A stretch of 64,000 bases of DNA from a virus. Positions 1 to 64,000 of the stretch are shown here, one piece after another; positions within the stretch are counted from its first letter, which is position 1; each line of letters opens with the position of its first letter. The DNA is taken from IMG/VR virus record IMGVR_UViG_3300042868_005761, positions 1-64,000 of that record; one strand, given 5' to 3'. The notes below the pieces were generated by a model that did no database searches, had not been told where the DNA came from, and saw only the letters and a program-made list of their open reading frames with translations. The translations under genes were made by a program, and so were the position numbers.

Positions 1-126
1 GTGGGCTAAAAACGAATAGGTATAGGTACAGCCTCTATTTATATATATATTTTTTTTCGGAAAAGAGCGGGTACTTATACTCCTGGGCCCCTGTATTTAC
101 CCTACCCCTATTCGTTTTTAGCCCAC
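1..126. repeat. 20-bp perfect inverted repeat around an AT-rich core
   Basis: GTGGGCTAAAAACGAATAGG (1-20) is the exact reverse complement of 107-126; (TA)n and poly-T lie inside. Confidence 0.9.
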
Positions 127-234
127 CCCCTTTCAAGACCATGTACCAAGGGGTGAGGGTCTTTCCAACTCTCACCAACTGCTAGCATTCGCTAGCTGTG
201 GCCCATTGCCCCTACAAGGGCAGTAAGGAACGCC

Positions 235-2409
235 ATGTGCACGCTCGCACAAATCCTCACCCACATCACCAACACTATCATCAATTCCAAGCCTATGACT
301 AATAACACTCATAGCAACAGCAAGGTGACTATCATGACTAGCCTGATCAACGTTCTTTTCGATAGCAATAACCCCAGCTACCAGGCTGATAACGCGGAGG
401 ATGCCATGTATGTGAATGATTACAATGTCGACCTGTACATCAAGGGTGACTACGGTCACAGTACGGATACCGAGGAACAGCAGGTTGCTGATATGGAGGC
501 TGCGTTTGAGGCCGAGATTGATGCCCTGTACGAGGATGACAGCGAGATGCCTGTCATGAGCGCTGCTAGCATGGAGGCTATCATGGCCTTTGCTGCACAG
601 CAGGCTTGGGTTAAGAAGGATGTTAATAACGTCAATTCTGACGTTAATGAGGAGGATGTCATGAAGAACGAGGAGAATAACAACATGTTCAGTATCATGC
701 CTGTGTTGGCCCTTGCTAGTGCAAACATGACTCAGGAGAGAATCATGGTTCTTGTTGCGTTGGTTGCCATGATTGTGGCTATCATCGCTACATTTGTTGC
801 TATGTTCTGGTATGAGAAGAAGCAGAAGGCTAACAAGCTTGCTATTCTTAACCGTAAACAGCGTGCAGAGGAAGAGCAGGCGCGCATGCATGACGCCTTC
901 TACATGATGCAGCGTCGTGAGCGTAACATTGCATATGCGCGTCAGCAGGCGTTGAATGAGGCAGAGCGTATTGCTCAGCTTGAGCGTGACATTGCAGAGC
1001 GTGAGGCGTATCGCCTTGCTGCAGAGCGTGAACAAGAGCGGGAAGCTCAGCGACTTGCACGCAATGCCCAAGTTCTCCGTGAAATGGAAGAGAGACGCCT
1101 TGCAACCCTTAAGGCCCAGGCAGAACTCGGCTGTAAGCAAAGCGCAGAGGGCTTGAAGTACGACTACTTCATCCGCTCGATCGTGAACGCTGCCGATATT
1201 AACGCTCTGTGGGCAATGTTTGATAAGCAACTCAAGGAAGAGATTACTTTTGAGGCCTTTAATGAGGCTGAAAAGAATCTCGACGAGTCTGCGGACTACA
1301 GTTTCTTCTACAAGAATGCTAGCATTCAAGGCCTCCGTTCGTATTGGCTTATGTACGCTAACCTTGACAGCAAGCACCAGCAGGCTGCGGCTTATAGCTC
1401 GATGGCTCGCAAGTTCTCGGAGTTTGGGCGTCAGCTCGAAAAGGCCATGAGAAATAGCGAAAGTGAATACTACCACTTGTGCTGCCAAGCAAATTGGGAG
1501 ACTGGTTACAACTGGCAGGCTCTTCGTATTCTCACGAAAGCTGAGTGGCAAGCGGCAAAGTTGCTCATTGAGAAGAAGACCATCCAGTTCTTCAGCCGCT
1601 GGTGCTTGCCGTTTAATGACGCGGCAACGGGTGGTTTGCTCCTTGCTATGAGCAAAGACGCTGCTTTTGCGGACGAAATGCACGCAATGAAAGAGGATAG
1701 AGAGTTCTGGCATAACAGACAGATGAATGCAGAAAAAAGCCTCTGGAAGGCTGGTCAGTGGAAGACGTACCTTGCTCGCTATAACAAGGTCAAGGAGCTC
1801 AAGGAGGACTTGATGCCTATCTTTGCCTCTGAAGAAATTGCAACCTGTAAGCTTACAACTGACATTGTTGTTGGCTTTAACTTTGACAAGAAAGAATTTG
1901 AGAGCTGTGACGTGGCTAACACGGAGCAGATTGAAAAGATTCTTGCTGCTGGCTATGACCAGGTCCTTCGCATTCGTCGTACGGATGCAAAGGGCATCTG
2001 GGAAGAGTCCCAGCAGATCAACAGCAAGTACACCGGCAGGTTTTGCACAGGTAATGGCAATGTGCAGTCCGATGGTTACTACCAGAGCACGTTCCTTAAT
2101 GGCACGAATATTCCTTGGGTTGCCGACATCCAGATCAATGGTGAGTGGGATAACTTCGGCGTTATCCTTACAAACAGCATTGGTGTTGTCGACTTTGGTA
2201 TGGGCAATGACAACCGCAGCAAAAAGCACCGTCCCATTCTTGTTAACATGTTTGGCGACGCCGACCAGGCTACATCAAAGACGCCCGGTCAGCTTGAAGC
2301 CATAAAGATGTATAACACCTGGTTCATCCAGCGTGAGTTCAACATCAACCATGTTGTGGCGCAGATCAAGGCTAACCTTGCTGCCGCTGTCAACAGCGAC
2401 GTCTGGTAA
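235..2409 (+). CDS. hypothetical protein (acidic N-terminus, TM helix, coiled coil, C-terminal domain shared with 8793-10790)
   Basis: 724-aa ORF; AAGGA precedes the ATG; TM segment IMVLVALVAMIVAIIATFVAMFW; several alternative in-frame starts. Confidence 0.85.
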   Translation: MCTLAQILTHITNTIINSKPMTNNTHSNSKVTIMTSLINVLFDSNNPSYQADNAEDAMYVNDYNVDLYIKGDYGHSTDTEEQQVADMEAAFEAEIDALYEDDSEMPVMSAASMEAIMAFAAQQAWVKKDVNNVNSDVNEEDVMKNEENNNMFSIMPVLALASANMTQERIMVLVALVAMIVAIIATFVAMFWYEKKQKANKLAILNRKQRAEEEQARMHDAFYMMQRRERNIAYARQQALNEAERIAQLERDIAEREAYRLAAEREQEREAQRLARNAQVLREMEERRLATLKAQAELGCKQSAEGLKYDYFIRSIVNAADINALWAMFDKQLKEEITFEAFNEAEKNLDESADYSFFYKNASIQGLRSYWLMYANLDSKHQQAAAYSSMARKFSEFGRQLEKAMRNSESEYYHLCCQANWETGYNWQALRILTKAEWQAAKLLIEKKTIQFFSRWCLPFNDAATGGLLLAMSKDAAFADEMHAMKEDREFWHNRQMNAEKSLWKAGQWKTYLARYNKVKELKEDLMPIFASEEIATCKLTTDIVVGFNFDKKEFESCDVANTEQIEKILAAGYDQVLRIRRTDAKGIWEESQQINSKYTGRFCTGNGNVQSDGYYQSTFLNGTNIPWVADIQINGEWDNFGVILTNSIGVVDFGMGNDNRSKKHRPILVNMFGDADQATSKTPGQLEAIKMYNTWFIQREFNINHVVAQIKANLAAAVNSDVW

Positions 2410-2413
2410 TACG

Positions 2414-3163
2414 ATGAAAATCAACACCCTCAACACCAACAAGGTGAACGTCATGAATACGACTACTGAAGAAATCGCCGTTTCGGCTAAGATGGAGGAA
2501 ACCATGAAGACTATGCGTGTTATTCACTGGACTGCGCCTAACTTTGGCGACATCATTGCTAAGGATGGCGTTCCCGCAATGGAAGTCACCAATCACCTTC
2601 ACCCGGAAAGAAAGAAAGTGATGGGCACTTGGGCTGTTCCGGCAAATGCCAATCTGGATGCTTTCTGGGCTGGATACATCACCAAGAAGCACTCTTCGAG
2701 TGCTGTACAGGTAATTGCGGACGTTCCGATCTCGACTATCAAGGTCATGAAGGAAGGATTCCCGATTAAGTTCAATCTTGATTGTTGCGATGACCCTGTT
2801 ATCTTTCGTGAGCTTGCTGAGCTTATGATGGACAACGACAACGGCCTGATCTGCTCTGAAGGTATCAAGCATGAGTGGATTGTTGAGGTCAACTATGCAG
2901 TTGAAGTCTACAAGCCTGAAATTATGCTTGCACGAGAAATCAGAAAGTCTCCTCCTTTTCGCGACTGGAAGCCGACTGGACTTGACTGGGAAGGCGGTTG
3001 TCCTGCTTGTTCTCGCGTCGGTGAGTACCTGTTCGAAGCGTACGCCCAGCGCTTTGGTCTTTACAACGACTATAGCCTCGCTCACAACCGTTCCATTGGC
3101 ACAAAGGATGACAAGTTTGACTTTATCGACCTTTTTGCCTGCGAAATCGTGAAGGTGTACTAA
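2414..3163 (+). CDS. hypothetical protein
   Basis: ORF following the previous stop; SD-led ATGs at 2453 and 2504; CPAC motif. Confidence 0.8.
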   Translation: MKINTLNTNKVNVMNTTTEEIAVSAKMEETMKTMRVIHWTAPNFGDIIAKDGVPAMEVTNHLHPERKKVMGTWAVPANANLDAFWAGYITKKHSSSAVQVIADVPISTIKVMKEGFPIKFNLDCCDDPVIFRELAELMMDNDNGLICSEGIKHEWIVEVNYAVEVYKPEIMLAREIRKSPPFRDWKPTGLDWEGGCPACSRVGEYLFEAYAQRFGLYNDYSLAHNRSIGTKDDKFDFIDLFACEIVKVY

Positions 3164-4506
3164 TGAACAACATCGACAATTCTGTCGTCAACAAGGAGTC
3201 TGCTATGTCAATTGCATTCGTCATCTTTGCCATCCTGGCTATCATCACCGCTGTCTGGAAGGGGTCTGTCATGAACAAGTTCGTTGCCAACAAGGAGTCC
3301 GTTATGCTCGTCGTCAGCAAGAGGTCCATTGGGCTTGCGTTCAGCATTGTCTGCACTGCAGCTCTCTTCATTCCCTACGCCCTTGTGGCTACGTTCCAGG
3401 ACATGGTCGTGTGCACTCTCGCACTCGCCCCCTTGGCATTCACTGCCATTGATATCCTCATCCACGTTGAGTACCATGACGAGGTGCGCAGCATTGCACT
3501 TGCATACAATGCTCTCAAGGGTCTTCCTGCTTACGAGGCAAAAGTGAAAGCTAACTATGCGGAAATGATGGCAAAGATTGCAACCTTCCTTCTCCTCGTA
3601 ATCACTACAGCTTGCAGCACCGACGCTAAGCCTGAAATGGATAATGCGCAGTCGACGGCTAATGCTGTTACTGATTATAAGCAGGTTGATAATACTCCTA
3701 AGGCCTATGGTCAGATTGAGACTCCTGTATACAAGGACGGTGAAGTTCTGTACGGCACCTGCAGCGCATGGAAATGGAACGGTAAAGTCTACACCATCCA
3801 GCACTGCAATGAATACCTGGAAGAGCATGGCAACACGGACCGCGTCCAACAGTCAACGGCCGATAACACTATCTCTGGTGACTTCTACAAGGAAGGTACA
3901 GAGTGCAGCCCTGATATCCGCTGGTGGGGCACAACCACCAATAAGTGGGTAACTATTCCTATGGAGCAAATCTTCAAGAAGACAAGAAACTATCTTGATG
4001 CTCCTTACGAAATGCAGCAAGAGCTTATTGACTCCAAGTATAAGGCTATTACTGCTCTTAACGATTACAAGTACGCGATCGAAGAGAACAGCATGAAGAC
4101 TGATAGCGATAATGCCAAGAAAGCAAAAGAGAAAGCACGGGCGGCTTTCAACAAGTTCTACAACCAGTTGAAGTACATCAAAGAGCACTACACGAGCCAG
4201 GAGTATCTCTGTGCTTCTTCTGTAGCTGAGGATAGCATTAAGAAGGGTGACTCTGGTGGCCCCATCATGCTTGGTGATGAAGTCATTGGTAGCGCCTCCT
4301 TCTTCGTTCGGACCGACAACCAGATGTTTGATGAGTTCTACACGGAAGCTCATAGTAACTATCCGGTCTCTTGCTTTGCTATGGTTGACAATAAGCCGGT
4401 TGCATCGCCGTTCATTGATGGGATGGCGTCAAGCTACTCGGATATCTTTAGCGATTACACGAATGTCTTTGACATCATTGAAGTGTTGGGGTGGACTCAT
4501 GAATAA
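3163..4506 (+). CDS. membrane-anchored trypsin-like serine protease
   Basis: GTCSAW..VYTIQHC (catalytic His) and GDSGGP (catalytic Ser); several N-terminal hydrophobic segments and lipobox-like ITTAC. Confidence 0.8.
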   Translation: MNNIDNSVVNKESAMSIAFVIFAILAIITAVWKGSVMNKFVANKESVMLVVSKRSIGLAFSIVCTAALFIPYALVATFQDMVVCTLALAPLAFTAIDILIHVEYHDEVRSIALAYNALKGLPAYEAKVKANYAEMMAKIATFLLLVITTACSTDAKPEMDNAQSTANAVTDYKQVDNTPKAYGQIETPVYKDGEVLYGTCSAWKWNGKVYTIQHCNEYLEEHGNTDRVQQSTADNTISGDFYKEGTECSPDIRWWGTTTNKWVTIPMEQIFKKTRNYLDAPYEMQQELIDSKYKAITALNDYKYAIEENSMKTDSDNAKKAKEKARAAFNKFYNQLKYIKEHYTSQEYLCASSVAEDSIKKGDSGGPIMLGDEVIGSASFFVRTDNQMFDEFYTEAHSNYPVSCFAMVDNKPVASPFIDGMASSYSDIFSDYTNVFDIIEVLGWTHE

Positions 4507-5644
4507 CGTTACTACTGTGAACTCGAACAACCCGAACGAGGAGAAGGTCATGGACAACTGGGAAGAAATGCAAGAGGCCGAGCTTAAGGCGTACCGTGAG
4601 AGGGAGGACAAGATGAAGAAGGCATACCGCCGCGAGAACATCCTGTTTGTGCTGGCAATGGTTGTAATCATTGCAATCTTTGCTGGTATCTTCACTCACG
4701 TTGTGCGTAAAAATGCGCGCTTCCATCGGGAAAAAGCTGCTGAGGCACGGAAGCAGGAAATCCGGCAGGCAGAGTGGGTTGCTAACAGCGACTATTACGA
4801 GGTTGTACAGCAGGTGGAAGAGTTTCTGGAAGAGAAGTACCGGGCAGAGAACAACAGCCACCCTGGAATTGGTGCTATCAACACGAGGGAAAAGGAAGGC
4901 CCCCTTGATGAGAGCGGGAACTGCACTGCATGGAAGTGGAAAGGTAAGATCTACACTGCAGAGCACTGCACACGTAACGGTTACCGTGAAAACGCTGGCG
5001 ATATCGTTGTGCCGGCTGACAAATACCCTAACGAAATCAAGGAAGATCTCTATGAGATTGGTCTTGAGTGCAGCACTGACTTCCGTTGGTGGGGTAAGAC
5101 CACAGACATGTGGGGTTATGTGCCTTTTGAGCAGGTCTTTGACCACATGAAAAAGGGTACGCCTAGCATGAAAGAGCAGAATGACATGAGATGGGCATTC
5201 GTCGATGCGAGAAACGCGCTTGAGGATGCAAGCCTGAAAAGCCCCGAGGTTATCTTCAAGAATCTCGTTGACACCTACAAGAGGTACATTGCAGGCGCTA
5301 GCAACCAACGCTTCATCTGTGCCGCTGCAGACAGCCTTGAAGTCTCTCCTGACCATGGCGACTCTGGTGGGCCTTTGATGGCAGGCGATGAGGTAATCGG
5401 CTTTGTATCTTACACGGAATGGCCTCAGCGCGAAACCCTTGGCACAGGTGTCGCTGAAGACTTTGAAGTCAAGTACAACGATGCCTTGTACGTTGGCACC
5501 ACTGACTGCTGGGGTAGCTTGGACCGCAGCAAGGATACGGTAAACCTGGCTTATGCCAAGCAAAACATGGAAAGGTACGAAGATCTCTATCAACAGTTCC
5601 TGCTTAAATACGGGCAGGAGACTATCAGCAACTGGGAGAAGTAA
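4499..5644 (+). CDS. membrane-anchored trypsin-like serine protease (paralog)
   Basis: GNCTAW..IYTAEHC and GDSGGP; single TM helix; alternative SD-led start at 4550. Confidence 0.8.
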   Translation: MNNVTTVNSNNPNEEKVMDNWEEMQEAELKAYREREDKMKKAYRRENILFVLAMVVIIAIFAGIFTHVVRKNARFHREKAAEARKQEIRQAEWVANSDYYEVVQQVEEFLEEKYRAENNSHPGIGAINTREKEGPLDESGNCTAWKWKGKIYTAEHCTRNGYRENAGDIVVPADKYPNEIKEDLYEIGLECSTDFRWWGKTTDMWGYVPFEQVFDHMKKGTPSMKEQNDMRWAFVDARNALEDASLKSPEVIFKNLVDTYKRYIAGASNQRFICAAADSLEVSPDHGDSGGPLMAGDEVIGFVSYTEWPQRETLGTGVAEDFEVKYNDALYVGTTDCWGSLDRSKDTVNLAYAKQNMERYEDLYQQFLLKYGQETISNWEK

Positions 5645-5645
5645 C

Positions 5646-5816
5646 ATGATTGTCATACTCTTTATCCTAATTTTCCTCCTTATTCAGGGGGAGATTACCG
5701 CCAAAGCTGCAGCTGAGGCTGATGCCAAGGCTGCTGCCAAGGCTGCTGCCAAGAAGGCAGTGGCTCGCCGTTTCCGTCACTCCCGCATCGGCCGCATTGG
5801 CCGGCGCATCCACTAG
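5646..5816 (+). CDS. small membrane protein with Ala/Lys/Arg-rich tail
   Basis: ATG one nt after the upstream stop; hydrophobic N-terminus. Confidence 0.6.
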   Translation: MIVILFILIFLLIQGEITAKAAAEADAKAAAKAAAKKAVARRFRHSRIGRIGRRIH

Positions 5817-6385
5817 TGTCTAAGGAGAACGTCATGAATAAAACTACTGAAGATAACGCCATTGTGGCTAACCTGGAGGATGACATGAAGACTGAAGCTT
5901 TTGTACCTTTCTTTCTTTTGCACAACGACGGGGCAGTCAGCCTGATTGAAACGTCTATTGCGGCTTCAGAGAGTGAGACTTTCATTCCTGCCATCGCATA
6001 CCCTCTTGGTCGCCGTCAAAAGATGACGACTTATCGGATTGACAAGTGGATTCGTCCCATGAAGACGGTTGTCATTGTCTCGGAAGGCAACATCATTGCT
6101 GCGACCGAAGAAGCAAACACACTTTCACACTGGATTGATGTGCGAATGGGCATCTTTCCTAGCCAGAGCTGGTTTCGTCGTACTGTGCTTTGGACGGCTG
6201 CTGAAGTTGCAAGTGCCAATCCTCGTCTCATTGCTCGCTGTGGCCGTCGCTGCGCTCTTCCTGACTTCAGCCAGGTGTCCGACTGTGGCATCAATGCTGA
6301 GGTTGTAAAGAAGGGGGACTACGATTGGACCGATAACGAGCTCACGAAGATCTGGGAGAAGATCTCTGAGAATGAGGGTTGCTAA
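5816..6385 (+). CDS. hypothetical protein
   Basis: 189-aa ORF; SD-led ATGs at 5834 and 5885. Confidence 0.75.
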   Translation: MSKENVMNKTTEDNAIVANLEDDMKTEAFVPFFLLHNDGAVSLIETSIAASESETFIPAIAYPLGRRQKMTTYRIDKWIRPMKTVVIVSEGNIIAATEEANTLSHWIDVRMGIFPSQSWFRRTVLWTAAEVASANPRLIARCGRRCALPDFSQVSDCGINAEVVKKGDYDWTDNELTKIWEKISENEGC

Positions 6386-6453
6386 TGAACACCATCCCCA
6401 AGTCGGGGACAACGTGTAAGTAATGAGTAAACGCCATTGACCCGGATAGATAA

Positions 6454-8793
6454 ATGGATGTATCCATGAAAACCGCTATTCCTCCTGTAGAGGATGTACC
6501 AAGGAATGCAATGAAAATTGACAGGTCTGTAAAAGAGGTTACTATGGGCAAGGTTTTCGTTGGCGATATTCACGCACGTCCCTGTCTCGTCACCTCTGCC
6601 ATTGAGATGGCAAACGGCAGGGACATTATCTTCCTCGGAGATATCTTCGATGGAGAAGGTGGGGCACAGGGCAGCAAGGATTGCCTTGACATCATCCGTG
6701 CCTCTGGTGCGGAGATGATTCTGGGTAACCATGAACTCTACCCGCTCTTCTTTGGCGATAGCCAGGAAGAGTTGGCGAAGGCCTGGGGGATTCATTATGA
6801 TCTCTCTCAGGATGATCAAGGCCGTATTTGGCGTGAGTGGCAGGAGCTTCGTGCTCTGCTCACTGAGGATGATATGGCCTGGTTGCGCTCTCGGCCTCTA
6901 TGGGTCAAGGGCAAGACCTGGACTGCTGTACACGCAAAGCTTCCAGATGGTAAGTTGCCACCTCGCTTTGTCAAAGGCAAACCGACTGCATCACAGATTG
7001 AGCTTCTTGATAACACTAATCCTGATAATTTCTGGGCTAGAAATTACAAGGGTTCGCACGGGTTGGCAATTGTTGGTCATACGCGCCGCTCCAAGATTCC
7101 TCAGGGACAATGCTCTTGGGATCATGTTCGTTTGATTGACTGGGATGCCAAAAAGGGTGGTCCTGGTTGTGTCTATTTCCTTGAGGAGGACAAGATGAGT
7201 GAGATTGTGAACCAGCCTGAACCAACACCCCCACCGCCACTGGAGACTACCATGGCATTTCGTATTGCCCTCGACGCATTTATCCGCCTGATTAGCCACG
7301 ATGTCAACGTTGCCGCAATGTGTGGCATCAGTGACACGGGCATCAATCCGTACTACAAGGAGAAGACTATGAAGAAGTCCCGCCCCCGTCCACCTAAGGA
7401 TCCCGTCATGCGTAAGTCCCGTCCTCCCCGTCCTCACAAGGATCCCGCCATGTCCAAAATGTCCCGCCGTCAAAAGCGCCGTCTCCTCCACCTCTGGCGC
7501 AAGCGTGCCGGCATCCGCTTCCACGGCGTGTCGGTCCCCCGCCCCGAGGTGCAGTTCATCTACACCGAGAGCTACAAGGTTGGGGGTGGCCGCAAGAGCG
7601 GTCACGTCGGCGGCTGGTCGATTGGCCTCATTGGTCAGCGCCAGAAGGAGAAGGCCACCGGCCCCGCCAACAACCGGCCCGGCACGGCTCTACGCAAGTT
7701 GCTCGCCAAGAAGGCGGCTCGCGCTAACCGCTATGTCCGACCCGTCACGGCGGTAAAGATCGAGGTCGTTCAGCGCAAGGCTAAGACCAAGCGCAACGAG
7801 CTCTCCACCCTTCGTGCACAGGCCAAGCCCTTCGTGGCAAAGCCTGTGGTCAAGAGCGCCGCAAAGCCCAAGGTCGTCCGCTTCGACGACTACCTTGATG
7901 CCACCCGCCTCGTCAAGGCGGCTTTCGGCCCTCGGTCGGCAAACACGGGGGTCAAGACCCTCGACAAGGCAGTTCGTACTGCACGTCGCGCTCTTGCCAA
8001 CTTCGGTGCTGCTTGGCGCAAGGCAAGAGCGCTCGATGCGATGGCCTTCACCTGGGCCGAGGAGAACCCCGCCCAGGTCGCATCGCAGAGCCTCGCTGCC
8101 AAGGCTGCGCGTCTCCAGGCTGAGGCCGAGGTGAAGTCGGCACGGGCTGCCGCACTCGCCAAGGTGGACGCCGAGAAGAAGGCCGTCAAGGCCAAGGTCA
8201 CGGCAATCCGCGCTGCCATCGCAAGCCGCAAGGCACAGGAGATCACCGAGGCTCGCGCTGCCAAGAGCGCCAAGGCGGCAACTCGGAAGGCCAAGGCTGC
8301 AAAGGCCAAGGCCAAGGTCAAGGCCATGATCAAGGGCAAGGCCGGTATCGCGACGATCACCACGGTTGCGCCGACTGCTAAGCCTGCAGCTGCCAAGGTC
8401 ATGGTTGTCATGACCAAGCCTGAGGCCGCTCCCAAGGCTGAGGTCAAGCCTGCCGTCAACGCACCTGCCAAGCCTGCTGCCAGCGCACCTGCCAAGCCCC
8501 GCCTCGGCACCGGCTGCAGCTTCGTGTCAATGCCCCACAACCTCCGGAAGGAGATCGCTGTGGTGAAGTTCGGTCGACCTGCTGCGCCTGCACGTGAGCA
8601 TGCCCAGGTGACCATGTCTGACCTCAAGGCTCTTGTCAAGTTCGGCAAGACCGTGCCTGTTGTCAAGGCCCCAGTTGTTCCTGCTGTGGTCATTGTCTCT
8701 GCAGAAGAGCAGGCTGCAATCAAAATTGTTGAAGCACTCTTTGGCCAGAATTTCTCTGCGCTTGAGAATGAGGGAATGGAGGTTAATCAGTAA
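6454..8793 (+). CDS. calcineurin-like metallophosphoesterase in frame with a Lys/Ala/Arg-rich histone-H1-like region
   Basis: GDIH, GDIFD, GNHE and GHT motifs (from 6544); basic, GC-rich low-complexity region from 7369 with its own SD. Confidence 0.8.
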   Translation: MDVSMKTAIPPVEDVPRNAMKIDRSVKEVTMGKVFVGDIHARPCLVTSAIEMANGRDIIFLGDIFDGEGGAQGSKDCLDIIRASGAEMILGNHELYPLFFGDSQEELAKAWGIHYDLSQDDQGRIWREWQELRALLTEDDMAWLRSRPLWVKGKTWTAVHAKLPDGKLPPRFVKGKPTASQIELLDNTNPDNFWARNYKGSHGLAIVGHTRRSKIPQGQCSWDHVRLIDWDAKKGGPGCVYFLEEDKMSEIVNQPEPTPPPPLETTMAFRIALDAFIRLISHDVNVAAMCGISDTGINPYYKEKTMKKSRPRPPKDPVMRKSRPPRPHKDPAMSKMSRRQKRRLLHLWRKRAGIRFHGVSVPRPEVQFIYTESYKVGGGRKSGHVGGWSIGLIGQRQKEKATGPANNRPGTALRKLLAKKAARANRYVRPVTAVKIEVVQRKAKTKRNELSTLRAQAKPFVAKPVVKSAAKPKVVRFDDYLDATRLVKAAFGPRSANTGVKTLDKAVRTARRALANFGAAWRKARALDAMAFTWAEENPAQVASQSLAAKAARLQAEAEVKSARAAALAKVDAEKKAVKAKVTAIRAAIASRKAQEITEARAAKSAKAATRKAKAAKAKAKVKAMIKGKAGIATITTVAPTAKPAAAKVMVVMTKPEAAPKAEVKPAVNAPAKPAASAPAKPRLGTGCSFVSMPHNLRKEIAVVKFGRPAAPAREHAQVTMSDLKALVKFGKTVPVVKAPVVPAVVIVSAEEQAAIKIVEALFGQNFSALENEGMEVNQ

Positions 8794-10790
8794 TGGCTAA
8801 GAACATGACAACCGAACAAAAAGAGGCTCTTATGAAGGCCAAGCAGGAACAGAGGGAGCTCATGGAGAAAATCTCCAAGCAGTTCCCCAAGTTCGCGACG
8901 AGCAACCTGATGGGTGTCAAGAAGCGTCTTCTTGCGCTGCAGGCTATTGGTGTAGATATGTACCGTCTTCGGTGTTTTGGCAAGCTTCGGATTGTCAAGA
9001 GCAAGTTCAAGGGGCGTGACAGACAAGTGAAAATCAAGACCATGAATGCTCCGGCATTCAACAAGTTTGCTAACATCTTGCTGGCAAACAAGGAAGTCTT
9101 TACCTGGTTTAACCAGGTTGCTCATGACCCGACCTGGGAAGCCTTCTGGGTCACAATTGAGAAACTGGCAAGGAAGCCGAAGACGCTTGATACCTGGTCG
9201 GCGGCCGAGTGGATGGTTGCCCGGAACCGCTTCAAGGACACTGTTGAGCTGGTCAATCAGCTTTCAGTCAAATTCCTTGGCAAGGAAATGGCGGAAGTCA
9301 AGACTACGGAGGTTGAAGTTACGGCTCTCTTTAACAAAGAGACGTACTACTTCCGCTATGTCAGTCCTCAGATGGCATGGGATGAGTGCAAGGACATTAA
9401 CTTGCGCTACTTCCCGCCACCAAACGACGCTGGCCGGTTCTGTGTCGGTGACGGTTACTACCAGCACCAAATGAAGTCTGGTAAGTACCATGGCTACATT
9501 GTCGACAAGACAGTGGACGCCAAGACGAACTCCTACAAGGGCGGAGAGAAGTTCTCCTTTGGGTTTGTCCTTGTCACCAGCGGCGGTGTTGCGGACTGGG
9601 GATTTGGTCCTGAGAACCAAGTTACCGGCGGTGAAGAGGAGCTTGCAAAGGCTATCTTCGGTGCTTCTCGTAGCGGAGGCCTCACAGGAGGCCAACCAGA
9701 AGAGCAATGGATCCGCATGATCATGGCTGACTGGTTTAACATGCGCCAGCCCACTTACAATCAGTGGTGCAGTCATATCGAGAAAATCGTAGACCTCCGC
9801 GGCTGGGATCCAACTGGTAAGCCAGACAATGGGTTCTATGAGCGAACAGACAAAAATGGGAAAATATTCCTAGAGTATTTCTACAATGGGAATATTACTG
9901 AGCGCCTGTTCCTCAATCCCAGGGGAGTCCGTCAAACCGCCTACGCAAGCACTTGGACTGCTGGAGCTGATGGGTTCTGTCAGAAACTAAATGAGACCAG
10001 TAGCACGGTTATGCGCTGGTATATGCAGGCACCGGATACTGCAAACATGCAAATACTGGCAGAGTATCAGCAGAACAAGCTCCACCGCCTACGTGACAGT
10101 AGCATACCTGATTCTCCGTATCACTCAGCGTATTGCGCTAAGACTGCCGGAGGAACCTTGTGGGAGCTAGCAAGCAAGCATAACTTGCCATGGGAACTTT
10201 ATAGCTTTGACATGGACAGCTCTTGGGAGAACGCCGAGTTTACCCGGCCTCATCTGTTTGGACTGTCTCGTAGCGACTTTGAAGTTGCTTTGTTGGAAGA
10301 GAAGAAACAGGAAGCTGTCTTCAGTCTTCGGACAAAGGATGCTATGACGTTACAAGAAATGAAACGTCAAATCCGGAAGTTCAACGAGATGGACAATTTC
10401 TTTGAACCTCAAATTCTCAAAATGAGATATGAGCGTAACGAACTGCAGTCTTGCAACAAGAGTGGGGTAAATGGTAAGGACACTGGAGACAAGCACTATC
10501 GACTTCTGCTCCAGAGACTTATCAATCTTCATGGCTACAAGTGGATGAAAACCGCAAGTGGCTATATGTTGGTAAGCCCAATCCTGGCCTACAACAATGC
10601 AGATCGTATCATGACTGACGCCCAAAGTCGAGCCATTGATATGGGGCTTGAGAAAACAAGCGGTCTTCGTTATAAGGATCGCCTTTACTTCTCCTATGGC
10701 ATTCTTACGCCAATGGCAGATGAAATTCTTCTTTACGACGCACGTGAAGGTCTTACGACACCCTATCGCGCAAGGATGGAGCAATGGTAG
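8793..10790 (+). CDS. hypothetical protein sharing a domain with 235-2409
   Basis: 665-aa ORF coupled by TAATG; GRFC..DGYYQ..FG..GV.D.G motif. Confidence 0.85.
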   Translation: MAKNMTTEQKEALMKAKQEQRELMEKISKQFPKFATSNLMGVKKRLLALQAIGVDMYRLRCFGKLRIVKSKFKGRDRQVKIKTMNAPAFNKFANILLANKEVFTWFNQVAHDPTWEAFWVTIEKLARKPKTLDTWSAAEWMVARNRFKDTVELVNQLSVKFLGKEMAEVKTTEVEVTALFNKETYYFRYVSPQMAWDECKDINLRYFPPPNDAGRFCVGDGYYQHQMKSGKYHGYIVDKTVDAKTNSYKGGEKFSFGFVLVTSGGVADWGFGPENQVTGGEEELAKAIFGASRSGGLTGGQPEEQWIRMIMADWFNMRQPTYNQWCSHIEKIVDLRGWDPTGKPDNGFYERTDKNGKIFLEYFYNGNITERLFLNPRGVRQTAYASTWTAGADGFCQKLNETSSTVMRWYMQAPDTANMQILAEYQQNKLHRLRDSSIPDSPYHSAYCAKTAGGTLWELASKHNLPWELYSFDMDSSWENAEFTRPHLFGLSRSDFEVALLEEKKQEAVFSLRTKDAMTLQEMKRQIRKFNEMDNFFEPQILKMRYERNELQSCNKSGVNGKDTGDKHYRLLLQRLINLHGYKWMKTASGYMLVSPILAYNNADRIMTDAQSRAIDMGLEKTSGLRYKDRLYFSYGILTPMADEILLYDAREGLTTPYRARMEQW

Positions 10791-13700
10791 AAAACATGAA
10801 ACAGAACGTAACCATTCCGGTTACTGACAAGGAGGGTACTATGTACCGTAGCTATCGAGAGCATCTCGAATTCTCCGGGGTGAAGAGCCCCTATGCTGAC
10901 CTTCCGGGGTTTGAATCTCTCCTCGACCACCCTGTGGTTGAGAATGGACACAAGATCCCTGAGGGTTACGCGCCTCTCTTTGCCGTTTCCAGCATGGAAA
11001 CGCTGATGGTGCCTAAGGCGCTGAAGGCAAAGCTGGTGGGTGCCGTTGAGTACACCAGCAAAACCGCTCAGAAGGGCCGCAAGTATGCGCGTTCTATGAT
11101 GACGGCCACCTACAGCGGGCTTATCTCTGCGACTGGCAAGGTTGTGAACATGGCTGACTTGGATCCTGCCTACAAGGCAATCCAGGACGGTGTCCACTAC
11201 ATGGGTACCGCAGAGCTCACCCCTGGGCCTATGACGCAGGGCATGCAGGTGCGTCGTGTTGTTAAGCGCAAGGCGTACTACAAGGGCGCAATGGGTGCAG
11301 TCAAGGTCTGGGTTCCGCCCCATGTCTTCCTGCTGAGCTCGGAGGACAAGCAGGATCTCAAGCCTGATCTCTCTGACGATGTTGCGCTTATGGTGCAGCC
11401 GAGCGTTGGTGAGATGAAGTCTGAGCCTGGGGTTCTCCTCGGCGTTCAGAACTTGAGCGCTCTTTTCGGTCAGGTTCTCAATGATCCGCAGTTCCATGCG
11501 ATCCTCAATGAGATGATTGACTGGAACATCTCGCACTGGGATGACTACGTTAAGGATTCTCTCAAGAACCTCAATGGCGATGTCCTTGAGGCTACCGAGA
11601 CGTCCACAACGTTCAAGGCCAAGATCACCAAGATGCTGCTTAGTCTTGGTGTTCACCCTGGCGCAATTCCTGCTACTGTGACTACTCTAGTCAACAGTGT
11701 CAGCGAGGATGTCACGCAGAGCAAGCTGCGCATCAACGCGGTCACGAAGGACGGCCCTTGTGGCTTTACCTCGTATCCCCGCGCTCTTGTCTGGCGGATG
11801 TTCCGCGACCTGTGGCTCCATGAGGAGAAGCAGGGTGCCTTTGCAAACGAGACCGCTGGCCTGAAGAAGCGTCGTCTTCTCATCATGGCTGAGCTTGACC
11901 GCAAGGCAAAGATCGAGGAAGCGTTCAACGCCAAGTCGGAACAGATCCTTGCCAAGACGGGATTTGCGGCAATTGCTATCACGGCAGAAGCTGCGAAGAA
12001 CCTCAACGTTCCTGCTCTTAACATCCATGATGTAAAGGGTGAGAACGAGAAGGAGCTTGCCGTCAACCATCGGGATAGCCTTGGTGCTGCGGCTCGTTGG
12101 CCTACTTCGGCTAAGGTCGATGTGCGGGTCATCTATGTTGTCCTTCAGGACGACATGTTCCTGCACGCTACTGCATACTTCGGCAGCACGGAGATCATGC
12201 AGAAGGCTGTCCTCGTTAGCATGGACGGCGGTGACGCTGACGACAAGGCATTCTTCCTCTGCGGAAAGCTTGGTCTCCTTGCTCTTCGCTCTATGAATCT
12301 GCGTAACTTCAAGCTTTCGCAGTTCAAGCCGGAAGACGTTACGGGCACGTACGAGAAGGCTCATACCTTCCTCGCAACACTGCCTAGCCGCCTTGACCTT
12401 GTCAACAGCATTCCGAATGCTCACAAGCTGATGTCTTCGTACTTCAATGTTACGGAGATTGAGAAAGTATCTTCCAGTGGCCTTATCCGCTACGAGATCA
12501 CCAGTCTCACTGAGAAGCAGCAGCCTGCAGATCCTTCGGTTGTCGACAAGACTGCTGAAGAGAAGTGGGACATGATTCACCTTCCTGGCGACAATGAGTT
12601 TATGCCTCTCGTTGGCGCAATGGCAAATGCTCAGATGTTTGGCAGCTATTTGCTTGCCGACCTGATCATCCTGCCTGGTTCCATCAAGACGAAGCCTGCA
12701 CTTCTTGCCGCTTGCATGATGGAGGGTGAGATCTCCCTCGTTGTTGACGCAGCACAGAGCGGTACCGACTTCCCGGGCGCTTGGAAGGCTTGGCACAACA
12801 TTGACGCAGTCATGACCATGATTGCTGTGAGCTGGGTTCTCAACGACCGCAATGCAATGCGTGAGAATCCTGACGCTAAGCCGACTAAACTGACTGCTCT
12901 TAAGCCTGTCCGCAAGCGTCTTGGTGTTAGCCTTCTTTCCCTTGTAACTGCACCTGTTGCTGTGCGTTACACGGGAGAAGTCTCCGAGATCACTGGTCAG
13001 CGCATCATGGTTCCGGCTCTCTTCAAGGATGAAGAAGGCAAGATCCCGATGACCGCCAAGATCTGCCAGTCTCTTCGGCAGTCGGTTGTCACTGCAACTG
13101 GTCAGGCGGTTAAGGTCGACCATCCCATCATCCGTAGCTTCACTCGCTACTGGAAGACGATGACTACGAACCTTAAGACGTTCATCGATGAAGGCACCAG
13201 CAGCCAGACGGCTACCCTTCTCACCTCTACTCTTCAGGCATTCCTTGAAGAGCACGCGCATGACCTTGATCAGCTGATCAACAAGCATTACCGCGAAGAG
13301 CAGGAGCAGTATCAGGGTGAGTTCAACCTCACGACCTTCGGTAGCTTCATCTTCCGGCAGTACCACTCGCTTAATCGCTACACGCAGGATAACGGTCATG
13401 TCATGACTGTGCCTGACGCAATGAAGCACCGGTACAACGAGATCGACAAGATCCGTTACATGCTGAACGCTGAGGAGCTCAAGACCCTTCGTCGGGTTTA
13501 CGCTCAGAAGCCTATCCATCAGGCATTCGCTACACGCCATGAAGATCTCTGGCCGAAGTTCGTAGATGTGTACGGTGACAACGCCGAATACAAGTACGAG
13601 ATCTTTGTGCTTGCTGAGCTTATGTCTGCGCTTGGTACGTCTGCAGAGACGGCTATCACGCTCTCCATGGGCAAGGGTAAGATCGAATTCCTCCTTGACG

Positions 13701-15199
13701 AGGATGGCGAGAAGACGAAGTTCATCGATTCTGATGCGATTGACGCGCAGGGTGAGCTTACCTCCAGCGGTGGTTACAGCCGCAAGATGTACTTCACTTC
13801 TACTGCAAACTACAAGGGCTACGCAGAAGTTCTCTGCAAGTTCCTTGAGGATGCTGCCGTGAAGAAGACTCAGGATAAGCTTCTTGCTGCCGACGTTCGC
13901 GCCGCCTTCCTCATTCGTGAGAGCAAGGATGGTAAGACTGTTGATCCTCAGTCCCTTGTTGGCCTCAGCATCCAGCAGCTCCTCAGCGACAACCGCATCC
14001 AGCTTGCATACGGTGGACAGCGCGGTAACCCTGACCAGGACCATCGCGCCGCCGCAGTTGCTTACTTGGTCTTCCGCAAGACCAGTGAGACTCGCAAGGC
14101 ATTCGATGAGATCGGTGCCTTCAAGGGCAAGACTCAGTGGCAGATTGCCGGCATGATGGGCTACCACGGTACTCTCAACAACTTCTTCAGCGGTGCTACC
14201 GTTGAGGCAAGCGAAGTGGAGAAGCGTGACGGTCATGGTGCCAACGGCAAGACCTACACTCGTAACTTCGTCTGGCTGACCTTCAAGGGTCAAGAGCCGG
14301 TCAAGCCGGAGCCTCCTCCCGAGAAGGAGTTCTTCGATATCTCTGCTTCTGAGAATATCGACTACGACAAGATGCTGGAGAGCGCAGGCATGGCAGACTT
14401 CAACTTTGAAGATGCCTTTGGTTCTGAGAATCCAGTCAGCGCTGAAGAGCTGGAGCAGTATGCTACCGAGTACGACAGTGACGAGGAAGAGTCTGAGACT
14501 CAAATCTTCAGTGAAGTACTTAAAGGCACGTACACTGCGGCACAGCCTGTACAACTTGTAATGGTCAACGGCAAGTGGCAGCCTAAGAACATGGCAGATG
14601 TCAATTGGGTCCCGGTTGACGCTCCTGCTGTTGAAGCCAAGCCTGCTCCTGCTGTGCCTGTTGTTGCCGTGGAAGCAAAGCCCTACAGGATTGCATTCAC
14701 TGGTCATCGCCCCGAAAAGATTGGCGGCTATGACGAGAATCATCCTCTGCGTGTTGCTGTAAAGAATGCAATCGCAGATGCATTGAAGCGTGCCATTGCC
14801 AAGTACAGTGCAACTCGTGAGATCATCGTCGTTACTGGTGGTGCTCTTGGTGTTGACACTGATGCCGCACGTGAGGCTCACAAGCTTGGCCTGAAGTTCA
14901 TCGTGGCTCGTCCTTGCAGCGACCATGGTGATTACTTCAAGGGTGACGAAGCTAAGATGCGTTACAAGAAGATGCTTGCTCTTGCTCATCAAGTTGTCCT
15001 TGTCAATAAGAAAGGCTACGACCTTGCAGGCAAAGAGAAGTGTCTCCACGCACGGAACTACTGGATGGTTGATAACTGCGAGGCGGTTGTCGCAATCTGG
15101 GATGGTTCTCCGAGTGGCACATCCAACTGTGTCAACTACGCCAAGAAGGTCAATCGTCCAATGATTATCATCAACCCGAACGACCTTGCAAAGAAGTAG
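10784..15199 (+). CDS. putative single-chain two-barrel (YonO/RdRP-like) RNA polymerase fused to a C-terminal YspA/DUF1273-type SLOG domain
   Basis: ordered motifs DG(135), QxR..KG(155-168), RWP(438), GGDADD(482-487), VGAMAN(610), SLVVDAAQSG(~655); C-terminus FTGHRP..GGALGVD..RNYWMVD..WDG..SGT. Confidence 0.7.
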   Translation: MVENMKQNVTIPVTDKEGTMYRSYREHLEFSGVKSPYADLPGFESLLDHPVVENGHKIPEGYAPLFAVSSMETLMVPKALKAKLVGAVEYTSKTAQKGRKYARSMMTATYSGLISATGKVVNMADLDPAYKAIQDGVHYMGTAELTPGPMTQGMQVRRVVKRKAYYKGAMGAVKVWVPPHVFLLSSEDKQDLKPDLSDDVALMVQPSVGEMKSEPGVLLGVQNLSALFGQVLNDPQFHAILNEMIDWNISHWDDYVKDSLKNLNGDVLEATETSTTFKAKITKMLLSLGVHPGAIPATVTTLVNSVSEDVTQSKLRINAVTKDGPCGFTSYPRALVWRMFRDLWLHEEKQGAFANETAGLKKRRLLIMAELDRKAKIEEAFNAKSEQILAKTGFAAIAITAEAAKNLNVPALNIHDVKGENEKELAVNHRDSLGAAARWPTSAKVDVRVIYVVLQDDMFLHATAYFGSTEIMQKAVLVSMDGGDADDKAFFLCGKLGLLALRSMNLRNFKLSQFKPEDVTGTYEKAHTFLATLPSRLDLVNSIPNAHKLMSSYFNVTEIEKVSSSGLIRYEITSLTEKQQPADPSVVDKTAEEKWDMIHLPGDNEFMPLVGAMANAQMFGSYLLADLIILPGSIKTKPALLAACMMEGEISLVVDAAQSGTDFPGAWKAWHNIDAVMTMIAVSWVLNDRNAMRENPDAKPTKLTALKPVRKRLGVSLLSLVTAPVAVRYTGEVSEITGQRIMVPALFKDEEGKIPMTAKICQSLRQSVVTATGQAVKVDHPIIRSFTRYWKTMTTNLKTFIDEGTSSQTATLLTSTLQAFLEEHAHDLDQLINKHYREEQEQYQGEFNLTTFGSFIFRQYHSLNRYTQDNGHVMTVPDAMKHRYNEIDKIRYMLNAEELKTLRRVYAQKPIHQAFATRHEDLWPKFVDVYGDNAEYKYEIFVLAELMSALGTSAETAITLSMGKGKIEFLLDEDGEKTKFIDSDAIDAQGELTSSGGYSRKMYFTSTANYKGYAEVLCKFLEDAAVKKTQDKLLAADVRAAFLIRESKDGKTVDPQSLVGLSIQQLLSDNRIQLAYGGQRGNPDQDHRAAAVAYLVFRKTSETRKAFDEIGAFKGKTQWQIAGMMGYHGTLNNFFSGATVEASEVEKRDGHGANGKTYTRNFVWLTFKGQEPVKPEPPPEKEFFDISASENIDYDKMLESAGMADFNFEDAFGSENPVSAEELEQYATEYDSDEEESETQIFSEVLKGTYTAAQPVQLVMVNGKWQPKNMADVNWVPVDAPAVEAKPAPAVPVVAVEAKPYRIAFTGHRPEKIGGYDENHPLRVAVKNAIADALKRAIAKYSATREIIVVTGGALGVDTDAAREAHKLGLKFIVARPCSDHGDYFKGDEAKMRYKKMLALAHQVVLVNKKGYDLAGKEKCLHARNYWMVDNCEAVVAIWDGSPSGTSNCVNYAKKVNRPMIIINPNDLAKK

Positions 15200-15234
15200 C
15201 AGAACATAACACTGCACGTAAGGAATAGATAACA

Positions 15235-15528
15235 ATGAAAAAGTCATTTAATGGCCACATCATTGAAACAAACCGTAAACCAAAGCCAACCGGCACTATT
15301 AGGGCATGGGATGGTACTTTGGTTGGAGCAGGAGAAGTTGTGATCTGTGTTGATTTGCGTATCAACAAAGGTTACTATGTACTTCGCCATGAGATTCAAA
15401 TCTTCTTTGACATCAAAGATCCTCCTCCGAAATGGGTTACCCAAAAGGAGAATGAGCACAATGCAAAGATGGCTCGCGGTCTTCTGGAAATGCTAGAAGC
15501 AAACAGAAAGAAGAACGGCGATAACTAG
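15235..15528 (+). CDS. hypothetical protein
   Basis: 97-aa ORF with AAGGA upstream. Confidence 0.7.
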   Translation: MKKSFNGHIIETNRKPKPTGTIRAWDGTLVGAGEVVICVDLRINKGYYVLRHEIQIFFDIKDPPPKWVTQKENEHNAKMARGLLEMLEANRKKNGDN

Positions 15529-15530
15529 AG

Positions 15531-15563
15531 AATAGCCTACCATCACAGGTGGGCTATTTTTTT
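15531..15563 (+). terminator. intrinsic terminator closing the left operon
   Basis: AATAGCCTACC-ATCACA-GGTGGGCTATT followed by a T run. Confidence 0.85.
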
Positions 15564-15684
15564 CTTTCATCCAAAAAAGGTCCAATTACTCCGCTGCCTC
15601 GCTTACGCTCGGCTGTCCGTTCGCATGTTTGTCTTCGCTTGTAGGGCTCGCTTCGCTCGGCGCAACCGCTTCGCTCGCTTCGCT

Positions 15685-15711
15685 GGGGCTATCGCCCCTT
15701 TTTTCTGCGGA
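15685..15711 (+). promoter_or_regulatory. hairpin element copy 1 (putative phage promoter)
   Basis: GGGGCTATCGCCCC + 10 nt + GGA. Confidence 0.6.
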
Positions 15712-15758
15712 GTCCAGATGTCCTGGCTCCCGTTTGGTCCAGCGTGATGGACTGCGAG

Positions 15759-15786
15759 AGGGGCTATCGCCCCTTGTTTCTGCGGA
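15759..15786 (+). promoter_or_regulatory. hairpin element copy 2
   Basis: AGGGGCTATCGCCCC + 10 nt + GGA; upstream of SSB. Confidence 0.6.
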
Positions 15787-15824
15787 GAGGAGGATGGTCC
15801 TTCTCTCCACACTGGAGCGCACCC

Positions 15825-16250
15825 ATGAGCATGGGCTTTGAGCGTACTCAGGTCGTCGGCAACCTTGGAGCCGACCCTATTCTCCTGACGGGCCAGTCGG
15901 GAACTTCCATCTGCGCCATGCGCGTCGCTGTCAACCGCAAGGTCAAGGGCGTCGCTGTCGTGAAGTGGCGGGACGTCGTGTGCTTCGGTGCACTCGCGGA
16001 GAACATGGCGAAGATCCTCAAGAAGGGCGACACCGTGTTCGTGGACGGAACCCCCGAAGACGAAGAGTTCCTCCGCAAGGATGGCTCCAAGGGCTTCGCC
16101 GTCAAGATCCTCGCCAACGTCGTCGTCAAGACTGGCTCCCCCGCTGGCGCTTCGGCTCCGACTGCGGCTTCGGCTGCGGGCGGTGACGCGGCTGCGGAGG
16201 CCCTTGCGGCGCTTCGCGAGACTGCCAGCGTCCCGACCGACCCCTTCTAG
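15825..16250 (+). CDS. ssb: single-stranded DNA-binding protein
   Basis: VVGNLGADP, W..VVCFG.LAE..AK.LKKGD.VFVDG; C-terminal DPF; very GC-rich. Confidence 0.9.
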   Translation: MSMGFERTQVVGNLGADPILLTGQSGTSICAMRVAVNRKVKGVAVVKWRDVVCFGALAENMAKILKKGDTVFVDGTPEDEEFLRKDGSKGFAVKILANVVVKTGSPAGASAPTAASAAGGDAAAEALAALRETASVPTDPF

Positions 16251-16361
16251 GGCGCAGGTCGAGCCTCAACCCCCCTTCGCCCTAGCGGGCGTCGGGGGGT
16301 TTCGGAGCCCTGTCTTCGCTGAGTAAAAATAGGCCCGCAACTCCGCTTAGTATAGATACAG

Positions 16362-16389
16362 AGGGGCTATCGCCCCTTTTTTCGGTGGA
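16362..16389 (+). promoter_or_regulatory. hairpin element copy 3
   Basis: AGGGGCTATCGCCCC + 10 nt + GGA. Confidence 0.6.
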
Positions 16390-16406
16390 TAGGCAATTCT
16401 GCTTAT

Positions 16407-16628
16407 ATGGAGGAAGTCATGTTGATGAGTGCTGCTGCGATCTTGACTGATAGTTTTGAGAAGGTTCAGAAGGAGACTCTGAGCCTGGATGACGTGAACC
16501 ATGAGTCTTATGACCCGTGGGATGCCATCAATGAGCGTCTCGATGAGAAGAAGTACGAGGAAGATGCCAACACTGGCTCTGACTCGCTGATTGAAGCCGT
16601 GCATACGGCCCGCCGTTTCTTTATCTAG
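16407..16628 (+). CDS. small acidic hypothetical protein
   Basis: 73-aa ORF; alternative GGAGG-led start at 16419. Confidence 0.7.
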   Translation: MEEVMLMSAAAILTDSFEKVQKETLSLDDVNHESYDPWDAINERLDEKKYEEDANTGSDSLIEAVHTARRFFI

Positions 16629-17491
16629 TCTTCGGACTGATAGAGATAGGAGTCTACCCTCCGAAGTTAAGAGCACCTGTCCGCGGGACTCGGGGTAGAA
16701 CTCATGTGCTGGATCTCCTAAGGAGGCACATGTTTAAACAGAAGAGGGGACGACCTAGGGTATGTCGTAAAACTACCCGACTTTTTACGGCGATAGTGGG
16801 TTACACTAGTTCTAGTAGTAGGGTGTAAACTCTATTAGAACTACCATGAAGCGCCATCCTTCAAGAGTTTACTAGTACAATCATAAGTGCGCCTGCCGCT
16901 TATGGGAACCTAGTGAGAGTCAGTTAGTTGCTGTGGGTGTATGGGAGCATAGCACGGTGACGAAAGTCTGCCGTGTTTATGCCGCTACCAGCACATATGG
17001 GTCATTGACTCATAACCACGAAACCTGGCTATATAAAAAGGCTGGTTACTGGTTGGAGCCCTGCCACTAGTAATAAGATAGACATGGGCTTCAAATCCTC
17101 TAGAAAAACCATAGGTGAGCCTGCCACTTATTGGGAACCTAGAGGTAGTCAGGGTTGCAAACCTGGCTTTAGCGATGGGCTGGCTGTTAGTGGACCCCTG
17201 CCACTAATGGAGAAAGACGAACATGGGGTGGTGACTAGTTGGAGCCCTGCCGCTAGTAACGAGATAAACATGGGCACTATCGGAACTCCTTTACTCACCC
17301 TCGGGAAGGATAGGTAGATAAGACAAAGAGGTACTCGTCTGTCCTAGCAGATGAGCAGTGCTGCAGCGCTGTAATATATAGGAGTCCCCAAGCCGTTTCT
17401 CGGGTTTGGATTATGGCTTTAGACAGAGGTTTGATCAGTCTGGTGACGCAACGGACCACACGCGGTTATGGGTTCGATTCCCATATGATTG
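16629..17491 (+). ncRNA. candidate large structured ncRNA (or cluster of ncRNAs) with five repeated pseudoknot modules and a 3' T-arm
   Basis: ~860 nt without a credible ORF; many stems with G-U pairs on the + strand, UUCG and GAAA loops; ATGGG-TTCGATT-CCCAT at 17468-17484. Confidence 0.65.
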
Positions 17492-17517
17492 AATTACTTT
17501 TACTAAGAGGTTACAAG

Positions 17518-17682
17518 ATGAGAAATCAGTTTCCTGGAGTATGTTACCGATGCGGCAAGACTGTTCCTGCTAAGGAGGGACACTTTGAACGTCACATCGG
17601 TACTTGGCGAACACAACATGTCGACTGTGCAATCAAGTACAGAGGCACATCTTACAGTCACACTGCTACAAACAAGGAGTAG
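17518..17682 (+). CDS. small Zn-finger-like phage protein
   Basis: CxxC..HxxC; AGAGG upstream. Confidence 0.7.
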   Translation: MRNQFPGVCYRCGKTVPAKEGHFERHIGTWRTQHVDCAIKYRGTSYSHTATNKE

Positions 17683-17685
17683 CAC

Positions 17686-18267
17686 ATGAACAACAAGAAC
17701 ACGATCTTCAATTTCAGCGCTGTCCGCCTTTTCGCAACCGAGATCGCCAAGAGGATGAACCATCTCGGATACGATACGACCTACTCGGTTGCCATGACCG
17801 AGTTCAGTGGCCCGACCATCAGCTCCGCCATCAGGGGCAACACGGAAAAGGAAGGGTACTACATCGTGGAGCACGGGATGTTCCACGACGCACGCAAAGG
17901 CTTCGAGGTCAATTTCACGATTAGCCTCCCCAGTCCCGAAGGCGGATACATCACCGAATGGGTCAGCGCCAAAATCAACAGGATCCGTCTCCGTGACTAC
18001 CTGGAGACCGAGGAGACCCTGTACTCCGTCCCGACTCTGGAAGTGTACTCGGAGCGGTTTGGAGAGACCGCTGCCTTCTACAGTGCAATCCCCACCTTGA
18101 CGAAGCACTTTGACTTCACGGTCAAGAACGTCAAGGCTGACATGGACAGTCTCATCAACCTGTTCTGGGGACAGAAGAGCCTCCTCAGCAAGATTGAAGA
18201 CCCCGACTGTGCCATCGAGGAGTTTAATAACCTCCTGGTTGAGTTGGGAAGTTCTGTCTCGTCCTAG
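17686..18267 (+). CDS. hypothetical protein
   Basis: 193 aa; AAGGAG SD; GC-rich codon usage. Confidence 0.8.
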   Translation: MNNKNTIFNFSAVRLFATEIAKRMNHLGYDTTYSVAMTEFSGPTISSAIRGNTEKEGYYIVEHGMFHDARKGFEVNFTISLPSPEGGYITEWVSAKINRIRLRDYLETEETLYSVPTLEVYSERFGETAAFYSAIPTLTKHFDFTVKNVKADMDSLINLFWGQKSLLSKIEDPDCAIEEFNNLLVELGSSVSS

Positions 18268-18276
18268 TAGTCAACT

Positions 18277-18406
18277 GATTACTAGTAGGTCCACAGCCTG
18301 AAACCTGCCCGTTGGTAGGCTAACCTATCAGATGTCATGTCTGGTAGCCACAAAGGCTGAATCACTTCCTTATGGTAACAGATGGGTTCGAATCCTGTCA
18401 GGAAGA
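18277..18406 (+). ncRNA. candidate small structured RNA with three-way junction and tRNA-like T-arm
   Basis: CAGCCT/AGGCTG closes CCTGCC/GGTAGG and CTATCAGA/TCTGGTAG; then CTTCCT..GATGGG-TTCGAAT-CCTGTC-AGGAAG. Confidence 0.5.
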
Positions 18407-18433
18407 CTTTACCCCCTTATATAGAGGTTTGTC

Positions 18434-18889
18434 ATGGAAAAGCAGTTTGCAATGGAAACGGTTCAGGACATGGATAAGATCCTTGCTATCCTCAAGCCCA
18501 AACTTGAAGATAGTAAGATGAAGTATCACTTCCTCAAAGAAGAGGACACCACCGAGTGGCATTACAAAGACCAACAGGAATACTGGAGAGTCCGTAAGTC
18601 AGTCGTAGACACTTACTTCAACTGCTTGCAGATGAATGAGTGGGCCGGAGATTATCGCCGTTTTCTGGAAACAGGTCTTGATGGATGGACCTCTAGGGAT
18701 CTGTCGAAGGTCGGCAAAGAGATCCTCAACAGATACCTCAACAAAGTAGTTGAGGAAACCTGGTGGGATGCCAATGAGGACCGCCTTATGGGAGAATTCG
18801 AAAGTTCCCGCCAAGGACTCGGCGATGATGACCGCAACTTTGAGTGGTACATCAATCAGCAATACGAGACTTACCTCCACGAACTGTAA
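18434..18889 (+). CDS. hypothetical protein
   Basis: 151 aa; GAGGT SD. Confidence 0.8.
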   Translation: MEKQFAMETVQDMDKILAILKPKLEDSKMKYHFLKEEDTTEWHYKDQQEYWRVRKSVVDTYFNCLQMNEWAGDYRRFLETGLDGWTSRDLSKVGKEILNRYLNKVVEETWWDANEDRLMGEFESSRQGLGDDDRNFEWYINQQYETYLHEL

Positions 18890-18900
18890 CGAGAAAACCA

Positions 18901-19047
18901 ATGAAGCATATCAATCTTAGAGTGTTTGTCGTAAATAAAGGTATTGTTATCAATGAGAAGCATAACAATATCGATACGGCAATGAACCGTGGAGTAGTTC
19001 TCGCAAACAACCTTGGTGGTCGATGGACCATCACTATCAGTAAGTAG
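18901..19047 (+). CDS. small hypothetical protein
   Basis: MKHINLRVFVV...; fills the operon. Confidence 0.55.
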   Translation: MKHINLRVFVVNKGIVINEKHNNIDTAMNRGVVLANNLGGRWTITISK

Positions 19048-19053
19048 GATATA

Positions 19054-19218
19054 ATGAGCAAGAGCTTCAGATTCGACAAGAAAGAACTCAAGAGTTATCA
19101 GCTCCAGAATATGCATAACGCCAACCATGGCGATAAGCGTAAGCAGAACGAGATCGAGGAAACTCGGAAGTTCGATTGGAGAGAAGAGATTGGGAGAAAC
19201 GCGTTAGACCCCCAATAG
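19054..19218 (+). CDS. small hypothetical protein (not in ORF track)
   Basis: AGGA SD; MSKSFRFDKKELKSY..., 54 aa. Confidence 0.6.
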   Translation: MSKSFRFDKKELKSYQLQNMHNANHGDKRKQNEIEETRKFDWREEIGRNALDPQ

Positions 19219-19411
19219 GTAATACTGGTTGATCCTTAAAAGACCAGAGGTTTGGTATCCCAGAAAATCCTGCATAGATCTAGTTCGCTAGGTCTAGAGC
19301 AAAACTGTCCTAGTTCAGAAAATAACTAGGTGGTACGTCTGGTAACCCAGAGCGCAAAGGCCCCTCTCATCTAGCAATAGGCGGGAGGGGCCCCACACTT
19401 TATAAGACTAG

Positions 19412-19439
19412 AGGGGCTATCGCCCCTTCTTTGTTTGGA
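19412..19439 (+). promoter_or_regulatory. hairpin element copy 4
   Basis: AGGGGCTATCGCCCC + 10 nt + GGA; followed by AAGGAGG and GTG at 19460. Confidence 0.6.
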
Positions 19440-19459
19440 ACCAATTCCAAGGAGGAAAA

Positions 19460-19570
19460 GTGGCCGACAAGAGTACGTTTATCTTTGTGATGTTGCTTCT
19501 AGTTACAACAAAACTTCTAATAGATGACTTTAGCAGTATGCTAACAGTATTAGATCTCTTGTTGTGGTAG
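19460..19570 (+). CDS. 36-aa hydrophobic peptide
   Basis: AAGGAGG SD, GTG start. Confidence 0.5.
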   Translation: MADKSTFIFVMLLLVTTKLLIDDFSSMLTVLDLLLW

Positions 19571-19649
19571 AGGTACGATTCCTATTGTTCCTATTAGGTT
19601 TGATGTTTAAGTTCGTCTGGTTGATCAAAATCCTCAATTAGGAGATCCC

Positions 19650-19811
19650 GTGTATAACCCCGATCCGAATCTGTTCAACATTAACTATAGAGACGCAGAC
19701 AACATCAGTTATCTAGTTGCAAGACTTGAACTGACATGGGGCTCTGAGCGTATCAATACACTTATGAAAGCAGCCAGAACTATTCTGGATAACCAAGAGA
19801 AGGAGAACTAA
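19650..19811 (+). CDS. small hypothetical protein
   Basis: AGGAG SD, GTG start, TAATG coupling to the next ORF. Confidence 0.55.
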   Translation: MYNPDPNLFNINYRDADNISYLVARLELTWGSERINTLMKAARTILDNQEKEN

Positions 19812-19963
19812 TGCGAAACATTCTGATGAGTAGTGTGTCTTTTAGTATGAGCCATGCCAATGGAACTGCAAGCATTGTGGTTCCTGTCTGGTATACAATC
19901 CTGTATTTCTGTGCCAGCATGTTTTGGCCAGTAGTTGCAGCATGGGCCCTGTGTAGCCGCTAG
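19811..19963 (+). CDS. small membrane protein
   Basis: AAGGAG SD; hydrophobic C-terminal half; stop abuts hairpin copy 5. Confidence 0.5.
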   Translation: MRNILMSSVSFSMSHANGTASIVVPVWYTILYFCASMFWPVVAAWALCSR

Positions 19964-19991
19964 AGGGGCTATCGCCCCTTTCTTGTGTGAA
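19964..19991 (+). promoter_or_regulatory. hairpin element copy 5
   Basis: AGGGGCTATCGCCCC + 10 nt + GAA; upstream of the second SSB. Confidence 0.6.
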
Positions 19992-20043
19992 ATTAATTAA
20001 TATTAGTAACCAATTGTCCGTAGAAAAACGGAAAGGAGATAGA

Positions 20044-20433
20044 ATGCAAGATCTTAATGAAGTTAGAGTTCGTGGTCGTCTTACTAAGAGCCCTGAGTTG
20101 AGCAGTTCCGAGTCCGCACAGTCCCGTGCCGTTCTCAATGTCTGCACCAACTACCGTTACACCAACGCCAAGGGTGAGAAGGTTTCCAAGCCTTCATACC
20201 ATCGCGTCGTTGTCTTTGGTCCCAATGCTGAGAATGCTTCCAAGTATCTCGGTAAAGGTCATCAGGTAGAAATCGATGGTCGCAGTGAAACTCGTGAGTA
20301 CAAGACAGAGACGGGAGACCGCCGCTGGATCACGGAGATCATCGCAGATGTAGTTCGGTACGGTGAAGCCCCTAAGAAGGCAGAGTCGTCAGAGCCTGTC
20401 ATCGAAACTGTAACGGACATTGATCCGTTCTAA
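20044..20433 (+). CDS. ssb: single-stranded DNA-binding protein (second copy)
   Basis: LNEV.V.GRLTK.PEL, HRVVVFG..AE.ASKYL.KG, TEIIAD; C-terminal DIDPF. Confidence 0.92.
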   Translation: MQDLNEVRVRGRLTKSPELSSSESAQSRAVLNVCTNYRYTNAKGEKVSKPSYHRVVVFGPNAENASKYLGKGHQVEIDGRSETREYKTETGDRRWITEIIADVVRYGEAPKKAESSEPVIETVTDIDPF

Positions 20434-20461
20434 CCAACTACTAGGGTAAAACCTAGGCTGC

Positions 20462-20536
20462 GTGCCCGTAGCACAGTTGGATAGTTGCAACGGCCTTCTA
20501 AGCCGTAGGTCACTGGTTCAAGTCCAGTCGGGCACA
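20462..20536 (+). tRNA. tRNA-Arg(UCU)
   Basis: GTGCCCG/CGGGCAC acceptor stem; ACGGC-CTTCTAA-GCCGT; GGTTCAAGTCC. Confidence 0.93.
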
Positions 20537-20580
20537 CTGTTAAAACATTAACGCTCTATTTCAGAGCCAACAAAAGAGGT

Positions 20581-20907
20581 GTGAGAATGAAGATTCCGTT
20601 TACGTGTAGTGGGACAATCAAGATCGGCAACACCGCTGGACCTGTCACGGCTCGAGTTACTACTGAGCGTGGAAGTTTTGTGGTTACCCGATGCAAGATC
20701 ATGAATGGATCCGAAGCAGGTGCAGACGCAGAGGTCTGGGCCCCAGGAGAGATTGGTGCTGATGGCTTTAGCCTGAGCTTCAAGGATCTTCCTGTATTTC
20801 TTAAGCGTCACAACAAGGGCGCTGACGGCAAGCCGATGTATCCAGGCTACCGTTCAATCCAGATTCACGCACCTAATGCAGGTGCCTTTCGTCGAGTGGA
20901 GGGTTAA
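20581..20907 (+). CDS. hypothetical protein
   Basis: 108-aa ORF, GAGGTG SD (start possibly 20587). Confidence 0.75.
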   Translation: MRMKIPFTCSGTIKIGNTAGPVTARVTTERGSFVVTRCKIMNGSEAGADAEVWAPGEIGADGFSLSFKDLPVFLKRHNKGADGKPMYPGYRSIQIHAPNAGAFRRVEG

Positions 20908-21273
20908 ATGGCTGATATCGGTGGTGATCAAGCAGTTACACTTGGGACTAAGGTTGCAAGTGCTGGTGCAGCGGGCGCTCTCTGGGGTCTCTTCGCTACG
21001 GCGTTCCTTTTGATTCCTGCCCTTATCGGCGGTATCCTGTTTCCCTTCGCTAAGAAGGCACAGGGCGCGCTGAACAACAAGGTGCAGCAGATCAATTCGA
21101 ATGCCAAGGAAGAGCCTCGGCAGATGTCTAAGCAGCAGAGGGAGTACCAGCGCAAGTTGGACGCTCTCAATGCTGAGCGGGAAGAGATGGAGCTTCAGGC
21201 AAGGCTAGAGGCACTTAGCCAGAAGAAGCGCAAGGCAAAGGGCAATAGTTCCAGGACCAGCGCTACCATCTAA
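20908..21273 (+). CDS. membrane protein with coiled-coil tail
   Basis: hydrophobic N-terminal half; GGAGG SD. Confidence 0.75.
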   Translation: MADIGGDQAVTLGTKVASAGAAGALWGLFATAFLLIPALIGGILFPFAKKAQGALNNKVQQINSNAKEEPRQMSKQQREYQRKLDALNAEREEMELQARLEALSQKKRKAKGNSSRTSATI

Positions 21274-21360
21274 TCCTCGTGGGGGCCAACACCTGAGAGA
21301 CTTTAGGGTCTCAAGGGTGTTGAGCTCCTGCGGGATTCCTGCAACAAAGGATGCTGGCAA

Positions 21361-21591
21361 AAAAGAGGCCGGAGATTACTTTGGCAGGTTTTGCCCTATA
21401 GGGGTATATAACGAGTAAAAAGAGTTTAAACTTAAAAGGGTCAAAAGAGGCCGGAGTTACCCGCGAGCCTATATAGGGATATATAAAAGATATATACTTA
21501 TTGGAGAAGCGGGGTAGGTATCATGCAGGGTATAAAGCAGGTATGATGCAGGTATTATGCAGGTATACGGTAGGTATCATGCAGGGTCTGT
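21361..21591. repeat. direct-repeat block (two 14-bp repeats plus seven ~11-bp G[C/T]AGG(G)TAT units)
   Basis: AAAAGAGGCCGGAG at 21361 and 21443; tandem units 21514-21591. Confidence 0.85.
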
Positions 21592-21673
21592 AGAGCATGA
21601 CATGCCTTTTGATCTTTTTAAGTCTTCTCTCTCCTATTGAGATCTTCTCTTTAATCATGTAGAGGTTTACTAG

Positions 21674-23083
21674 ATGTATGACTTTAATGCGTTTGTTGAG
21701 GATAAGCACTACTTGTGGACTAATATGATTAGTCGTCTTGATATTAAGATGAGGAATATGCCGCGCCATTACAGTAGAAAGAGTAAGAGTGGCGCTTTTA
21801 AGACAAGTAGTAAGTGGCACTATATTAAGCCTATGATGTCTCGGCACAAGACTATTATTAACTTGGTTGCCGGCCTTGGCTACTGGCATAAGGACAGGCA
21901 AGATAGACTTGATTTGGCTATCACTACTATCTCTGCTTGTCATCAGACTAGTGAGATGAGTAAGGATCCTCGTTGTTCCTTCCTTAGGGAGTCTAATGAT
22001 CTTGTTGATCTTACTTGGGCTCTTAAGGATCTTCATAATGCCCGTACCCCTTGGGAAAAGTTCACTGTAAAGCGGGCTTTTAACACTGGGTATTCCTGCT
22101 TAAAGTACACTGATAGGCGGCTAGTTCTTAATAAGATTCCTCAGTCTATTCGTACTATGAAAGCTTGGGATTCTGTTAAGGTTTGGCCTACTGGTAGTAT
22201 TGATGACGATACGACTTTGTCTCTGATTCAGAATCATCCTATTAATGCAGAATTCATTCAGAGCTACAAGTACCGTACCTTTAGTAATCGGCGGCTTTCC
22301 TGGTTTCATTCTGGTCTTGCTGCAGAGTATGTCCAGTTGATTCCTATTAATCATGCTGAACGTACCAGTAGCGATACTCTTCCTAAGCTACTTGCTGATA
22401 TTGACAAGAATCAAGCTACTCTTTATACAAAGATGAGCAAGGTTAACGATGTTAAGATTCTTGATGGCTGGGTAAACGCTATGAAGGAAGTTCATCCTGC
22501 TAATGTTGGTACTGGTCTTGCAGAGGCTGTAGACAAGTTTATTAAGGATGGTTACCGTATGGGCCTTCCTGGTCTTCGAGCCAGAGATGAGCGTCTTAGT
22601 GCTATTGATTACGAGAATATGAGTGTTCTTGAAATGATCAATGCTAGTGTTAATAATCATAGAATTGCGGCGGAACAGAATCGTCTTGCCTTGCTTAAGT
22701 ATGATGTTAATGTTCCTGACCGTGACATGCCTACTCTTACTTTGCCGGAACATCTTGAGACGATCCGGATCAAGACCTCTAATGAGATGAGAGTTGCGGG
22801 TAGTGACTGTGCACACTGCATTGGTAGTTACTATGATGATAAAAGCCATATGTTTTTCCGTAAAGGAAACGTTTGTGCTATGGTCAGTATGACTAATGGT
22901 CAGATTGTTCAGTGCTTTGACCGGAACAATAAGAAGACTCCAGCTAGTAAGAGCTTCTCTTCTTATCTCAACGCTGAGATTAAGAAGGCTAAGTTGGAGT
23001 ATCCCACTCCTGCCCCAAAGAAAGTTAAATTTGCTATTCCTGCATTCTTGAATGGTCACGAAATGATTGATGCACCCTACTAA
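21674..23083 (+). CDS. PcfJ-like domain protein
   Basis: C-terminal EM..AG..CAHCIGSY..F.R..IVQC...N pattern. Confidence 0.65.
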   Translation: MYDFNAFVEDKHYLWTNMISRLDIKMRNMPRHYSRKSKSGAFKTSSKWHYIKPMMSRHKTIINLVAGLGYWHKDRQDRLDLAITTISACHQTSEMSKDPRCSFLRESNDLVDLTWALKDLHNARTPWEKFTVKRAFNTGYSCLKYTDRRLVLNKIPQSIRTMKAWDSVKVWPTGSIDDDTTLSLIQNHPINAEFIQSYKYRTFSNRRLSWFHSGLAAEYVQLIPINHAERTSSDTLPKLLADIDKNQATLYTKMSKVNDVKILDGWVNAMKEVHPANVGTGLAEAVDKFIKDGYRMGLPGLRARDERLSAIDYENMSVLEMINASVNNHRIAAEQNRLALLKYDVNVPDRDMPTLTLPEHLETIRIKTSNEMRVAGSDCAHCIGSYYDDKSHMFFRKGNVCAMVSMTNGQIVQCFDRNNKKTPASKSFSSYLNAEIKKAKLEYPTPAPKKVKFAIPAFLNGHEMIDAPY

Positions 23084-23096
23084 ATAGGAGAACTAA

Positions 23097-23318
23097 ATGC
23101 CTTACATTGGAGCTACTGTTACTGGCAATGAGAATATTCGTGAGTATCTTAAGAATGAGACCACTGAATTGAACTTTGATGAGGCTTGGCTTAGACAGGC
23201 TGAAACATTTCATCTAGTTCATAGTTCTTTTAGTGATCCTGGAGATGATTGGAATTCTTGGCGTCTTTATAATAAAGATCACGAAGAAATTGCAAGCGTA
23301 ACTCGTTCTGGATATTAA
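23097..23318 (+). CDS. hypothetical protein (tandem paralog 1)
   Basis: similar to the next ORF: TGN.NIR.YL, HSS..D.G..W.SWRLY, terminal GY. Confidence 0.8.
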   Translation: MPYIGATVTGNENIREYLKNETTELNFDEAWLRQAETFHLVHSSFSDPGDDWNSWRLYNKDHEEIASVTRSGY

Positions 23319-23540
23319 ATGCCGTTCTATGGAAATATCATTACTGGTAATGCAAACATTCGGAAGTACCTTATTGATGGTAAATACGAATTGAAATTCT
23401 ATGAACATCAACTCAGTAGAGCTGTTAAGCTTAAGGTAGCTCATAGCTCTCTTAACGACCGTGGAAATGGTTGGAAGTCTTGGCGGCTTTACGATGAGAA
23501 CAACGATAAGATTGGCGATATCACACAATATGGATACTAA
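23319..23540 (+). CDS. hypothetical protein (tandem paralog 2)
   Basis: same length and motifs as the previous ORF. Confidence 0.8.
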   Translation: MPFYGNIITGNANIRKYLIDGKYELKFYEHQLSRAVKLKVAHSSLNDRGNGWKSWRLYDENNDKIGDITQYGY

Positions 23541-23867
23541 ATGGAAATTGAAGCACCTTTCATCTTCTTTATAATCGTTGCTTTTATTTTAATTTGTTTG
23601 CCAATCTAGGCAAAAAGTAAGTAAAACCCTAGGTTTTATGCTAATTTTAAGTATTTTTATTTTGCCCTTAAGTGGCTGAATAGAGATCTTGAAATATGGC
23701 ATAGAACCTAGGGTTTTTTAATTCTGAAAAATACATCAAAAGTATAAGATACTGTAAAGTCTAGTATAATTACACTATGATTTAGGGGTGGATATCTTTA
23801 TCCAGTTCCCTCTATACAGGTGGTGAAAATGTTTTAACAATACTATTTATTTATAGAGGATTTCCTA

Positions 23868-24446
23868 ATGTCAAACTCAACCGATTGCCCTAATTCTTTA
23901 CTTGACTCCATCAACACTAAGCTTGATGATCTCAAGAAAAGTCATGAAAAACATGATAAAGCAATTGATGATCTAAAGACAATAGTCCTTGGATCTTATG
24001 ACGGGAATCCCGGAATAAATATGCGTCTTAGAGACGTAGAAAAAGACTTAGATTCGCTTGCTGAGCTTCAGCGCCAGCAAATAGAAGCAATTAATAAGAC
24101 TATAGAGCTAAACAGAACTGAAAATGAGAAATTACTTACTCGATTTACTATTGATCAGAATGACCGTATAGCTAAAGAAATCGAACGAGTAAAAGTGGAT
24201 ATCCGCACAGAAAAAGAGAAAAAAGACTCAGAAAACCGTGAATGGCTAAATAGAACTATAGTTAGAACAATAATTGGTTTACTTTTTGGTGGATTGATTC
24301 TTGGTTTTGCAAGTTTATTTAAAAATGAAGTAGCAAAAGCTGTTCAACAACAACAAATACAAGATAGAGACACAGGATCCTATTATAAAGATCAAGAGTA
24401 CATAGAAGACTCTCGAATTTATAAGAAGATCTTTTTATTAATTTAA
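23868..24446 (+). CDS. coiled-coil membrane protein
   Basis: coiled coil followed by TM helix TIIGLLFGGLILGFASLF; TATAAT at 23765 upstream. Confidence 0.75.
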   Translation: MSNSTDCPNSLLDSINTKLDDLKKSHEKHDKAIDDLKTIVLGSYDGNPGINMRLRDVEKDLDSLAELQRQQIEAINKTIELNRTENEKLLTRFTIDQNDRIAKEIERVKVDIRTEKEKKDSENREWLNRTIVRTIIGLLFGGLILGFASLFKNEVAKAVQQQQIQDRDTGSYYKDQEYIEDSRIYKKIFLLI

Positions 24447-24509
24447 GGTACTTTTTGATTATTTCTTATTATTAGTTATTATTTGTAATTAATAATAAGG
24501 AGATAATAT

Positions 24510-24770
24510 ATGTACGTGTATGCTAACACTAGGAACAAGACCTGTGAGGTTGTTGAGTCTAGCGATATTCTTGATGCTATTGCAATTTCAAAGGGCAATG
24601 GAATTATCTATTTAACTGACGATAGCGAAGAGGGTGAAGATACTTCCCATCTCTCACAGCAAGAAGTCGCAGACCGTATGGATAACTTAATTGCCTGGAA
24701 AGATGGAATTCTTACTAATCTTGGCAAAACACTAATTGCTAATTCTAATTTTAGAAATTATATTGACTAA
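24510..24770 (+). CDS. hypothetical protein
   Basis: AAGGAG SD. Confidence 0.75.
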   Translation: MYVYANTRNKTCEVVESSDILDAIAISKGNGIIYLTDDSEEGEDTSHLSQQEVADRMDNLIAWKDGILTNLGKTLIANSNFRNYID

Positions 24771-25118
24771 GGAAAACTATGACTGGCCTTGATAGAGTTA
24801 AACAAAAGATTCAAGAGATTATTCTTACTTCTAAACTGAATTCGACGAATTCTCTTGATAAGTTTAAAGAGGTAAAGCCTCAAGAACCTGAGAAGTAATG
24901 TCTCAATGGCATGACGTAACAAAGATGAACGATTGTGTTGTTTATACTTTTATGAAAGATGGGATTAAACAGTACATACTTTTTGGTCCCGATTTATCTA
25001 AGTTTAAACAGTTTAATGACGGTCAAGAACTTGCTGATTATGCGACAACTCATAATCTAATTTTGCAGTTTAAATAATATTTTTACCTATTAAGTAACAC
25101 TTAATAAGAGGTGATAAT

Positions 25119-25517
25119 ATGGGACTTGATATGTATCTTAGGATTGAGAATCTTGAGAATCCTGAAGAAAACGATGATGAGATTGCGACTTGGCGCAAAC
25201 ATGGCGATCTTAATGCTTGGTTTGAAAGGCTATGGCTTACTAAGTATATGCCAGAAGAAACTACTCGTACAGTTAAATTTGGCGACGACTATTTTGACAT
25301 TAGCGCATTCAATGTTGAAAAAGTTTATCTAGATCTAGAGGATCTGCAAGAACTTTTTGATGATTTGATTGCGCAAAGTTTGCCAGTTGCTACTGGGCCT
25401 TTTCATACTGCGAATCCATCTAATCTAGATAGACTTGCATATGATCTTGAAGCCGTTTCTAGAGCCTGTGTAGAAGTTATTCTTGGAAAGAAAGTTTACT
25501 ATATCTGTTGGTGGTAA
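25119..25517 (+). CDS. phage protein (MGLDMY..WRKH type)
   Basis: motifs recurrent in phage hypothetical proteins; GAGGTG SD. Confidence 0.75.
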   Translation: MGLDMYLRIENLENPEENDDEIATWRKHGDLNAWFERLWLTKYMPEETTRTVKFGDDYFDISAFNVEKVYLDLEDLQELFDDLIAQSLPVATGPFHTANPSNLDRLAYDLEAVSRACVEVILGKKVYYICWW

Positions 25518-25658
25518 TATGGGAAGAATGAAAGACCTTGCTATTGACGAGCTTAATAGGCTTGCTGACGAGTCCTCACAGTCTTCAAGTGAATACTTGG
25601 AAGATGAGGAGTCTTGGTTTGTTGAAGACGATTATCTTTTTACAGAAGAGGATGACTA

Positions 25659-26132
25659 ATGAAACAAGAACTACAAGACGAGCTTTTTAAGAAATATCCT
25701 GATATCTTTTGCCAGCGGCATCTTCCAATGAGCCAGACATGTATGTGTTGGGGCATTGATACTGGTGATGGTTGGTATCAGTTGATTGATGATCTTTGTG
25801 CTAAGATTAAGGCTCATGTTGATGAGACTAAGCTTACATACCCTAAGTACACTATTGAGGCTGTTCAGGTTAAAGAAAAGTTTGGAACTTTGTCTTTTTA
25901 TCTAGACTATAGTCATCCTGCTGTTGATAATTTTATCTCAGAAGCCAGAGCTCTTAGTGCTAAAACTTGTGATGTTTGTGGTGAGCCCGGACACTGTGGT
26001 TCCTACAGAGGATGGTGGATGACAATGTGCCAGACTCATAGCAATGAGTATATTGCAGAAACTGGAAATAAGCTTGTAGAGCTTGACTATGAGGATGACG
26101 AAGAGGAAGAAGATAAGCCAGATGCTGAGTAA
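25659..26132 (+). CDS. phage protein (QVKEKFG..CxxCG type)
   Basis: GDGW, QVKEKFGTL.FY, CDVCG. Confidence 0.8.
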   Translation: MKQELQDELFKKYPDIFCQRHLPMSQTCMCWGIDTGDGWYQLIDDLCAKIKAHVDETKLTYPKYTIEAVQVKEKFGTLSFYLDYSHPAVDNFISEARALSAKTCDVCGEPGHCGSYRGWWMTMCQTHSNEYIAETGNKLVELDYEDDEEEEDKPDAE

Positions 26133-26200
26133 TGTTTTACTCTGTTTATTTATGATTGTATTATTTACGTATACAGCAATACTACTTTATAGGAACTTAG

Positions 26201-26491
26201 ATGACTGATTATGAAGATGATGTGGATTATAGCTTTACATGGAACCATAGAGTTCTGAAGACTACCAGTGAGATCGAAGGATCTGTTTATGAGGACTTTC
26301 GCATCGTAGAAGTCCAATACAGAAATAGATTGGTTTCTACTTACTGTGAGCCTTTTACAAGCGCTGAATCTCTTGATGAACTTGAAAAAGTACTTAATCA
26401 AATGAGAGATGCTCTTAGCAAGCCTGTTCTTGTTCTAGAAGATTTTGCCGATCTAGATCTAGATACAGAAGAGGAAGATGACAATGCCTGA
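26201..26491 (+). CDS. hypothetical protein
   Basis: WNHRV motif; acidic. Confidence 0.7.
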   Translation: MTDYEDDVDYSFTWNHRVLKTTSEIEGSVYEDFRIVEVQYRNRLVSTYCEPFTSAESLDELEKVLNQMRDALSKPVLVLEDFADLDLDTEEEDDNA

Positions 26492-26614
26492 TGAATATGA
26501 TCTAGAATTTAAGATTACTCAACTTGAAAGACAAGTTGAAGATCTTATTACAAAGGTTGAAGACATCCGCGAAGATATTCAACATCTAATGAGTATGCAA
26601 AGAGAGGATAACTA

Positions 26615-26860
26615 ATGGATAATTTTTATACAGACATTGATATTGGTTCTACAATGGGCCAATTTGCTTTGCTAATGAGCAGGGGTGCTGGCTTCTATCC
26701 TGATAGCCAAACTAGCTGGTCCATTAGTAAGATGCTAGATTCTAGATTTTTAGCTAAGGGCTACAATCTAGATGATTGCGATGTTTACACTATTTACGCT
26801 GAGATTATAACAATTCTAAACGAGGCAGCTCAGGCCTCAAATTTTGACAAAGGAGAATAA
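26615..26860 (+). CDS. hypothetical protein
   Basis: GAGGA SD. Confidence 0.7.
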   Translation: MDNFYTDIDIGSTMGQFALLMSRGAGFYPDSQTSWSISKMLDSRFLAKGYNLDDCDVYTIYAEIITILNEAAQASNFDKGE

Positions 26861-26862
26861 TT

Positions 26863-27300
26863 ATGAGTGTTGATGGTACTGATCTTACGAAGATCACTGG
26901 TGATAGTGTGAAGGTTATAGCTGAGGCTGCTGTTGCGGCTGCTGCTCCTGTTGTTGTTAAGAAGGCTGGCTGGTTTCTTAGCCGTGTAACTGCTTCGGTT
27001 CTTGCTGTGGTTCTTTCACTTGTGGGTGGCGCAGTTGGTTTTGTAACTGGCCGTATCACTGGTGGTAGCAATCCTATTGAGGGCTATACCGTTTCTGACG
27101 GTTCAGGCAGTGGCTCTGGCAGTGGTGCTCTTGCGGCTCCTGCTGCTAGCGGCAGTGCTGCTACTGAAGCTGCTGCTCCTAAGGCAGTTCCCTATGATGC
27201 TAAGACAGTTGCTGCCGAGGCTGTTCTTGGTGCTCCTCTTGAGTCGCACCTTGCTCATCCTGCTGATGCAGCTACTGCTGCTGAGGCTGACGCTAAGTAG
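26863..27300 (+). CDS. Ala/Gly-rich membrane protein
   Basis: TM helix plus low-complexity tail; AAGGAG SD. Confidence 0.75.
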   Translation: MSVDGTDLTKITGDSVKVIAEAAVAAAAPVVVKKAGWFLSRVTASVLAVVLSLVGGAVGFVTGRITGGSNPIEGYTVSDGSGSGSGSGALAAPAASGSAATEAAAPKAVPYDAKTVAAEAVLGAPLESHLAHPADAATAAEADAK

Positions 27301-27351
27301 AACTTGGTATGATTCCTATGTTTAAGTAGGAATTATTATTAAGGGAACATC

Positions 27352-27795
27352 ATGACTGAAGGTTATATTGCATATACAGATGGTTGGAAATATCAATTGA
27401 AAGAGGATTATACTTGTAAGATAAATATAATTCCTCCTTTGAATATCAAAACCGAATATATAGAACTTCTTGGTGATGGCACATTGACAATTCGTCATGG
27501 CTATGCATGGGATGGACCTTCAGGTCCAACCGTTGACAGCAAGAATTTTATGCGTGGATCTTTAGTTCATGATGCTCTTTATCAGCTTATCAGAGAAAAG
27601 CATCTTCCTCTCTCTTACAGAGATAAAGCAGACCGTCTTCTTCAGCAAATGTGCAAAGAAGATGGAATGTGGGCGATTAGAGCTTGGTATGTTTACCAAG
27701 GAGTTTCTACTTTTGGTGGAGACTTTGGCATTAAGAATGGTGCACATAAAGTTAGCTATGCTCCAAAGAAAATAGCTAAGAAAACTTTAGAATAG
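27352..27795 (+). CDS. DUF1353-like protein
   Basis: WDGPSGP, SLVHDALY, AD..L motifs. Confidence 0.65.
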   Translation: MTEGYIAYTDGWKYQLKEDYTCKINIIPPLNIKTEYIELLGDGTLTIRHGYAWDGPSGPTVDSKNFMRGSLVHDALYQLIREKHLPLSYRDKADRLLQQMCKEDGMWAIRAWYVYQGVSTFGGDFGIKNGAHKVSYAPKKIAKKTLE

Positions 27796-27820
27796 TAATA
27801 TTCAAATATAAGTAATAAAG

Positions 27821-27851
27821 AAGTCTTAGGTAGAAATGCCTAAGACTTTTT
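27821..27851 (+). terminator. intrinsic terminator
   Basis: AAGTCTTAGG..CCTAAGACTT plus T run. Confidence 0.8.
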
Positions 27852-27921
27852 GTTTATCTGTATTTGTTTACAATGTATTCTTTGATATTTGATTTTTAAT
27901 TATTCATATTAGGATATTTAT

Positions 27922-28626
27922 ATGAATTACGATAATATTTTAGAATCACTAGAGTCATCTTCACAAGAAGCAGACTTCAACCTTATTTGGAATGCTCAGG
28001 CTGTTAACGTAAAGACTGGCAATGTTCCTACTTTGTATATTGGCCATACTAAGCAAGAAGCATGGGAGAGTTGCAATGGATGTAAGCTCAGAGGTAACGG
28101 CTGTTATGCCTGGAGTGGTAGCGTCAATATTGGATCTAGTTCAACTAGGCGTGCCTATGCAAGAGGCGCTGATAAGACCTTATCTTACGCTCTTAAGAAT
28201 AGACACAAGACCGCTAGAATGGTTCGTGTATCCGCCATTGGAGACATTGGCAGATGTTCGTCAACGCAAGCATCTGAGATCAAAGAGACTATTGGCAAAA
28301 CAAAGCTCGAGTTAGTGGGGTATACTCATCACTGGAGAGAAGAGAAAGTAGCTAAGAATTGGCGCGGTTCTCTTATGGCAAGCTGCGAGAAGATTAATGA
28401 CGCAGATCTTGCTGTTGCTCAAGGATGGAGAGCCACTACAATTGTAGGCGAAGACAGTCCCCATGCTTTCACTAGTCCAGCTGGTAATAAAGTAGTTGTC
28501 TGTCCAGCGCAAACCAAAAGCAGTATTACTTGTAATCAGTGTAGGCTTTGTAATGGTAGCAAAAAAGCTGCACCTATTATTGCATTTATTGCACATGGTA
28601 ATCAAATGGAAAAAGCTTTAGCTTAA
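27922..28626 (+). CDS. Cys-rich phage protein (Gp88-like, possibly Fe-S binding)
   Basis: N.KTG, C..C.L...GCYA, R....GD, YTH, CPAQ, C..C.LC. Confidence 0.55.
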   Translation: MNYDNILESLESSSQEADFNLIWNAQAVNVKTGNVPTLYIGHTKQEAWESCNGCKLRGNGCYAWSGSVNIGSSSTRRAYARGADKTLSYALKNRHKTARMVRVSAIGDIGRCSSTQASEIKETIGKTKLELVGYTHHWREEKVAKNWRGSLMASCEKINDADLAVAQGWRATTIVGEDSPHAFTSPAGNKVVVCPAQTKSSITCNQCRLCNGSKKAAPIIAFIAHGNQMEKALA

Positions 28627-28636
28627 GGAGTTAACA

Positions 28637-28915
28637 ATGACTGGTCCTTCAATTAATTCAGATCTTATTTTTCAAGTCTATAGACTTCAACAAATTGATC
28701 AGATTAGCAAGAGCGAATTGTATGACATGATTATTCATGACTTGAATGGCCAGATTCCTGGACACCTACTATCAACAATGTGGTATTTGTCTAATCAGAT
28801 GGCAGAGCAAGTTAACGACACTTCTTGTCTTTGCATTCTAAATGCATTTGTTTCACTTCTTAAGGCTATTCATCAATTCAAGATTGAATATGCTATTGAT
28901 GGCACCCCTCAGTAA
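28637..28915 (+). CDS. hypothetical protein
   Basis: AAGGAG SD. Confidence 0.7.
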   Translation: MTGPSINSDLIFQVYRLQQIDQISKSELYDMIIHDLNGQIPGHLLSTMWYLSNQMAEQVNDTSCLCILNAFVSLLKAIHQFKIEYAIDGTPQ

Positions 28916-28929
28916 TAAAAGGAATAAAC

Positions 28930-29193
28930 ATGGAATACTCTGAATCTATTTTGACTGAACTTTATACCTGGTGTTTTGAAGTATCACCTGATACTATTGT
29001 TGGCAATACAGCAACTTTGGCTGATACCGTTGGTTCTGTTACTATCTATCAAAGTCTTGACTCTAATAATACTAATGTTTGGTGCGTTAGCGCATCTTCT
29101 GATACTACGATTATTACTGCCTTTGAAGTCGATTTATCTACTGGTATTGACAATTTCAAATCAGCATGGACAAATAGAAACAATCCTATTTAA
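28930..29193 (+). CDS. hypothetical protein
   Basis: AAGGA SD. Confidence 0.7.
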   Translation: MEYSESILTELYTWCFEVSPDTIVGNTATLADTVGSVTIYQSLDSNNTNVWCVSASSDTTIITAFEVDLSTGIDNFKSAWTNRNNPI

Positions 29194-29408
29194 TGGTTAA
29201 CCTAGACTATTGTAAGTCGGGTAGCTATAAAATACTAACTACTAAACCAGCGTCTAGCCGTTTAGAAGAATTAGGATTTATTTCAGGTAAAAAACTTTAC
29301 CTGATTTCAAATAATTTTCTTGGTATTAGAATTCGTATTAATAATGTAGTTTATCTTTTTGATAAAGATACTGCATCTACAATTTACGTTCAGCCAGTAG
29401 AGGAATAA
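29193..29408 (+). CDS. FeoA-like domain protein
   Basis: 71 aa with RL.ELGF..G..L and A..I.V at the end. Confidence 0.6.
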   Translation: MVNLDYCKSGSYKILTTKPASSRLEELGFISGKKLYLISNNFLGIRIRINNVVYLFDKDTASTIYVQPVEE

Positions 29409-29788
29409 TGGCACATTCGATGTATCTCTCAGGAGTGCTTGGCACTTATAATGTTGAGAATCCAGATTATATGTATATTAAGATTGTAAGTTCTGAGCCA
29501 AATAAAAGCTTTACAACGTTTATGGTTCGAATTCAAAAGGGTTCCCTTAGTGACAAACTTAAGGGTGTTCCTGCTGGGAGTGTTATTGGTCTTCACAATT
29601 GCAGGCTTGGAGAACCATATGTAACTAAGCCCTTTGTTCCAAAGGGACAAACAGAGGCAATTCGAGTTACATACAATCATATTGTGCATGTAGAAGACAT
29701 TATTTGTCCGAATATGCAGGGAAAGACTACCAAACAGCAGTCTTTTACCAGTCAACAAATGGATGACCTTGTTGACTCTCTAGGATAG
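29408..29788 (+). CDS. hypothetical protein (possible OB fold)
   Basis: beta-rich with acidic tail. Confidence 0.65.
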   Translation: MAHSMYLSGVLGTYNVENPDYMYIKIVSSEPNKSFTTFMVRIQKGSLSDKLKGVPAGSVIGLHNCRLGEPYVTKPFVPKGQTEAIRVTYNHIVHVEDIICPNMQGKTTKQQSFTSQQMDDLVDSLG

Positions 29789-29846
29789 ACTTTTTGATTT
29801 TTTTTAATTTGTATTTTGTAATTGGTTTTTAAACAAGGAGAATAAA

Positions 29847-30536
29847 ATGGAAGTTAATACTACTCGTCCCCAGATTGTCATTTTTGATGCGCCTACTAAG
29901 GGCTGTTACGTTGTGCATTTGCCTAACACTGATCGTCCCATGACAGTCAGTGGTCAGCATTTTGCCACTGTTCTAAGAGAGCTTTCTTCGCTATTCCCAG
30001 AATATCACTTTGTTTATGAGAAGGATCCGTCTTTGATCTATGATGCCAAGGCTGATCGTCTTCTCAATTTTCGTGATGCTAGTAAGCATGCCCTAATTAC
30101 TAGTGGTATTGCTCTGCTAGAGACTGCTTGTTATGAAGTTCGCAGAGAACTTACTCTAGCTGCGGATGAAAAGCGTACTCCTCAGTATACTGATCTTACA
30201 GGAAAGATTATCTCTGCCTTTATGACAGCTGACAAGTATTTCTGGACCCTTGAAGGAGCTCGTCGAGATAAGCCTAAGATTGACCTTAATAAGCCTGCTG
30301 TGCGTCCGCCTATGTGGACTAAGCAATCTTCAGATTATGACGGTGACAAGACCAATGAGATGCGCAATAAGAATGTCTGCTGTAAGCAGCAAGATCCGTG
30401 TTGCAAGGAGAAGCCTACGGGTTTCACAGCGACTAAGCTACCTTTTGGTGTAGGTTATACGTTTGATGGAGATATTAATGATATTGACAAGTTAACTAAG
30501 GAACTTGAGGCAATCTTTAAGGGATTTCGCCGATAA
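29847..30536 (+). CDS. hypothetical protein
   Basis: AAGGAG SD. Confidence 0.8.
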   Translation: MEVNTTRPQIVIFDAPTKGCYVVHLPNTDRPMTVSGQHFATVLRELSSLFPEYHFVYEKDPSLIYDAKADRLLNFRDASKHALITSGIALLETACYEVRRELTLAADEKRTPQYTDLTGKIISAFMTADKYFWTLEGARRDKPKIDLNKPAVRPPMWTKQSSDYDGDKTNEMRNKNVCCKQQDPCCKEKPTGFTATKLPFGVGYTFDGDINDIDKLTKELEAIFKGFRR

Positions 30537-30559
30537 GTTAAATATAAAATAAGGTAAGA

Positions 30560-31939
30560 ATGCAACAGTATACTAAGCCGTTTCGGCTATTGATGAACGA
30601 CAATCCTTTCTTTGGATTGTATCTATTGGGTGTCAATAAGTATGAGGTCGATCATTCAATTCCTATCGCAGCAGTTGCGATGGAAGGATACAACTTTAAG
30701 TTGTTGCTTAGAAAGGGGAGATATCTTGATATGCCTTCTGAGCATCAGGTTGGCGTACTAAAGCATGAGATTCTTCATATCTCGCTTGGCCACTTGAGTC
30801 CTTACTATCGTAACCGTTGCCCAGATCATAAGATCTTTAATATTGCTGCTGATCTTGAGATCAATCAGTACATTGAAAGATCAGAGCTTCCTGAAGGTTG
30901 TATTCAGATGGAGACCTTCCCAGACTATGAGTTGCCTGAAAAGGCAGGTACTGTCTTCTACTATGATTTTCTAAAGCAGAAGATCGAAGAGTTGAAGGGA
31001 GAGTATCCTGATGAGTTCTACGGCGATCCTTGTCCTGGTAATGGACCAGACCAGGGCCCTAAGAATCCTGGTGATAGTCCTGATGGCGGTCAGGATGGTC
31101 AAGAAGGATCTTCTCCTGCTCAATCAGGAGATAAAGATAGTGATTCCGAAAGTCAGCCTGGTAAAGGTCCTTCAAAGGCAGATCAGAATCTAATGGATAT
31201 GTATGGCCAGGGCGATCCTAGCCATAGCCAGTGGGACAAGCCAGACCTTGAGCCTGGTGAAGATTCTACGGGCTACTGGGAGGCAGTCGATGAGATCCGT
31301 CGTCAGCAGGTCCGTAGAGCTTACCATGAGACTATTCGTCAGTCTGGATCTACTGCTCGTGGTTATATCCCTGGTAACCTACTTTCAGAGATTGATCGTC
31401 TTCTTGAAAAGAAGGATCCAGTTACTAACTGGAAAGCCTACTTTAGAAGATTCATTGCTGCAAGTACTAGTGTAGTTGTAAAGAAGACTAAGCGTAAGGA
31501 ATCGATTCGCTTTGTCGGTCAGCCTGGTCTTAAGTTCAATCCTAAGCATAAGTTGCTTATTGCGATTGACACTAGCGGTAGCGTTAGCGATCAGGAGTTG
31601 GCAAACTTTATGGCAGAGCTAGAGTTTATCTCTAAGACTGGCGCAAAGATGACTCTTCTTCATTGCGATGCTGCAATTGCAAAGGTTGAAGAATATTCCA
31701 AGCAGAATAGTGTTAAGGTCTATGGCCGTGGTGGTACCGACTTTGATCCTCCTGTTCAGTATATGAATAAGAATAAGAGCAAGTATACTTGTCTTGTTTA
31801 TTTTAGTGATGGAGCATGTAGTCCTCCGTCTATTAAGACGACTAAGCCTATTCTTTGGGTTATGACTCGCGGTGAACGTGAGCAATACAAGGACCAAAAG
31901 TTTCCTGGTGATGTTGTTATTATGAAGGAAGTTCTTTAG
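30560..31939 (+). CDS. DUF2201-type metallopeptidase-like / VWA domain protein
   Basis: HEILH, NIAAD, DTSGS (MIDAS), GRGGTDF, SDG. Confidence 0.88.
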   Translation: MQQYTKPFRLLMNDNPFFGLYLLGVNKYEVDHSIPIAAVAMEGYNFKLLLRKGRYLDMPSEHQVGVLKHEILHISLGHLSPYYRNRCPDHKIFNIAADLEINQYIERSELPEGCIQMETFPDYELPEKAGTVFYYDFLKQKIEELKGEYPDEFYGDPCPGNGPDQGPKNPGDSPDGGQDGQEGSSPAQSGDKDSDSESQPGKGPSKADQNLMDMYGQGDPSHSQWDKPDLEPGEDSTGYWEAVDEIRRQQVRRAYHETIRQSGSTARGYIPGNLLSEIDRLLEKKDPVTNWKAYFRRFIAASTSVVVKKTKRKESIRFVGQPGLKFNPKHKLLIAIDTSGSVSDQELANFMAELEFISKTGAKMTLLHCDAAIAKVEEYSKQNSVKVYGRGGTDFDPPVQYMNKNKSKYTCLVYFSDGACSPPSIKTTKPILWVMTRGEREQYKDQKFPGDVVIMKEVL

Positions 31940-32023
31940 GACTTTTTGATTATTAATTAAAGTAAAACAGATTAAAGTATTCTTTACTATTTATCCTAAT
32001 ACCTTATAACCAAGGATAAATAA

Positions 32024-33217
32024 ATGTCTCAAATTAAGATCGATGATAGTCTCATTCTCAACTCTCGTGAAATTGTTACGTTTCTCGAGCACGTAATTCG
32101 TACCAATAGGGGTCTTCAGGACCGTGGCATGATGCCTACGGCTGTTAACATCGAGGGCCACGCTGGTCTCGGTAAGACTTCTACTGTCCTTCAGGTTGCT
32201 CAGCGCAATGATCTGCACATGGTCAAGATTAATCTTGCACAGTGCGAAGAGCTTGGCGATATTGTAGGTTTTCCTGTTAAGGAATATAAGCTTGAAGATG
32301 GCACTTGGATTACCAGTGACCATCTAAACGTTGTTAGCACTGACCGTCTTGACGCCAATAACTTGACTGGCGAAGTCCGCATGGGCTATGCCGTTCCTGC
32401 CTGGATTCAGGGTCGCACTGACAAGGGCGGTATCCTTCTCTTGGATGACTACACTCGTGCAGACCCCCGTTATATGCAGGCTGTCATGGAGCTTATTGAC
32501 CGTCAGGAATACATTAGCTTCAAGCTTCCGAAGGGCTGGACGATTATCCTGACTAGTAACCCTGCTAATGATAATTACATGGTCCAGGAGATCGACAATG
32601 CCATGAAGACTCGTTTCATTACAATTCAGTATGGCTTCGATGCAGAGACCTGGGCTACCTGGGCAGAGCAGAATGCGCTAGACCAGCGTTGTATCAACTT
32701 TGTTCTTAAGCATCCTGAGATTATGTCTCCTGAGAAGATTAATCCACGTTCAATCGTGCATTTCTTTAATCAGATTAGCGACTTCAAGGACTTCAAGAAG
32801 CAGCTTAAGTTCATTCGACTTGTCGGTGATGCCAGCTGTGGTCCTGAGACTACCAGCCTCTTTATCAACTTCATTAACGATGAGTTGGATAAGCTTCCTG
32901 ATATTCGTGCTGCTTATGATCACAAGGATGTCGATTTCCTTGGCAATCAGATCCGTAGCGCTACGAATACTGACGGTACCTATAAGGCCGCTATCGCAAG
33001 CATTCTTGCTACTCGTCTCGTGATCTTCCTTAATCAGCTTCATTCTAAGAAGCCTGTTGATAAGGGAACCAAGGATCGGCTTACGCATATTGTGAAGGAA
33101 AAGATCTTTATGGAAGATCTGACCCGTCATATTTGTCAGTCTCTTATTGCAAACAATGATAAGTTTGCAAGTCTTGCAATGCAGCAAGAGTTTTCTAGCT
33201 ACGTCCTTGGGGCGTAA
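32024..33217 (+). CDS. MoxR-like AAA+ ATPase
   Basis: GHAGLGKT, LLLDDYTRA, TSNP, A.KTRF. Confidence 0.88.
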   Translation: MSQIKIDDSLILNSREIVTFLEHVIRTNRGLQDRGMMPTAVNIEGHAGLGKTSTVLQVAQRNDLHMVKINLAQCEELGDIVGFPVKEYKLEDGTWITSDHLNVVSTDRLDANNLTGEVRMGYAVPAWIQGRTDKGGILLLDDYTRADPRYMQAVMELIDRQEYISFKLPKGWTIILTSNPANDNYMVQEIDNAMKTRFITIQYGFDAETWATWAEQNALDQRCINFVLKHPEIMSPEKINPRSIVHFFNQISDFKDFKKQLKFIRLVGDASCGPETTSLFINFINDELDKLPDIRAAYDHKDVDFLGNQIRSATNTDGTYKAAIASILATRLVIFLNQLHSKKPVDKGTKDRLTHIVKEKIFMEDLTRHICQSLIANNDKFASLAMQQEFSSYVLGA

Positions 33218-33231
33218 GGATAAGGATAACA

Positions 33232-35511
33232 ATGATTGGGAGAAAGTCTAATTCAAAGTCTATTATTCTCGATATTGTTGCAACTAAACCAAATGATTCT
33301 AGTACTTATCTTCTTAAGAATATTAAGAATAATCTAGATAACATTTTGGTCTCCGAGTGGGATGCAGTTTGTGCTATTCCCAACATGCCTGCCCGGAATC
33401 ATTATCATGGTCGTGGCAAATTGCCTATTCCTTTCTATGATGAAAGCTCATCTTGTGATCTTGTTGTTACTCAGGAAGAAGCAGTGCGTCGTCTTGGAAT
33501 GCAGTATGTTGATATCTCAACTAAGCCAATTCCTAATGACTCTACAATTGCTTTTGGCTCTGGCTATTACTCCAATGACGAGCAAAAGGCTTTTGCTTTA
33601 AAGTATGATTGTAGCATTGCAAAGGCTCCTAGCAAGACACAGTATTATGTTTTGTCTAGCAATGAAGAGCGTTCTCTTAATCATATTGTAAAGTATCCTC
33701 AGGGTATGATGAAGGCTGCTCCTATTAAGGCAGTTATTGCAACACCACATGCTATTAAGAATGCTCTTGAGCGGCATTTCCTGAGCAATCAAGCAGCAAT
33801 TAAGGATAACATTGTTAAGTTACTTGTTGGTACTCGTTCAATGGATTCTAGCGGTGCTGTTAGTCGCGGCAATTATCAACATAGTCCTTATGAAGCAATA
33901 CTTGAAACTATTAAGTATGGCTATCTTGGCCCTGCTTATACTAGTCCTTACTCTGATTTGAAGATAGAGGAAATTACAGGTAGGGGCCGCGTACTGAACT
34001 CTCCTCATTTTGTCTTTGATTGGGGATGGTCAAATCGCATTCTCAGAGGAGTAGATGTTCCAAAATCTAACACTCCAACTGGATATGCATATAATGTTCT
34101 ATATAATGTTCCCATGCTTTATATGTCCTTTATGTCTGATGCAGAGATCCTAGACTTTAAGAATGGCTCTAAGCTTGAAATGCCTTTTCCTCAATGGAAT
34201 GAGTGGCAGGCCAGGTGGGAAAGAAAAAGTGCTGGACAATACTATGGCAATAGCTATGGTCTTAACAGTGGATCATTTTCTTCTGAGGTTACTCCTGCCA
34301 AGCTGGAGATTGATCTTCTAGATACTGAGCACTACGAAGTTATAAATACTGATAAATATATTGCACTGGGAACTTATTTTGATTCACTAGACCGTTTGTT
34401 TGGATTTCTTTCTGAGAATCCTGATATCACGGTTGTTAGTGAAAGTGCTTTTGTTGCTCAGCTAAAGCAAAGTAATCCTACGTTGAATCTTACAACATAT
34501 GATTCCTTGTATGGAATGTTCCGAAGCGAAGATCAGAACACCAGAAAGACTGCAAGTAAAATGCTTCAGTCTTTTGACTTGCCTGAACTTGCTCCAGATC
34601 AAAACTATAATGGATCTATTTGGCAAAATTCCGAAGAGCCTAAGTCTTATGCTCTTCATATGGCTATGGATCTTGTGGCTAACTCTAATGTTACAGGCGC
34701 AAGCCTCAACAAGTGGGTTCAAAAGAAGGTTGGCGAGACTCTTACTAGTCTGGTCAATAGTCGTAGCAGAACCAGACATGGATATGCATCGACTCCTTAT
34801 CAGTATGGCGTAAATAATTATAGACGCACATTCTGTGGTTTCAATGAGAAAGATGCTCATCCAGCAATGCCCTATGATGATAGGGCTAAGTGGCACGAGA
34901 TCGTAAATGCTATTAATGAACTTGTTCCTGCTTACTTTGACGAGCAGACAAAGCATATGCCTAAGTACTTTAATACTTTTACAATTTCTATTGTAAAGAA
35001 TAAGACCTTTGAAGCATACACTGCAATGTATGTGGATCTTACTAGCAGGGAAGACAGTCTCACCCAAGAGGAAAAGATTAATCTTGGATATCTTCAATTG
35101 TTTATGAGACATTACGTCGAGTATACATTTACAAGATACTATCTTGGTCAGAGCAATAATATTGGCTATGACTTGAATGTTAAGTGTGGGGCCGATATCC
35201 CAGCTGCTGCCGATGCTAAGCTTATGAACTCAATTTTTGGTGAGTATAAGAAGAAGTTTATTCAAGCTAAGGCTAAGGCTCTTGCCAATCCTGTTAAGTA
35301 TATGGAAATTCTAATCAAGAACGAGACAGACTATCGAGTAAAGTATATTCATAGTCTTTCTGGCTATAGATCTGAGTTAATTGCTGATTATGCTAATCAG
35401 TCATTCCTTCTAGGATTTCCTAAGAATATCATTACTCAAGGTCGTCCTGATGTTACAGTACAATGTACTGAAATTCTAGACGTATTTGACTACTATATCG
35501 CTAATCTTTAA
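33232..35511 (+). CDS. hypothetical protein
   Basis: 759-aa ORF. Confidence 0.8.
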   Translation: MIGRKSNSKSIILDIVATKPNDSSTYLLKNIKNNLDNILVSEWDAVCAIPNMPARNHYHGRGKLPIPFYDESSSCDLVVTQEEAVRRLGMQYVDISTKPIPNDSTIAFGSGYYSNDEQKAFALKYDCSIAKAPSKTQYYVLSSNEERSLNHIVKYPQGMMKAAPIKAVIATPHAIKNALERHFLSNQAAIKDNIVKLLVGTRSMDSSGAVSRGNYQHSPYEAILETIKYGYLGPAYTSPYSDLKIEEITGRGRVLNSPHFVFDWGWSNRILRGVDVPKSNTPTGYAYNVLYNVPMLYMSFMSDAEILDFKNGSKLEMPFPQWNEWQARWERKSAGQYYGNSYGLNSGSFSSEVTPAKLEIDLLDTEHYEVINTDKYIALGTYFDSLDRLFGFLSENPDITVVSESAFVAQLKQSNPTLNLTTYDSLYGMFRSEDQNTRKTASKMLQSFDLPELAPDQNYNGSIWQNSEEPKSYALHMAMDLVANSNVTGASLNKWVQKKVGETLTSLVNSRSRTRHGYASTPYQYGVNNYRRTFCGFNEKDAHPAMPYDDRAKWHEIVNAINELVPAYFDEQTKHMPKYFNTFTISIVKNKTFEAYTAMYVDLTSREDSLTQEEKINLGYLQLFMRHYVEYTFTRYYLGQSNNIGYDLNVKCGADIPAAADAKLMNSIFGEYKKKFIQAKAKALANPVKYMEILIKNETDYRVKYIHSLSGYRSELIADYANQSFLLGFPKNIITQGRPDVTVQCTEILDVFDYYIANL

Positions 35512-35519
35512 AGGAAAGT

Positions 35520-36194
35520 ATGTATCTTAAGTACGACAAAAGATTACTCTCAAAAGACAAACCATTTATTTTTGCTTGCTCAGGTGGGCCGGATAGTATG
35601 GCTTGCTTGCACTTCTTAACAAAGGGTAAGCATAGTCAGCATGGCATGGTGGTATTTATCCATCATGGCACAATAACCTCTGATCTTTCTGAAAAGATTG
35701 TTAGAGATTATTGTAAGGCTCATTCTTGGCAATTTAAGTCCTTGGCTATTAATCCAGATAGACCAATGGCTTCTAGTCAAGAAGAGTACTGGCGCGACGA
35801 GAGATACAGACTTTTTGGTCAAGTAGCAGCGAGTTTTAGCGCTTGTAAAATTATTACAGCTCATCACTTAGATGACGCTGTCGAAACATACCTTTTTAAT
35901 ACGTTGAATGGCAAAGCTTATACTATGCCAGTCAGTCGTCGTTTAAAAGAAGATTCAAATGTCTTTGTAGTTAGACCTTTCATTAGAAACAAAAAAGAAT
36001 CTTTACTAATGTATTGCAAAGAAAATAATCTTTGCTATTATGTTGATCCAACTAATTTTGATGGCTCAAACATGAGATCCTACATTAGGAAGAACATTGT
36101 GCCTCACGCACTATTCGTAAATGCTGGTCTATATACTGTAGTGGAAAAGATTCTTTATCCACCAAATAATAAAGTACTATTTGAATACATTTAG
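35520..36194 (+). CDS. tilS: tRNA(Ile)-lysidine synthetase (catalytic domain only)
   Basis: PP-loop SGGPDS, R..RY, AHHLDDAVET, RPF, D.TN..R..IR. Confidence 0.9.
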   Translation: MYLKYDKRLLSKDKPFIFACSGGPDSMACLHFLTKGKHSQHGMVVFIHHGTITSDLSEKIVRDYCKAHSWQFKSLAINPDRPMASSQEEYWRDERYRLFGQVAASFSACKIITAHHLDDAVETYLFNTLNGKAYTMPVSRRLKEDSNVFVVRPFIRNKKESLLMYCKENNLCYYVDPTNFDGSNMRSYIRKNIVPHALFVNAGLYTVVEKILYPPNNKVLFEYI

Positions 36195-36253
36195 AAAAGT
36201 AAATGTGCTATGGTGCAATTTGCTTTTCTTGGGGATGGGATATCCCCTCTTTT

Positions 36254-36327
36254 GGACTCATATCTCAATTGGTCAGAGAAGACGGCTCATAACCGTTTGG
36301 TTCTAGGTTCAAGTCCTAGTGGGTCCA
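36254..36327 (+). tRNA. tRNA-Ile2(CAU)
   Basis: GACGG-CTCATAA-CCGTT arm; Ile2-like body; adjacent to tilS. Confidence 0.85.
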
Positions 36328-36348
36328 CTTAATTTTGTCTGCTATTTT

Positions 36349-36421
36349 GCGACGGTAACTCAGTTGGTAGAGTAGCGGACTTTTAATCCGTCAGTCGAGG
36401 GTTCGAGCCCCTCCCGTCGTA
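36349..36421 (+). tRNA. tRNA-Lys(UUU)
   Basis: GCGGA-CTTTTAA-TCCGT; full cloverleaf. Confidence 0.93.
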
Positions 36422-36440
36422 CTGGTATCTTATTGTTAAT

Positions 36441-36515
36441 CGGGATGTAGCGCAGTGGTAGCGCGCTTGCTTTGGGAGCAAGATGTCGCAGGTTCGATCC
36501 CTGTCATCCCGACCA
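36441..36515 (+). tRNA. tRNA-Pro(UGG)
   Basis: CTTGC-TTTGGGA-GCAAG; encoded CCA. Confidence 0.95.
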
Positions 36516-36516
36516 T

Positions 36517-36589
36517 GCTTCAATAGCTCAGTTGGTAGAGCCCTGGTTTTGTAAACCAGTGGTCGTAGGTTCGAGTCCTACTTGAAGCA
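36517..36589 (+). tRNA. tRNA-Thr(UGU)
   Basis: CTGGT-TTTGTAA-ACCAG. Confidence 0.93.
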
Positions 36590-36637
36590 CTTATAATTAG
36601 TTATTTGAAAATTAATCTGTAACAAAGGAGATATATT

Positions 36638-36952
36638 ATGTTGTATCCTCATACTGATACTTTTTGGATGCCTAGTCTTGATGGTGAATACCACACCGTT
36701 ACGACTCCAAGAGGTCCACTTACGGCTTATATTGTTCATGAGACTGATGAGATTAGACTTATTCGTAAGGATCCCTTTAGTAGGGCTTACTACGTTCTCT
36801 ATCCTGAGATGAGTAGTAGTGAATTTATGTTGTGTCTGTCTGCTTGGAATCAGGGAAAGATGATTCAGGAAGCATTTCCTAGACTGGACTCAACAGATCG
36901 TGAATTTCTAATTACTGGTATGGTAGATAGTTGGCCTAGTAAGGAACTATGA
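36638..36952 (+). CDS. phage hypothetical protein
   Basis: IQEAFP.L...DREFLITG motif. Confidence 0.75.
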   Translation: MLYPHTDTFWMPSLDGEYHTVTTPRGPLTAYIVHETDEIRLIRKDPFSRAYYVLYPEMSSSEFMLCLSAWNQGKMIQEAFPRLDSTDREFLITGMVDSWPSKEL

Positions 36953-38118
36953 TTACACTTGGTTACTGCTGTAATAGCCTAGGAACACATAAAACTAACT
37001 TTAAAACTATTACTCTTAAGAAGATCAAGACTCTTAACTTTGAGCCAGTTCCGTTTGATGGCAGTTGGCGTCATCTTGATGACTGGTATGCGCACTATGA
37101 CCATATGGAAGTTGGCGCTAAAGTTCTCTTTAATATCTATGTTCATAATATTAAGGAATTGATTGCTGTTCTAGACTATAACATTCAGAACAATATCAAG
37201 TTGTATCGCATTAGCAGTAATTTATTTCCACTCTGGAGCTATGGACAGAGTCTAGAATTTACCTATAAAAATTTTAATTATTGGATTAGACCATCTAAAG
37301 TCTTTAACTCTATGATCAAAGGTAGATTTGATGGAGCTTTTAATGGCCTTGAGCTTCAACTAAGAAAGACTGTTCAGAAATATCTGGATGGAGGCGGTCG
37401 CTTGACTATGCATCCTCCAGAGTTTGTTAGTCTTGGTGGATCACCTGTAGTCCAGAACTCATCTAAAGCAGAACTTATTGCCCATGCAATGTTTCTTGAC
37501 TGGATTGGTGCCCCAGCTGATTACTCTTGTCCACTTAACATTCACGTTAGTAGAGGCGCTGATAATCCAGCTATAACTGCAAATAATGTTAATGTCATGC
37601 TTTTGCAGGTACTAAAGCACTATCCTAATGCTTTTAAGCGTATTGTTTTTGAGACTGAGGACAAGGGTTGCTGGACATGGCAAGAACTTATTAAACATTT
37701 TCCTGGTATGCCAATCACCCTAGATGTGCATCATTGGAAAATTAATAATGAAGGCGAGCCATTAAGTGAAGCGCTTGAAGCATGCCATGAAACATGGAAA
37801 ACTCGTACTAATTATAGTAAGCATATTCAGTTTGTAATTGATCATCCTTCAGAAATTAATAATGCTAATTATCAAATGTCTATTAAGCCTGTAAGTTCAT
37901 TTGATTTTTATTGGTGGCGCTCTAAAGCATACAAACCATTACTGCATATTTCAAAAGGTCGAGATCATGAATATGACAGATCTCATCATGATTATGTAGA
38001 TGAGATTTCTGACAATTTACTTTATGCACCTTTTGATCTCGATCTTGAGGTTGAGGCTAAGGCTAAAGACTTGGCTTATTTTGCATTGCGTGACAAGTAT
38101 AAAGAACTTGTGGCGTAA
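36949..38118 (+). CDS. uvsE: UV-damage endonuclease
   Basis: LGYCC, YRISS.LFP, RLTMHP, NIH, LDVHH, HIS..H.DY, EAKAKD. Confidence 0.88.
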   Translation: MITLGYCCNSLGTHKTNFKTITLKKIKTLNFEPVPFDGSWRHLDDWYAHYDHMEVGAKVLFNIYVHNIKELIAVLDYNIQNNIKLYRISSNLFPLWSYGQSLEFTYKNFNYWIRPSKVFNSMIKGRFDGAFNGLELQLRKTVQKYLDGGGRLTMHPPEFVSLGGSPVVQNSSKAELIAHAMFLDWIGAPADYSCPLNIHVSRGADNPAITANNVNVMLLQVLKHYPNAFKRIVFETEDKGCWTWQELIKHFPGMPITLDVHHWKINNEGEPLSEALEACHETWKTRTNYSKHIQFVIDHPSEINNANYQMSIKPVSSFDFYWWRSKAYKPLLHISKGRDHEYDRSHHDYVDEISDNLLYAPFDLDLEVEAKAKDLAYFALRDKYKELVA

Positions 38119-38160
38119 TGCCTTTGCTCAGGTGGCGAAATCGGCATACGCAGCAGACTT

Positions 38161-38848
38161 ATAGAAAATTTGAGCCCTATAGGGGAAACCTTATAGGTGA
38201 AGACAATCAAATTCGGTGAAGGCTAAACTAGTTTACTAGCATGCTAATACCGAGCTAAGCCTTAAATGGCAAACACACAGTTTATTCTCCATTACCTATG
38301 CTATAATATTACTATGAGAAAATATAAAGATTATACAGATCAGCAAATAATAGATGCTGTTAAGGCTAGTAAAAGCATTTCCCAAGTACTTAAAGTTCTT
38401 GGGCTAAAGCAAGCTGGAGGTAATTACGCAAATGTCCAACGGAACATCCAAAGACTATTGTGTGACACCTCTCACTTTACTGGCAAAGGTTGGAATAAAG
38501 ATCAACAGTTGAAAGACTGGAGTTCTTATTCTAAAGCTGCTAATCTAAAACCTCATTTAATAAAAAAGCGTACTCATCAATGCGAACAATGTAATCTTTC
38601 AGAATGGCTTTCTGAGCAGATAAAATTGGAAATACATCACATTGATGGAGATAGGACAAATAATGTAGAAGAAAACTTGCAGTTGCTTTGTCCAAACTGT
38701 CATTCTATGACAGACTCTTGGAGAAAAGCAAACCATTTAAGGAAAGTGTAGAGACTAGACGGTTGTTACCTAATGTAGAAATACTATGGTAAAGGTATAG
38801 TCCAGACCACAAACGGCATATGCTGGTAGTGAAAACTATAGTGGTAAG
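38161..38848 (+). mobile_element. group I intron (trnL-UAA type, IC3-like)
   Basis: follows U, ends in G; core elements TGAGCC, CAAATTCGGTGAA, ATACCGAGCTAA, GTGTAGAGACTAGA, AAGGTATAGTCC. Confidence 0.88.
38266..38751 (+). CDS. intron-encoded HNH homing endonuclease
   Basis: CEQC..LEIHHIDGD.TNN...NL.LLCPNCH; start may be 38314. Confidence 0.9.
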   Translation: MANTQFILHYLCYNITMRKYKDYTDQQIIDAVKASKSISQVLKVLGLKQAGGNYANVQRNIQRLLCDTSHFTGKGWNKDQQLKDWSSYSKAANLKPHLIKKRTHQCEQCNLSEWLSEQIKLEIHHIDGDRTNNVEENLQLLCPNCHSMTDSWRKANHLRKV

Positions 38849-38902
38849 AAAATCTGCCTTCCTTGGAATTACGGGTTCAAGTCCCGTCCTGAGCACTTAT
38901 TT

Positions 38903-38984
38903 GGGAGTATCGCATAGTGGCAATTGCAGGGGACTGTAAATCCCCCGACTTCGGTCTACGTTGGTTCGAGTCCATCTACTCCCA
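38903..38984 (+). tRNA. tRNA-Tyr(GUA)
   Basis: GGGGA-CTGTAAA-TCCCC; variable arm GAC-TTCG-GTC. Confidence 0.92.
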
Positions 38985-39030
38985 CTTTATATTAATTCTA
39001 TTTAAACTTTAATAGATTATAGGTTTTACT

Positions 39031-39405
39031 ATGGTAATAGACTTTGAAATGCTTGCTCGTCGCGCAGTAGCGTGCAAGCGGTGGAGCTGGGCCCCAGGCA
39101 TGTTTACGGACAGCAACCAGCGGATTGTTCGCATGTATAAAGGCGTCTGGCTTGGCTACCAGAGTTATCACAATGAGGTTACCGAGGTAGCCCCAGACGC
39201 AATCCCCGACCTCTCAGACCCTGCAACGCTCGGCTGCCTTCTGGCGCTGGTGCGTGAACAGTGGGGAGATGGCGTCCATCTGATTCCAGATGGCGGCTGG
39301 TATGTGAAAGGCGCTCGTCTGAAGAACGGGTCCACCATCAACCTTGGCATCTGCACTAAAACTGAAGCCGAAGCCCTTGTCGCCGCACTGGAATGCGCTC
39401 TATAA
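39031..39405 (+). CDS. hypothetical protein (GC-rich island)
   Basis: PDLSDPATLGCLLALVRE; markedly higher GC than its neighbours. Confidence 0.75.
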   Translation: MVIDFEMLARRAVACKRWSWAPGMFTDSNQRIVRMYKGVWLGYQSYHNEVTEVAPDAIPDLSDPATLGCLLALVREQWGDGVHLIPDGGWYVKGARLKNGSTINLGICTKTEAEALVAALECAL

Positions 39406-39564
39406 ATATTTATTACTCTATATTAAATATCTAAACAATAAACTGGAGATTAATATGGAAGATTCTAATCTAGAAGAGAGTGAGGCTTATTGGGAAACAG
39501 CAATGCTTCATGGCATTGATGGTGTTAATGATTGTTATGATCTTGAACCGCCCGAGGATAAAAC

Positions 39565-40623
39565 TTGAAACTAAACTTTAAGACAATTTATGTAGAAAAT
39601 AATATTTATTCTCAGAATGAGTCAAGAAGATTGACAGATATTATTGGGGCATTTCCTGAGGCTACTGTCAAAAAAGTTGCGAGCCATTGGAAGATTCCTG
39701 ATCTTGTAGATATGGATCCTGTTGATTGGATTAAGGCCAAGAAACATATCTTGGTTCTTGGTAAACTTAAGATTCTTGCAAGCACAGTTAATGGTAGAAG
39801 CTCTGATTTTATTGCTCCATCTCATAGTAATGGTTGCTTAAGTGCATGTCAGTATTGCTATGTTGCTCGACGGAAGGGCGGCAGTAATCCTTTGACAGTA
39901 TTTCTTAATAGTGAGAAGATTGCTGAAAGCATTGTAGATCATTGTAACGAGCTTGGTCCTAAGCCCGAAGCTAATCAGTGTGATCCAGAATACTGGATCT
40001 ATGATATTGGCAACAACAATGATGTCAGCATTGACGCAATGATTAGTGATAATCCATTTGTACTAATGGAAGCTATTAAAAGTACTAAGCATGGTAAGTT
40101 GACTTTTGCAACTAAAACTGTTAATATTGAGCCATTCTTGATGTTCAATCCTGAAAAACGTACTCGTATTAGATACAGTCTTATGCCTCAGGCTGTCTCT
40201 AAGTATGTTGATATTCGAACTTCACCTATCGAAGATCGTATTGACGCAATGAATGTACTTGTTGACGCTGGCTATGAAGTTCATGCTAACTTTTCTCCTG
40301 TAATTATGTACGGAGATAAGCAGTGGAAAAAAGATTGGGTTGAGCTTTGGAAGCTTATGGATTCTAAGCTAACAGATAAAGCTAAGCTTCAGATGAAGTC
40401 TGAGGTTATTTTTCTAACTCATAGCTCTGACTTGCATGATCTTAACATGCAATGGAATCCCAAGGGTGAAGAGTTTCTCTGGACTCCTGAGAATCAGCAA
40501 GTCAAAGCTAATAAAGCCGACGTGCTTTGCTATAAGTATGGACTTAAGGGCGAGAATGTCAAAGCTTTTTGCTCTGGCATTAAGAAATTTATTCCCTGGT
40601 GCCAAGTTCGTTATGCCTTTTAA
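39565..40623 (+). CDS. spore photoproduct lyase family radical SAM protein
   Basis: GCLSACQYCY (Cx3Cx2C), FATK, RIRYSL, TS.I..RI.A, NFSPVI. Confidence 0.85.
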   Translation: MKLNFKTIYVENNIYSQNESRRLTDIIGAFPEATVKKVASHWKIPDLVDMDPVDWIKAKKHILVLGKLKILASTVNGRSSDFIAPSHSNGCLSACQYCYVARRKGGSNPLTVFLNSEKIAESIVDHCNELGPKPEANQCDPEYWIYDIGNNNDVSIDAMISDNPFVLMEAIKSTKHGKLTFATKTVNIEPFLMFNPEKRTRIRYSLMPQAVSKYVDIRTSPIEDRIDAMNVLVDAGYEVHANFSPVIMYGDKQWKKDWVELWKLMDSKLTDKAKLQMKSEVIFLTHSSDLHDLNMQWNPKGEEFLWTPENQQVKANKADVLCYKYGLKGENVKAFCSGIKKFIPWCQVRYAF

Positions 40624-40631
40624 GGAGATTC

Positions 40632-41702
40632 ATGGAATCTAATAATTACTCTGCTTCTCGAGAAGTGGAATTCGTTGATATTGTTGTTGGGCTTGCTTGG
40701 GGTGATGAAGGCAAAGGCAAGGTTGTTAGCTCACTTGTTGACTACCAGCATTATGACTTTGTCTGTCGCTTTAACGGCGGCCCTAATGCAGGTCATACTG
40801 TTTACTTGGATGGTAAGCAGTACAAGACCCACCTTATCCCTAGCGGAGTATTCCACGGTGTTCCCAGCATCATTGGTCCTGCTTGCGTAATCAATGTTAG
40901 CAAGTTCATGGCAGAGATTGCCTATCTAGAAGCTAATGGGTTTGATACGAGTCTTGTTAAGGTTTCACCTAAGGCTCATGTAATTACTCAGGATCACATT
41001 AGCTATGACACTAATTATCTTTCACATCTTGGTACTACCGGACAAGGTATTGCTCCGTGTTATTCAGACAAGATGTTGCGTAAAGGAATTCGTGCGGCTG
41101 AAATGCTTGATCCTAAGTGGATCTGGGATGAGCAACTTTTTGGTTGCATTCTTGCAGAAGGTGCACAGAGCGTTTGGTTAGATATTGATCATGGATCATA
41201 CCCATACGTTACTAGCAGCTCTACTCTGCCATATAATGCTTGTTCTCTTGGCTTTTCGCCTAGAGACATCTATAAAATTATTGGCGTTGGTAAGATGTAC
41301 GATACTAAGAGTGGTGCTGATCCTATGTTTCCTGTTAGCCTAATGACTGATCCAGTTCTTGCTGAGATTGGCAGGCTTGGAAAGGAGCAAGGTACAACTA
41401 CTGGACGTCAAAGAATTGTTAATTATCTTAATCTTGATAAGATGATTGCTGCAATTCGTTTGTCTGGTGTAACTAATGTTGTAATTAACAAGGGCGATAT
41501 TCTTAATAAGATTGAGGATGGGAATCCATTCAAGTTTTATTATCAGAATGAGCTTGTTGTCTGCCGAGCGCTTAAGCAAATGCAGGATACTATTGCAGGA
41601 ATTATTGAAAGAGAATGTCCTAATCTTCTACAGGAAGAGGTGATTTTCTCTGATCATCCAGAAATTGTTAATTGGGAGGAATATTTTCCATGGAACAAGT
41701 AG
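40632..41702 (+). CDS. purA: adenylosuccinate synthetase
   Basis: WGDEGKGK, GG.NAGHT, GTT..GI.P.Y, EGAQ..LDIDHG.YPYVTSS, GTTTGR. Confidence 0.93.
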   Translation: MESNNYSASREVEFVDIVVGLAWGDEGKGKVVSSLVDYQHYDFVCRFNGGPNAGHTVYLDGKQYKTHLIPSGVFHGVPSIIGPACVINVSKFMAEIAYLEANGFDTSLVKVSPKAHVITQDHISYDTNYLSHLGTTGQGIAPCYSDKMLRKGIRAAEMLDPKWIWDEQLFGCILAEGAQSVWLDIDHGSYPYVTSSSTLPYNACSLGFSPRDIYKIIGVGKMYDTKSGADPMFPVSLMTDPVLAEIGRLGKEQGTTTGRQRIVNYLNLDKMIAAIRLSGVTNVVINKGDILNKIEDGNPFKFYYQNELVVCRALKQMQDTIAGIIERECPNLLQEEVIFSDHPEIVNWEEYFPWNK

Positions 41703-42838
41703 AAACTACTGATGATGCTGTAACTAATTACTTTTTGCCTACCCTTTATAAGAAAGTAAATGGCAATAAGATTGAGGAATGGACTATTGCCGTCTTAGGT
41801 AATGGTTCATTCTACACAACAAGTGGGCATATTGATGGTGTTAAAACTACCAGTAAGCCTACTCTTTGTGAGCCAATGAATGTTGGCAAGAAAAATGCGA
41901 CTACTGCTGCTGATCAAGCTGCAAAGGAAGCAAAGGCTAAATGGGATAAGCAGATCAAGAAAGGCTACACTGAGACTGTCGAGAACGTAGATGAGGCTCT
42001 ACCTTACCAGGTAATGCTCGCTAAGAACTACGATGACTACGCAGATGACATTACTTGGCCTGCTTATACTCAGCCTAAGCTAGATGGCATTCGGTGCCGG
42101 ATCAATAAGGATGGTATGTGGACTAGAAACAATGAAAAGATTGTATCATGTCCTCATATTAATACAGCACTTGCTTCATTCTTTGAGAAGTGTCCGGATG
42201 TCCAGCTAGATGGCGAGCTTTACAATCATGAATTTAAGGATAACTTTAATAAGATTGTAGAACTTGTTAAGCGCCAGAAGATTGACGATGCTCAACTTGC
42301 TGAAAGCAAGAAGTATATTCAATTCTGGTGTTACGACAATATGGTAAGTGGTAACTTCATTGACCGCCTTAAGTTCTTTAAGCAATACAATACGTTTGGT
42401 ATGAAACTGATCGACATGAAATATGTCACAACAGTTGAAACACACACTGTAAATAGCCAGGAAGAAGTCCAGGCTAAGCTTACTGCATATCTTAAGGAAG
42501 GATATGAAGGTCTTATGCTTAGAAGAAATACTGCTTATGAGAATAAGCGAAGTAAGAATCTTCTAAAGCTTAAGAAGTTTATCGATAGCGAGTATGAGAT
42601 TGTTAACGTTGTTGAGGGCGAGGGGAACAAGTCTGGCATGGCTGGGGCATTTACCCTGGTCATGTCAGACGGTCGCCACTTTAATAGTAATATTATGGGT
42701 CCTCATGACTATCTTGTGAGACTATGGGAGAACAAAGATTCACTTATAGGTAAGCAGGTAACTATTCAATATTTCAATCTCACCCCTGATGGGGTACCTA
42801 GGTTTCCATATGCGAAAGCATTAAGAGACTACGAATAA
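41690..42838 (+). CDS. ATP-dependent DNA ligase
   Basis: QPKLDGIR, LDGELY, EGLM, LLKLK, PRFP. Confidence 0.93.
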   Translation: MEQVETTDDAVTNYFLPTLYKKVNGNKIEEWTIAVLGNGSFYTTSGHIDGVKTTSKPTLCEPMNVGKKNATTAADQAAKEAKAKWDKQIKKGYTETVENVDEALPYQVMLAKNYDDYADDITWPAYTQPKLDGIRCRINKDGMWTRNNEKIVSCPHINTALASFFEKCPDVQLDGELYNHEFKDNFNKIVELVKRQKIDDAQLAESKKYIQFWCYDNMVSGNFIDRLKFFKQYNTFGMKLIDMKYVTTVETHTVNSQEEVQAKLTAYLKEGYEGLMLRRNTAYENKRSKNLLKLKKFIDSEYEIVNVVEGEGNKSGMAGAFTLVMSDGRHFNSNIMGPHDYLVRLWENKDSLIGKQVTIQYFNLTPDGVPRFPYAKALRDYE

Positions 42839-42850
42839 AGGAAATAATTT

Positions 42851-43246
42851 ATGGAGTATAACCTCAGTAAGAAAGAACTAGGATATATTCGAGTTGCTAT
42901 TAAACAAGCTAGACGATCCAGTTATGAAAGGTTCTGCCATGGCGCAGTCCTCATTAAGGGTGGTACAATCATTAGTACCGGTTTTAACACGGTCAAAGGT
43001 TCCCCATTCCTAAAGCATAACTTCCCGAATAGCTTGAGAGATACAATGCACGCTGAGATGACATGTCTACATGGATTCCCTACTAGCGACCTTAGTGGTG
43101 CTAGCTTGTATGTAGTTAGGGTTCAACCTAACACTCTTGAGCTTAAGAATAGTAAGCCTTGTGCGCTCTGCGAAGAGCTCATTAGCTGGTATCCTTTGAA
43201 AAAGGTAATCTATTCTAATGGAGGAGGGTTGTTTAGCGCATTGTAA
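42851..43246 (+). CDS. zinc-dependent cytidine/dCMP deaminase-fold protein
   Basis: HAE..PCxxC. Confidence 0.85.
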   Translation: MEYNLSKKELGYIRVAIKQARRSSYERFCHGAVLIKGGTIISTGFNTVKGSPFLKHNFPNSLRDTMHAEMTCLHGFPTSDLSGASLYVVRVQPNTLELKNSKPCALCEELISWYPLKKVIYSNGGGLFSAL

Positions 43247-43258
43247 TACAAGGAGAAA

Positions 43259-43804
43259 ATGCTTACGAAAATACTAATGTTGCTGTCATTCTGGATTGTG
43301 CCAATGAGAAATCTCATTGAGTACGATGCGATTAAGGCAACAGACACATATCGGATCTTGGATAAATATGAATACATCTCTGATTCAGATAAATACTTAA
43401 TCTCTGATGCAATTGAAAAAACTTCAATTGACAAGAAGTTATCCAAGCAAGAAAAAGCAATTGTTCTGGCCGTCGCATTTCAAGAAAGCAGATTTACTAA
43501 AGAGGCAATCGGCTCTTCTGGTGAGTGCGGCCTGTATCAACAGATACCTAAATGGCTACCTAATAAAGAATTGCGTAAAATGAAATACAATGATGCTTGT
43601 GATCTTCTTAAGAATCCATATAGTGGAACTAGAGAGTTCATAAATACTTATAGGCACCTTGAGACACGCTACAAAGAAGATTGGCCTTGTCATTATAACC
43701 AAGGCATTATATGCGGAGCTAGAGGCTATGCTTATTTAAAGAATCATTATCGACTTAGGAGACAGTTTGAGCGTCAACAAGATAAATACGCTAAACTTAA
43801 CTAA
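43259..43804 (+). CDS. SLT-type lytic transglycosylase
   Basis: ESRF, GLYQ, YNQG; hydrophobic N-terminus. Confidence 0.8.
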   Translation: MLTKILMLLSFWIVPMRNLIEYDAIKATDTYRILDKYEYISDSDKYLISDAIEKTSIDKKLSKQEKAIVLAVAFQESRFTKEAIGSSGECGLYQQIPKWLPNKELRKMKYNDACDLLKNPYSGTREFINTYRHLETRYKEDWPCHYNQGIICGARGYAYLKNHYRLRRQFERQQDKYAKLN

Positions 43805-44348
43805 TGATCAGGTTATCTGGCAAATAGTAATATGGTTCTATACTAAAGTATTAAATATTACTGATTACTTCAGTGATACACTCTTAGTTGACATGAAAGA
43901 TATTGCTTTTCCAGATACTCTAAATACTTTAGACTTAGATAAATACTATTATGATCTGAATAGCTATGCGGCTATAGAAAACTATATACAAAAAGCTCTC
44001 ATCCAACGCCAATTAACGCCACAGACACAAGAGCTAGCTATATTTTTTTATCTGCATGCTAAGTTAGGTCATAACGTAGTGTTCTATCCTGGTGAAAGTT
44101 TTAGGAAAAAGAACGTATTCCTTATAGAGGAGGAAAACACCGTCTACTATATTAAGTATGGAAACGATGCAACCTATGATTCGATAAGGAATATTGTTCT
44201 TGATCTTAGTAAAAAACATAAAATATGTCACTACAAAATATTAACTTTAGACAAAAACTTTAAGAAGACTAAAATGTTTAAACATTTTGTTTTTGATTTT
44301 TCTTGTTTGTCTGATTTGAATGACAAAACAAGACATCTAGAGGAGTAG
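43767..44348 (+). CDS. hypothetical protein
   Basis: ORF filling the operon; start uncertain. Confidence 0.65.
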   Translation: MSVNKINTLNLTNDQVIWQIVIWFYTKVLNITDYFSDTLLVDMKDIAFPDTLNTLDLDKYYYDLNSYAAIENYIQKALIQRQLTPQTQELAIFFYLHAKLGHNVVFYPGESFRKKNVFLIEEENTVYYIKYGNDATYDSIRNIVLDLSKKHKICHYKILTLDKNFKKTKMFKHFVFDFSCLSDLNDKTRHLEE

Positions 44349-44349
44349 A

Positions 44350-44985
44350 ATGGATATAGAAAAGTTGATTGCAAGGATTAGACAAGAAAATTTGTCTAGT
44401 CTTTTGTATGGAACTAGACTTGTTGGTAATTACATTGGAATTTTTGGTCTCAAAAAGCGCCCAGATGATATTGACTTTAAAGAAACTGGTACACTTGAAG
44501 ATCTTGATATTAAAGCAAGTGTTGATAAGACTACAAAACTTATAAGGAAATCTATTCCTGGTGATTTTTGTGTTATAGCTTATCCCAGTAATTTCGCTCC
44601 TCTTGGAGATGAGAGATACGCAATTCAATATAATTATCAAATTATTGATTGTGATATATATGCCTATTTAATGTGCGCACAAGCAATTAAAGCTAATAAA
44701 CTTAAAGTTGTAGACAGCTCGTATTCTGATATTTTCTACTTTGATGGAAGATTTGTAGATCTATCTCATTACCTGCTAGACCATATACATGAGCACACAT
44801 TTTTCTTAAGTGAAAGATCGTGTCTCATTCCGTATATGTACTCTCGCAGGACTAAAGGTATTTACTCAGGAGACAATGTTGAAGACCTTTTGTTCAATTT
44901 GCCCAAGGTTGTTGGTGCTGAAAACATAAAAGATATTTTTTCGCTTATGACTATATTGTCTAATATTAACTCTAATCAAAACTAA
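44350..44985 (+). CDS. hypothetical protein
   Basis: GAGGAG SD. Confidence 0.75.
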   Translation: MDIEKLIARIRQENLSSLLYGTRLVGNYIGIFGLKKRPDDIDFKETGTLEDLDIKASVDKTTKLIRKSIPGDFCVIAYPSNFAPLGDERYAIQYNYQIIDCDIYAYLMCAQAIKANKLKVVDSSYSDIFYFDGRFVDLSHYLLDHIHEHTFFLSERSCLIPYMYSRRTKGIYSGDNVEDLLFNLPKVVGAENIKDIFSLMTILSNINSNQN

Positions 44986-44999
44986 TCAAAGGATACAGA

Positions 45000-45515
45000 A
45001 TGTCAGACACAACTAATTCAAATCCCTCAGCTAATATCCGTTCTACCTCTGAGTACAATGTTACTGCTTACTGGCGCAACATTGACACTTACACCACGAC
45101 TGGCAATGATATCTTTGCTGTTCGTGCCCGTGATATTGGTCATTCATGTGGGATTTCCACTGCTCAAGTGAGCCGTGATCTTAAGATTACGACGACTGCT
45201 CTTACTAATCTTGTTCGTAATCGTAACAAGACTGATGGTAAGTTTGACAATGTCATTACGACGCTTGTGCGGGCCCGTGAGTACCGTACTCGTACTGGTA
45301 AAGTGCATCCTATGCATCGCTCACTAGTCCATGCCGTATCCACCAAGTATTCAACTCGTGTGGCTGCTGCTCTAGGTGGTATCTCACCTAGCACTGCGAG
45401 TGTCTGGACCCAGCATGAGCGTAAGGAGATCTCTCGTCGTTACGCCGAGTCTTTTCTCACTGACCTTTCTAGCATTAATCCAAACACTTTCAATACCAAA
45501 GACATTTCTAAGTAA
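45000..45515 (+). CDS. putative DNA-binding protein with two HTH-like segments
   Basis: RDIG..CGIS.AQVSR and RVAA.LGGIS.STAS.W. Confidence 0.55.
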   Translation: MSDTTNSNPSANIRSTSEYNVTAYWRNIDTYTTTGNDIFAVRARDIGHSCGISTAQVSRDLKITTTALTNLVRNRNKTDGKFDNVITTLVRAREYRTRTGKVHPMHRSLVHAVSTKYSTRVAAALGGISPSTASVWTQHERKEISRRYAESFLTDLSSINPNTFNTKDISK

Positions 45516-45528
45516 TAAGGTTTGAATT

Positions 45529-45792
45529 ATGAGCCTTATACTAGCCGCTGTATTTTTTGGACTATTACTAGGTTACTCAACCTATCATACATTCACAAAA
45601 TTGCCAATGGGAGTTCAGTTCTTTTTATTTAGACATGAATTCCTATTTGACGCTGCGGTTACATTTGCAAATCTATTGTTCATAACTGGCATTTCAATGT
45701 CATTTATGGCAATAGCTGCAGGCGTAATTAGTGAATTTACTTGTTTATTCCTATTTGGTTTAAGAAAGAAACAACTATATAACACTATATAA
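45529..45792 (+). CDS. membrane protein
   Basis: hydrophobic throughout. Confidence 0.7.
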   Translation: MSLILAAVFFGLLLGYSTYHTFTKLPMGVQFFLFRHEFLFDAAVTFANLLFITGISMSFMAIAAGVISEFTCLFLFGLRKKQLYNTI

Positions 45793-45800
45793 GGAGCATT

Positions 45801-46430
45801 ATGACTACTAATGTTTTTAAGTCAGATGAGAGAGTTACTTTTGCGAGCGCTCTTTTCGTTCGCAAGCACGATTACAGTGAGCATTCTTGTCAAGTCTATC
45901 AGATTTCAGAGCTAAAGAATGCTAATATGTATGACAATGCAAGCTATCTTGCTACTCTATACAATCGTAATAGAGGAATTTTTTCAAAGAAGAATCGCAT
46001 AGAGACTGGCTTGTCAGTTAGATATGTAACTACTGCGGCCTTTCGTCTTGGTGATTCTGAGTTTGCTTTTGCTTTGTCTGTCCATAATCCTGTAGATGCT
46101 TATGATAAGCATGAGGGCAGAAAGGTTGCTTTGTCTAGACTTAAGCGAGCTTTTCTTGGTCGACCGAATACCGATAAGTTTGTTTGGATTGCTGACTATT
46201 CAGTCACTGATTCTACAACAAAAATTCGCATTCATCCTTTGACTGCACAGGCAAGAATGGAGTATCCTATATATGAAGAGGTTATAGATTCTTGTGATCT
46301 ACAATTCGGTACTCCAGACAGACCTGACTTTAGAGCTCTTGCGAAAGTTGCTTATAAGCTTATCTCTGATAAGGTTTCACAAGCAAATCCGAAATACGAT
46401 CTATCAGACTATCGCACTATATTGAAGTAA
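45801..46430 (+). CDS. hypothetical protein
   Basis: AAGGAG SD. Confidence 0.75.
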   Translation: MTTNVFKSDERVTFASALFVRKHDYSEHSCQVYQISELKNANMYDNASYLATLYNRNRGIFSKKNRIETGLSVRYVTTAAFRLGDSEFAFALSVHNPVDAYDKHEGRKVALSRLKRAFLGRPNTDKFVWIADYSVTDSTTKIRIHPLTAQARMEYPIYEEVIDSCDLQFGTPDRPDFRALAKVAYKLISDKVSQANPKYDLSDYRTILK

Positions 46431-46548
46431 ATAAAGGATATTAATGGATATTAATCAAAAGAAATTGTCATTTGCGTTGAAGAATTATCTAACCGACAAT
46501 CAATACGTCTTTACAGTTACTTATCATTAGGAAATAAATAAATTAATT

Positions 46549-46758
46549 ATGTCAAAGAATTATAGAGAAGATTTCTCAGATCATGAGATTAAAGGCTTTA
46601 AGGCTCAGAAGAATGAGCGTAAACCTAGGGATTTTAATCCTGCCGAAGAAGAGGACGGAGTATCTTGTCCGAAATGTAGGCGGTTTTTAACTTATACTTA
46701 TTTAGCTAGAAATTCTAAGTGCTATAGCTGCGAGAGCCTTGTGACTCTCACAGACTAG
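46549..46758 (+). CDS. small Zn-ribbon protein
   Basis: CPKC..CYSC. Confidence 0.7.
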   Translation: MSKNYREDFSDHEIKGFKAQKNERKPRDFNPAEEEDGVSCPKCRRFLTYTYLARNSKCYSCESLVTLTD

Positions 46759-46769
46759 AGGAGTAAAAT

Positions 46770-47039
46770 ATGGCAACTATCTTAGAATCTAATAAGAAAG
46801 TTGCTGATTTTATTTCATACTTACAAAGTATTGAAATAGCTCCTGGATTTTCTATCTTAGATTCTTTTGAAGATTTTGAAGATTATCTATTTCTTTATTT
46901 TCAAAAGCAAATCTGGAATCGAGAAATTTTTGACATAACTATTAAAGTAGGAGACGTTCTAGGATATAGGACCTCCTACTTTTTTTATGACAAGAAAACA
47001 AATAAAATGGCTGTCTGCTATGTAAGGGACACAGAATGA
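46770..47039 (+). CDS. hypothetical protein
   Basis: GAGGAG SD. Confidence 0.7.
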   Translation: MATILESNKKVADFISYLQSIEIAPGFSILDSFEDFEDYLFLYFQKQIWNREIFDITIKVGDVLGYRTSYFFYDKKTNKMAVCYVRDTE

Positions 47040-47338
47040 GAAATATAAATTCAGACTCAATTACCAATACTGCAGATGCTATTGGCGATCTTGTTGCTGA
47101 GAAAAATCTTGCCTATGGTGATGCTTTTTCAAAAGCTGGTGAAGTATTAAAAATTTTATATCCGAATGGTGTTTCCACGGATAAGTATCTTGATATCTTA
47201 GTTACAGTTCGAATTCTTGATAAGTTATTTCGAATTGCTAATAGTAAAGATGCTTTTGGCGAAAGCCCATGGCAAGATATTGCAGGTTATGGAATTCTTA
47301 TGAGTGCTTACTCAAATACAGAGATAGAGGAGAAATAA
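47036..47338 (+). CDS. DUF1599-like nucleotide-modification-associated protein
   Basis: KN..YGD.F, R..DKL.R, DIAGY.IL. Confidence 0.65.
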   Translation: MRNINSDSITNTADAIGDLVAEKNLAYGDAFSKAGEVLKILYPNGVSTDKYLDILVTVRILDKLFRIANSKDAFGESPWQDIAGYGILMSAYSNTEIEEK

Positions 47339-47340
47339 CA

Positions 47341-48240
47341 ATGACTTGTATCCTAGGATATTCAAATACAGGCATCGACACTACTACCGGCATGCCTACC
47401 AATATGGATCTTGATCCATTGCTTAAATCTGTTTTACTGAAAGCCGATAGCCGTGTTAGCTATGCTGATTATGGCTTTATGCTTAAGCAACCTAAGATCT
47501 TCATTCGTGATGATATTATGTTTGGTTATGCTGGTGTTCTTAAGGATGCCCAGCTATTTCAGCATACTTACTACGAGCTCATTCGCCCTGATGATGTAAG
47601 CGATATTGCTTATATTCATAATGTGCTTAACGAGATTATTCCTGCAAGTATGCAGAGTAAGATAGTTACTAAGGGTCGTGGCATGGACGATATGGATCCA
47701 CTACCAGCTAGCAATCTTAATTTGCTTGTTGGTTATCGTGGCAATCTTTATCATGTAGACGCGTTCCTTTGCGTGACCCTTCTAGCTGAGCCATTTCAGG
47801 CCACAGGTAGTGGGCAACCTACAGCTCTTGGCGCATACTCTCTAGCTAGACGCTTGGGCCTTCTTGACCCAGCTGACGACGATGAGACGCATGTCATGTT
47901 TGACGGCGAACAACTACTAGATACGGTTATGGATTCAGTTTGTGATATCCATATGGGAGTAGCTGGTCCATTCTGTATGGTCGAACAAGTATATAATACT
48001 GAAACGAAAGAAACAATCTATGTTGTAAAGGAAACTTACAGTGAAGTAGATACTATTTTCACTAAGCCCTTTCCTCATAAGCTATCAATCATTTATGATA
48101 CTGATGACCAATTTGTACAGTATGGCAAGTCTCATACTCCTAAAGTAAAATCAACTCCAAAGACAGCTTCAAATAAGAAGACTAAGGGTAAATCAAAAAA
48201 GAATTCTACAACCGATAAGAAAAAGAAAGGATCCGATTAA
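47341..48240 (+). CDS. HslV/proteasome-beta-like Ntn hydrolase
   Basis: N-terminal M-T-C-I after GAGGAG; ADSR, K..G.AG, A.GSG..A.GA. Confidence 0.7.
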   Translation: MTCILGYSNTGIDTTTGMPTNMDLDPLLKSVLLKADSRVSYADYGFMLKQPKIFIRDDIMFGYAGVLKDAQLFQHTYYELIRPDDVSDIAYIHNVLNEIIPASMQSKIVTKGRGMDDMDPLPASNLNLLVGYRGNLYHVDAFLCVTLLAEPFQATGSGQPTALGAYSLARRLGLLDPADDDETHVMFDGEQLLDTVMDSVCDIHMGVAGPFCMVEQVYNTETKETIYVVKETYSEVDTIFTKPFPHKLSIIYDTDDQFVQYGKSHTPKVKSTPKTASNKKTKGKSKKNSTTDKKKKGSD

Positions 48241-48242
48241 CT

Positions 48243-48758
48243 ATGTCTGACTACAAATACAATGGTTTACATTTAATTTATGATGCTGGCGCTAAGTCAG
48301 TGCCTTCAACTGATAGATTAAATCCTCTTAATGATCCAAGTATGGGTCATAAAGTTGTATCAGCCCTTGTAGATGCAATTGATATGACATTAATTGTTCC
48401 TCCACTTACTATAGAATTCCCACATAATAAGTGTGAACTAGAGCGAGTCCTTCAGCGCTTAAATGCTGAAGGGCTTGCTAATTCTACTACTGCCCAGTTT
48501 ATTGCTGGTGCCCTGAAAGAGCGTGCTGAGCAAACATATGGTTATAGTACGATTGCAATGATTGCAGAATCGCATATTGCATTTCATACATTTCCCGAAC
48601 AGGGATTTGTAACCGCTGATGTTTATTCATGCAAAGATTTTGATGCAAAGCTTGTTGAAGAAATATTTGACAGGATGTTCTTTCCTGGTTCAAAAGATAT
48701 TGAGAAAAGTGTTCATATGGTCCGTAGAACTTTGGACCTGTCTCGTTTCGCGGAGTAA
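48243..48758 (+). CDS. speD: S-adenosylmethionine decarboxylase family proenzyme
   Basis: G.HL..D, IAESHI.FHTFPE.G....DVYSC. Confidence 0.85.
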   Translation: MSDYKYNGLHLIYDAGAKSVPSTDRLNPLNDPSMGHKVVSALVDAIDMTLIVPPLTIEFPHNKCELERVLQRLNAEGLANSTTAQFIAGALKERAEQTYGYSTIAMIAESHIAFHTFPEQGFVTADVYSCKDFDAKLVEEIFDRMFFPGSKDIEKSVHMVRRTLDLSRFAE

Positions 48759-48760
48759 AA

Positions 48761-49834
48761 ATGTTTTTTAAATTTGAGGATGCGGTAGCTGCAAATTATC
48801 AGCTTGCCTATGATGATATTTTGCTTAATCAGGCTCCAGTGTCTGATATCAATAGTAGATATGGATCAAATATTAGTCCTTACCACAGGAATGAAAATGG
48901 GTATTATCAAAAGCCTTTTGATGCTTTGCCAATTGTTGCTAGTCCTATGCCAGGGATTGCCGGCCATAATTTTATGGACGCAATCACTGACTCCAGCTAT
49001 AAGCCTTTTGCAGTGTTTGCTGACAGGTTTCGCCCAGAACATGAGCTAGACGAAATGTATATGAGAGGCTGTGGCATTAGCATTGGCCTTGACTATTCAA
49101 TTGACAAGTTGCTCCATAAGGTCAGTGAGTATGAGATTGCTCACGTTCTAGTTGACATTGCTAATGGTAATCTAGACAGCATGTATGACTATCTGGTAAA
49201 GCTCCAGAACCTTCGCTTTGATGAGGGTGTCTTTATCTGGGCCGGAAACGTAACCAACGAGCTAGCTTATAGTCGCATTGCTAGTCTTTGCGATTATATT
49301 CGTGTAGGCATTGGTGGCGGTAGCGCTTGCACTACTCGTCTCAATACTGGTGTTGGCGCTGGTAATGTTACTGCACTTGCACGTTGTCATGCTGAGCGTA
49401 AGCGACTAGTCTATACATATCCTAAGGACGCCGCCGCTCCAGCTTATATTGTGGCTGACGGTGGCATCCGGAATAATGGCGATATCTGCAAGGCTCTTGC
49501 TTCAGGGGCAGATCTTGTAATGCTTGGAAAGATGTTTACTGCTACATCTGAGAGTGCCGCAGGCGCAGTACTAGACGAAAAGACTGGTATCTGGTACAAG
49601 GAATACGCAGGACTTGCTAGCTCTTTCTATAATAAGAAGAGCAGCATTGAAGGCCAGTCTGGGCTTATTCCTATGACAGAATCTGTTGTAGAGATGCTTA
49701 AAGGTATTGAAGGGAATCTTCGTAGCGCTATGAGCTATACTAATAGTCATAGCCTTATTGAGCTTCAAAACTGTACTAAACTTATTTGTTCTCCTAATAT
49801 TACCGTTGAAAATAACACTTCACTAGTGAGATAA
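48761..49834 (+). CDS. IMP dehydrogenase / GMP reductase family protein
   Basis: YDD.LL, ASPM, D.ANG, GNV, GIGGGSACTTR, ADGGI, LRSAMSY. Confidence 0.88.
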   Translation: MFFKFEDAVAANYQLAYDDILLNQAPVSDINSRYGSNISPYHRNENGYYQKPFDALPIVASPMPGIAGHNFMDAITDSSYKPFAVFADRFRPEHELDEMYMRGCGISIGLDYSIDKLLHKVSEYEIAHVLVDIANGNLDSMYDYLVKLQNLRFDEGVFIWAGNVTNELAYSRIASLCDYIRVGIGGGSACTTRLNTGVGAGNVTALARCHAERKRLVYTYPKDAAAPAYIVADGGIRNNGDICKALASGADLVMLGKMFTATSESAAGAVLDEKTGIWYKEYAGLASSFYNKKSSIEGQSGLIPMTESVVEMLKGIEGNLRSAMSYTNSHSLIELQNCTKLICSPNITVENNTSLVR

Positions 49835-49835
49835 A

Positions 49836-50288
49836 ATGGAAGAATTTGACATTAATGCCTTTATTGACGATCACGCCGATGAAGATCTAGACACACTTAC
49901 AGTCTTTATTCCTGATGAACTTAAGATTGACAGTGATGAAGAAGAAGATTTTGGTAAGTATGAACACGAAGAGCTACACAATTCTACTTTAGATCTTGTA
50001 GCAGCTGTTCATCCTACTGGCGATACTATTACTAGAGATGCAGCTATCAGCATTTATCCTACAAACAATTCAGATGTACAGACCTTGTCTTACGTTAGTA
50101 GTTGGTTTGATTACTATACTGATAGTGGCAAGAAGTACTGCAATCAGGTTAATCTTTATCTAGAGATTGCCGATTTGTCTGACTCGTCTTTTGGTCAAAC
50201 CCAGGTTATGGACTTTGACTCACTTAGAACCTCGACTCAAAGGAATGATCGTAAGATCTACTCAAGCCTAGTCAATAGAATTCTATAG
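49836..50288 (+). CDS. acidic hypothetical protein
   Basis: 150-aa ORF. Confidence 0.7.
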   Translation: MEEFDINAFIDDHADEDLDTLTVFIPDELKIDSDEEEDFGKYEHEELHNSTLDLVAAVHPTGDTITRDAAISIYPTNNSDVQTLSYVSSWFDYYTDSGKKYCNQVNLYLEIADLSDSSFGQTQVMDFDSLRTSTQRNDRKIYSSLVNRIL

Positions 50289-50830
50289 TGATTGCTAAAC
50301 ATTTTTGGCAGCTATTCCAGCCTGCCGATAGGTTTGGCACACCAATTAGTAAAACATCTATCTCAGCTTCAAGCAAGGCTAAACAGCCAGGTCTTACTGG
50401 GGTAGATTGTTTTAATTTCTTGCTTAGCAAATATAGCGCAAATCAAATCCTTAATAAGAATTCAGATTTAGATATATATATTTCTAAGGTTCTAAAGACT
50501 GATCAAATATATAGTGCTCTTGATGACTTCGGGATTGTAGGTGTATTTACACTAAGCACACTCCCTGGTCATTATAACTATGTATGGCGAGATGAACTTC
50601 ACAAGAAACCTAGTCAGAAATTCTTAATTTTTACACTAGATAGTAATATCTATTTTGTTTGGCTTTCTTTTTTACTTAGAAAACCAAAGACTTGTCCTAT
50701 TGTTACTTCTGTTCTTTTTGACAAAATTAAATCTGATTATTCAGATTTGATTACGAAGCCAGAACTAACTGATATAGATAAATTATTTATTAAAGATTTT
50801 GAACTAATCATTCCTCATGTGAATCTATGA
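50288..50830 (+). CDS. hypothetical protein
   Basis: coupled ORF. Confidence 0.65.
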   Translation: MIAKHFWQLFQPADRFGTPISKTSISASSKAKQPGLTGVDCFNFLLSKYSANQILNKNSDLDIYISKVLKTDQIYSALDDFGIVGVFTLSTLPGHYNYVWRDELHKKPSQKFLIFTLDSNIYFVWLSFLLRKPKTCPIVTSVLFDKIKSDYSDLITKPELTDIDKLFIKDFELIIPHVNL

Positions 50831-51489
50831 TCTTTGACAAAGAAAGTTTTTATTCAGCTATTGGTAGGCAAGAAATTAAAGACTGCACCAAGTGCAAGGA
50901 TTTATGTGCTTCAAGAAGCCGTGTCGTAATTGATAAGTTTACCAAAAATACAGTAGCTCCATGGGACCATAAGACTTTACCTATTCTAGTAATTGGTGAA
51001 GCTCCTGGCGAGACGGAAGATCAAGTTGGTCTTCCATTCATGGGTGTGAGTGGTAGAGTTCTTGATACTTATCTAAGGCAATATGATTTAATTGATTTGA
51101 CATATGTAACTAACATTGTTAAATGCCGACCTCATAAGAACCGAACTCCTACTCCTGAAGAGCTTTCTAATTGCAGTCCATATCTTGCTAAGCAGATTAG
51201 CAATCTAAAGCCCAAGGTAATTGTTACACTTGGTAAAAGTGCAATGGCTGGTTTAGAGATTACCGGAACAATTAAAGATCCAAAGTCTGTTGATTGGAAA
51301 AAGCCGGATGCTGTATCTTCTTTTACTCTGGATGGCCAAGACTATCCTGTTATTCCAATCTACCATCCTAGTTACTATCTTCGTCAGAAGAATGCTCTAA
51401 CAGAACAAGATTGGGAACTTTTTCAATTTAATTACTCTCATAAGTTTAAATATATTAATAATTTTATTAATGAAATCAATGACATGTAA
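50827..51489 (+). CDS. uracil-DNA glycosylase, family 4
   Basis: C..C..LC, GEAPG..ED..G.PF.G.SG, TNIVKCRP, HPSY. Confidence 0.9.
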   Translation: MIFDKESFYSAIGRQEIKDCTKCKDLCASRSRVVIDKFTKNTVAPWDHKTLPILVIGEAPGETEDQVGLPFMGVSGRVLDTYLRQYDLIDLTYVTNIVKCRPHKNRTPTPEELSNCSPYLAKQISNLKPKVIVTLGKSAMAGLEITGTIKDPKSVDWKKPDAVSSFTLDGQDYPVIPIYHPSYYLRQKNALTEQDWELFQFNYSHKFKYINNFINEINDM

Positions 51490-51560
51490 AGATAATCCTG
51501 TGCGCTAACGCGCATTTTTTGTTTGGATTTTTCTTCCAATTACTCACCAAAGGGGTACAA

Positions 51561-53507
51561 ATGTCAAAGTCAAACTCTATTGACTTTTCTGATATTAGTG
51601 AAAATGAAGTTATTGAAAAGTATTGGACACCTCCAACTCTTAATTACGGTGGTCAATATGGCGCATATGAGACAATCTATGCAACTGCAAACTACCTTAG
51701 TATCGGAGATGTAGGCGATCCGGACTGGAGAGAAGCTCGAAGACTACCTTTCGGAGATGAAGCACTTGAAGCTCTTTACCCTGGTAACAGAGCTCTTAGT
51801 TTTATTCAATATCCATGGGAGCATCCTGATGCTGACACTGACACAGGCAATCCTGTAAAAAGTTATCTTGAGAAGGACTCTGGTATTGAATGGGTTATCT
51901 TGGAGATGAACAAGACTGAAGTTGGCTCCGAACGATACAATCATTTGTCTGAGTTTCTTGCTGAAGCAAGAGATTACAACAATCGACAAGTCGAGGAGGA
52001 AGGCTTTATTCACGCGCCTTCTTGGGCAATGGATGCTATTATCTACTCTCAAGAGCATTCATACAATGAAGAGCATACAAAGCTAATTGAAGAATTCCTA
52101 CCTAAGGGATCTCAAGCTGCAAGAGTTATTTCCTCTGCTCCTTACGCGGATGGCAATACTATTGAGACAATGAGAGATATTCATCATGAATATACTATTT
52201 CATTTCAGGAGAAGGGTAGGCTTTATACTTTTGCCTTAAAAGATGGCAAGAAGACTTATGGACCTTACGGCGGGAAAATTAACTCTATTAAATTTTACAG
52301 GGGTAAAAATACTTGGGAGCCAAAGGCTCAAGAGTTTAGACTTGAGGAGATGTATAAGCTTTTACACTCTGCCTCAATTACTCCTATCTTTAATAGTAAG
52401 ATGGAACTAGAGCGAATCCAGCATCCTGATATTACTTTAGACAACCTTAAGTATGCCAAAGAGAATTACTCCTTGCTTGCTAATGCAATTCATGAGGCTA
52501 ATTTTATTACTGGCAGCATTGTTGGTCATATTAGAAAGCTAGAAGAAGACATCTTTTGGGAAACCTTAGATAAAAAGCTTCGCAAGGATAGAATTTATTC
52601 TGGGATTAGAGACGCAGCACGCGAGCTTAATCTATCAGGGATTACGCCTAGGCAGATTGGCAAAGACGGCATGTCTAAAATTTTAGAAGACTTTCCTAAG
52701 ATTCAAGCAGAGATTGAAACTAGAATTCAAACTCCATACTATGTTCTTAACGTGGGCCGGAATACAACTGTAGCTGTAACCCCTGATAAGACTTTAGCTG
52801 ATATGTTTAAAACTGGCAGTGCTGAAGATCTTCTTTACTTTATGCTCCCTGATAAGATGCGCATAAAGCTTGGTTCGCTTGAGGATACTATTACACAGTA
52901 CGGATACGACAGTGAAGAATATAGACGCTGGAAGATTGCAGCAACTAAATTCCTTACTTCTGACAAATCCAAATACACAACAAAGTCATTGCAAGAGATG
53001 GTTTGTCTTTATAACATAAACCATAAGGTTAAAGTTATTCGGCCAAAGACTCTAAGAGAATATGGTTGGCTTCTTGCCGAGATTCCATTTACTCGTACTC
53101 AAATCAATTTGATGAGTAGCTGTCTTGATTTGTATGGCAAGGCTATCATTGCTACTCAACAAAATAGTCCGTCAATCAAACCACTATATGCTAGAATCAA
53201 AAACTTTCTTGAATATCAGATTCAGAATAATAAGATTCCCAAGCATATTCTTTTGGAAATTGCGAACATGCGCAATATTTCTTTTGTATATAACTTAGAG
53301 AAAACCGAAATTACTAATAAAGCCGAAGCTAAGAAACTTTTTGAGGCTGGTCTTGCTAGTGATACTGAGATTAAAGTTGGAAATTATTTAAAGATTGAAT
53401 TAATGTTTGATTATGTTTTCGATAATCCAAGCGATGTCTTTCGATATATTTCTAATTTTGGTCCCAGCATTAAGGCTGTGCAACTTGCACAGTCAAGTTT
53501 AATTTGA
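51561..53507 (+). CDS. hypothetical protein
   Basis: long ORF; AAGGGG SD. Confidence 0.8.
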   Translation: MSKSNSIDFSDISENEVIEKYWTPPTLNYGGQYGAYETIYATANYLSIGDVGDPDWREARRLPFGDEALEALYPGNRALSFIQYPWEHPDADTDTGNPVKSYLEKDSGIEWVILEMNKTEVGSERYNHLSEFLAEARDYNNRQVEEEGFIHAPSWAMDAIIYSQEHSYNEEHTKLIEEFLPKGSQAARVISSAPYADGNTIETMRDIHHEYTISFQEKGRLYTFALKDGKKTYGPYGGKINSIKFYRGKNTWEPKAQEFRLEEMYKLLHSASITPIFNSKMELERIQHPDITLDNLKYAKENYSLLANAIHEANFITGSIVGHIRKLEEDIFWETLDKKLRKDRIYSGIRDAARELNLSGITPRQIGKDGMSKILEDFPKIQAEIETRIQTPYYVLNVGRNTTVAVTPDKTLADMFKTGSAEDLLYFMLPDKMRIKLGSLEDTITQYGYDSEEYRRWKIAATKFLTSDKSKYTTKSLQEMVCLYNINHKVKVIRPKTLREYGWLLAEIPFTRTQINLMSSCLDLYGKAIIATQQNSPSIKPLYARIKNFLEYQIQNNKIPKHILLEIANMRNISFVYNLEKTEITNKAEAKKLFEAGLASDTEIKVGNYLKIELMFDYVFDNPSDVFRYISNFGPSIKAVQLAQSSLI

Positions 53508-53562
53508 TATCTTAATATTAAGCCCGAAAGGGTTTATTTTTTACCTAATACATAGTGAATAC

Positions 53563-54105
53563 ATGACTAAAAGAATTGATTTTGCAAATCTTTTTGACAA
53601 TTTTGAAATTAAGTTTGATCCAAAGAGCATCCTAGTAGATACGAAAGATAATCGTTGGCATTATAACAATGAAACAATTACTACACCTGAGAAGGAACCA
53701 CTTGGTTCTATGGCAGTAGTAGCAGAATGGCAAGAAGGAAGACTTCTGTCTTTCCCTGACTTTACCATGCGCGTTTCTCTTACGAGCATTAGCGATCCTG
53801 ATAGGGTTGTTATTGCTACTCTTCCTTTCTCAAGCGCTGTGTACGAGAAAGGGACGTATGAGACCAATGCGGAAGCTGAATATGCTTACTATGCATGGGA
53901 GTGGGGCCTTCAACTTTGGCAGTTTGTATACAACACGGTGAAGAAGACGCCTGCAGCTGCTGAGTGCGCTTTCCTTTATCGTAAGTATAACAACGTTTGT
54001 CATGCATGTTACGGAGAAGGAATCGATCCTAATGTTACTCCTGAGTCGACAACTCTTTGTTACATCTGTAATGGATCAGGGTACTTCGAGCATGTGAAGA
54101 AGTAA
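53563..54105 (+). CDS. protein with C-terminal DnaJ-type Zn finger
   Basis: CHACYGEG..CYICNGSG. Confidence 0.7.
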   Translation: MTKRIDFANLFDNFEIKFDPKSILVDTKDNRWHYNNETITTPEKEPLGSMAVVAEWQEGRLLSFPDFTMRVSLTSISDPDRVVIATLPFSSAVYEKGTYETNAEAEYAYYAWEWGLQLWQFVYNTVKKTPAAAECAFLYRKYNNVCHACYGEGIDPNVTPESTTLCYICNGSGYFEHVKK

Positions 54106-54836
54106 TGGCTTTGCTAACACTAATAATTGCACTACTAGGTGTTGCTGGTGTTACATATACTCTTCTATCTACTCTTAATAAGATAATTAAAACAATCTAT
54201 TACTGGGAGCGAGAGATTATCTTTGTTGATTATGTCAATCCTAAGGAAATTTATATTCAATTTCCCAACGAAGCATTGACTAGCGATACTCTTTCAAAAG
54301 ATATCGAAGTAGATGATCTACATGAGAGGTTTCAATTTGCATCTAGTGAAAATGAAACTGTTTATGTTCCATATGCAAGCTTGCTAGCGGGAATTGTTGA
54401 TATCTTCTTGGGTTATAGAAATGTGATTGGAGCGCTGCAGAATGCAGAAGAAGAGTACAAGGAAGATCCAGAGGAGCTAGAGCTTTTCAAAGCTCCTAAG
54501 AAGTTTGACTTCCCTAGTCTCATGAATGGCCTCGATACCTATAACATATATACAAAATATACTTTATGGGACCTGCAAGAAGATAAAGAAATTCGCATTT
54601 CATCTGCCAGTGATTACTCTGCTTTTGTTAAGCTAGTAATTGAAAACAAGTCTAATCTTTCCTATAGAACACATTATATGGTCTATAAGAAGGTTGGTAC
54701 GAAAGAAACTGGTGAGCTTATAAGTGAATTGACTACTATCTTTAATATTGGCCAAGCTTATAATGATTTATCAAATAAAACCCCAGTAATGGATGTTACC
54801 CATTTGTCGGAGAAAAAGGATGCTGGAAAGAACTAA
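54105..54836 (+). CDS. membrane-anchored hypothetical protein
   Basis: N-terminal TM helix. Confidence 0.75.
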   Translation: MALLTLIIALLGVAGVTYTLLSTLNKIIKTIYYWEREIIFVDYVNPKEIYIQFPNEALTSDTLSKDIEVDDLHERFQFASSENETVYVPYASLLAGIVDIFLGYRNVIGALQNAEEEYKEDPEELELFKAPKKFDFPSLMNGLDTYNIYTKYTLWDLQEDKEIRISSASDYSAFVKLVIENKSNLSYRTHYMVYKKVGTKETGELISELTTIFNIGQAYNDLSNKTPVMDVTHLSEKKDAGKN

Positions 54837-55707
54837 TGATTTAATTCCATGTCTTGATCATGGCTATGTTAAGTTAATTGATGTTATGCCTCATGCTGAT
54901 GCAGAGGATCTTTCATTTAATACTAACATTGCTGACTATGCAATTATTGATGCTGCTAGAGTTAGTTACCAGTCAGGTACTACTCGTAAACAGTCAGACA
55001 AGCAATTGCTACGTTATCTTATGCGTCATTGGCATACTAGTCCATTTGAGATGGTAGAGTTTAAGTTCGAGATGCGCTTGCCTATCTTTGTTATGCGCCA
55101 GCTAGTTCGTCATAGGACTGCTAGCCTTAACGAGGAGAGCGCACGTTACAGTGTCATGGAAGATGTATTCTATGAACCTGATAGTCTTAGAGCTCAAAGT
55201 ACTACCAACAAGCAAGGCAGCGCTGAAGGAGAATTTAATCCCTTCATTGGTCCTAGAGAGAAAGCAACAGCAGTTATGAATCATCAGACTGATGAAGCCT
55301 ATAAGCTTTATCAACAGTTGATTGAGGCTGGTGTCAGTCGTGAACAGGCCCGCATGGTACTTCCTGTTAATCTCTATACACGTGTTGTATGGAAGTGTGA
55401 CTTGCTTAATCTTCTTAAGATGCTTAGGCTGCGCTTAGATCCTCATGCTCAGTATGAGATTCGAGTATTTGCAGAAGCAATTGCCGAATTTGTAAAGCTA
55501 CATTGTCCTTGGACTTGGGAAGCTTTCGAAGATTACTGGCAAGGTGGAGTTTCTTTTAGTAAGGTGGAACTAGATGCTTTACGCTATCTTATTCCCTTTA
55601 CTGGCAAAGAAGCTTTCAATGCAGCTATTCAAGGGACTAACTTTAGCAAAGGCGAGTTGCTAGAGTTTGAAGAGAAATTTAATAGGATTGCCAATGGGGA
55701 AAGTTAA
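54820..55707 (+). CDS. thyX: FAD-dependent thymidylate synthase
   Basis: AARVSY, H.SPFE, RQLVRHR.AS.NEESARY, AQ.EIR. Confidence 0.95.
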   Translation: MLERTNDLIPCLDHGYVKLIDVMPHADAEDLSFNTNIADYAIIDAARVSYQSGTTRKQSDKQLLRYLMRHWHTSPFEMVEFKFEMRLPIFVMRQLVRHRTASLNEESARYSVMEDVFYEPDSLRAQSTTNKQGSAEGEFNPFIGPREKATAVMNHQTDEAYKLYQQLIEAGVSREQARMVLPVNLYTRVVWKCDLLNLLKMLRLRLDPHAQYEIRVFAEAIAEFVKLHCPWTWEAFEDYWQGGVSFSKVELDALRYLIPFTGKEAFNAAIQGTNFSKGELLEFEEKFNRIANGES

Positions 55708-56170
55708 GAACTTGTTACTTAATTTTCTTAATAATTTGGAAGAACGTCTAAGTGACAAAGTTAAAACACTCCAAGATAAAGTGGATTCTTTTCCTCAGGA
55801 GGAAGAGAAGATACCTTCTGAACTTTCTGAGGAGGAATGTCTTTTAATCAATACATTGTCTCAGGAATCTAATTCAAAAATTCTTAAATCTTTAGACTAT
55901 AAGACTTATCTTTTACTATCTATACTTCCAGAAATAAAGATAGAGGAAGATGAACCTAAGGCCTCACTGGATATTTTTATTACTGAGCCAGTACTTATGG
56001 AAAATTGGTTAGAGCATTTTTCAAATTTAAATCGTATTAAACAATTCCAAGCTCTTATTAAACACCCGAAAATACTTTCTGGTAGATATTTATCTGAAAG
56101 TAATGGAACTAATAGAAGGAATATTAAATGCCTCAGAGATTTACCGCTACTAAAGCAGACTTTGAACTAA
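55694..56170 (+). CDS. hypothetical protein
   Basis: ORF in the operon. Confidence 0.65.
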   Translation: MGKVKNLLLNFLNNLEERLSDKVKTLQDKVDSFPQEEEKIPSELSEEECLLINTLSQESNSKILKSLDYKTYLLLSILPEIKIEEDEPKASLDIFITEPVLMENWLEHFSNLNRIKQFQALIKHPKILSGRYLSESNGTNRRNIKCLRDLPLLKQTLN

Positions 56171-56598
56171 AGAGTATCTCAGAATTACAAACATTGGAAA
56201 CTCCCATTCTTGTTAAAGCCGACAATGATTTTAAAGCAATAGGTTTTAATGTTATTTGGGAGCGAGAAGATCTTGACAAATTCAAATTGACTTGCTACTG
56301 TAAGGGAGTATTCACAGCAAACTCAAAAGAGTTTAAATCCTTAGCCAAGGATGAACCTCTGCTTGTTGTTAATAGTACGTTATATAAAGAATTATTTACT
56401 TTTGTCTATAACAGTCAAAAGGATGCTTCTGACAAGGATGTAGTTTCTACAGAGGAATTGCAATTCGTTTATACTGATTTCTTTGAAGATGAGGAAGTTT
56501 TATTCTTCTATCTACAAAAGTTATCTGAAGCATTTAATTGGAAATTGGAAAACAAGAATTTAATACTAGACAAGTGGGAATTATTTCCTCAAGAATAA
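56128..56598 (+). CDS. hypothetical protein
   Basis: AAGGA SD. Confidence 0.7.
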   Translation: MPQRFTATKADFELKSISELQTLETPILVKADNDFKAIGFNVIWEREDLDKFKLTCYCKGVFTANSKEFKSLAKDEPLLVVNSTLYKELFTFVYNSQKDASDKDVVSTEELQFVYTDFFEDEEVLFFYLQKLSEAFNWKLENKNLILDKWELFPQE

Positions 56599-56619
56599 AC
56601 AATACAATAAGGTGAAGTA

Positions 56620-57147
56620 ATGTCAAAGCAGTTTCAGATTGTTAAAAAGAGTAGTGCCCTTCAGATCTCTTACATTCCTGTAACCACTAAAGATAGTGAG
56701 TACGGTAAGCAAGTAGAGAAGGAGGGCGCAGTGTATCTCCAGTTTGCTCGTGCAACTGGTGGTAAAAATGAAGGTGGTCATAATACTTTTGACTGGGGTA
56801 ATAAGATTGTTTTTGCCGTAGGCATTAACGATGTCTACCAGATTCTTAGTTTCTATAATGGTGTAATGAACGGTTGGGTTGATACTTCACAGCGTCAAAC
56901 TCTAAACCTTATTCATGTGCCGCCTGGTGCTAGCGAGGATAACGTCAAGAAGCTTACGTTCCAGAGTGGCGTAGACAAGTATCTAGGTACTTACATGCTT
57001 ACGATGCGCAATGAGGCTGGCGATAGTATCTCTACCTCAATGACCTCAGGTGAGATGGATATCTTCATTAACCTGTGCCGTACAGCTAGTATCTATATGA
57101 CTGGCTTGCATCTTGATCTTCAGCGCGAGCGAGACCCTAAGAAGTAA
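56620..57147 (+). CDS. Whirly-like ssDNA-binding protein
   Basis: K..AL, G...LQFA, DW..K..F, H.P, K.L and T..E motifs colinear with plant Whirly. Confidence 0.7.
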   Translation: MSKQFQIVKKSSALQISYIPVTTKDSEYGKQVEKEGAVYLQFARATGGKNEGGHNTFDWGNKIVFAVGINDVYQILSFYNGVMNGWVDTSQRQTLNLIHVPPGASEDNVKKLTFQSGVDKYLGTYMLTMRNEAGDSISTSMTSGEMDIFINLCRTASIYMTGLHLDLQRERDPKK

Positions 57148-57155
57148 GAACACCT

Positions 57156-57704
57156 ATGAAGAATTTTTATTATAAACTATTAGATAAAATTCGAACTTAT
57201 ATGTGGACTGCGGCTTTTTCCTTTGGGTATGGCTTTAATCCTATACCTGGATTCCCATATAGGCACGGCCTCTGGACCCATATTGGTCTATTCTTTGATG
57301 ACGTAGAGCAAATGGTTATCTATAGATACGGGTCGACCGAAGGTCCAGACATAGACATGGACAAGACAGATTTCTTTGTTTATAAGTATAAAGAGTTGCT
57401 GCCTGAAGGTTACGATATCTACACTAAAACTACTTTTTTGCTTGCAAGTCTTGCACTAAAGCAGTATACTAGTGGCTTAGGATTCAATAGCCTAATGACT
57501 GGTACAAAGCTTCGAATCTATACGAATAGTCCATATGTGGCTGGAGAGCTTCGAAATCACTTAAGCAGATTCAAAGATCCTTACGGGTACAATCCGTATT
57601 TCTTCCAAGCAATGGGAATGAAATCAATGGATCAACATGGAATTCCTTATAACTTTAAACATGCAAACGGTAATTTATTCATAACTTACAGAAAAGAGGG
57701 CTAA
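57156..57704 (+). CDS. hypothetical protein
   Basis: 182-aa ORF. Confidence 0.7.
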   Translation: MKNFYYKLLDKIRTYMWTAAFSFGYGFNPIPGFPYRHGLWTHIGLFFDDVEQMVIYRYGSTEGPDIDMDKTDFFVYKYKELLPEGYDIYTKTTFLLASLALKQYTSGLGFNSLMTGTKLRIYTNSPYVAGELRNHLSRFKDPYGYNPYFFQAMGMKSMDQHGIPYNFKHANGNLFITYRKEG

Positions 57705-58042
57705 TGGAACGCGAAACAGAAGTTAAGATTAAGATTTTAAACAAAGAATCAGAAGAAATTCCTTTTGCTTCTTTGCTCCAGGCGATTGTCAGTAAGATTA
57801 ATCAGCCTGAGGGTATTGAAAACACTAAAGGTAAGAAGGCAATCATGCTTATGATTGAGACTTTGCTTGCTCAGAATGATCCTATGCTTACTGCATTGGG
57901 TGTTCTTGGTGGCGAGAAAACTCTTAATGCGGCAGGTCTTCTACTTTTTGTTGCTTTTCAAGTCGGTAGCCTTGTGGGCTCAGGTGACTTTACTGTAGTC
58001 AGTGAAGATGAGTTGCTTACTCCAGATCCTGTAGCTGAGTAA
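57704..58042 (+). CDS. hypothetical protein
   Basis: TAATG coupling. Confidence 0.7.
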   Translation: MERETEVKIKILNKESEEIPFASLLQAIVSKINQPEGIENTKGKKAIMLMIETLLAQNDPMLTALGVLGGEKTLNAAGLLLFVAFQVGSLVGSGDFTVVSEDELLTPDPVAE

Positions 58043-58205
58043 CTAATTATTATTTAAGAGTATTACATGTATTATTATTTATTAAAAAACAAATATGCCA
58101 TTAAACAGGCTATTGTAATCGCAGCGCCAGTCATTTTTGAGATTGGCCTAAACTTGCTCGCCAAGCACAATGAACGAAAGCTTGGCAAAACCAAAGAGGT
58201 AAATT

Positions 58206-58625
58206 ATGGAAATTAGAGTTCGTGTGAATCCCCTTAGCAATCCTACTGGTCCCGTTGTCGCTATGGCTGACGTGACGCTTGTCACCGATGATGGCGATCT
58301 AATCCTTAAGGGATGGAAGGTTGTCAAGGGTAAGAACGGTCTATTTGCTGGTGCTCCTAGCGCCAAGCGTGGTGAGGCTTATGAGGATACTATTATTGCT
58401 CCCAAGGAGAGCGGCCAGTTCTTGCTTGACATTAAGCAGGCACTTGTTGATGAGTATGAGAGCCAGACGGGTGGCCAGACGCGCTCGTCATCTTCAGCTG
58501 CTAAGCCTGCTGCAAGTAAGCCAGCTACGAAGAGCAGTGTTCCTGACGCATATCTTGCAAAGAAGCCCGCTCCTGCTAAGGTTACAGCCAAGGCTAGCAC
58601 TTCAGATGAGTGGGAAACTGACTAA
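58206..58625 (+). CDS. SpoVG family nucleic-acid-binding protein
   Basis: A.ADVTL, KVV.G.NGLF...PS.K..Y.D...P. Confidence 0.8.
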   Translation: MEIRVRVNPLSNPTGPVVAMADVTLVTDDGDLILKGWKVVKGKNGLFAGAPSAKRGEAYEDTIIAPKESGQFLLDIKQALVDEYESQTGGQTRSSSSAAKPAASKPATKSSVPDAYLAKKPAPAKVTAKASTSDEWETD

Positions 58626-58632
58626 GGAGTAA

Positions 58633-59148
58633 ATGATGGAAATAGATAAAGATAAAGTTGAGTCTGCAAAGAAAAGCTGCGTAACCGATATCAACCTAGT
58701 CAATACTATTTCTTTCAACAAGAAGACTCTGACAGAATGGGCTGAGTATTATCGGGTAAGTTTGCCCGATGATATGACTGTTAAGGACGTCTATAGGCAA
58801 TTTAGACGTATTGCGGACTTACTTAGTGATGTAAATCACAAGCACAGTCAAGCCGTTCTGGCCAGAGATCTTCATCACTCTGCTACCAAGTCTTATAAGG
58901 CTGCAAAGCTTTTGCAACTTAAGAAAGATAATCCTAAGTTTACTGTAGATCAGCTACAGGCAAGTCTTGACGTGGAGTTTGATGACGATAATACAAAGGA
59001 AGTTTTACATAGCTTTCTAGTAGATTTCTTTGAAAGAATTCAGGGCCAACTTATAGGTATGAGAAGGGTGCTGGAAAGTGTAGCTTACTCAGTCAATAGT
59101 GAGTTAAAAGCTTTCGGTAAAGGATCAGAGGGCTTTGAAACCCAGTGA
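58633..59148 (+). CDS. helical hypothetical protein
   Basis: AAGGAG SD; predicted coiled coil. Confidence 0.7.
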   Translation: MMEIDKDKVESAKKSCVTDINLVNTISFNKKTLTEWAEYYRVSLPDDMTVKDVYRQFRRIADLLSDVNHKHSQAVLARDLHHSATKSYKAAKLLQLKKDNPKFTVDQLQASLDVEFDDDNTKEVLHSFLVDFFERIQGQLIGMRRVLESVAYSVNSELKAFGKGSEGFETQ

Positions 59149-59199
59149 TAAGATAATCCTTACCCGCTTCTATTCCCGTTTATTTTAAGAGAGTTTAAA

Positions 59200-61128
59200 A
59201 TGCCAGATATTGATAATTTTACAAAAGATATAGTGACACCTTGGAGCACTGTAGGCTATCTAACTTACAAGAGAACCTATGCTAGAAGGCTTACTGAAAC
59301 TGATCTTAATGGCCCAACAGAGGAATGGACTGACACCGTAGATCGTGTCCTTAATGCTAGTGATAAGCAGCTTAAGGTGGGTTTTACGGCCTATGAGAAA
59401 GCTAGGCTTAGGACTTATATGCTTGAACTTAAGGGTACCGTTGCTGGCCGCTTTCTGTGGCAGCTAGGCACTAGAACTGTTAAGGACCTAGGTCTTCCTA
59501 GCTTACAGAACTGTGCCTTTACTGTCGTCGACGGACCTGTTCGTCCATTCACTTGGACAATGGATATGCTTATGCTTGGTTGTGGCGTTGGCTACAATAT
59601 TCAGCGTGAGCACATTAATAAACTTCCTAAAGTTCGTAAGAACTTTAAAAGCCCAACAAGAAGAGACCAGGGAGACTCTGACTTCATTGTGTCTGACACA
59701 AGAGAAGGTTGGGTTGCACTATTAGCTAAGACTCTTAAGGCTGCATTCCTCGCAGACAAGAAGAATACATTTACATTTAGCACTCAGCTAATCCGTGGTA
59801 AGGGCGCGCCAATCAAAGGCTTTGGTGGTGTAGCTAGCGGTCCTGAGATTTTATGTGAAGGTATAGCTAATATTGGTAAGGTTTTAGAGAAGCGCGCTGG
59901 TAAGCAATTACGCAGTGTTGATTGTCTAGATATCATGAACATTATTGGCAGCATTGTAGTTGCTGGTAACGTACGACGTAGCGCGCAGATTGCCATTGGC
60001 GACTGTGACGACATCGAGTTCTTACTTGCTAAACGTTGGGATTTGGGCACCATTCCCAGCTGGCGTGCAATGTCTAATAACAGTGTTGCTTGCGATGACA
60101 TCAATGATCTTCCAGATATGTTTTGGGATGGATATGAAGGCAAGGGAGAGCCTTATGGTCTAATCAACCTTAAGCTTTCACGCGCTATGGGCCGCCTTGG
60201 TGAAACAGAGTATCCTGATCCTGCTGTCATGGGTTACAACCCTTGTGCAGAACAGAGCCTTGCTAACTTTGAGACTTGCTGTCTTGCAGAAGTATTCCTT
60301 CCGAATATAACAAGTGCCGCTGAATTGGCTGATGTATGTAAACTACTTTACCGTATTAACAAGCATAGCTTGGCTTTACATTGTCATCACTCAGAGACAG
60401 AAGAGATTGTTAATAAGCATATGCGTATGGGTATTGGTATCACTGGATATCTTCAAGCTACAGATGAACAAAAGTCTTGGCTCAGGGATGCTTATGGCGA
60501 GCTTCGGGCTTACGATGTTGAGTATAGCGCTGCAAAGGGATTCCCTGTTAGCGTTAAACTTACTACCGTAAAGCCTAGCGGTACACTTAGTTTGCTTCCT
60601 GGTGTTACACCAGGTGCACATCCTGCTTATGCTAGACATCTTATTCGTCGTATTCGTATTGCTGCTAATCATCCATTGATTGAAGTAGTGCGTTCACACA
60701 ATTATAAGATTGAGTATCAGGAAAACTTTGACGGTAGCCTCGACTATTCAACTATGGTAGCTGAGTTTCCATTCTCTTACCCAGAAGGTACACTTCTAGC
60801 TAGGGACATGACAGCTCTTGATCAGCTTGCAGTTGTTAAAAGACTACAGGAAGACTGGTCAGACAACAGTGTATCTTGCACTATCTACTATAGGAAAGAA
60901 GAACTTGATCAGGTTAAAGAATATCTTCGTGAGAACTATACTTTAAATCATAAGAGTCTTTCATTCTTATTACATTCTGAGCATGGTTTTAAGCAAGCCC
61001 CTCTTGAAGAAATCACAGAAGATGTCTATAATGAACTGGTTAGAACAACTAAGCTAATCGATGGTATTTCATTTGACGCGAGTGTTGACTCTAGCGATTG
61101 CGAAGGTGGATTCTGTCCTGTCAAGTAG
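59200..61128 (+). CDS. nrdJ: class II (B12-dependent) ribonucleotide reductase
   Basis: KRTYAR, NCAF, GNVRRSA, NPCAE, TVKPSGT, C-terminal CEGGFCP. Confidence 0.93.
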   Translation: MPDIDNFTKDIVTPWSTVGYLTYKRTYARRLTETDLNGPTEEWTDTVDRVLNASDKQLKVGFTAYEKARLRTYMLELKGTVAGRFLWQLGTRTVKDLGLPSLQNCAFTVVDGPVRPFTWTMDMLMLGCGVGYNIQREHINKLPKVRKNFKSPTRRDQGDSDFIVSDTREGWVALLAKTLKAAFLADKKNTFTFSTQLIRGKGAPIKGFGGVASGPEILCEGIANIGKVLEKRAGKQLRSVDCLDIMNIIGSIVVAGNVRRSAQIAIGDCDDIEFLLAKRWDLGTIPSWRAMSNNSVACDDINDLPDMFWDGYEGKGEPYGLINLKLSRAMGRLGETEYPDPAVMGYNPCAEQSLANFETCCLAEVFLPNITSAAELADVCKLLYRINKHSLALHCHHSETEEIVNKHMRMGIGITGYLQATDEQKSWLRDAYGELRAYDVEYSAAKGFPVSVKLTTVKPSGTLSLLPGVTPGAHPAYARHLIRRIRIAANHPLIEVVRSHNYKIEYQENFDGSLDYSTMVAEFPFSYPEGTLLARDMTALDQLAVVKRLQEDWSDNSVSCTIYYRKEELDQVKEYLRENYTLNHKSLSFLLHSEHGFKQAPLEEITEDVYNELVRTTKLIDGISFDASVDSSDCEGGFCPVK

Positions 61129-61135
61129 GGAACAC

Positions 61136-61333
61136 ATGTCAAACATTAAACTAGATGAAAAAATTCCAGATCCGCAGAGTTTTTTGCGCATCTTGAAAGA
61201 TGTTTTCTCTTTAGACTTAGAAGATGATCTTCAAAATAATCTAAAGGAATTTATGCAAGGAAACAGATCTATTGATCTTAACGGGCGTAAATATACTAAG
61301 CAGGATTTAAGAGATCTATTTTATACTGAATAG
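61136..61333 (+). CDS. small hypothetical protein
   Basis: AGGGA SD. Confidence 0.6.
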   Translation: MSNIKLDEKIPDPQSFLRILKDVFSLDLEDDLQNNLKEFMQGNRSIDLNGRKYTKQDLRDLFYTE

Positions 61334-61394
61334 CAATACAACTTTCCTATTGTTATAGATTTTTATTTTATTTAAAATAATCATAAGGTGATAT

Positions 61395-62513
61395 ATGAGT
61401 TTAGAAGAAACAGAATGGGAAACAGAAGAAGAATCTTCTTTTGCTACGCCGGGAGCTGTAACCTGGAATCCTAAAACTTTTAATGCTTTTAAGATAAGCA
61501 AGATTAAGCAATATGGCGAAGAACTTGTTCTTGTCACTGGCAAGGACAGCTTACCTACATTCAGCTTTGTTCCGACAAGTGATCCTTGTCTGGATAGTTT
61601 GCTTGGTGGATTTGGTGAGAATGCAGGATGGCCTCGTGGCACCTTTATTGAGATTGCGGGTGAGGAGTCGTCTGGTAAGACTACTCTGATGTACGAAGCA
61701 TTAGCTAGCTTTGCTAAGGCTTTTCCAGAACGTGGTATTGCATTTATCGACATGGAAGGTAACTTCGATGCCGAGTATGCACGTCACCTTGGAGTACCTG
61801 TGGACGACGAAAGATTTGTCTATAGTCTTCCTCAGAATGGCAAGCAAGCTCTTACCCTTCTAGACCAACTGATTCGTAGTGGTATGTTTTCATGCATTGG
61901 ATTAGATAGCTGGGCTGCTCTTAGTCCTCCTGCGTCTGCAGATAATAATGCAGAGGCTGGTGACGGCGCAATTGGCTGGCATGCTTTGCTTAGCTCTAAG
62001 GTGCTTGGCAGGCTTGCTACTTCATACAAGACCTATGACTGTACTTTAATTACGAGTAACCAGATGAGAGTTAATATTACTCCAATGGGCGCTCGCGGTA
62101 CTATCACTACAGGTGGCCGGGCTATTCGCTACTATGCTAGACTTCGTCTTAAGATTCTTCCTATCCCTGGTGATGGCAAAGAGAATCTCAGAAAGGTCCA
62201 GATTGTTAAGGCGCAGGGTGCGGCTCGTGCAGAGGACGAGGTAGAGATTAGTATTAAGTGGGGTATCGGTCTTGACCGAGTTGACTCGCTTATTACTATG
62301 GGTCTAGCTCAGAAGCATATCGTTGCTGCTGGTGCCTGGCTACAGGTTCCTGCTATTGCTCTTAAGGTTCAAGGCAGGAATAATCTTGCAGAACTACTTA
62401 GAAGTGATGGAGCTGCAAGAGCTTCTCTTTGTGATCTACTTGGAGTTAACCACTTTGAAGCTCGTTATCCGCTAACACGTAAGCGCAAAATCGCATACGA
62501 AACCAAGGACTAG
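61395..62513 (+). CDS. recA: RecA/UvsX recombinase
   Basis: G.P.G...EI.GEESSGKTT, FID.E, DS.AAL, NQ.R, GG.A..YYA..R. Confidence 0.92.
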   Translation: MSLEETEWETEEESSFATPGAVTWNPKTFNAFKISKIKQYGEELVLVTGKDSLPTFSFVPTSDPCLDSLLGGFGENAGWPRGTFIEIAGEESSGKTTLMYEALASFAKAFPERGIAFIDMEGNFDAEYARHLGVPVDDERFVYSLPQNGKQALTLLDQLIRSGMFSCIGLDSWAALSPPASADNNAEAGDGAIGWHALLSSKVLGRLATSYKTYDCTLITSNQMRVNITPMGARGTITTGGRAIRYYARLRLKILPIPGDGKENLRKVQIVKAQGAARAEDEVEISIKWGIGLDRVDSLITMGLAQKHIVAAGAWLQVPAIALKVQGRNNLAELLRSDGAARASLCDLLGVNHFEARYPLTRKRKIAYETKD

Positions 62514-62514
62514 A

Positions 62515-63618
62515 ATGGCGTCATTGACAATCTCCTCTAGTGAATTAGAAAAAGTCGCTAGAATAGCCCTGGACGCAGACATTCCTGTTTGCGTCTGGGG
62601 CGCTAGTGGTATTGGTAAAAGCACAATTATATCCAAGACAATAGACAATTTCTTTCGAGACCTAAAGCTTGAGACTCCTATGTTTTGTAAGAGTATCTTT
62701 GCTAAGCGTCAAGTATCTAGTGTGTTTAATCCTTCATCTTTCGATCTTAGATTAGCACATACAGATACTGCAGACTGGGGTATACCAGTTGTAGATGCTG
62801 AACGGATGGTCCATAGAAAAACAAAGCCTTCTTGGCTTCCCAACTCTGTAGACTCAGATTTCTTTGTTCTTTTTGTAGACGAATTAAATCGTGGCACGCA
62901 AGAAGGCATTAATGCAATGATGAGTATCACAGCAGAACGTCGGCTAGGTGAGTATCCTTTACCTCAGAATAGCCGCCTAATTAGTGCTTGTAATCCTCCT
63001 GTTGGCGAGTTTAATACCGATACACTAGACAAAGCTATGAAAAGCAGATGGGCTCATGTCCATTACAACTTAACAACTTCTGAATTCTTATCTCAATGCT
63101 CCGATATAATCGATCCGGCTATGTCGTATATCCTCTCTAATATGAATAATCCTATTGAGAATATACAGTCTGGTCAACTTGCAGGAGAATGGGATATCGA
63201 AAAAGAAATTAGCCCATGTCCTCGTACTATCGAGATGCTTAATCGTCTTGCTCTCTGGACTCTCTGGGCCAGAACTAATGGTATAGAGATTACTGGGGAA
63301 ACAAAGACGGCAGTCTTTGCACTTGCCAGTGGTTTAATTAAATCTAACATTGCTAATAAATGGCTTAACATTCTTCTTAACAAGGACTGGATTGCTAAAG
63401 AATCATTCTTTAACGATTCTATTCTTAATAGAATTAACTCAAAGACCATAGACTACTATGATAGTGTTCTTGTTTTCTCTGAGTATAAGAACTTAATTCC
63501 AACCTTGACAAAGGATCAACTAGCTAGCACTCAGTATATTTTGCAATATGCAAAAGAGTATCCTGAATTCTATGCTATGTTGTCTCAGACAAAATGGCAG
63601 GTCAATACCTTAGAATGA
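62515..63618 (+). CDS. MoxR-like AAA+ ATPase (second)
   Basis: GASGIGKS, LFVDELNR, ACNP, D.AM.SRW, PRT. Confidence 0.85.
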   Translation: MASLTISSSELEKVARIALDADIPVCVWGASGIGKSTIISKTIDNFFRDLKLETPMFCKSIFAKRQVSSVFNPSSFDLRLAHTDTADWGIPVVDAERMVHRKTKPSWLPNSVDSDFFVLFVDELNRGTQEGINAMMSITAERRLGEYPLPQNSRLISACNPPVGEFNTDTLDKAMKSRWAHVHYNLTTSEFLSQCSDIIDPAMSYILSNMNNPIENIQSGQLAGEWDIEKEISPCPRTIEMLNRLALWTLWARTNGIEITGETKTAVFALASGLIKSNIANKWLNILLNKDWIAKESFFNDSILNRINSKTIDYYDSVLVFSEYKNLIPTLTKDQLASTQYILQYAKEYPEFYAMLSQTKWQVNTLE

Positions 63619-64000
63619 GCAATATAAATAAATTAATAAAATACATTTCCGATTTATCCTTTAAATCATCTTCAAGTACTAAATCTTATGTATCTAATTA
63701 CAATTATTTATTTCGATACTTGCCATATATAAATAAGCATTATCTAAACGATACAACAGTAAAAGAACAAGGCTTTGGTGAGAAGTTCATTGCTGCTATA
63801 TCTTGGGATAAGGAGAGTAAAGAGTATTGTCTTTATCTGCATGCGGATAAGATGGCAAGTTACTCTGAGCATCAGAACGCTTTTATTATTCTTCACGAGC
63901 TAAAGCATTTTATATATGCTCATCCTGTGAAGATGTATAAGACTCCAAGACAATATCACTTATTACTTAACATTGCTCAAGACATAAAGTTAAACACCGA
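63615..64000 (+). CDS. DUF2201-type metallopeptidase-like protein (partial, runs off the window)
   Basis: ATGA overlap; translates to ..ILHELKH..H..LNIAQD..; same motifs as 30560-31939. Confidence 0.75.
   Translation, partial: MSNINKLIKYISDLSFKSSSSTKSYVSNYNYLFRYLPYINKHYLNDTTVKEQGFGEKFIAAISWDKESKEYCLYLHADKMASYSEHQNAFIILHELKHFIYAHPVKMYKTPRQYHLLLNIAQDIKLNT

Follow-up and report, generated by a model that had tools for sequence, protein, structure and literature searches.

A predicted single-chain two-barrel RNA polymerase with a shortened DxDD catalytic loop, encoded in the early operon of an uncultured phage

Among two-barrel RNA polymerases the DxDxD loop is regarded as the one signature that never varies, and the phage enzymes gp64, gp96 and gp66 were found by means of it. 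An early gene in the window analysed here (a stretch of 64,000 nucleotides from an uncultured 176-kb phage) raises the question of whether a protein in which this loop is one residue shorter can be a working RNA polymerase and, if so, which genes it transcribes. The literature calls DxDxD/DxDGD invariant (PMC2919709, PMC7708050), so DxDD spacing departs from every described enzyme. A literature search for double-psi beta-barrels (DPBBs) with DxDD found no paper, most subscription journals being outside that search. We propose that the DxDD protein is probably a working transcription enzyme, its activity being inferred, of a family undescribed in the literature searched.

The gene is a 1471-aa open reading frame at 10784-15199 on the forward strand. 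Its product consists of a core (approximately aa 16-940), a C-terminal region that is conserved in the family and extends to about aa 1175, an acidic linker and a SLOG tail. Pfam, PHROGs and PDB sequence searches returned the C-terminal SLOG only, and no ESM Atlas feature for aa 1-760 was above 0.77. An earlier note, made from the letters of the window alone, had anticipated annotation by the SLOG tail or as hypothetical, and the homologs are indeed called 'hypothetical' or 'YoqJ' (SLOG-derived) in their sources. It had also listed a series of polymerase motifs, all of which occur in the frame in the order claimed: IQDGVHYM (aa 133-140), QVR (155-157), YYKG (165-168), AARWP (436-440), SMDGGDADDKAFF (479-491), LVGAMANAQ (609-617) and ISLVVDAAQSG (650-660). 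The distance of 46 aa from R438 to D484 was likewise correct. QVR is present, but the invariant Arg of barrel B is R158, in V-x-R, and not R157 of QVR.

Conservation was assessed in 18 homologs representing about ten deep lineages, with 18-33% identity between lineages; the tree was a quick version with long branches and was used solely for counting lineages. In the 16 non-redundant homologs that whole-sequence searches had found, no more than 28 of 660 columns are invariant, so the motif pattern exceeds chance. The motifs outside the first barrel are:

11081..11095, forward strand: invariant K100-Y101-x-x-S104, located in the helix that precedes barrel B
12095..12103, forward strand: R438-x-P440, invariant, counterpart of QDE-1 R962/P964 and Rpb1 R446/P448
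12227..12244, forward strand: G482-G-D484-A-D486-D487, the DxDD loop, lacking the Gly of DxDGD; invariant as G-x-D-x-D-D in 18 homologs
12593..12637, forward strand: N604...G611-x-x-A614-N615, with which the predicted bridge helix begins; conserved and helical in the model, its functional name inferred from motif order
12734..12754, forward strand: S651-x-x-V654-D655-A656, predicted trigger-helix motif, invariant (compare YonO IDFAK and gp64 VDRQK)

Residues invariant in all 18 homologs include D135, R158, K167, K189, R438, P440 and D484/D486/D487. Between aa 60 and 720 there are 39 Asp, of which five are invariant (D135, D484, D486, D487 and D655) and 34 vary. The catalytic aspartates do not meet DxDxD (DxDGD) spacing; the three are always arranged D-x-D-D, and members added later keep the catalytic positions (loop GGDDDD in G006, GGDLDD in the L019 paralog). 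A sequencing error is ruled out, because independent assemblies and all family members show DxDD. The earlier reading of the loop as DxDGD shortened to DADD is supported, the residue lacking being the Gly, and GGDADD, whose lack of conservation would have refuted the polymerase assignment, keeps D484, D486 and D487 throughout. The loop is followed by KAF (compare DNDGD-KAL in YonO), and it lies 46-55 residues after RxP in the DxDD family, against 43 in YonO and 37 in gp64. A register in which D484 is D2 and D486 is D3 (PolD-like DGDE) is considered less likely: most members have a polar residue two positions after D486, whereas the pattern after D487 fits D-K-A-L of YonO and the RdRPs.

The universal two-barrel residues are listed in PMC2919709, and computationally each of the eight universal catalytic positions is shown to be occupied by an invariant residue. 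The equivalence of D135, R158 and K167 (and K189) to QDE-1 D709, R738 and K743 is an inference from the order of the motifs and their place in the barrel, without a residue-level superposition. By analogy with KWNSYMALS of YonO and from motif order, K100-Y101-x-x-S104 may mark the duplex-binding helix. In the mechanism that we infer, the catalytic Mg2+ would be coordinated by D484, D486 and D487, whose loop has one residue fewer than DxDGD; D135 would serve the second Mg2+, and R158, K167, K189 and R438 would contact NTP and RNA.

The lost Gly could instead mark inactivation, the protein being a dead or repurposed polymerase fold that acts as nucleic-acid binder, decoy or scaffold. Every described two-barrel RNA polymerase keeps DxDxD spacing, the genome has a second candidate polymerase, and even between close phages the divergence of the protein is very fast. 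We nevertheless find this very unlikely. Although 34 of 39 Asp vary, no change is seen in the three Asp of the loop, in D135 or in the basic residues of the NTP site; such retention over about ten deep lineages would be unexpected, and NxDGD of PolD shows that the loop tolerates change (PMC7708050).

Structure prediction and a Foldseek search were used to look for the two barrels whose absence would have refuted the polymerase assignment. The AlphaFold2 model (pLDDT 84.6, pTM 0.78) contains both:

11105..11401, forward strand: N-terminal double-psi beta-barrel (DPBB-B, beta/Rpb2-like), approximately aa 108-206
11729..12280, forward strand: catalytic double-psi beta-barrel (DPBB-A, beta'/Rpb1-like), approximately aa 316-499, with a helical insertion breaking it up

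Predicted, not solved, this order of B then A is that of single-chain two-barrel polymerases. Against the PDB, Foldseek ranks 1-23 were all single-chain two-barrel RNA polymerases (best E 4e-5), and the best matches of the model include QDE-1, RDR2, P23-45 gp64 and crAss gp66. A VIA comparison with 48,161 chains gave RDR2 at Z 12.1 (rmsd 4.7, 436 residues aligned), QDE-1 at 9.3 and gp62 at 8.7; only these three reached a Z of at least 8. BFVD matches included P23-45 gp64 at rank 2 as well as crAss-like proteins. Whole-model alignments cover both barrels, with low global TM-scores (0.2-0.35), and stand-alone DPBBs (p97-N, VAT-N and designed DPBBs) align to model residues 301-484 with Z of about 7 and rmsd 2.2-2.7. 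DPBB-B carries the invariants D135-G136, V156-x-R158, K167-G168 and E187-x-K189. The 23 aa from D135 to R158 equal the D111-R134 spacing in P23-45 gp64. Folded alone (pLDDT 72), its top matches were gp62 (Z 5.9), RDR2 (5.0) and QDE-1 (4.9), and the further matches were nearly all DPBB proteins, scores that are weak singly in a list that is uniform; the top three Foldseek matches of this barrel were gp64/gp62.

The highest structural scores belong to RNA-dependent enzymes, RDR2 and QDE-1, and the GG before the first loop Asp, which we take to resemble GxDxDGD of RdRPs, also favours an active polymerase that uses RNA as its main or an additional template and could, for instance, turn transcripts of the host or the phage into antisense or double-stranded RNA. 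That reading seems very unlikely to us, since the characterised phage members (YonO, gp64, gp96 and gp66) are all DNA-dependent despite their resemblance to QDE-1, gp62/gp64 rank first for barrel B alone, and the early-gene position and promoter-like arrays described below suit a transcription cascade. An equally doubtful extension is an active DxDD lineage whose metal site has been re-engineered and which copies RNA templates too, as QDE-1 does; if true, it would give phage RNA-directed RNA synthesis, from a cassette swapped between close phages.

The preferred reading, DNA-dependent transcription, places weight on the surroundings of the gene:

235..15528, forward strand: GC-rich early operon containing the polymerase gene
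15527..15562, forward strand: 15-bp intrinsic terminator ending the operon, one short ORF beyond the polymerase gene
15685..19978, forward strand: hairpin GGGGCTATCGCCCC followed by a T-rich run, five exact copies (15685, 15760, 16363, 19413 and 19965)
105..133, reverse strand: element AAAGGGGGTGGGCTAAAA(A)CGAATAGGGG lying where the early module meets the late operon and oriented toward the latter; conserved in G000 (the present genome), G002, G006 and L020

Third-position GC is 0.58-0.64 in the early genes tested versus 0.25-0.39 in middle and virion genes, and the terminator agrees with the earlier placement of the gene near the end of the early operon. In homolog P0002 most early-operon ORFs form a single 2836-aa polyprotein; homolog P0009 is compact, at 1081 aa. 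The GGGGCTATCGCCCC hairpin, found nowhere else in the genome, has four copies in L003 and no exact copy in G002; these hairpins are candidate terminators or phage promoters, and the boundary element is a candidate late promoter or genome-end signal. Relatives carry an AT-rich unit (TACTTAAATAGT) in 12-21 copies before each small early gene, confined to the early block, with one copy upstream of their polymerase gene; these arrays resemble the pre-early promoters of P23-45 (PMC10770324). The present genome has 0 such sites, so the array cannot be its promoter. Sigma-70 sites in 1-20 kb were not above chance (15 found, 15.4 expected), and visual inspection of intergenic gaps revealed no clear promoter motif for middle or late genes.

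All long contigs with a homolog are phage-like, with the gene in the early block and an SSB gene downstream in most; a sheath gene marks the present phage as contractile-tailed. A pattern scan of GTDB genomes and a tblastn search of cultured phages found no homologs, and no RNA holder is listed. The SSB gene after the polymerase gene in most relatives would suit a two-barrel nucleotidyltransferase that makes a different product (as a primase, a PolD-like DNA polymerase or a template-independent RNA tailing enzyme), and an altered loop could shift substrate choice, as in PolD. Least probable in our estimation, this option has to contend with the genome's own ORFs resembling, from their motifs, DnaE and a primase, with the retained bridge and trigger helix motifs of RNA polymerases, and with the absence of a PolD chain among the structural matches listed.

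The second candidate polymerase is a 2294-aa DFDGD-type protein in the virion block (genome 125815-132699; fold not predicted), whose Atlas lead of 0.83 was to PF05183 only and to which hhalign of the DxDD protein was not significant. The SDYDGD of a 229-aa ORF (29847-30536) was judged not to belong to a polymerase, since the protein is small, has no other motif and is followed by low-complexity sequence. We consider it likely that the DxDD protein is an active, non-virion, single-chain two-barrel DNA-dependent RNA polymerase for a later transcription wave; catalysis, aspartate geometry and the DNA template are inferred, and no promoter is linked to the enzyme. The candidate DFDGD polymerase, presumably carried in the virion, would transcribe the early operon at entry, as in P23-45, and the DxDD enzyme made from that operon would transcribe a later gene set. 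By analogy the targets may be middle genes (as for gp64) or late genes (as for YonO), the two being about equally open.

The SLOG tail appears to lie outside the catalytic machine as an accessory passenger:

14690..15187, forward strand: YspA-type SLOG domain (PF06908, aa 1303-1468, E 1e-11)

The match confirms the SLOG tail named in the earlier note. This tail is missing from most homologs and is 83% identical to the copy in G006, whose polymerase core is just 18% identical; it is an optional, separately exchanged tail. New here is that close relatives, in which most replication and capsid proteins are 85-99% identical, have DxDD polymerases at the same locus that are only 18-28% identical, so the early module is exchanged or diverging very fast. 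This suggests that a transcription module is replaceable while replication and capsid genes stay nearly unchanged. If the DxDD family is active, the five-residue loop is not required, the failure of motif and profile searches to detect such enzymes is explained, and a natural variant becomes available for direct tests of two-metal catalysis.

Among known systems, the non-virion single-chain RNA polymerases P23-45 gp64 and P74-26 gp62 (PDB 8F72, 8F5M; PMC10770324) share the two-barrel fold (Z 8.7-9.3), the motif order DG, xxR..KG, RxP, GxDxD, xG, VD and the barrel-B D-to-R distance of 23. The context may also be shared, an early gene in a phage whose virion polymerase is a candidate only, and relatives of the present phage have AT-rich early arrays. 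In contrast, the gp64 loop is GADYDGD rather than GxDxDD, its structural identity to the DxDD protein is approximately 11% with no profile match (hhalign gave a probability of 0.6% and E 0.09, confined to the surroundings of the RxP strand), and its 616 aa compare with a DxDD core of about 1080-1180 aa. Optional tails, polyprotein fusions and, in the present phage, a contractile tail are further differences from gp64/gp62. SPbeta YonO, shown to transcribe late genes (PMC5467207), has a DNDGD loop and no sequence or profile similarity to the DxDD protein (hhalign probability 0.1%). QDE-1 (2J7N, 7Y7P-T) and RDR2 (7W84) are the best structural matches (Z 10-12, 436-517 residues aligned), and the family invariants fall at the positions of QDE-1 D709, R738, K743, R962, P964 and the Asp triad; these eukaryotic PF05183 proteins have a DxDGD loop and a role in RNA silencing. 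No PF05183 match was obtained for the protein, homologs or genome, in a test of limited sensitivity: even its control detected B. subtilis only beneath the cut-off. crAss-like phi14:2 gp66 (6VR4) and P23-45 gp96 (8H2M/8H2N) share the two-barrel fold (Z 6.0-7.7) and are virion proteins with DFDxD, whereas the DxDD gene lies in the early block and its virion counterpart is the separate 2294-aa gene. Archaeal PolD DP2 is a precedent for a two-barrel enzyme that functions although its acidic motif is altered, to NxDGD (PMC7708050); unlike the DxDD family it keeps the five-residue spacing, one residue being changed, and it is a DNA polymerase. The suggested replacement at the polymerase locus would parallel the swapping of DNA polymerases reported in phages (PMC11348598).

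The 1471-aa product of the ORF at 10784-15199 (plus strand) contains, in the order listed by an earlier note, all of the motifs on which that note based its claim of a cryptic two-barrel phage RNA polymerase with DxDGD shortened to DADD, and the spacing from R438 to D484 is 46 aa, as it had counted. The first-barrel motif is also present, although the arginine conserved in the family is R158 and not the residue originally chosen; it lies 23 residues beyond D135, a spacing shared by gp64 of phage P23-45. As had been predicted, the protein would be annotated only by its tail: family libraries match just a YspA-type SLOG domain (aa 1303-1468), and sequence searches of the PDB gave no match. A phmmer search of 1.84 billion representatives returned 11 homologous proteins, most at 21-32% identity, and later searches added a few more; homologs were picked by whole-sequence score, not by motif. 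A quick tree divides them into about ten deep lineages. No homolog was found in cultured phages, and our literature search found no description of a DxDD two-barrel polymerase.

Invariant residues occupy 28 of 660 core columns (16 non-redundant rows), among them K100, Y101, S104, D135, G136, V156, R158, K167, G168, E187, K189, R438, P440, G482, D484, D486, D487, N604, S651, V654 and D655, and exactly five of the 39 aspartates within aa 60-720 are invariant. Invariant residues stand at the counterparts, assigned by motif order and barrel location, of all eight catalytic positions listed as universal (PMC2919709), but the third Asp comes directly after the second. The loop, which the earlier note had proposed checking among homologs, keeps D-x-D-D in every one (GGDADD, GGDVDD, GGDLDD, GGDCDD, GMDYDD, GQDHDD), including two members found later via neighbouring genes (GGDDDD in the related phage G006 and GGDLDD in the second paralog of contig L019). 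Its context is GG-DADD-KAF, whereas that of SPbeta YonO is F-DNDGD-KAL and that of gp64 is GA-DYDGD-IGY; in the simplest register DxDD may be read as DxDGD minus Gly, an inference from sequence alone. D484, D486 and D487 would bind Mg2+. Metal geometry and catalysis are inferred; the case for activity is the selective conservation. A dead scaffold is a rival reading that we regard as very unlikely.

The AlphaFold2 model of aa 16-940 (21 alignment rows) has a pLDDT of 84.6 and a pTM of 0.78. In Foldseek against the PDB, ranks 1-23 are QDE-1, RDR2, P23-45 gp64, P74-26 gp62, crAss gp66 and gp96 (best E 4e-5), and in a Foldseek-independent search of 48,161 chains only RDR2 (12.1; rmsd 4.7 over 436), QDE-1 (9.3) and gp62 (8.7) reached Z >= 8. 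RDR2 and QDE-1 are eukaryotic RdRPs and phage proteins share these lists with them; an RNA-templated enzyme is given little credence. Stand-alone double-psi beta-barrels align to aa 316-499, the barrel with RxP and DxDD. The N-terminal barrel, folded alone, matches gp62, RDR2, QDE-1, gp96, phiKZ and Rpb2-type chains, then other double-psi proteins, with weak Z values (up to 5.9) but a uniform list. Both barrels are recovered in prediction. Another nucleotidyltransferase is a further rival reading, also very unlikely. Global TM-scores stay low (0.2-0.35), and neither YonO nor gp64 gave a significant match when profiles were compared; the DxDD proteins thus form a separate, very divergent family. 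They fall outside the gp64 and YonO families because the loop-spacing and profile tests fail, although a similar mode of action is inferred. We consider an active non-virion DNA-dependent RNA polymerase, using D484/D486/D487 for Mg2+, to be likely, its activity being inferred.

The related phage G002 is syntenic with this genome. Identity is 85-99% for the majority of its replication and capsid proteins yet only 23% for the DxDD polymerase, and the early block differs. In G006, virion proteins are mostly 65-93% identical, the polymerase 18% and the SLOG tail 83%. The polymerase has thus been replaced or is changing at a much higher rate than the remainder of the genome, and tails move separately; these identities are compatible with either exchange or rapid divergence. 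SLOG is absent from many homologs, and P0011 joins the polymerase to a SLOG-like segment and a C-terminal Pif1/RecD-like helicase. P0004, P0012, P0013, P0017 and P0031, whose cores are about 25% identical, share an unnamed C-terminal domain (about 140 aa, beginning with STTLGLANR) at 62-81% identity, by this comparison a putative further mobile tail. Fusions also occur: G006 encodes one of 2189 aa, and P0002 (L020 10001-18511) is a 2836-aa polyprotein of metallophosphoesterase, trypsin-like protease, 665-aa ORF and polymerase, which are separate genes at 235-15199 here, suggesting processing by its own protease. The 161-kb contig L019 carries two DxDD paralogs (10001-13441 and 15201-18959, 1.8 kb apart; second HMM E 2e-248).

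No large ORF follows the polymerase gene within its operon, in agreement with its earlier placement near the end of the early operon.

235 to terminator 15527-15562, plus strand: operon holding the polymerase gene
3163-4506 and 4247-5644: pair of trypsin-like protease paralogs in the early operon, membrane segments predicted (Pfam)
15826-16250 and 20055-20433: two SSB genes after the polymerase operon
20462-38985: six tRNA genes (Arg, Met, Lys, Pro, Thr, Tyr)

An SSB gene also follows the polymerase gene in most relatives. Third-position GC is near 0.6 in the polymerase operon versus 0.25-0.39 elsewhere; for the early block as a whole (1-20000) it is about 0.6, compared with about 0.3 in other parts of the genome. 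Adaptation to a host of high GC content, or a separate origin of the block, could explain this contrast. Sigma-70 sites in the early block are not above chance. A near-consensus site (TTGACA-16-TATTAT) lies ahead of a tRNA-like gene at about 71500-71535 of the genome and suggests that host RNA polymerase serves some middle genes. In four relatives (L019, L021, L023, L024) a terminator plus TACTTAAATAGT(A/C)TGGGYTA unit precedes each small early gene (12-21 copies), a candidate pre-early promoter. The early block of G002 contains all 17 of its high-scoring TACTTAAATAGT sites, including one located 290 nt upstream of the polymerase gene. The unit is absent from the present genome and from L020; here one long operon is followed downstream by five exact GGGGCTATCGCCCC hairpins. 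A boundary element aimed at the late operon is common to four phages. None of these elements is tied to the DxDD enzyme, and their promoter role is putative. Repeated 50-nt modules with CCCTGCC in the non-coding gap at 17040-17275 are a possible structured RNA.

The window covers the initial 64 kb of a virus record of 176,231 nt, which is probably complete, since its final 126 nt repeat nt 18-143. Nucleotides 1-20 fall outside this circular overlap and match 107-126 perfectly in inverted orientation; a terminal inversion or an error of assembly may be the cause. A tail sheath gene is present in the genome, and the virion block holds a second candidate polymerase.

125815-132699 of the genome (= L026 5816-12700), minus strand: 2294-aa candidate virion RNA polymerase (motifs)

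This protein has SSDFDGD, VGLISN and EQKAVGFK, with WQNP where RxP is expected, conserved in two relatives, and is 65% identical in G006. Its candidacy is based only on its motifs, its place in the genome and one weak lead from the Atlas. In P23-45 the virion RNA polymerase transcribes pre-early genes, among them the gene of the non-virion RNA polymerase (PMC10770324), and the present layout, an early DxDD gene and a candidate in the virion block, would match that arrangement if the candidate is indeed a virion RNA polymerase.

What the first reader, a model, noticed from the sequence alone, without database searches (positions are those of the whole stretch)
16868..17275. Array of five homologous, covarying H-type pseudoknot modules
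Seen: each module is a stem, then a loop ending in CCTGC(C), then the closing strand, an A-rich linker and (A)TGGG pairing back to the loop. Compact copies are 17046-17092 (TTACTGGT/ACTAGTAA; GGAGCCC/GGGCTTC), 17184-17229 (CTGTTAGTG/CACTAATGG; ACCCC/GGGGT) and 17231-17275 (ACTAGT/GCTAGT; GCCC/GGGC). Two extended copies, at about 16868-16940 and 17097-17181, share ATA(A/G)GTG.GCCTGCC(G/A)CTTAT..GGAACCTAG and an outer stem (TTTACTAG/CTAGTGAG, CCTCTAG/CTAGAGG). Stems change with compensation while CCTGCC and TGGG stay fixed, which is the signature of a selected RNA fold. I cannot match it to a riboswitch or ribozyme I know; it is only topologically similar to SAM-SAH. Inference: a multivalent aptamer or decoy (protein or metabolite sponge, possibly an antitoxin mimic, since type III ToxI antitoxins are tandem pseudoknots), or an array processed into monomers.
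Basis: partly seen in the sequence, partly recalled or inferred. Interest (0 to 1): 0.85.

Follow-up and report, generated by a model that had tools for sequence, protein, structure and literature searches.

The report
Expandable pseudoknot RNA array in phage
A 176-kb uncultured lake phage carries an uncatalogued non-coding RNA built from small knot-like folds whose copy number differs between close relatives and which ends in a tRNA look-alike; the fold is real and is present in RNA libraries, but its function is untested.

Summary
The repeats are real and are a selected RNA fold on the + strand.

**What is there**
- There are two module classes, not five equivalent copies.
- Three compact H-type pseudoknots lie at 17046-17090, 17184-17229 and 17232-17275.
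- Two larger modules lie at 16868-17043 and 17097-17181. Each has an outer stem, an inner hairpin, a third hairpin and a probable long-range loop pairing.

**Support**
- In 17 compact units from six related phages, both the hairpin stem and the pseudoknot helix covary.
- The larger modules' two stems also covary. Their pseudoknot is consistent with the sequences but invariant, so it is unproven.
- No Rfam family matches.
- The compact module occurs only at this locus, with 0 to 4 copies among relatives.
- Contigs from four metatranscriptome runs (three studies) cover the array.
- The array is the middle of a longer RNA: a covarying 5' domain, the array, then a tRNA-like element that no tRNA finder calls.
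- No ToxN gene is present, and no neighbouring gene tracks the array.

**Reading**
My best guess is a copy-number-tunable, multivalent binding platform (decoy) for an unknown protein. It would be released by tRNA-processing enzymes. I give this 0.4.

This scan has noted tandem pseudoknot modules next to phage tRNAs before, on other genomes and with other motifs.

The parts
16784..16862 (+). 5' domain B. It has an outer helix, a long hairpin, and a 7-bp pairing between the hairpin loop and the strand just 5' of it.
   Evidence: It sits directly upstream of the array in all six array-bearing phages. 96.1% of cells pair and 9 pairs change on both sides (alignment A6).
16868..17043 (+). Large module 1. 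P1 is 16868-16875 with 16910-16917. P2 is 16883-16889 with 16897-16903. The 7-nt loop is 16890-16896. P3 carries a 100-nt insertion at 16925-17023. The proposed loop partner is 17039-17043.
   Evidence: P1 and P2 covary. RNA contigs from relatives skip the insertion (joint 16923 to 17024).
17046..17090 (+). Compact pseudoknot 1. The stem is 17046-17056 with 17064-17073. The loop is 17057-17063, the A-rich linker 17074-17085, and the pseudoknot 3' strand 17086-17090.
   Evidence: Model R1 scores 64.2 bits.
17097..17181 (+). Large module 2. P1 is 17097-17103 with 17139-17145. P2 is 17111-17117 with 17125-17131. The loop is 17118-17124, the P3 hairpin 17150-17165, and the proposed loop partner 17177-17181.
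   Evidence: 95.8% of cells pair, against 19-60% when partners are slid.
17184..17229 (+). Compact pseudoknot 2. The stem is 17184-17193 with 17201-17210. The loop is 17194-17200, the linker 17211-17224, and the pseudoknot 3' strand 17225-17229.
   Evidence: Model R1 scores 59.4 bits in the genome search and 46.5 bits with filters off. The pseudoknot pair is C-G here where units 1 and 3 have G-C.
17232..17275 (+). Compact pseudoknot 3. The stem is 17232-17242 with 17250-17259. The loop is 17243-17249, the linker 17260-17271, and the pseudoknot 3' strand 17272-17275.
   Evidence: Model R1 scores 64.4 bits.
17276..17429 (+). Variable connector modules. They include a conserved hairpin at 17356-17371 and a second hairpin at about 17388-17410. 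Both have compensated stems in relatives, and their order differs in L006.
   Evidence: Read directly. No statistics were run.
17430..17493 (+). tRNA-like element. The 8-bp acceptor stem is 17430-17437 with 17486-17493. A 3-bp D-like hairpin is at 17438-17447. A variable arm follows, then a T arm with a canonical T loop at 17467-17485.
   Evidence: It is conserved in all relatives, including the array-less L006, where four acceptor pairs change on both sides. ARAGORN and RF00005 do not call it.

Best explanation
The array is the middle part of a phage non-coding RNA. The order is 5' domain B, then the pseudoknot array, then connector hairpins, then a tRNA-like element. Each module folds on its own into a hairpin whose 7-nt loop pairs with a G-run downstream. 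Stems drift freely with compensation. The loop core, the end of the A-rich linker and the G-run stay fixed, so every module shows the same surface. Modules are gained and lost by duplication and deletion.

My reading is that the RNA is a multivalent binding platform, a decoy or sponge, for one protein of the host or the phage. The dose is set by copy number. The tRNA-like element would serve as the handle by which RNase P or RNase Z cut the RNA away from the downstream mRNA.

Shown: the fold, its strand, its restriction to one locus, the copy-number variation and its presence in RNA libraries. Inferred: protein binding, decoy action and processing at the tRNA-like element.
For: - **Fold.** Both helices of the compact unit covary. 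P1 and P2 of the large module covary.
- **Strand.** 31 G-U cells make the + strand pair better than the - strand, 88.6% against 78.4%.
- **Same surface on variable stems.** The invariant or near-invariant columns are the loop core, the linker end and the G-run.
- **Copy number.** There are 3 compact units in this phage and 1, 4, 0, 2 and 4 in relatives' records. Neighbouring proteins of those relatives are 75-99% identical where homologues were found. Identical arrays were recovered from independent samples, so misassembly is unlikely.
- **One locus.** The module is found at one place only, in complete 174-176-kb genomes.
- **Not coding.** Variants in RNA contigs carry 1-nt indels at 17092, 17131 and 17147. 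The only ORF over the array is 77 aa here and 56 aa in L004.
- **RNA libraries.** Contigs of 87-335 nt from four metatranscriptome runs (three studies) lie on 16883-17343 and 17430-17465.
- **Own transcription unit in two relatives.** A terminator and then a + strand-only motif sit just before domain B. That motif occurs 12 and 10 times in the two loci against about 0.01 expected.
- **Precedent.** A phage RNA repeat that expands to titrate a host protein is known: PhiTE pseudo-ToxI (PMC3475682).
Against: - No binding partner is known.
- No gene tracks the array. p193 and p54 are present without it in L006, and no homologue of either was found in the L008 and L029 loci, which carry it.
- The host is unknown.
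- Units within one array have diverged (60-86% identity). That is unlike known RNA decoys, which copy a target sequence closely.
- The family is confined to one small clade of uncultured phages, so the number of independent compensatory events is small.
- RNA-library contigs cannot exclude carried-over DNA, and they show neither RNA ends nor abundance.
Confidence: 0.4

Rival explanations
1. It is a stability or processing leader. The pseudoknots are mechanical blocks that shield the RNA, or the tRNA-like element and the downstream mRNA, from exonucleases or RNase E. Alternatively they guide tRNA-type processing. No specific ligand is involved.
For: - The array always lies 5' of the tRNA-like element and 3' of domain B.
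- The tRNA-like element ends about 25 nt before the next start codon.
- Other T-arm minihelices sit just upstream of genes in this window.
- Earlier notes of this scan report other pseudoknot modules in front of phage tRNAs. These are unchecked leads.
Against: - A purely mechanical block does not need an invariant loop and linker sequence.
- L006 keeps the tRNA-like element and the downstream genes with no array at all.
Confidence: 0.2
2. It is an antitoxin mimic. The modules would imitate the RNA antitoxin of a host type III toxin-antitoxin or abortive-infection system and neutralise its endoribonuclease, as PhiTE pseudo-ToxI does.
For: - The units are tandem pseudoknot-forming repeats of 46-49 nt with A-rich single-stranded linkers.
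- Copy number differs among close relatives, as in PhiTE escape mutants (PMC3475682).
Against: - Units are not near-identical and their stems differ. A single toxin would have to recognise only the loop and linker.
- No Rfam antitoxin family matches.
- The phage has no ToxN gene.
- The host and its systems are unknown, so there is no template to compare with.
Confidence: 0.1
3. It is part of a large ornate RNA of the GOLLD/ROOL kind. The whole region of about 860 nt would fold or self-assemble into a defined particle, with the modules as building blocks.
For: - It is a long ORF-poor region, rich in pseudoknots, in a phage and ending in a tRNA-like element. GOLLD and ROOL are also phage RNAs that lie near tRNAs and contain pseudoknots (PMC12286853).
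- Domain B has a loop-to-flank pairing with no linker. That is awkward within one molecule and could be intermolecular.
Against: - There is no match to the GOLLD or ROOL models.
- The architecture is not fixed. Copy number runs from 0 to 4, there is a 100-nt insertion, and module order is shuffled.
Confidence: 0.1
4. It is a tandem metabolite-binding riboswitch of the pseudoknot type, as in preQ1, SAM-II or SAM-SAH.
For: - The topology is an H-type pseudoknot with an A-rich third loop and a conserved core.
- Tandem aptamers are known. This rests on general knowledge.
Against: - No riboswitch model matches even at E up to 10.
- No expression platform is present. The last module is followed by further RNA modules and the tRNA-like element, not by an RBS or terminator.
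- The downstream gene differs among relatives.
Confidence: 0.05
5. It is a DNA-level element, such as an origin, iterons or a packaging site, rather than an RNA.
For: - The repeats are rich in CTAG palindromes and lie in a non-coding gap near an SSB gene.
Against: - G-U pairing is strand-asymmetric.
- The pseudoknot helix covaries.
- The array is present in RNA libraries.
Confidence: 0.03

Closest known systems
ToxI and phage PhiTE pseudo-ToxI (type III antitoxin RNA arrays; PMC3475682)
   Same: Both are tandem short RNA units that form pseudoknots. Both have A-rich single-stranded parts. Both are phage-encoded arrays whose copy number changes between close relatives.
   Different: - Units here are 46-49 nt, diverged, and carry compensated stems.
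- A second, larger module class is interleaved with them.
- There is no adjacent toxin gene and no known host template.
- The array is embedded in a longer RNA that ends in a tRNA-like element.
GOLLD (RF01998) and ROOL (RF03087) large phage RNAs (PMC12286853)
   Same: Both are phage-encoded, several hundred nucleotides long, rich in pseudoknots, next to tRNA-type elements and of unknown function.
   Different: - There is no model match.
- The architecture is modular and variable instead of one fixed fold.
- Distribution is very narrow.
T4 stable RNAs species 1 and 2 of the tRNA gene cluster (recalled from memory, not tested)
   Same: Both are small stable phage RNAs of unknown function that are co-transcribed with tRNA-type structures. 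They are presumably released by tRNA-processing enzymes.
   Different: The T4 RNAs have no repeated pseudoknot modules and no known sequence relation to this array.
Upstream pseudoknot domain plus tRNA-like structure of tobamovirus 3' UTRs; pseudoknots PK2-PK4 of tmRNA (recalled from memory)
   Same: Both have a row of H-type pseudoknots directly 5' of a tRNA-like acceptor/T-arm element.
   Different: - Those belong to RNA-virus genomes or to a cellular ribosome-rescue RNA.
- Here there is no tag reading frame, and no tmRNA model or ARAGORN call.
- Both acceptor strands lie within about 65 nt.

Membership tests
Type III toxin-antitoxin antitoxin RNA (ToxI/CptI/TenpI) | Toxin gene (ToxN/AbiQ fold, PF13958) directly downstream of the repeats, behind a terminator | tested here: not met
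   PF13958 has no match in the 176-kb genome. The region has no terminator-like site. Downstream proteins have no Pfam or PADLOC match and do not track the array.
Type III toxin-antitoxin antitoxin RNA (ToxI/CptI/TenpI) | Tandem, nearly identical repeat units | tested here: not met
   The compact units are in tandem (spacing 47-49 nt). They are only 60-86% identical and their stems are compensated.
Type III toxin-antitoxin antitoxin RNA (ToxI/CptI/TenpI) | Cleavage into unit-length RNAs by the toxin | not testable with these tools
   Only assembled contigs of RNA runs were available. They cannot show RNA ends.
Phage pseudo-antitoxin decoy (PhiTE type) | Sequence likeness to an antitoxin of the host | not testable with these tools
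   The host is unknown. The strict unit-pattern scan of viral contigs gave only chance hits, almost all with no hairpin. Bacterial genomes were not scanned for the module; the single genome scan used the tRNA-like element's pattern.
Phage pseudo-antitoxin decoy (PhiTE type) | Repeat number differs between close relatives | tested here: met
   There are 3 copies here and 1, 4, 0, 2 and 4 in relatives' records.
GOLLD / ROOL | Match to the Rfam covariance model | tested here: not met
   There is no match at gathering score in the window or in six related loci. There is none at E up to 10 in 16500-17600.
GOLLD / ROOL | One conserved multi-helix architecture across members | tested here: not met
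   Module number, insertions and module order vary.
Pseudoknot riboswitches (preQ1, SAM-II/V, SAM-SAH, fluoride, guanidine-III) | Match to a family model, and an expression platform over an RBS or terminator | tested here: not met
   No model matches at E up to 10. The modules are followed by further RNA modules and a tRNA-like element. The downstream gene varies among relatives.
tmRNA | Called by ARAGORN or the Rfam tmRNA models; tRNA-like domain made from the two ends of the RNA, with a tag reading frame | tested here: not met
   There is no call. Both acceptor strands lie within 64 nt at the 3' end.
tRNA (for the 3' element, 17430-17493) | Cloverleaf with an anticodon arm, called by ARAGORN or RF00005 | tested here: not met
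   It is not called in the window or in any relative. The acceptor stem and T arm are present and covary. The middle arm varies from about 20 to about 150 nt.

The most novel reading that the evidence does not exclude
The array is a new class of RNA-based counter-defence. It would be a copy-number-tunable row of pseudoknot decoys that titrates a host defence or RNA-processing nuclease, for example an abortive-infection endoribonuclease or a tRNA-targeting enzyme. The host's own tRNA-processing enzymes would cut it out of its precursor at the tRNA-like handle.
Probability: 0.2. Interest if true: 0.85.

Novelty: new variant of a known kind. Interest (0 to 1): 0.55.

Why it matters
Few phage non-coding RNAs have a known role, and only a handful act against host defences. 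This one offers three things together: a fold with covariation support, natural variants with 0 to 4 copies of one module, and a tRNA-like end. That makes it a good case for asking what repeated pseudoknots next to phage tRNA-type elements do.

This scan has noted similar arrangements on other phage genomes, with other motifs. If a binding partner is found, the result would add a new kind of RNA decoy and a compact, modular protein-binding RNA scaffold.

Tried and rejected
- **Phage GenBank records.** blastn of the whole gap found no match.
- **Strict two-unit pattern in viral contigs.** It gave 14 loci, all chance matches without the unit's hairpin; most lie in ordinary sequence and two next to tRNA genes.
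- **Protein-anchored searches** with p193, the 73-aa acidic protein and p151 found only the same small clade.
- **tRNA-like pattern in bacterial genomes** hit only true tRNA-Asp genes in tRNA arrays of two Kofleriaceae MAGs. This gives no clue to the host.
- **RNA target of the loop.** The complement of the loop core occurs nowhere else in the window.
- **Sigma-70 promoter and terminator scan** of the gap found nothing useful.
- **Relatives' + strand motif.** It is absent from this window.
- **Flanking genes in RNA runs.** The contigs did not cover them.
- **Coding reading of the 77-aa ORF at 17084-17317.** Rejected because of indel variants and a different length in L004.
- **Phage typing by PHROGs** gave no host clue.

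Full report
**Setting.** The window is the first 64 kb of a 176-kb IMG/VR virus record, found in lake-water metagenomes. The finding lies in an 890-nt gap without convincing ORFs, at 16629-17517, between + strand genes. Upstream are an SSB gene and a 73-aa acidic protein. Downstream are a 54-aa zinc-ribbon-like protein and a 193-aa protein without family matches.

**The observation.** The spaced loop/tail motif is found 4 times against 0.25 expected, and 3 of those are in the array. Read against relatives, the array consists of two module classes.

The compact class has three copies, at 17046-17090, 17184-17229 and 17232-17275. Each has these parts:
- a stem of 8-10 bp closed by two G-C pairs;
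- a 7-nt loop with a CCCUG core;
- an A-rich linker of 12-14 nt ending in ACAU;
- a G-run that pairs with the first 4-5 loop bases.

The large class has two copies, at 16868-17043 and 17097-17181. Each has these parts:
- an outer stem P1;
- an inner hairpin P2 with a related 7-nt loop;
- a third hairpin P3;
- an A-rich stretch and a short segment complementary to the P2 loop.

Each large module is followed by a compact one, so the basic repeat is a super-unit of about 135 nt. The window holds two super-units plus one extra compact unit.

**Relatives.** Protein-anchored and pattern searches found one small clade of uncultured lake phages.
- L003, identical to L002, has one large and one compact module.
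- L004, identical to L005, L025 and L026, has two large and four compact modules.
- L007 has one large and two compact modules, plus a plain UUCG-capped hairpin where another unit would be.
- L008, identical to L010 over the locus, has one large and four compact modules.
- L029 has two large and three compact modules.
- L006, identical to L027 and L028 over the locus, has none.

Identical arrays recovered from independent samples argue against misassembly. A strict two-unit pattern found only chance hits elsewhere in IMG/VR.

- 88.6% of cells pair, against 82.5% in column shuffles (0 of 500 reach it) and 27-57% when partners are slid by 1-3 columns.
- Seven pairs change on both sides.
- The pseudoknot pair next to the CCC run is G-C in 7 units, C-G in 6 and U-G in 1.
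- The + strand pairs better than the - strand, 88.6% against 78.4%, because of 31 G-U cells. The functional molecule is therefore a + strand RNA.

For the large modules (A4), P1 and P2 have compensatory changes. 95.8% of cells pair, against 19-60% when slid. The proposed loop-to-downstream pairing is consistent but nearly invariant, so it is not proven.

Many units are orthologues or recent paralogues. The number of independent events is therefore smaller than the cell counts suggest.

**Two classes, one locus.** A covariance model of the compact unit (R1) finds the three copies at 46-64 bits. It gives the large modules 0.6 bits. In the complete genomes it finds the module only at this locus: 3 copies here, and 1, 4, 0, 2 and 4 in the relatives' records.

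**Known families.** Rfam 15 gives nothing but true tRNAs at gathering score in the window and in six related loci. At E up to 10 in 16500-17600 it gives only two irrelevant weak hits. That excludes, at this sensitivity, the pseudoknot riboswitches, small self-cleaving ribozymes, antitoxin RNAs, tmRNA, GOLLD and ROOL. ARAGORN calls no tRNA or tmRNA in the gap.

**Context within the RNA.** A 5' domain B (16784-16862) sits directly upstream of the array in every array-bearing phage. It has three covarying helices: 96.1% of cells pair and nine pairs change on both sides.

Every relative, including the array-less one, has a tRNA-like element downstream, at 17430-17493 in the window. Its features are:
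- an 8-bp acceptor stem, in which four pairs change on both sides between the window and L006;
- a 3-bp D-like hairpin;
- a middle arm that varies from about 20 to about 150 nt;
- a 6-bp T stem with a canonical T loop.

It ends about 25 nt before the next start codon. Its D-loop and T-arm sequences are those of ordinary tRNAs, for example a tRNA-Asp in MAG tRNA arrays.

In L003 and L007 the RNA locus follows a terminator and a motif that occurs 12 and 10 times in the locus, always on the + strand, against about 0.01 expected. This looks like its own promoter. The window lacks that motif.

**Transcription.** The stretch is held by many lake metagenomes and, in small shares, by metatranscriptomes. 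I laid four RNA runs (three studies) on 15200-18900.
- Contigs of 87-335 nt lie on 16883-17343 and 17430-17465.
- Several are variants that match relatives. They skip the window's 100-nt insertion, or continue as in L007/L008 into the tRNA-like element.
- Variants carry 1-nt indels at 17092, 17131 and 17147, so the only ORF over the array is not conserved.

Contigs cannot show RNA ends, strand or abundance, and carried-over DNA cannot be excluded.

**What it is not.**
- It is not a self-contained type III toxin-antitoxin system. There is no ToxN-family gene in the genome and no terminator. The downstream p193 and p54 are present in L006 without an array, and no homologue of either was found in the L008 and L029 loci, which have one.
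- It is not a riboswitch in the usual sense. There is no expression platform, and the downstream gene varies.
- It is not a fixed ornate fold. Copy number, an insertion inside P3 and the order of connector hairpins all vary.

**Most likely mechanism.** Each module folds independently and shows the same conserved loop, linker and G-run surface on a freely drifting stem. The number of such surfaces changes quickly between phages whose neighbouring proteins are 75-99% identical. This is the pattern expected of a multivalent binding platform whose dose matters. The one experimentally understood precedent is the expansion of pseudo-ToxI repeats in phage PhiTE (PMC3475682).

I therefore favour a decoy or sponge for a single protein, released from its precursor at the tRNA-like element by RNase P or RNase Z, at confidence 0.4. 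The fold, the strand, the locus restriction, the copy-number variation and the presence in RNA libraries are shown. Binding, the target and the processing are inferred.

The rivals, in order:
- a ligand-free stability or processing leader (0.2);
- a mimic of a host type III antitoxin (0.1);
- part of a self-assembling ornate RNA like GOLLD/ROOL (0.1; PMC12286853);
- a tandem riboswitch (0.05);
- a DNA-level element (0.03).

**Novelty.** This is an undescribed RNA family with good comparative support, but it has a narrow distribution and no tested function. This scan has already noted tandem pseudoknot modules ahead of phage tRNAs on other genomes, with other motifs (unchecked notes). The arrangement may therefore be a recurring theme rather than a one-off.

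Noticed in passing
window 17430-17493: A tRNA-like element with a covarying 8-bp acceptor stem, a 3-bp D-like hairpin, a canonical T arm and a middle arm of very variable length. The middle arm is about 20 nt here and about 150 nt, with a second T-arm-like hairpin, in L003. No tRNA finder calls it. It ends about 25 nt before the next start codon.
   Followed up: partly
window 16784-16862: In 5' domain B, the loop of a 13-bp hairpin is complementary over 7 bp to the strand immediately 5' of the hairpin, with no linker. This is sterically awkward within one molecule. It may be an alternative fold or an intermolecular contact. One compensatory pair supports it.
   Followed up: partly
window 18366-18405, about 19572 and about 38874: There are further T-arm-type minihelices, an acceptor-like stem plus a T arm only, just upstream of genes or of tRNA-Tyr. 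The T-loop motif occurs 12 times in the window against 1.8 expected. This may be tRNA-style punctuation of transcripts.
   Followed up: partly
L003 2899-11390; L007 5832-9839: The 11-nt motif CTCCTKCGTCG occurs 12 and 10 times, always on the + strand. In the stretch inspected (L003 4000-6100, L007 8400-8930) it sits after terminators and before small ORFs. It looks like a phage-specific promoter. It is absent from the window, whose early region must use another signal.
   Followed up: partly
L003 4376-5552: A 1.2-kb block of three small ORF cassettes, at least two followed by a terminator and each preceded by a copy of the motif, is inserted between the homologues of window 16647-16788 and 16784 onward. 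Element A of the window is therefore a separate unit, and in L003 it is followed by its own terminator.
   Followed up: no
window 16925-17023: A 100-nt structured insertion sits in the loop of hairpin P3 of large module 1. It is absent from all relatives and from the RNA contigs of runs X20 and X21.
   Followed up: no
window 17356-17371 and about 17388-17410; L006 5690-5750: Two connector hairpins have compensated stems. One has a palindromic loop containing a PstI site. They occur in opposite order in the window and in L006, so RNA modules are shuffled at this locus.
   Followed up: no
L040 3810-7545; L041 5808-7862: Two Kofleriaceae MAG contigs carry dense tRNA arrays, with 18 and 11 tRNA genes in 2-4 kb. 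They were hit only because a tRNA-Asp shares the D-loop and T-arm letters of the phage element.
   Followed up: no

Follow-up and report, generated by a model that had tools for sequence, protein, structure and literature searches.

An uncultured freshwater phage carries, in a gene-free stretch of its genome, the sequence of a highly folded and so far uncatalogued RNA. It is built from interchangeable pseudoknot modules and closed by a mimic, 63 nt long, of the top half of a tRNA. The stretch lies in the window analysed here, 64,000 nt of a viral record (IMGVR_UViG_3300042868_005761, positions 1 to 64,000). An ornate RNA region had been noticed at 16629-17491; we confirm that it is real, while the interpretation first placed on it is supported in part. 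The folds are preserved by compensatory change, modules turn over between relatives, and the pseudoknot array is present in RNA libraries. A tRNA-like domain (TLD) probably lets tRNA-cutting enzymes of the host release the array as a stable RNA. Our favoured reading, held at about even confidence, is a non-coding, plus-strand modular RNA locus in the phage's early region, in which the TLD is the handle that releases a stable, trans-acting pseudoknot-array RNA.

To our knowledge, phages have few large structured RNAs of the kind of GOLLD and ROOL, and no function has been established for any of them. The locus adds an uncatalogued RNA family for which the comparative support of the folds is unusually clear, and in which modular evolution is visible as pseudoknot units gained, lost, inserted and duplicated between near-identical phages, together with their presence in RNA libraries.

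Coding potential, folding and family searches

Comparison with related freshwater phage contigs revealed no ORF conserved among variants in 16629-17497, so the description of the region as ORF-poor and non-coding stands. The minimum free energy of the plus strand is -303 kcal/mol (z -3.9) versus -253 kcal/mol (z -2.3) for the minus strand, which bears out the claim of a heavily structured RNA, and every motif listed in the original prediction is present at its place.

The Rfam 15 search used gathering scores for the whole window, a cutoff of E<=10 for 16200-17700, and one of E<=0.5 for six relatives. Apart from a bare T arm, nothing in the region matched at gathering or permissive thresholds in the window or the six relatives; this arm is the sole part touching an Rfam model (tmRNA, 10.5 bits). 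The GOLLD, ROOL, tmRNA, and RNase P covariance models, proposed as a check, place the region in none of these families. Being absent from Rfam, it is therefore a new RNA and not a diverged member of GOLLD or ROOL; of the suggested "new or divergent giant ncRNA", novelty survives, but a single fixed 860-nt RNA does not, since the modules are separable. A blastn search against 50,697 phage records gave zero matches, ARAGORN found no tRNA or tmRNA at the locus in the window, the whole genome, or the relatives, and a search for distant phage relatives via the RNA polymerase and a 193-aa neighbour recovered close relatives only. No description of such an RNA was found in the literature searched.

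Compensatory changes were scored in nine sequence variants from related freshwater phage contigs, with a small number, 5-9, of orthologous variants per alignment. They support six H-type pseudoknots (PK-a, PK-b, B1-B3, and PK-c, the last judged by eye), the hairpin modules A1 and A2, and a closed 7-bp acceptor-like stem. PK-a, PK-b, and the B modules have the crossing helices of H-type pseudoknots, each with compensatory change, and sliding the partners by 1-3 columns lowers pairing to 22-54% in their alignments. The features upstream of the TLD are as follows:

16627-16638, plus strand: hairpin AGTC-TTCG-GACT, overlapping the TAG stop (16626-16628) of an upstream 73-aa ORF
16640-16749, plus strand: 5' unit, from sequence comparison with relative L004 (the L004-type unit is given as 16647-16788)
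16750-16778, plus strand: PK-a, H-type pseudoknot; S1 CGAC/GTCG, S2 GGGTA/TACCC
16784-16792, plus strand: conserved start of the array unit, TTTACGGCG, from sequence conservation
16801-16843, plus strand: PK-b, H-type pseudoknot; S1 TTACAC/GTGTAA, S2 of 12 bp TAGTTCTAGTAG/CTATTAGAACTA
16872-16913, plus strand: module A1; outer CTAG/CTAG, internal loop, inner ATAAGTG/CGCTTAT, loop CGCCUGC
16919-17029, plus strand: hairpin hp1 (GTCAG.../CCTGGC), its loop with a 100-nt insertion (16924-17023)
17046-17089, plus strand: module B1, H-type pseudoknot; S1 TTACTGGT/ACTAGTAA, loop TGGAGCCCTGCC, A-rich L3, S2 GCCC/GGGC
17100-17142, plus strand: module A2; inner stem ATAGGTG/CACTTAT, loop AGCCUGC (alignment A5)
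17148-17167, plus strand: hairpin hp2, GTCAGG-GTTGCAAA-CCTGGC, read from the sequence
17184-17228, plus strand: module B2, H-type pseudoknot; S1 CTGTTAGTG/CACTAATGG, S2 CCCC/GGGG
17231-17275, plus strand: module B3, H-type pseudoknot; S1 GTGACTAGT/GCTAGTAAC, S2 GCCC/GGGC
17277-17385, plus strand: PK-c; S1 CTATC/GATAG (17277-81/17309-13), S2 ACTCC/GGAGT (17285-89/17381-85), by eye
17388-17409, plus strand: hairpin hp3, CCAAGCC/GGTTTGG, from comparison with L008

The 5' unit and the pseudoknot array

The AGTC-TTCG-GACT hairpin occurs in the window only and is missing from relatives R (L003), L011, and L004, leaving it without comparative support. The 5' unit is 88% identical to L004:3236-3376. 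Its helix TCTACCC/GGGTAGA (16653-59/16693-99), which surrounds CCGA.../TCGG, is replaced in L004 by the compensatory outer helix TCCATCC/GGATGGA, and its long hairpin CATGTGC...GCACATG (16703-16732) sequesters TAAGGAGG and an ATG. The ORF behind this ATG runs for 32 codons in the window and 7 in L004.

The predicted pseudoknot at 16750-16778 holds up as PK-a, which is 97.8% paired over five variants against 22-42% when slid (alignment A6), with both sides changed at pairs 7-23 and 15-33. The start of the array unit reads TTTACGGCG in the window, R, L004, L011, and L059, and TTTAAGGCG in L009 and L054; it lies 25-60 nt downstream of a motif GGCCTCCT(G/T)CGTCGGCC in L004, L009, and L054. In PK-b the TTACAC/GTGTAA helix (16801-06/16823-28) is interleaved with the 12-bp TAGTTCTAGTAG/CTATTAGAACTA helix (16807-18/16832-43), as the proposal of overlapping stems had required; the knot is 95.2% paired in seven variants versus 30-50% when slid, with five doubly changed pairs (alignment A4).

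Both the A modules (hairpins) and the B modules (H-type pseudoknots) display a CCUGCC-type loop. The inner stem of the A modules is 100% paired over eight modules, with two pairs changed on both sides (alignment A5), and L008 and L054 carry a GCCUAC-type loop, like that of A1, on unrelated stems. Pairing is 96.7% in the 19 aligned B modules, whose mean column identity is 70% (alignment A2); these modules are paralogues, so their counts are not independent events. The pseudoknot pair 23-59 is C-G eight times and G-C eight times (alignment A2), and S2 covaries between B1 and B3 (GCCC/GGGC) and B2 (CCCC/GGGG). Model R1 scores B1, B2, and B3 at 68.8, 64.3, and 65.8 bits and finds no more B modules in the rest of the 176-kb genome.

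The simple GTCAGG-GTTGCAAA-CCTGGC hairpin is found in R, L004, and L059 and again as the second copy hp2; at the hp1 position R has GTTAGGG/CCCTGGC, a C-G to U-G change. The insertion in hp1 contains the GAGTCAGT/ATTGACTC stem (16917-24/17004-11) and a GAAA-capped hairpin (16947-16982). In PK-c, whose pairing was assessed by eye without pair counting, the third loop holds two hairpins, CTCGTCTG/CAGATGAG (17334-41/17348-55) and CAGTGC-UGCA-GCGCTG (17356-71). The UGCA-loop hairpin occurs in all variants with varying outer pairs (GGGTGC/GCGCCC in L008, GGTCTGC/GCGGGCC in R), and L008 has a compact form of PK-c with S1 CTATACT/AGTATAG and a loop CTCC followed by GGGGAG. At the position equivalent to hp3, L008 has CCAGGTC/GATCTGG, an A-U to G-C change. 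Three elements of the original prediction are present but without comparative support: the GAAA-capped hairpin, the stem GAGTCAGT/ATTGACTC, and the hairpin CTCGTCTG/CAGATGAG are confined to the window, its closest relative L059, and window-type RNA contigs.

A tRNA-like domain without an anticodon arm

17431-17493, plus strand: compact TLD of 63 nt (alignment A3, nine variants)
17494-17497, plus strand: conserved trailer; A73 is followed by T-(T/C)-A-C, invariant in nine variants (A3)
18366-18407, plus strand: second, smaller TLD; CTTCCT / ATGGG-TTCGAAT-CCTGT / AGGAAG, then A

The TLD consists of an acceptor stem TTGATCA (17431-37) / TGATTGA (17486-92), a D-like hairpin GTC-TGGT-GAC (17438-47), a 17-nt connector in place of the anticodon arm, and a T arm TATGGG-TTCGATT-CCCATA (17467-85), which includes the ATGGG-TTCGATT-CCCAT originally read at 17468-17484. 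The acceptor stem is 100% paired in three versions (TTGATCA/TGATTGA, CTAGTTG/CAACTAG, TTGATTA/TGGTCAA), and the whole structure falls to 34-50% paired when slid (A3). A G-C pair closes the canonical T loop UUCGAUU, which together with the UGGU D-like loop as elbow partner and the covarying acceptor makes up an acceptor/T-arm mimic; the D-like loop contains UGG in every variant. The acceptor and T arm may stack over 13 bp rather than 12. ARAGORN finds no cloverleaf with an anticodon arm at the TLD, and the Rfam tRNA clan matches the 17-nt T arm alone.

The T arm thus belongs to a real tRNA-like element suited as a processing signal, as had been proposed. It was also suggested that the ATGATTG after it pairs with CAATCAT (16878) or GATTAT (17409); the covarying partner is instead TTGATCA at 17431-17437, and because this partner is local we reject long-range closure of the T arm by CAATCAT.

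The discriminator A73 (A17493) and U(-1) (T17430) are both invariant in nine variants, which is compatible with, rather than diagnostic of, an RNase P cut at +1 and CCA addition. No CCA is encoded after the TLD, and most of the phage's own tRNA genes likewise lack one. The phage genome encodes no CCA-adding enzyme, SmpB, or Ro60. The Shine-Dalgarno sequence (SD) and ATG of the next ORF follow the trailer at 17505-17520.

The second TLD closes a second structured intergenic RNA (18268-18365) and is conserved, without covariation, in L006, L052, and L059. The nearest real tRNA gene is that for Arg at 20462, 3 kb from the locus; the TLDs are built in instead. Two TLDs within 1 kb suggest that tRNA mimics serve freshwater phages as punctuation in early transcripts: the second ends the next structured intergenic RNA, and L057 repeats the array together with its TLD.

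Module turnover and RNA data

The region is a mosaic chain of separable modules and not one fixed giant RNA. Its module content varies among phages that are about 75-92% identical in flanking DNA and proteins. The 5' unit is movable: it is an independent promoter-to-terminator unit in L004, where it lies 1.2 kb upstream of the array with its own promoter-like motif and its own terminator. R-type relatives lack 16633-16750 and 16924-17023, and the entire L008 locus measures about 270 nt. L057 has an array-TLD-array-TLD tandem with 9 nt between units and a TLD for each array. The array stands behind its own promoter-like motif in L004, L009, and L054, with an SD and ORF within about 20 nt of the TLD. 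L004 and L057 alone have an insert at the anticodon position of the TLD, which in L004 is about 150 nt long (a closing stem plus a domain).

Parts of the stretch occur in 21 metatranscriptome runs from 20 studies. Four runs, from four freshwater metatranscriptome studies, gave RNA contigs that cover 16880-17343 and represent several natural variants; the contig of run X2 joins 16923 to 17024, while those of X1 and X8 keep the hp1 insertion. In these four runs no contig covers 16206-16811 or 17418-18600 (the 73-aa ORF, the 5' unit, the TLD, and the downstream ORFs), and none lies over the flanking ORFs, an absence that proves nothing for contigs. Two contigs from different studies start at 16880 and 16883, a weak hint of an RNA end.

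Proposed maturation and role

The locus would belong to a longer early transcript; in some relatives it would instead have its own promoter. The TLD would then be recognised as a pre-tRNA, RNase P would cut between U17430 and U17431, and the 3' side would be trimmed after A17493, with CCA then added. Upstream, this would free the pseudoknot-array RNA with a defined 3' end, parted from the downstream mRNA. The freed array, a string of compact triplex-type pseudoknots, would be a stable trans-acting RNA. From architecture and turnover we guess that in host takeover it binds proteins multivalently, as a scaffold or a decoy. More tentatively than the release of the array, we propose a new class of large modular phage ncRNA, in which the CCUGCC-loop pseudoknots might jointly provide multivalent binding of a host factor, as a trap or scaffold, early in infection, the RNA being matured and stabilised by an anticodon-less tRNA mimic.

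Tobamovirus 3' UTRs, at the end of eukaryotic RNA-virus genomes, place an upstream pseudoknot domain before a tRNA-like structure. The phage locus shares this linear order of several stacked pseudoknots and a 3' tRNA mimic; however, it is a DNA phage transcript with an ORF downstream and has no sequence relation to them, and its TLD lacks an anticodon arm, whereas the tobamovirus structure is aminoacylatable with an anticodon-like arm. tRNA-like processing handles are known from MALAT1-mascRNA, phage T4 species 1/2, and the T5 stable RNAs. Plant mitochondria have such handles in their t-elements (PMC1920247). As in all of these, a non-decoding acceptor and T-arm mimic with the T-loop consensus lies inside a longer transcript, at a position from which it would fix the termini of adjacent RNAs; in the phage this occurs twice within 1 kb, and in tandem in L057. 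It differs from them in that its cargo, instead of one small RNA or an mRNA, is a long pseudoknot array, that cleavage is predicted, and that the TLD has no anticodon arm at all and possibly a 13-bp stack. If our reading is correct, the tRNA-punctuation principle of organelles and MALAT1 would extend to phage ncRNAs, and a trap or scaffold class would be a bacterial-virus counterpart of both the pseudoknot and tRNA-like ends of plant RNA viruses and MALAT1-mascRNA processing.

Alternative explanations

A fairly unlikely alternative is that the locus is a cis-acting UTR whose structures shield the adjoining mRNA from exonucleases or tune the small flanking ORFs, the TLD being a stabilising end only. 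It invariably lies between small same-strand early ORFs, an SD and ATG follow about 12-25 nt past the TLD, and no terminator or GGGGCTATCGCCCC hairpin was found in 16363-19413. Against this, the RNA modules persist where the flanking ORFs of relatives differ, the array can be duplicated in tandem (L057) and appears in RNA contigs without neighbouring ORFs, and at least five repeated modules exceed the need of a stabiliser.

The TLD could also be a tmRNA-derived mimic that is excised, given CCA, charged with alanine, and, together with SmpB, enters stalled ribosomes to act as a competing or tag-less tmRNA, the array having come from tmRNA pseudoknots; we consider this unlikely. The two share tandem H-type pseudoknots of about 45-50 nt adjoining an anticodon-less TLD, an arrangement otherwise typical of tmRNA (SsrA; RF00023 and permuted forms), and the TLD has the 7-bp acceptor, 100% paired in nine variants, and the T arm of a tmRNA tRNA-like domain. 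The T arm's best Rfam contact is tmRNA, the D-like GUCUGGUGACGC is similar to the tmRNA 5' UCUGGAUUCGACG, and TGGAAGCCCTGCC in PK3 of E. coli ssrA is close to the B loop. The L004 insert of about 150 nt at the anticodon position has tmRNA topology. Acceptor G3.U70 with A73 occurs in seven of nine variants, but G3.U70 becomes A-U in L008 and G-C in L060 and is not conserved. The pseudoknots of the window lie 5' of a TLD closed at 17431-17493, not within it or between its halves or a permuted equivalent. Unlike tmRNA, the locus has no encoded CCA and no tag ORF: a candidate after PK-b (GCA AGA CGU CAC/U ...) was rejected because its frame is lost in L011 by a shift and in the window by replacement, and among the variants no tag frame with resume codon and in-frame stop is conserved. 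ARAGORN predicts no tag, both it and every Rfam tmRNA model fail, and no SmpB gene was found in the phage.

Phages carry the large, ornate, pseudoknot-containing GOLLD and ROOL RNAs, which are abundant in RNA data and often lie close to tRNA islands; tRNAs sometimes sit within the GOLLD linker (PMC12286853). The locus likewise specifies a large, ornate, pseudoknot-rich phage RNA that occurs in RNA data; its tRNA-like domains are built in, and in this phage record the nearest tRNA gene is 3 kb off. It is nevertheless very unlikely to be a large RNA self-assembling in their manner into homo-oligomers via the palindromic UGCA loop and the CUAG and ACUAGU stems. Such an RNA would fit a phage-borne, pseudoknot-rich element of 0.3-0.9 kb tied to tRNA-like elements, with a UGCA-loop hairpin kept in all variants and CTAG present 11 times against 3.4 expected. 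However, the CTAG excess stems from module duplication, no GOLLD or ROOL model matches even at E<=10, no fixed core is present, and a module number and order that vary freely among close relatives are hard to square with a precise cage geometry.

Equally improbable is an anti-defence decoy of the pseudo-ToxI kind, its pseudoknot repeats mimicking the RNA antitoxin of a host type III toxin-antitoxin system or some other defence that is RNA-guided or binds RNA. Antitoxins of the ToxI type consist of pseudoknot repeats, and mimics of them can let phages escape; the repeated units of about 45-50 nt, the early location, and the fast copy-number change between relatives agree with this, but type III antitoxins have near-identical tandem repeats followed by a toxin endoribonuclease gene, whereas the units here are about 70% alike with structure kept by compensatory change rather than sequence identity, Tandem Repeats Finder detects no array in 16629-17497, the locus has no toxin-like neighbour, its flanking ORFs matching no Pfam family, and a B-module pattern scan of 185,579 species genomes yielded no relative, its one match, beside an IS3 transposase gene, being due to chance.

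Two further roles were rejected. For a CsrA-type sponge, GGA is not enriched (19 versus 17.3 expected). For an antisense regulator of phage mRNAs, no stretch of the phage genome is complementary to 8 or more bases of the B-module loops, a single 9-base site, GGCAGGCTC at 1514, complements the A2 loop, and shorter complements are no more frequent than expected by chance.

Upstream, the hairpin at 16363 (element 3), from which transcription had been proposed to start, is a GC stem followed by six T; it resembles an intrinsic terminator just as much.

Genomic setting and non-coding character

The RNA region (16629-17497, + strand) lies within the early-type region of an uncultured IMG/VR phage (record length 176,231 bp, the window being its first 64 kb), and nearly all long ORFs of the window are on the + strand. 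A very large ORF and an SSB gene (Pfam SSB) are found upstream, and two small ORFs, neither of which has a Pfam family, flank the region.

Features of the locus
15685, 15760, 16363, 19413 and 19965: five identical hairpins, GGGGCTATCGCCCC (GAGGGGCTATCGCCCC), with a T run after the copies that were read
16407-16628: 73-aa acidic ORF, 5' flank
17431-17493, + strand: 63-nt tRNA-like domain comprising acceptor stem, 3-bp D-like hairpin (UGGU loop), connector, T arm (canonical UUCGAUU loop) and A73
17518-17682: 54-aa Cys/His-rich ORF, 3' flank
18366-18407: second, smaller tRNA-like domain (42 nt), CTTCCT / ATGGG-TTCGAAT-CCTGT / AGGAAG, then A, closing the next structured intergenic RNA

No further copy of the GGGGCTATCGCCCC hairpin occurs between 16363 and 19413. 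The SSB gene (15744-16250) has a G+C content of 60-72%, against about 50% for the genome, which suggests recent acquisition.

All of the motifs listed in the original prediction are present in the sequence where it had placed them. No ORF of the RNA region is conserved in relatives; the longest encodes 77 aa in the window, is reduced to 56 aa with a different C-terminus in two relatives, and is missing from the rest. The minimum free energy is -303 kcal/mol (z -3.9) for the + strand and -253 kcal/mol (z -2.3) for the - strand. The region matches no family of Rfam 15, GOLLD, ROOL, tmRNA and RNase P included, whether gathering scores or a permissive E<=10 are applied; the sole contact was a bare 17-nt T arm against the tmRNA model (10.5 bits; gathering score 47). 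ARAGORN called no tRNA or tmRNA in the region. At 16703-16830, a perfect TAAGGAGG and an ATG are enclosed by a hairpin closed with 7 bp. Because the ORF behind them has 32 codons in the window versus 7 in L004, a related phage contig, this hairpin is probably an RNA element, not a gene.

A tRNA-like domain at the 3' end

A distant partner had been proposed for the strand following the T arm; none is needed, as a 7-bp acceptor stem closes locally in nine of nine variants. It occurs in three versions (TTGATCA/TGATTGA, CTAGTTG/CAACTAG and TTGATTA/TGGTCAA), is 100% paired, and in three of its pairs both bases have changed. Every variant keeps U(-1), A73 and the trailer A-U-Y-A-C. The connector, at the position of the anticodon arm, is 17 nt in the window, a 25-33-nt hairpin in the R type and L011, and an insert of about 150 nt (closing stem plus branched domain) in L004. 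No CCA is encoded at the 3' end, which is also true of most tRNA genes of the phage itself, and the phage genome contains no gene for a CCA-adding enzyme, so this step would fall to host enzymes.

The second structured intergenic RNA and its mini domain (18268-18407) directly precede the SD of a 151-aa ORF and are conserved in L006, L052 and L059, with uninformative variation; this stretch also holds AACCTGCCCG, resembling module loops. Elsewhere in the window (38817-38899), a T-arm-like hairpin, ACGGG-TTCAAGT-CCCGT, occurs 15 nt upstream of tRNA-Tyr. It has no acceptor partner or cloverleaf by eye or ARAGORN, and could be either a degenerate tRNA or a further handle of the tRNA-like kind. Three unrelated metagenome contigs retrieved solely through the search pattern (L053:2222-2320, L055 and L056) contain selC-like tRNA genes (anticodon UCA, 6-bp D stem, UGGU loop, long variable arm) that have GTCTGGTGACGC and TGGGTTCGATTCCCATA in common with the phage domain.

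Pseudoknot and hairpin modules

Upstream of this domain, the region contains H-type pseudoknots (PK-a to PK-c and the B modules) and hairpin modules (A).

Pairing in alignments A2 and A4 to A6 (alignment names, not modules); pair counts are not independent events, the B modules being paralogous and the variants few
PK-a, 16750-16778: A6, 5 variants, 97.8% paired; slid 1-3 columns, 22-42%; both bases changed in two pairs
PK-b, 16801-16843: A4, 7 variants, 95.2% paired; slid 1-3 columns, 30-50%; both bases changed in five pairs, spread over both helices
B modules, three in the window: A2, 19 modules, 96.7% paired; slid 1-3 columns, 32-54%; pseudoknot pair 23-59 is C-G in 8 modules and G-C in 8
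A modules: A5, 8 modules, inner stem 100% paired; whole structure slid, 9-52%; two double changes

The slid controls and the covariation of crossing helices make a chance origin of these folds unlikely. Compensatory changes between the window and L008 were also seen by eye in PK-c (17277-17385), a UGCA-loop hairpin (17356-17371) and the hairpin at 17388-17409. The A-module loop GCCU(A/G)C recurs in L008 and L054 on entirely different stems. Both the GAAA-capped hairpin and the GAGTCAGT/ATTGACTC stem belong to 100 nt inserted into the loop of what is otherwise a simple hairpin; relatives do not have this insertion, and in one RNA contig 16923 is directly followed by 17024.

Modular variation among relatives

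Exact-pattern scans and neighbor-protein searches of IMG/VR and JGI metagenomes identified a small clade of freshwater phage contigs, with flanking genes about 82-92% identical to the window and nine sequence variants of the RNA region.

Variants of the RNA region
R type (L002/L003): lacks 16633-16750 and 16924-17023; a fourth B module replaces 17276-17430
L059: closest to the window; 5' part short, as in the R type
L004/L005: homolog of 16647-16788 is a separate unit 1.2 kb upstream
L009, L011: module numbers differ from the window
L054: PK-b and an A-like module on unrelated stems; B modules absent
L008: about 270 nt in all; A-like module, PK-c, two hairpins, tRNA-like end
L057 (reverse strand, whole 1400-nt contig): two tandem pseudoknot arrays, each ended by a tRNA-like domain; 9 nt from the first end to the next module

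Relatives thus differ in module number, position and tandem copy, which makes the region a mosaic of movable modules and not a single giant RNA of fixed make-up. The separate unit of L004/L005 has a promoter-like motif before it and its own terminator after it, and the array begins downstream of a second copy of the same motif. The first tRNA-like domain of L057 contains an insert of about 150 nt (closing stem plus domain) holding a T-arm-like hairpin, AAGGG-TTCAATC-CCCTT. In L004:3120-4530, L009:8600-8930 and L054:600-1010, each small early gene is marked by an intrinsic terminator and then GG(C/G)CTCCT(G/T)CGTCG(G/C)CC. This motif is absent from the window, which has the five GAGGGGCTATCGCCCC hairpins at corresponding places instead; near-identical phages seem to have exchanged their transcription punctuation.

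Presence in RNA libraries

Twenty-one metatranscriptome runs from 20 studies, almost all of them sampling freshwater or lake water, contain 5-15% of the sampled words of 16300-17700. RNA contigs of four runs from four studies, compared with 15600-18600, cover only 16880-17343 and represent several natural variants: the window type, which carries the 100-nt insertion, the R type, which lacks it, and, in loose ends, L009-type junctions. None lies on flanking phage ORFs, and missing cover in contigs proves nothing. A few RNA pieces over the SSB gene likely derive from other organisms, as they are 85-90% alike and continue unlike the window. The array's presence without neighboring genes is better explained by an abundant, stable RNA than by DNA carry-over; contigs cannot show its ends.

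Predicted processing, role and relation to known RNAs

The best-supported reading of these comparisons is a tRNA-type punctuation of the locus. With its stacked acceptor/T helix, T-loop/D-loop elbow, U(-1) and A73, the domain would be read as a pre-tRNA by RNase P and 3'-end/CCA enzymes, and the cut would give the freed pseudoknot array a defined 3' terminus. The domain falls precisely at the boundary between the structured cargo and the SD and ORF that follow, and a tRNA-like domain recurs wherever another structured RNA ends. The repeated compact pseudoknots, conserved loops (GGA-GCCC-UGCC, A-rich third loop, ACAUGGG) and rapid copy-number change point to a putative multivalent binder or decoy. 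The search for a partner of the array was negative: it is not enriched in GGA motifs, the phage genome contains no further module copies, nothing in that genome is complementary to the B-module loops, and the A2 module loop has a single 9-base complementary site there. Pattern matching against 185,579 species genomes gave no relative of the array.

The most interesting rival is a tmRNA-derived mimic, consistent with G3.U70 and A73 in seven of nine variants, a tmRNA-like D sequence and the tmRNA topology of the L004 insert. A loop motif is also shared with pseudoknot 3 of E. coli K-12 ssrA (L047:390-440), where TGGAAGCCCTGCC is nearly identical to the B-module loop TGGAGCCCTGCC; the surrounding helices are unlike, and the likeness may be accidental or reflect descent from tmRNA. 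However, two variants lack G3.U70, the tag frame is not conserved, the pseudoknots lie outside the closed tRNA-like domain, no tool recognizes a tmRNA and the phage has no SmpB gene. A purely cis-acting UTR, a self-assembling RNA like GOLLD/ROOL (PMC12286853) and a pseudo-antitoxin decoy are possible but less supported.

No published description or Rfam family was found for the locus, which is here grouped with phage stable RNAs bearing tRNA-like handles; its cargo architecture has no described counterpart. The handle presumably works as in MALAT1-mascRNA and the stable RNAs of T4/T5 tRNA regions. It would also work like plant-mitochondrial t-elements (PMC1920247). Membership tests assign the locus to none of these families, nor to tmRNA or the tobamovirus 3' UTR, both of which have a similar order, a pseudoknot chain followed by a tRNA mimic.
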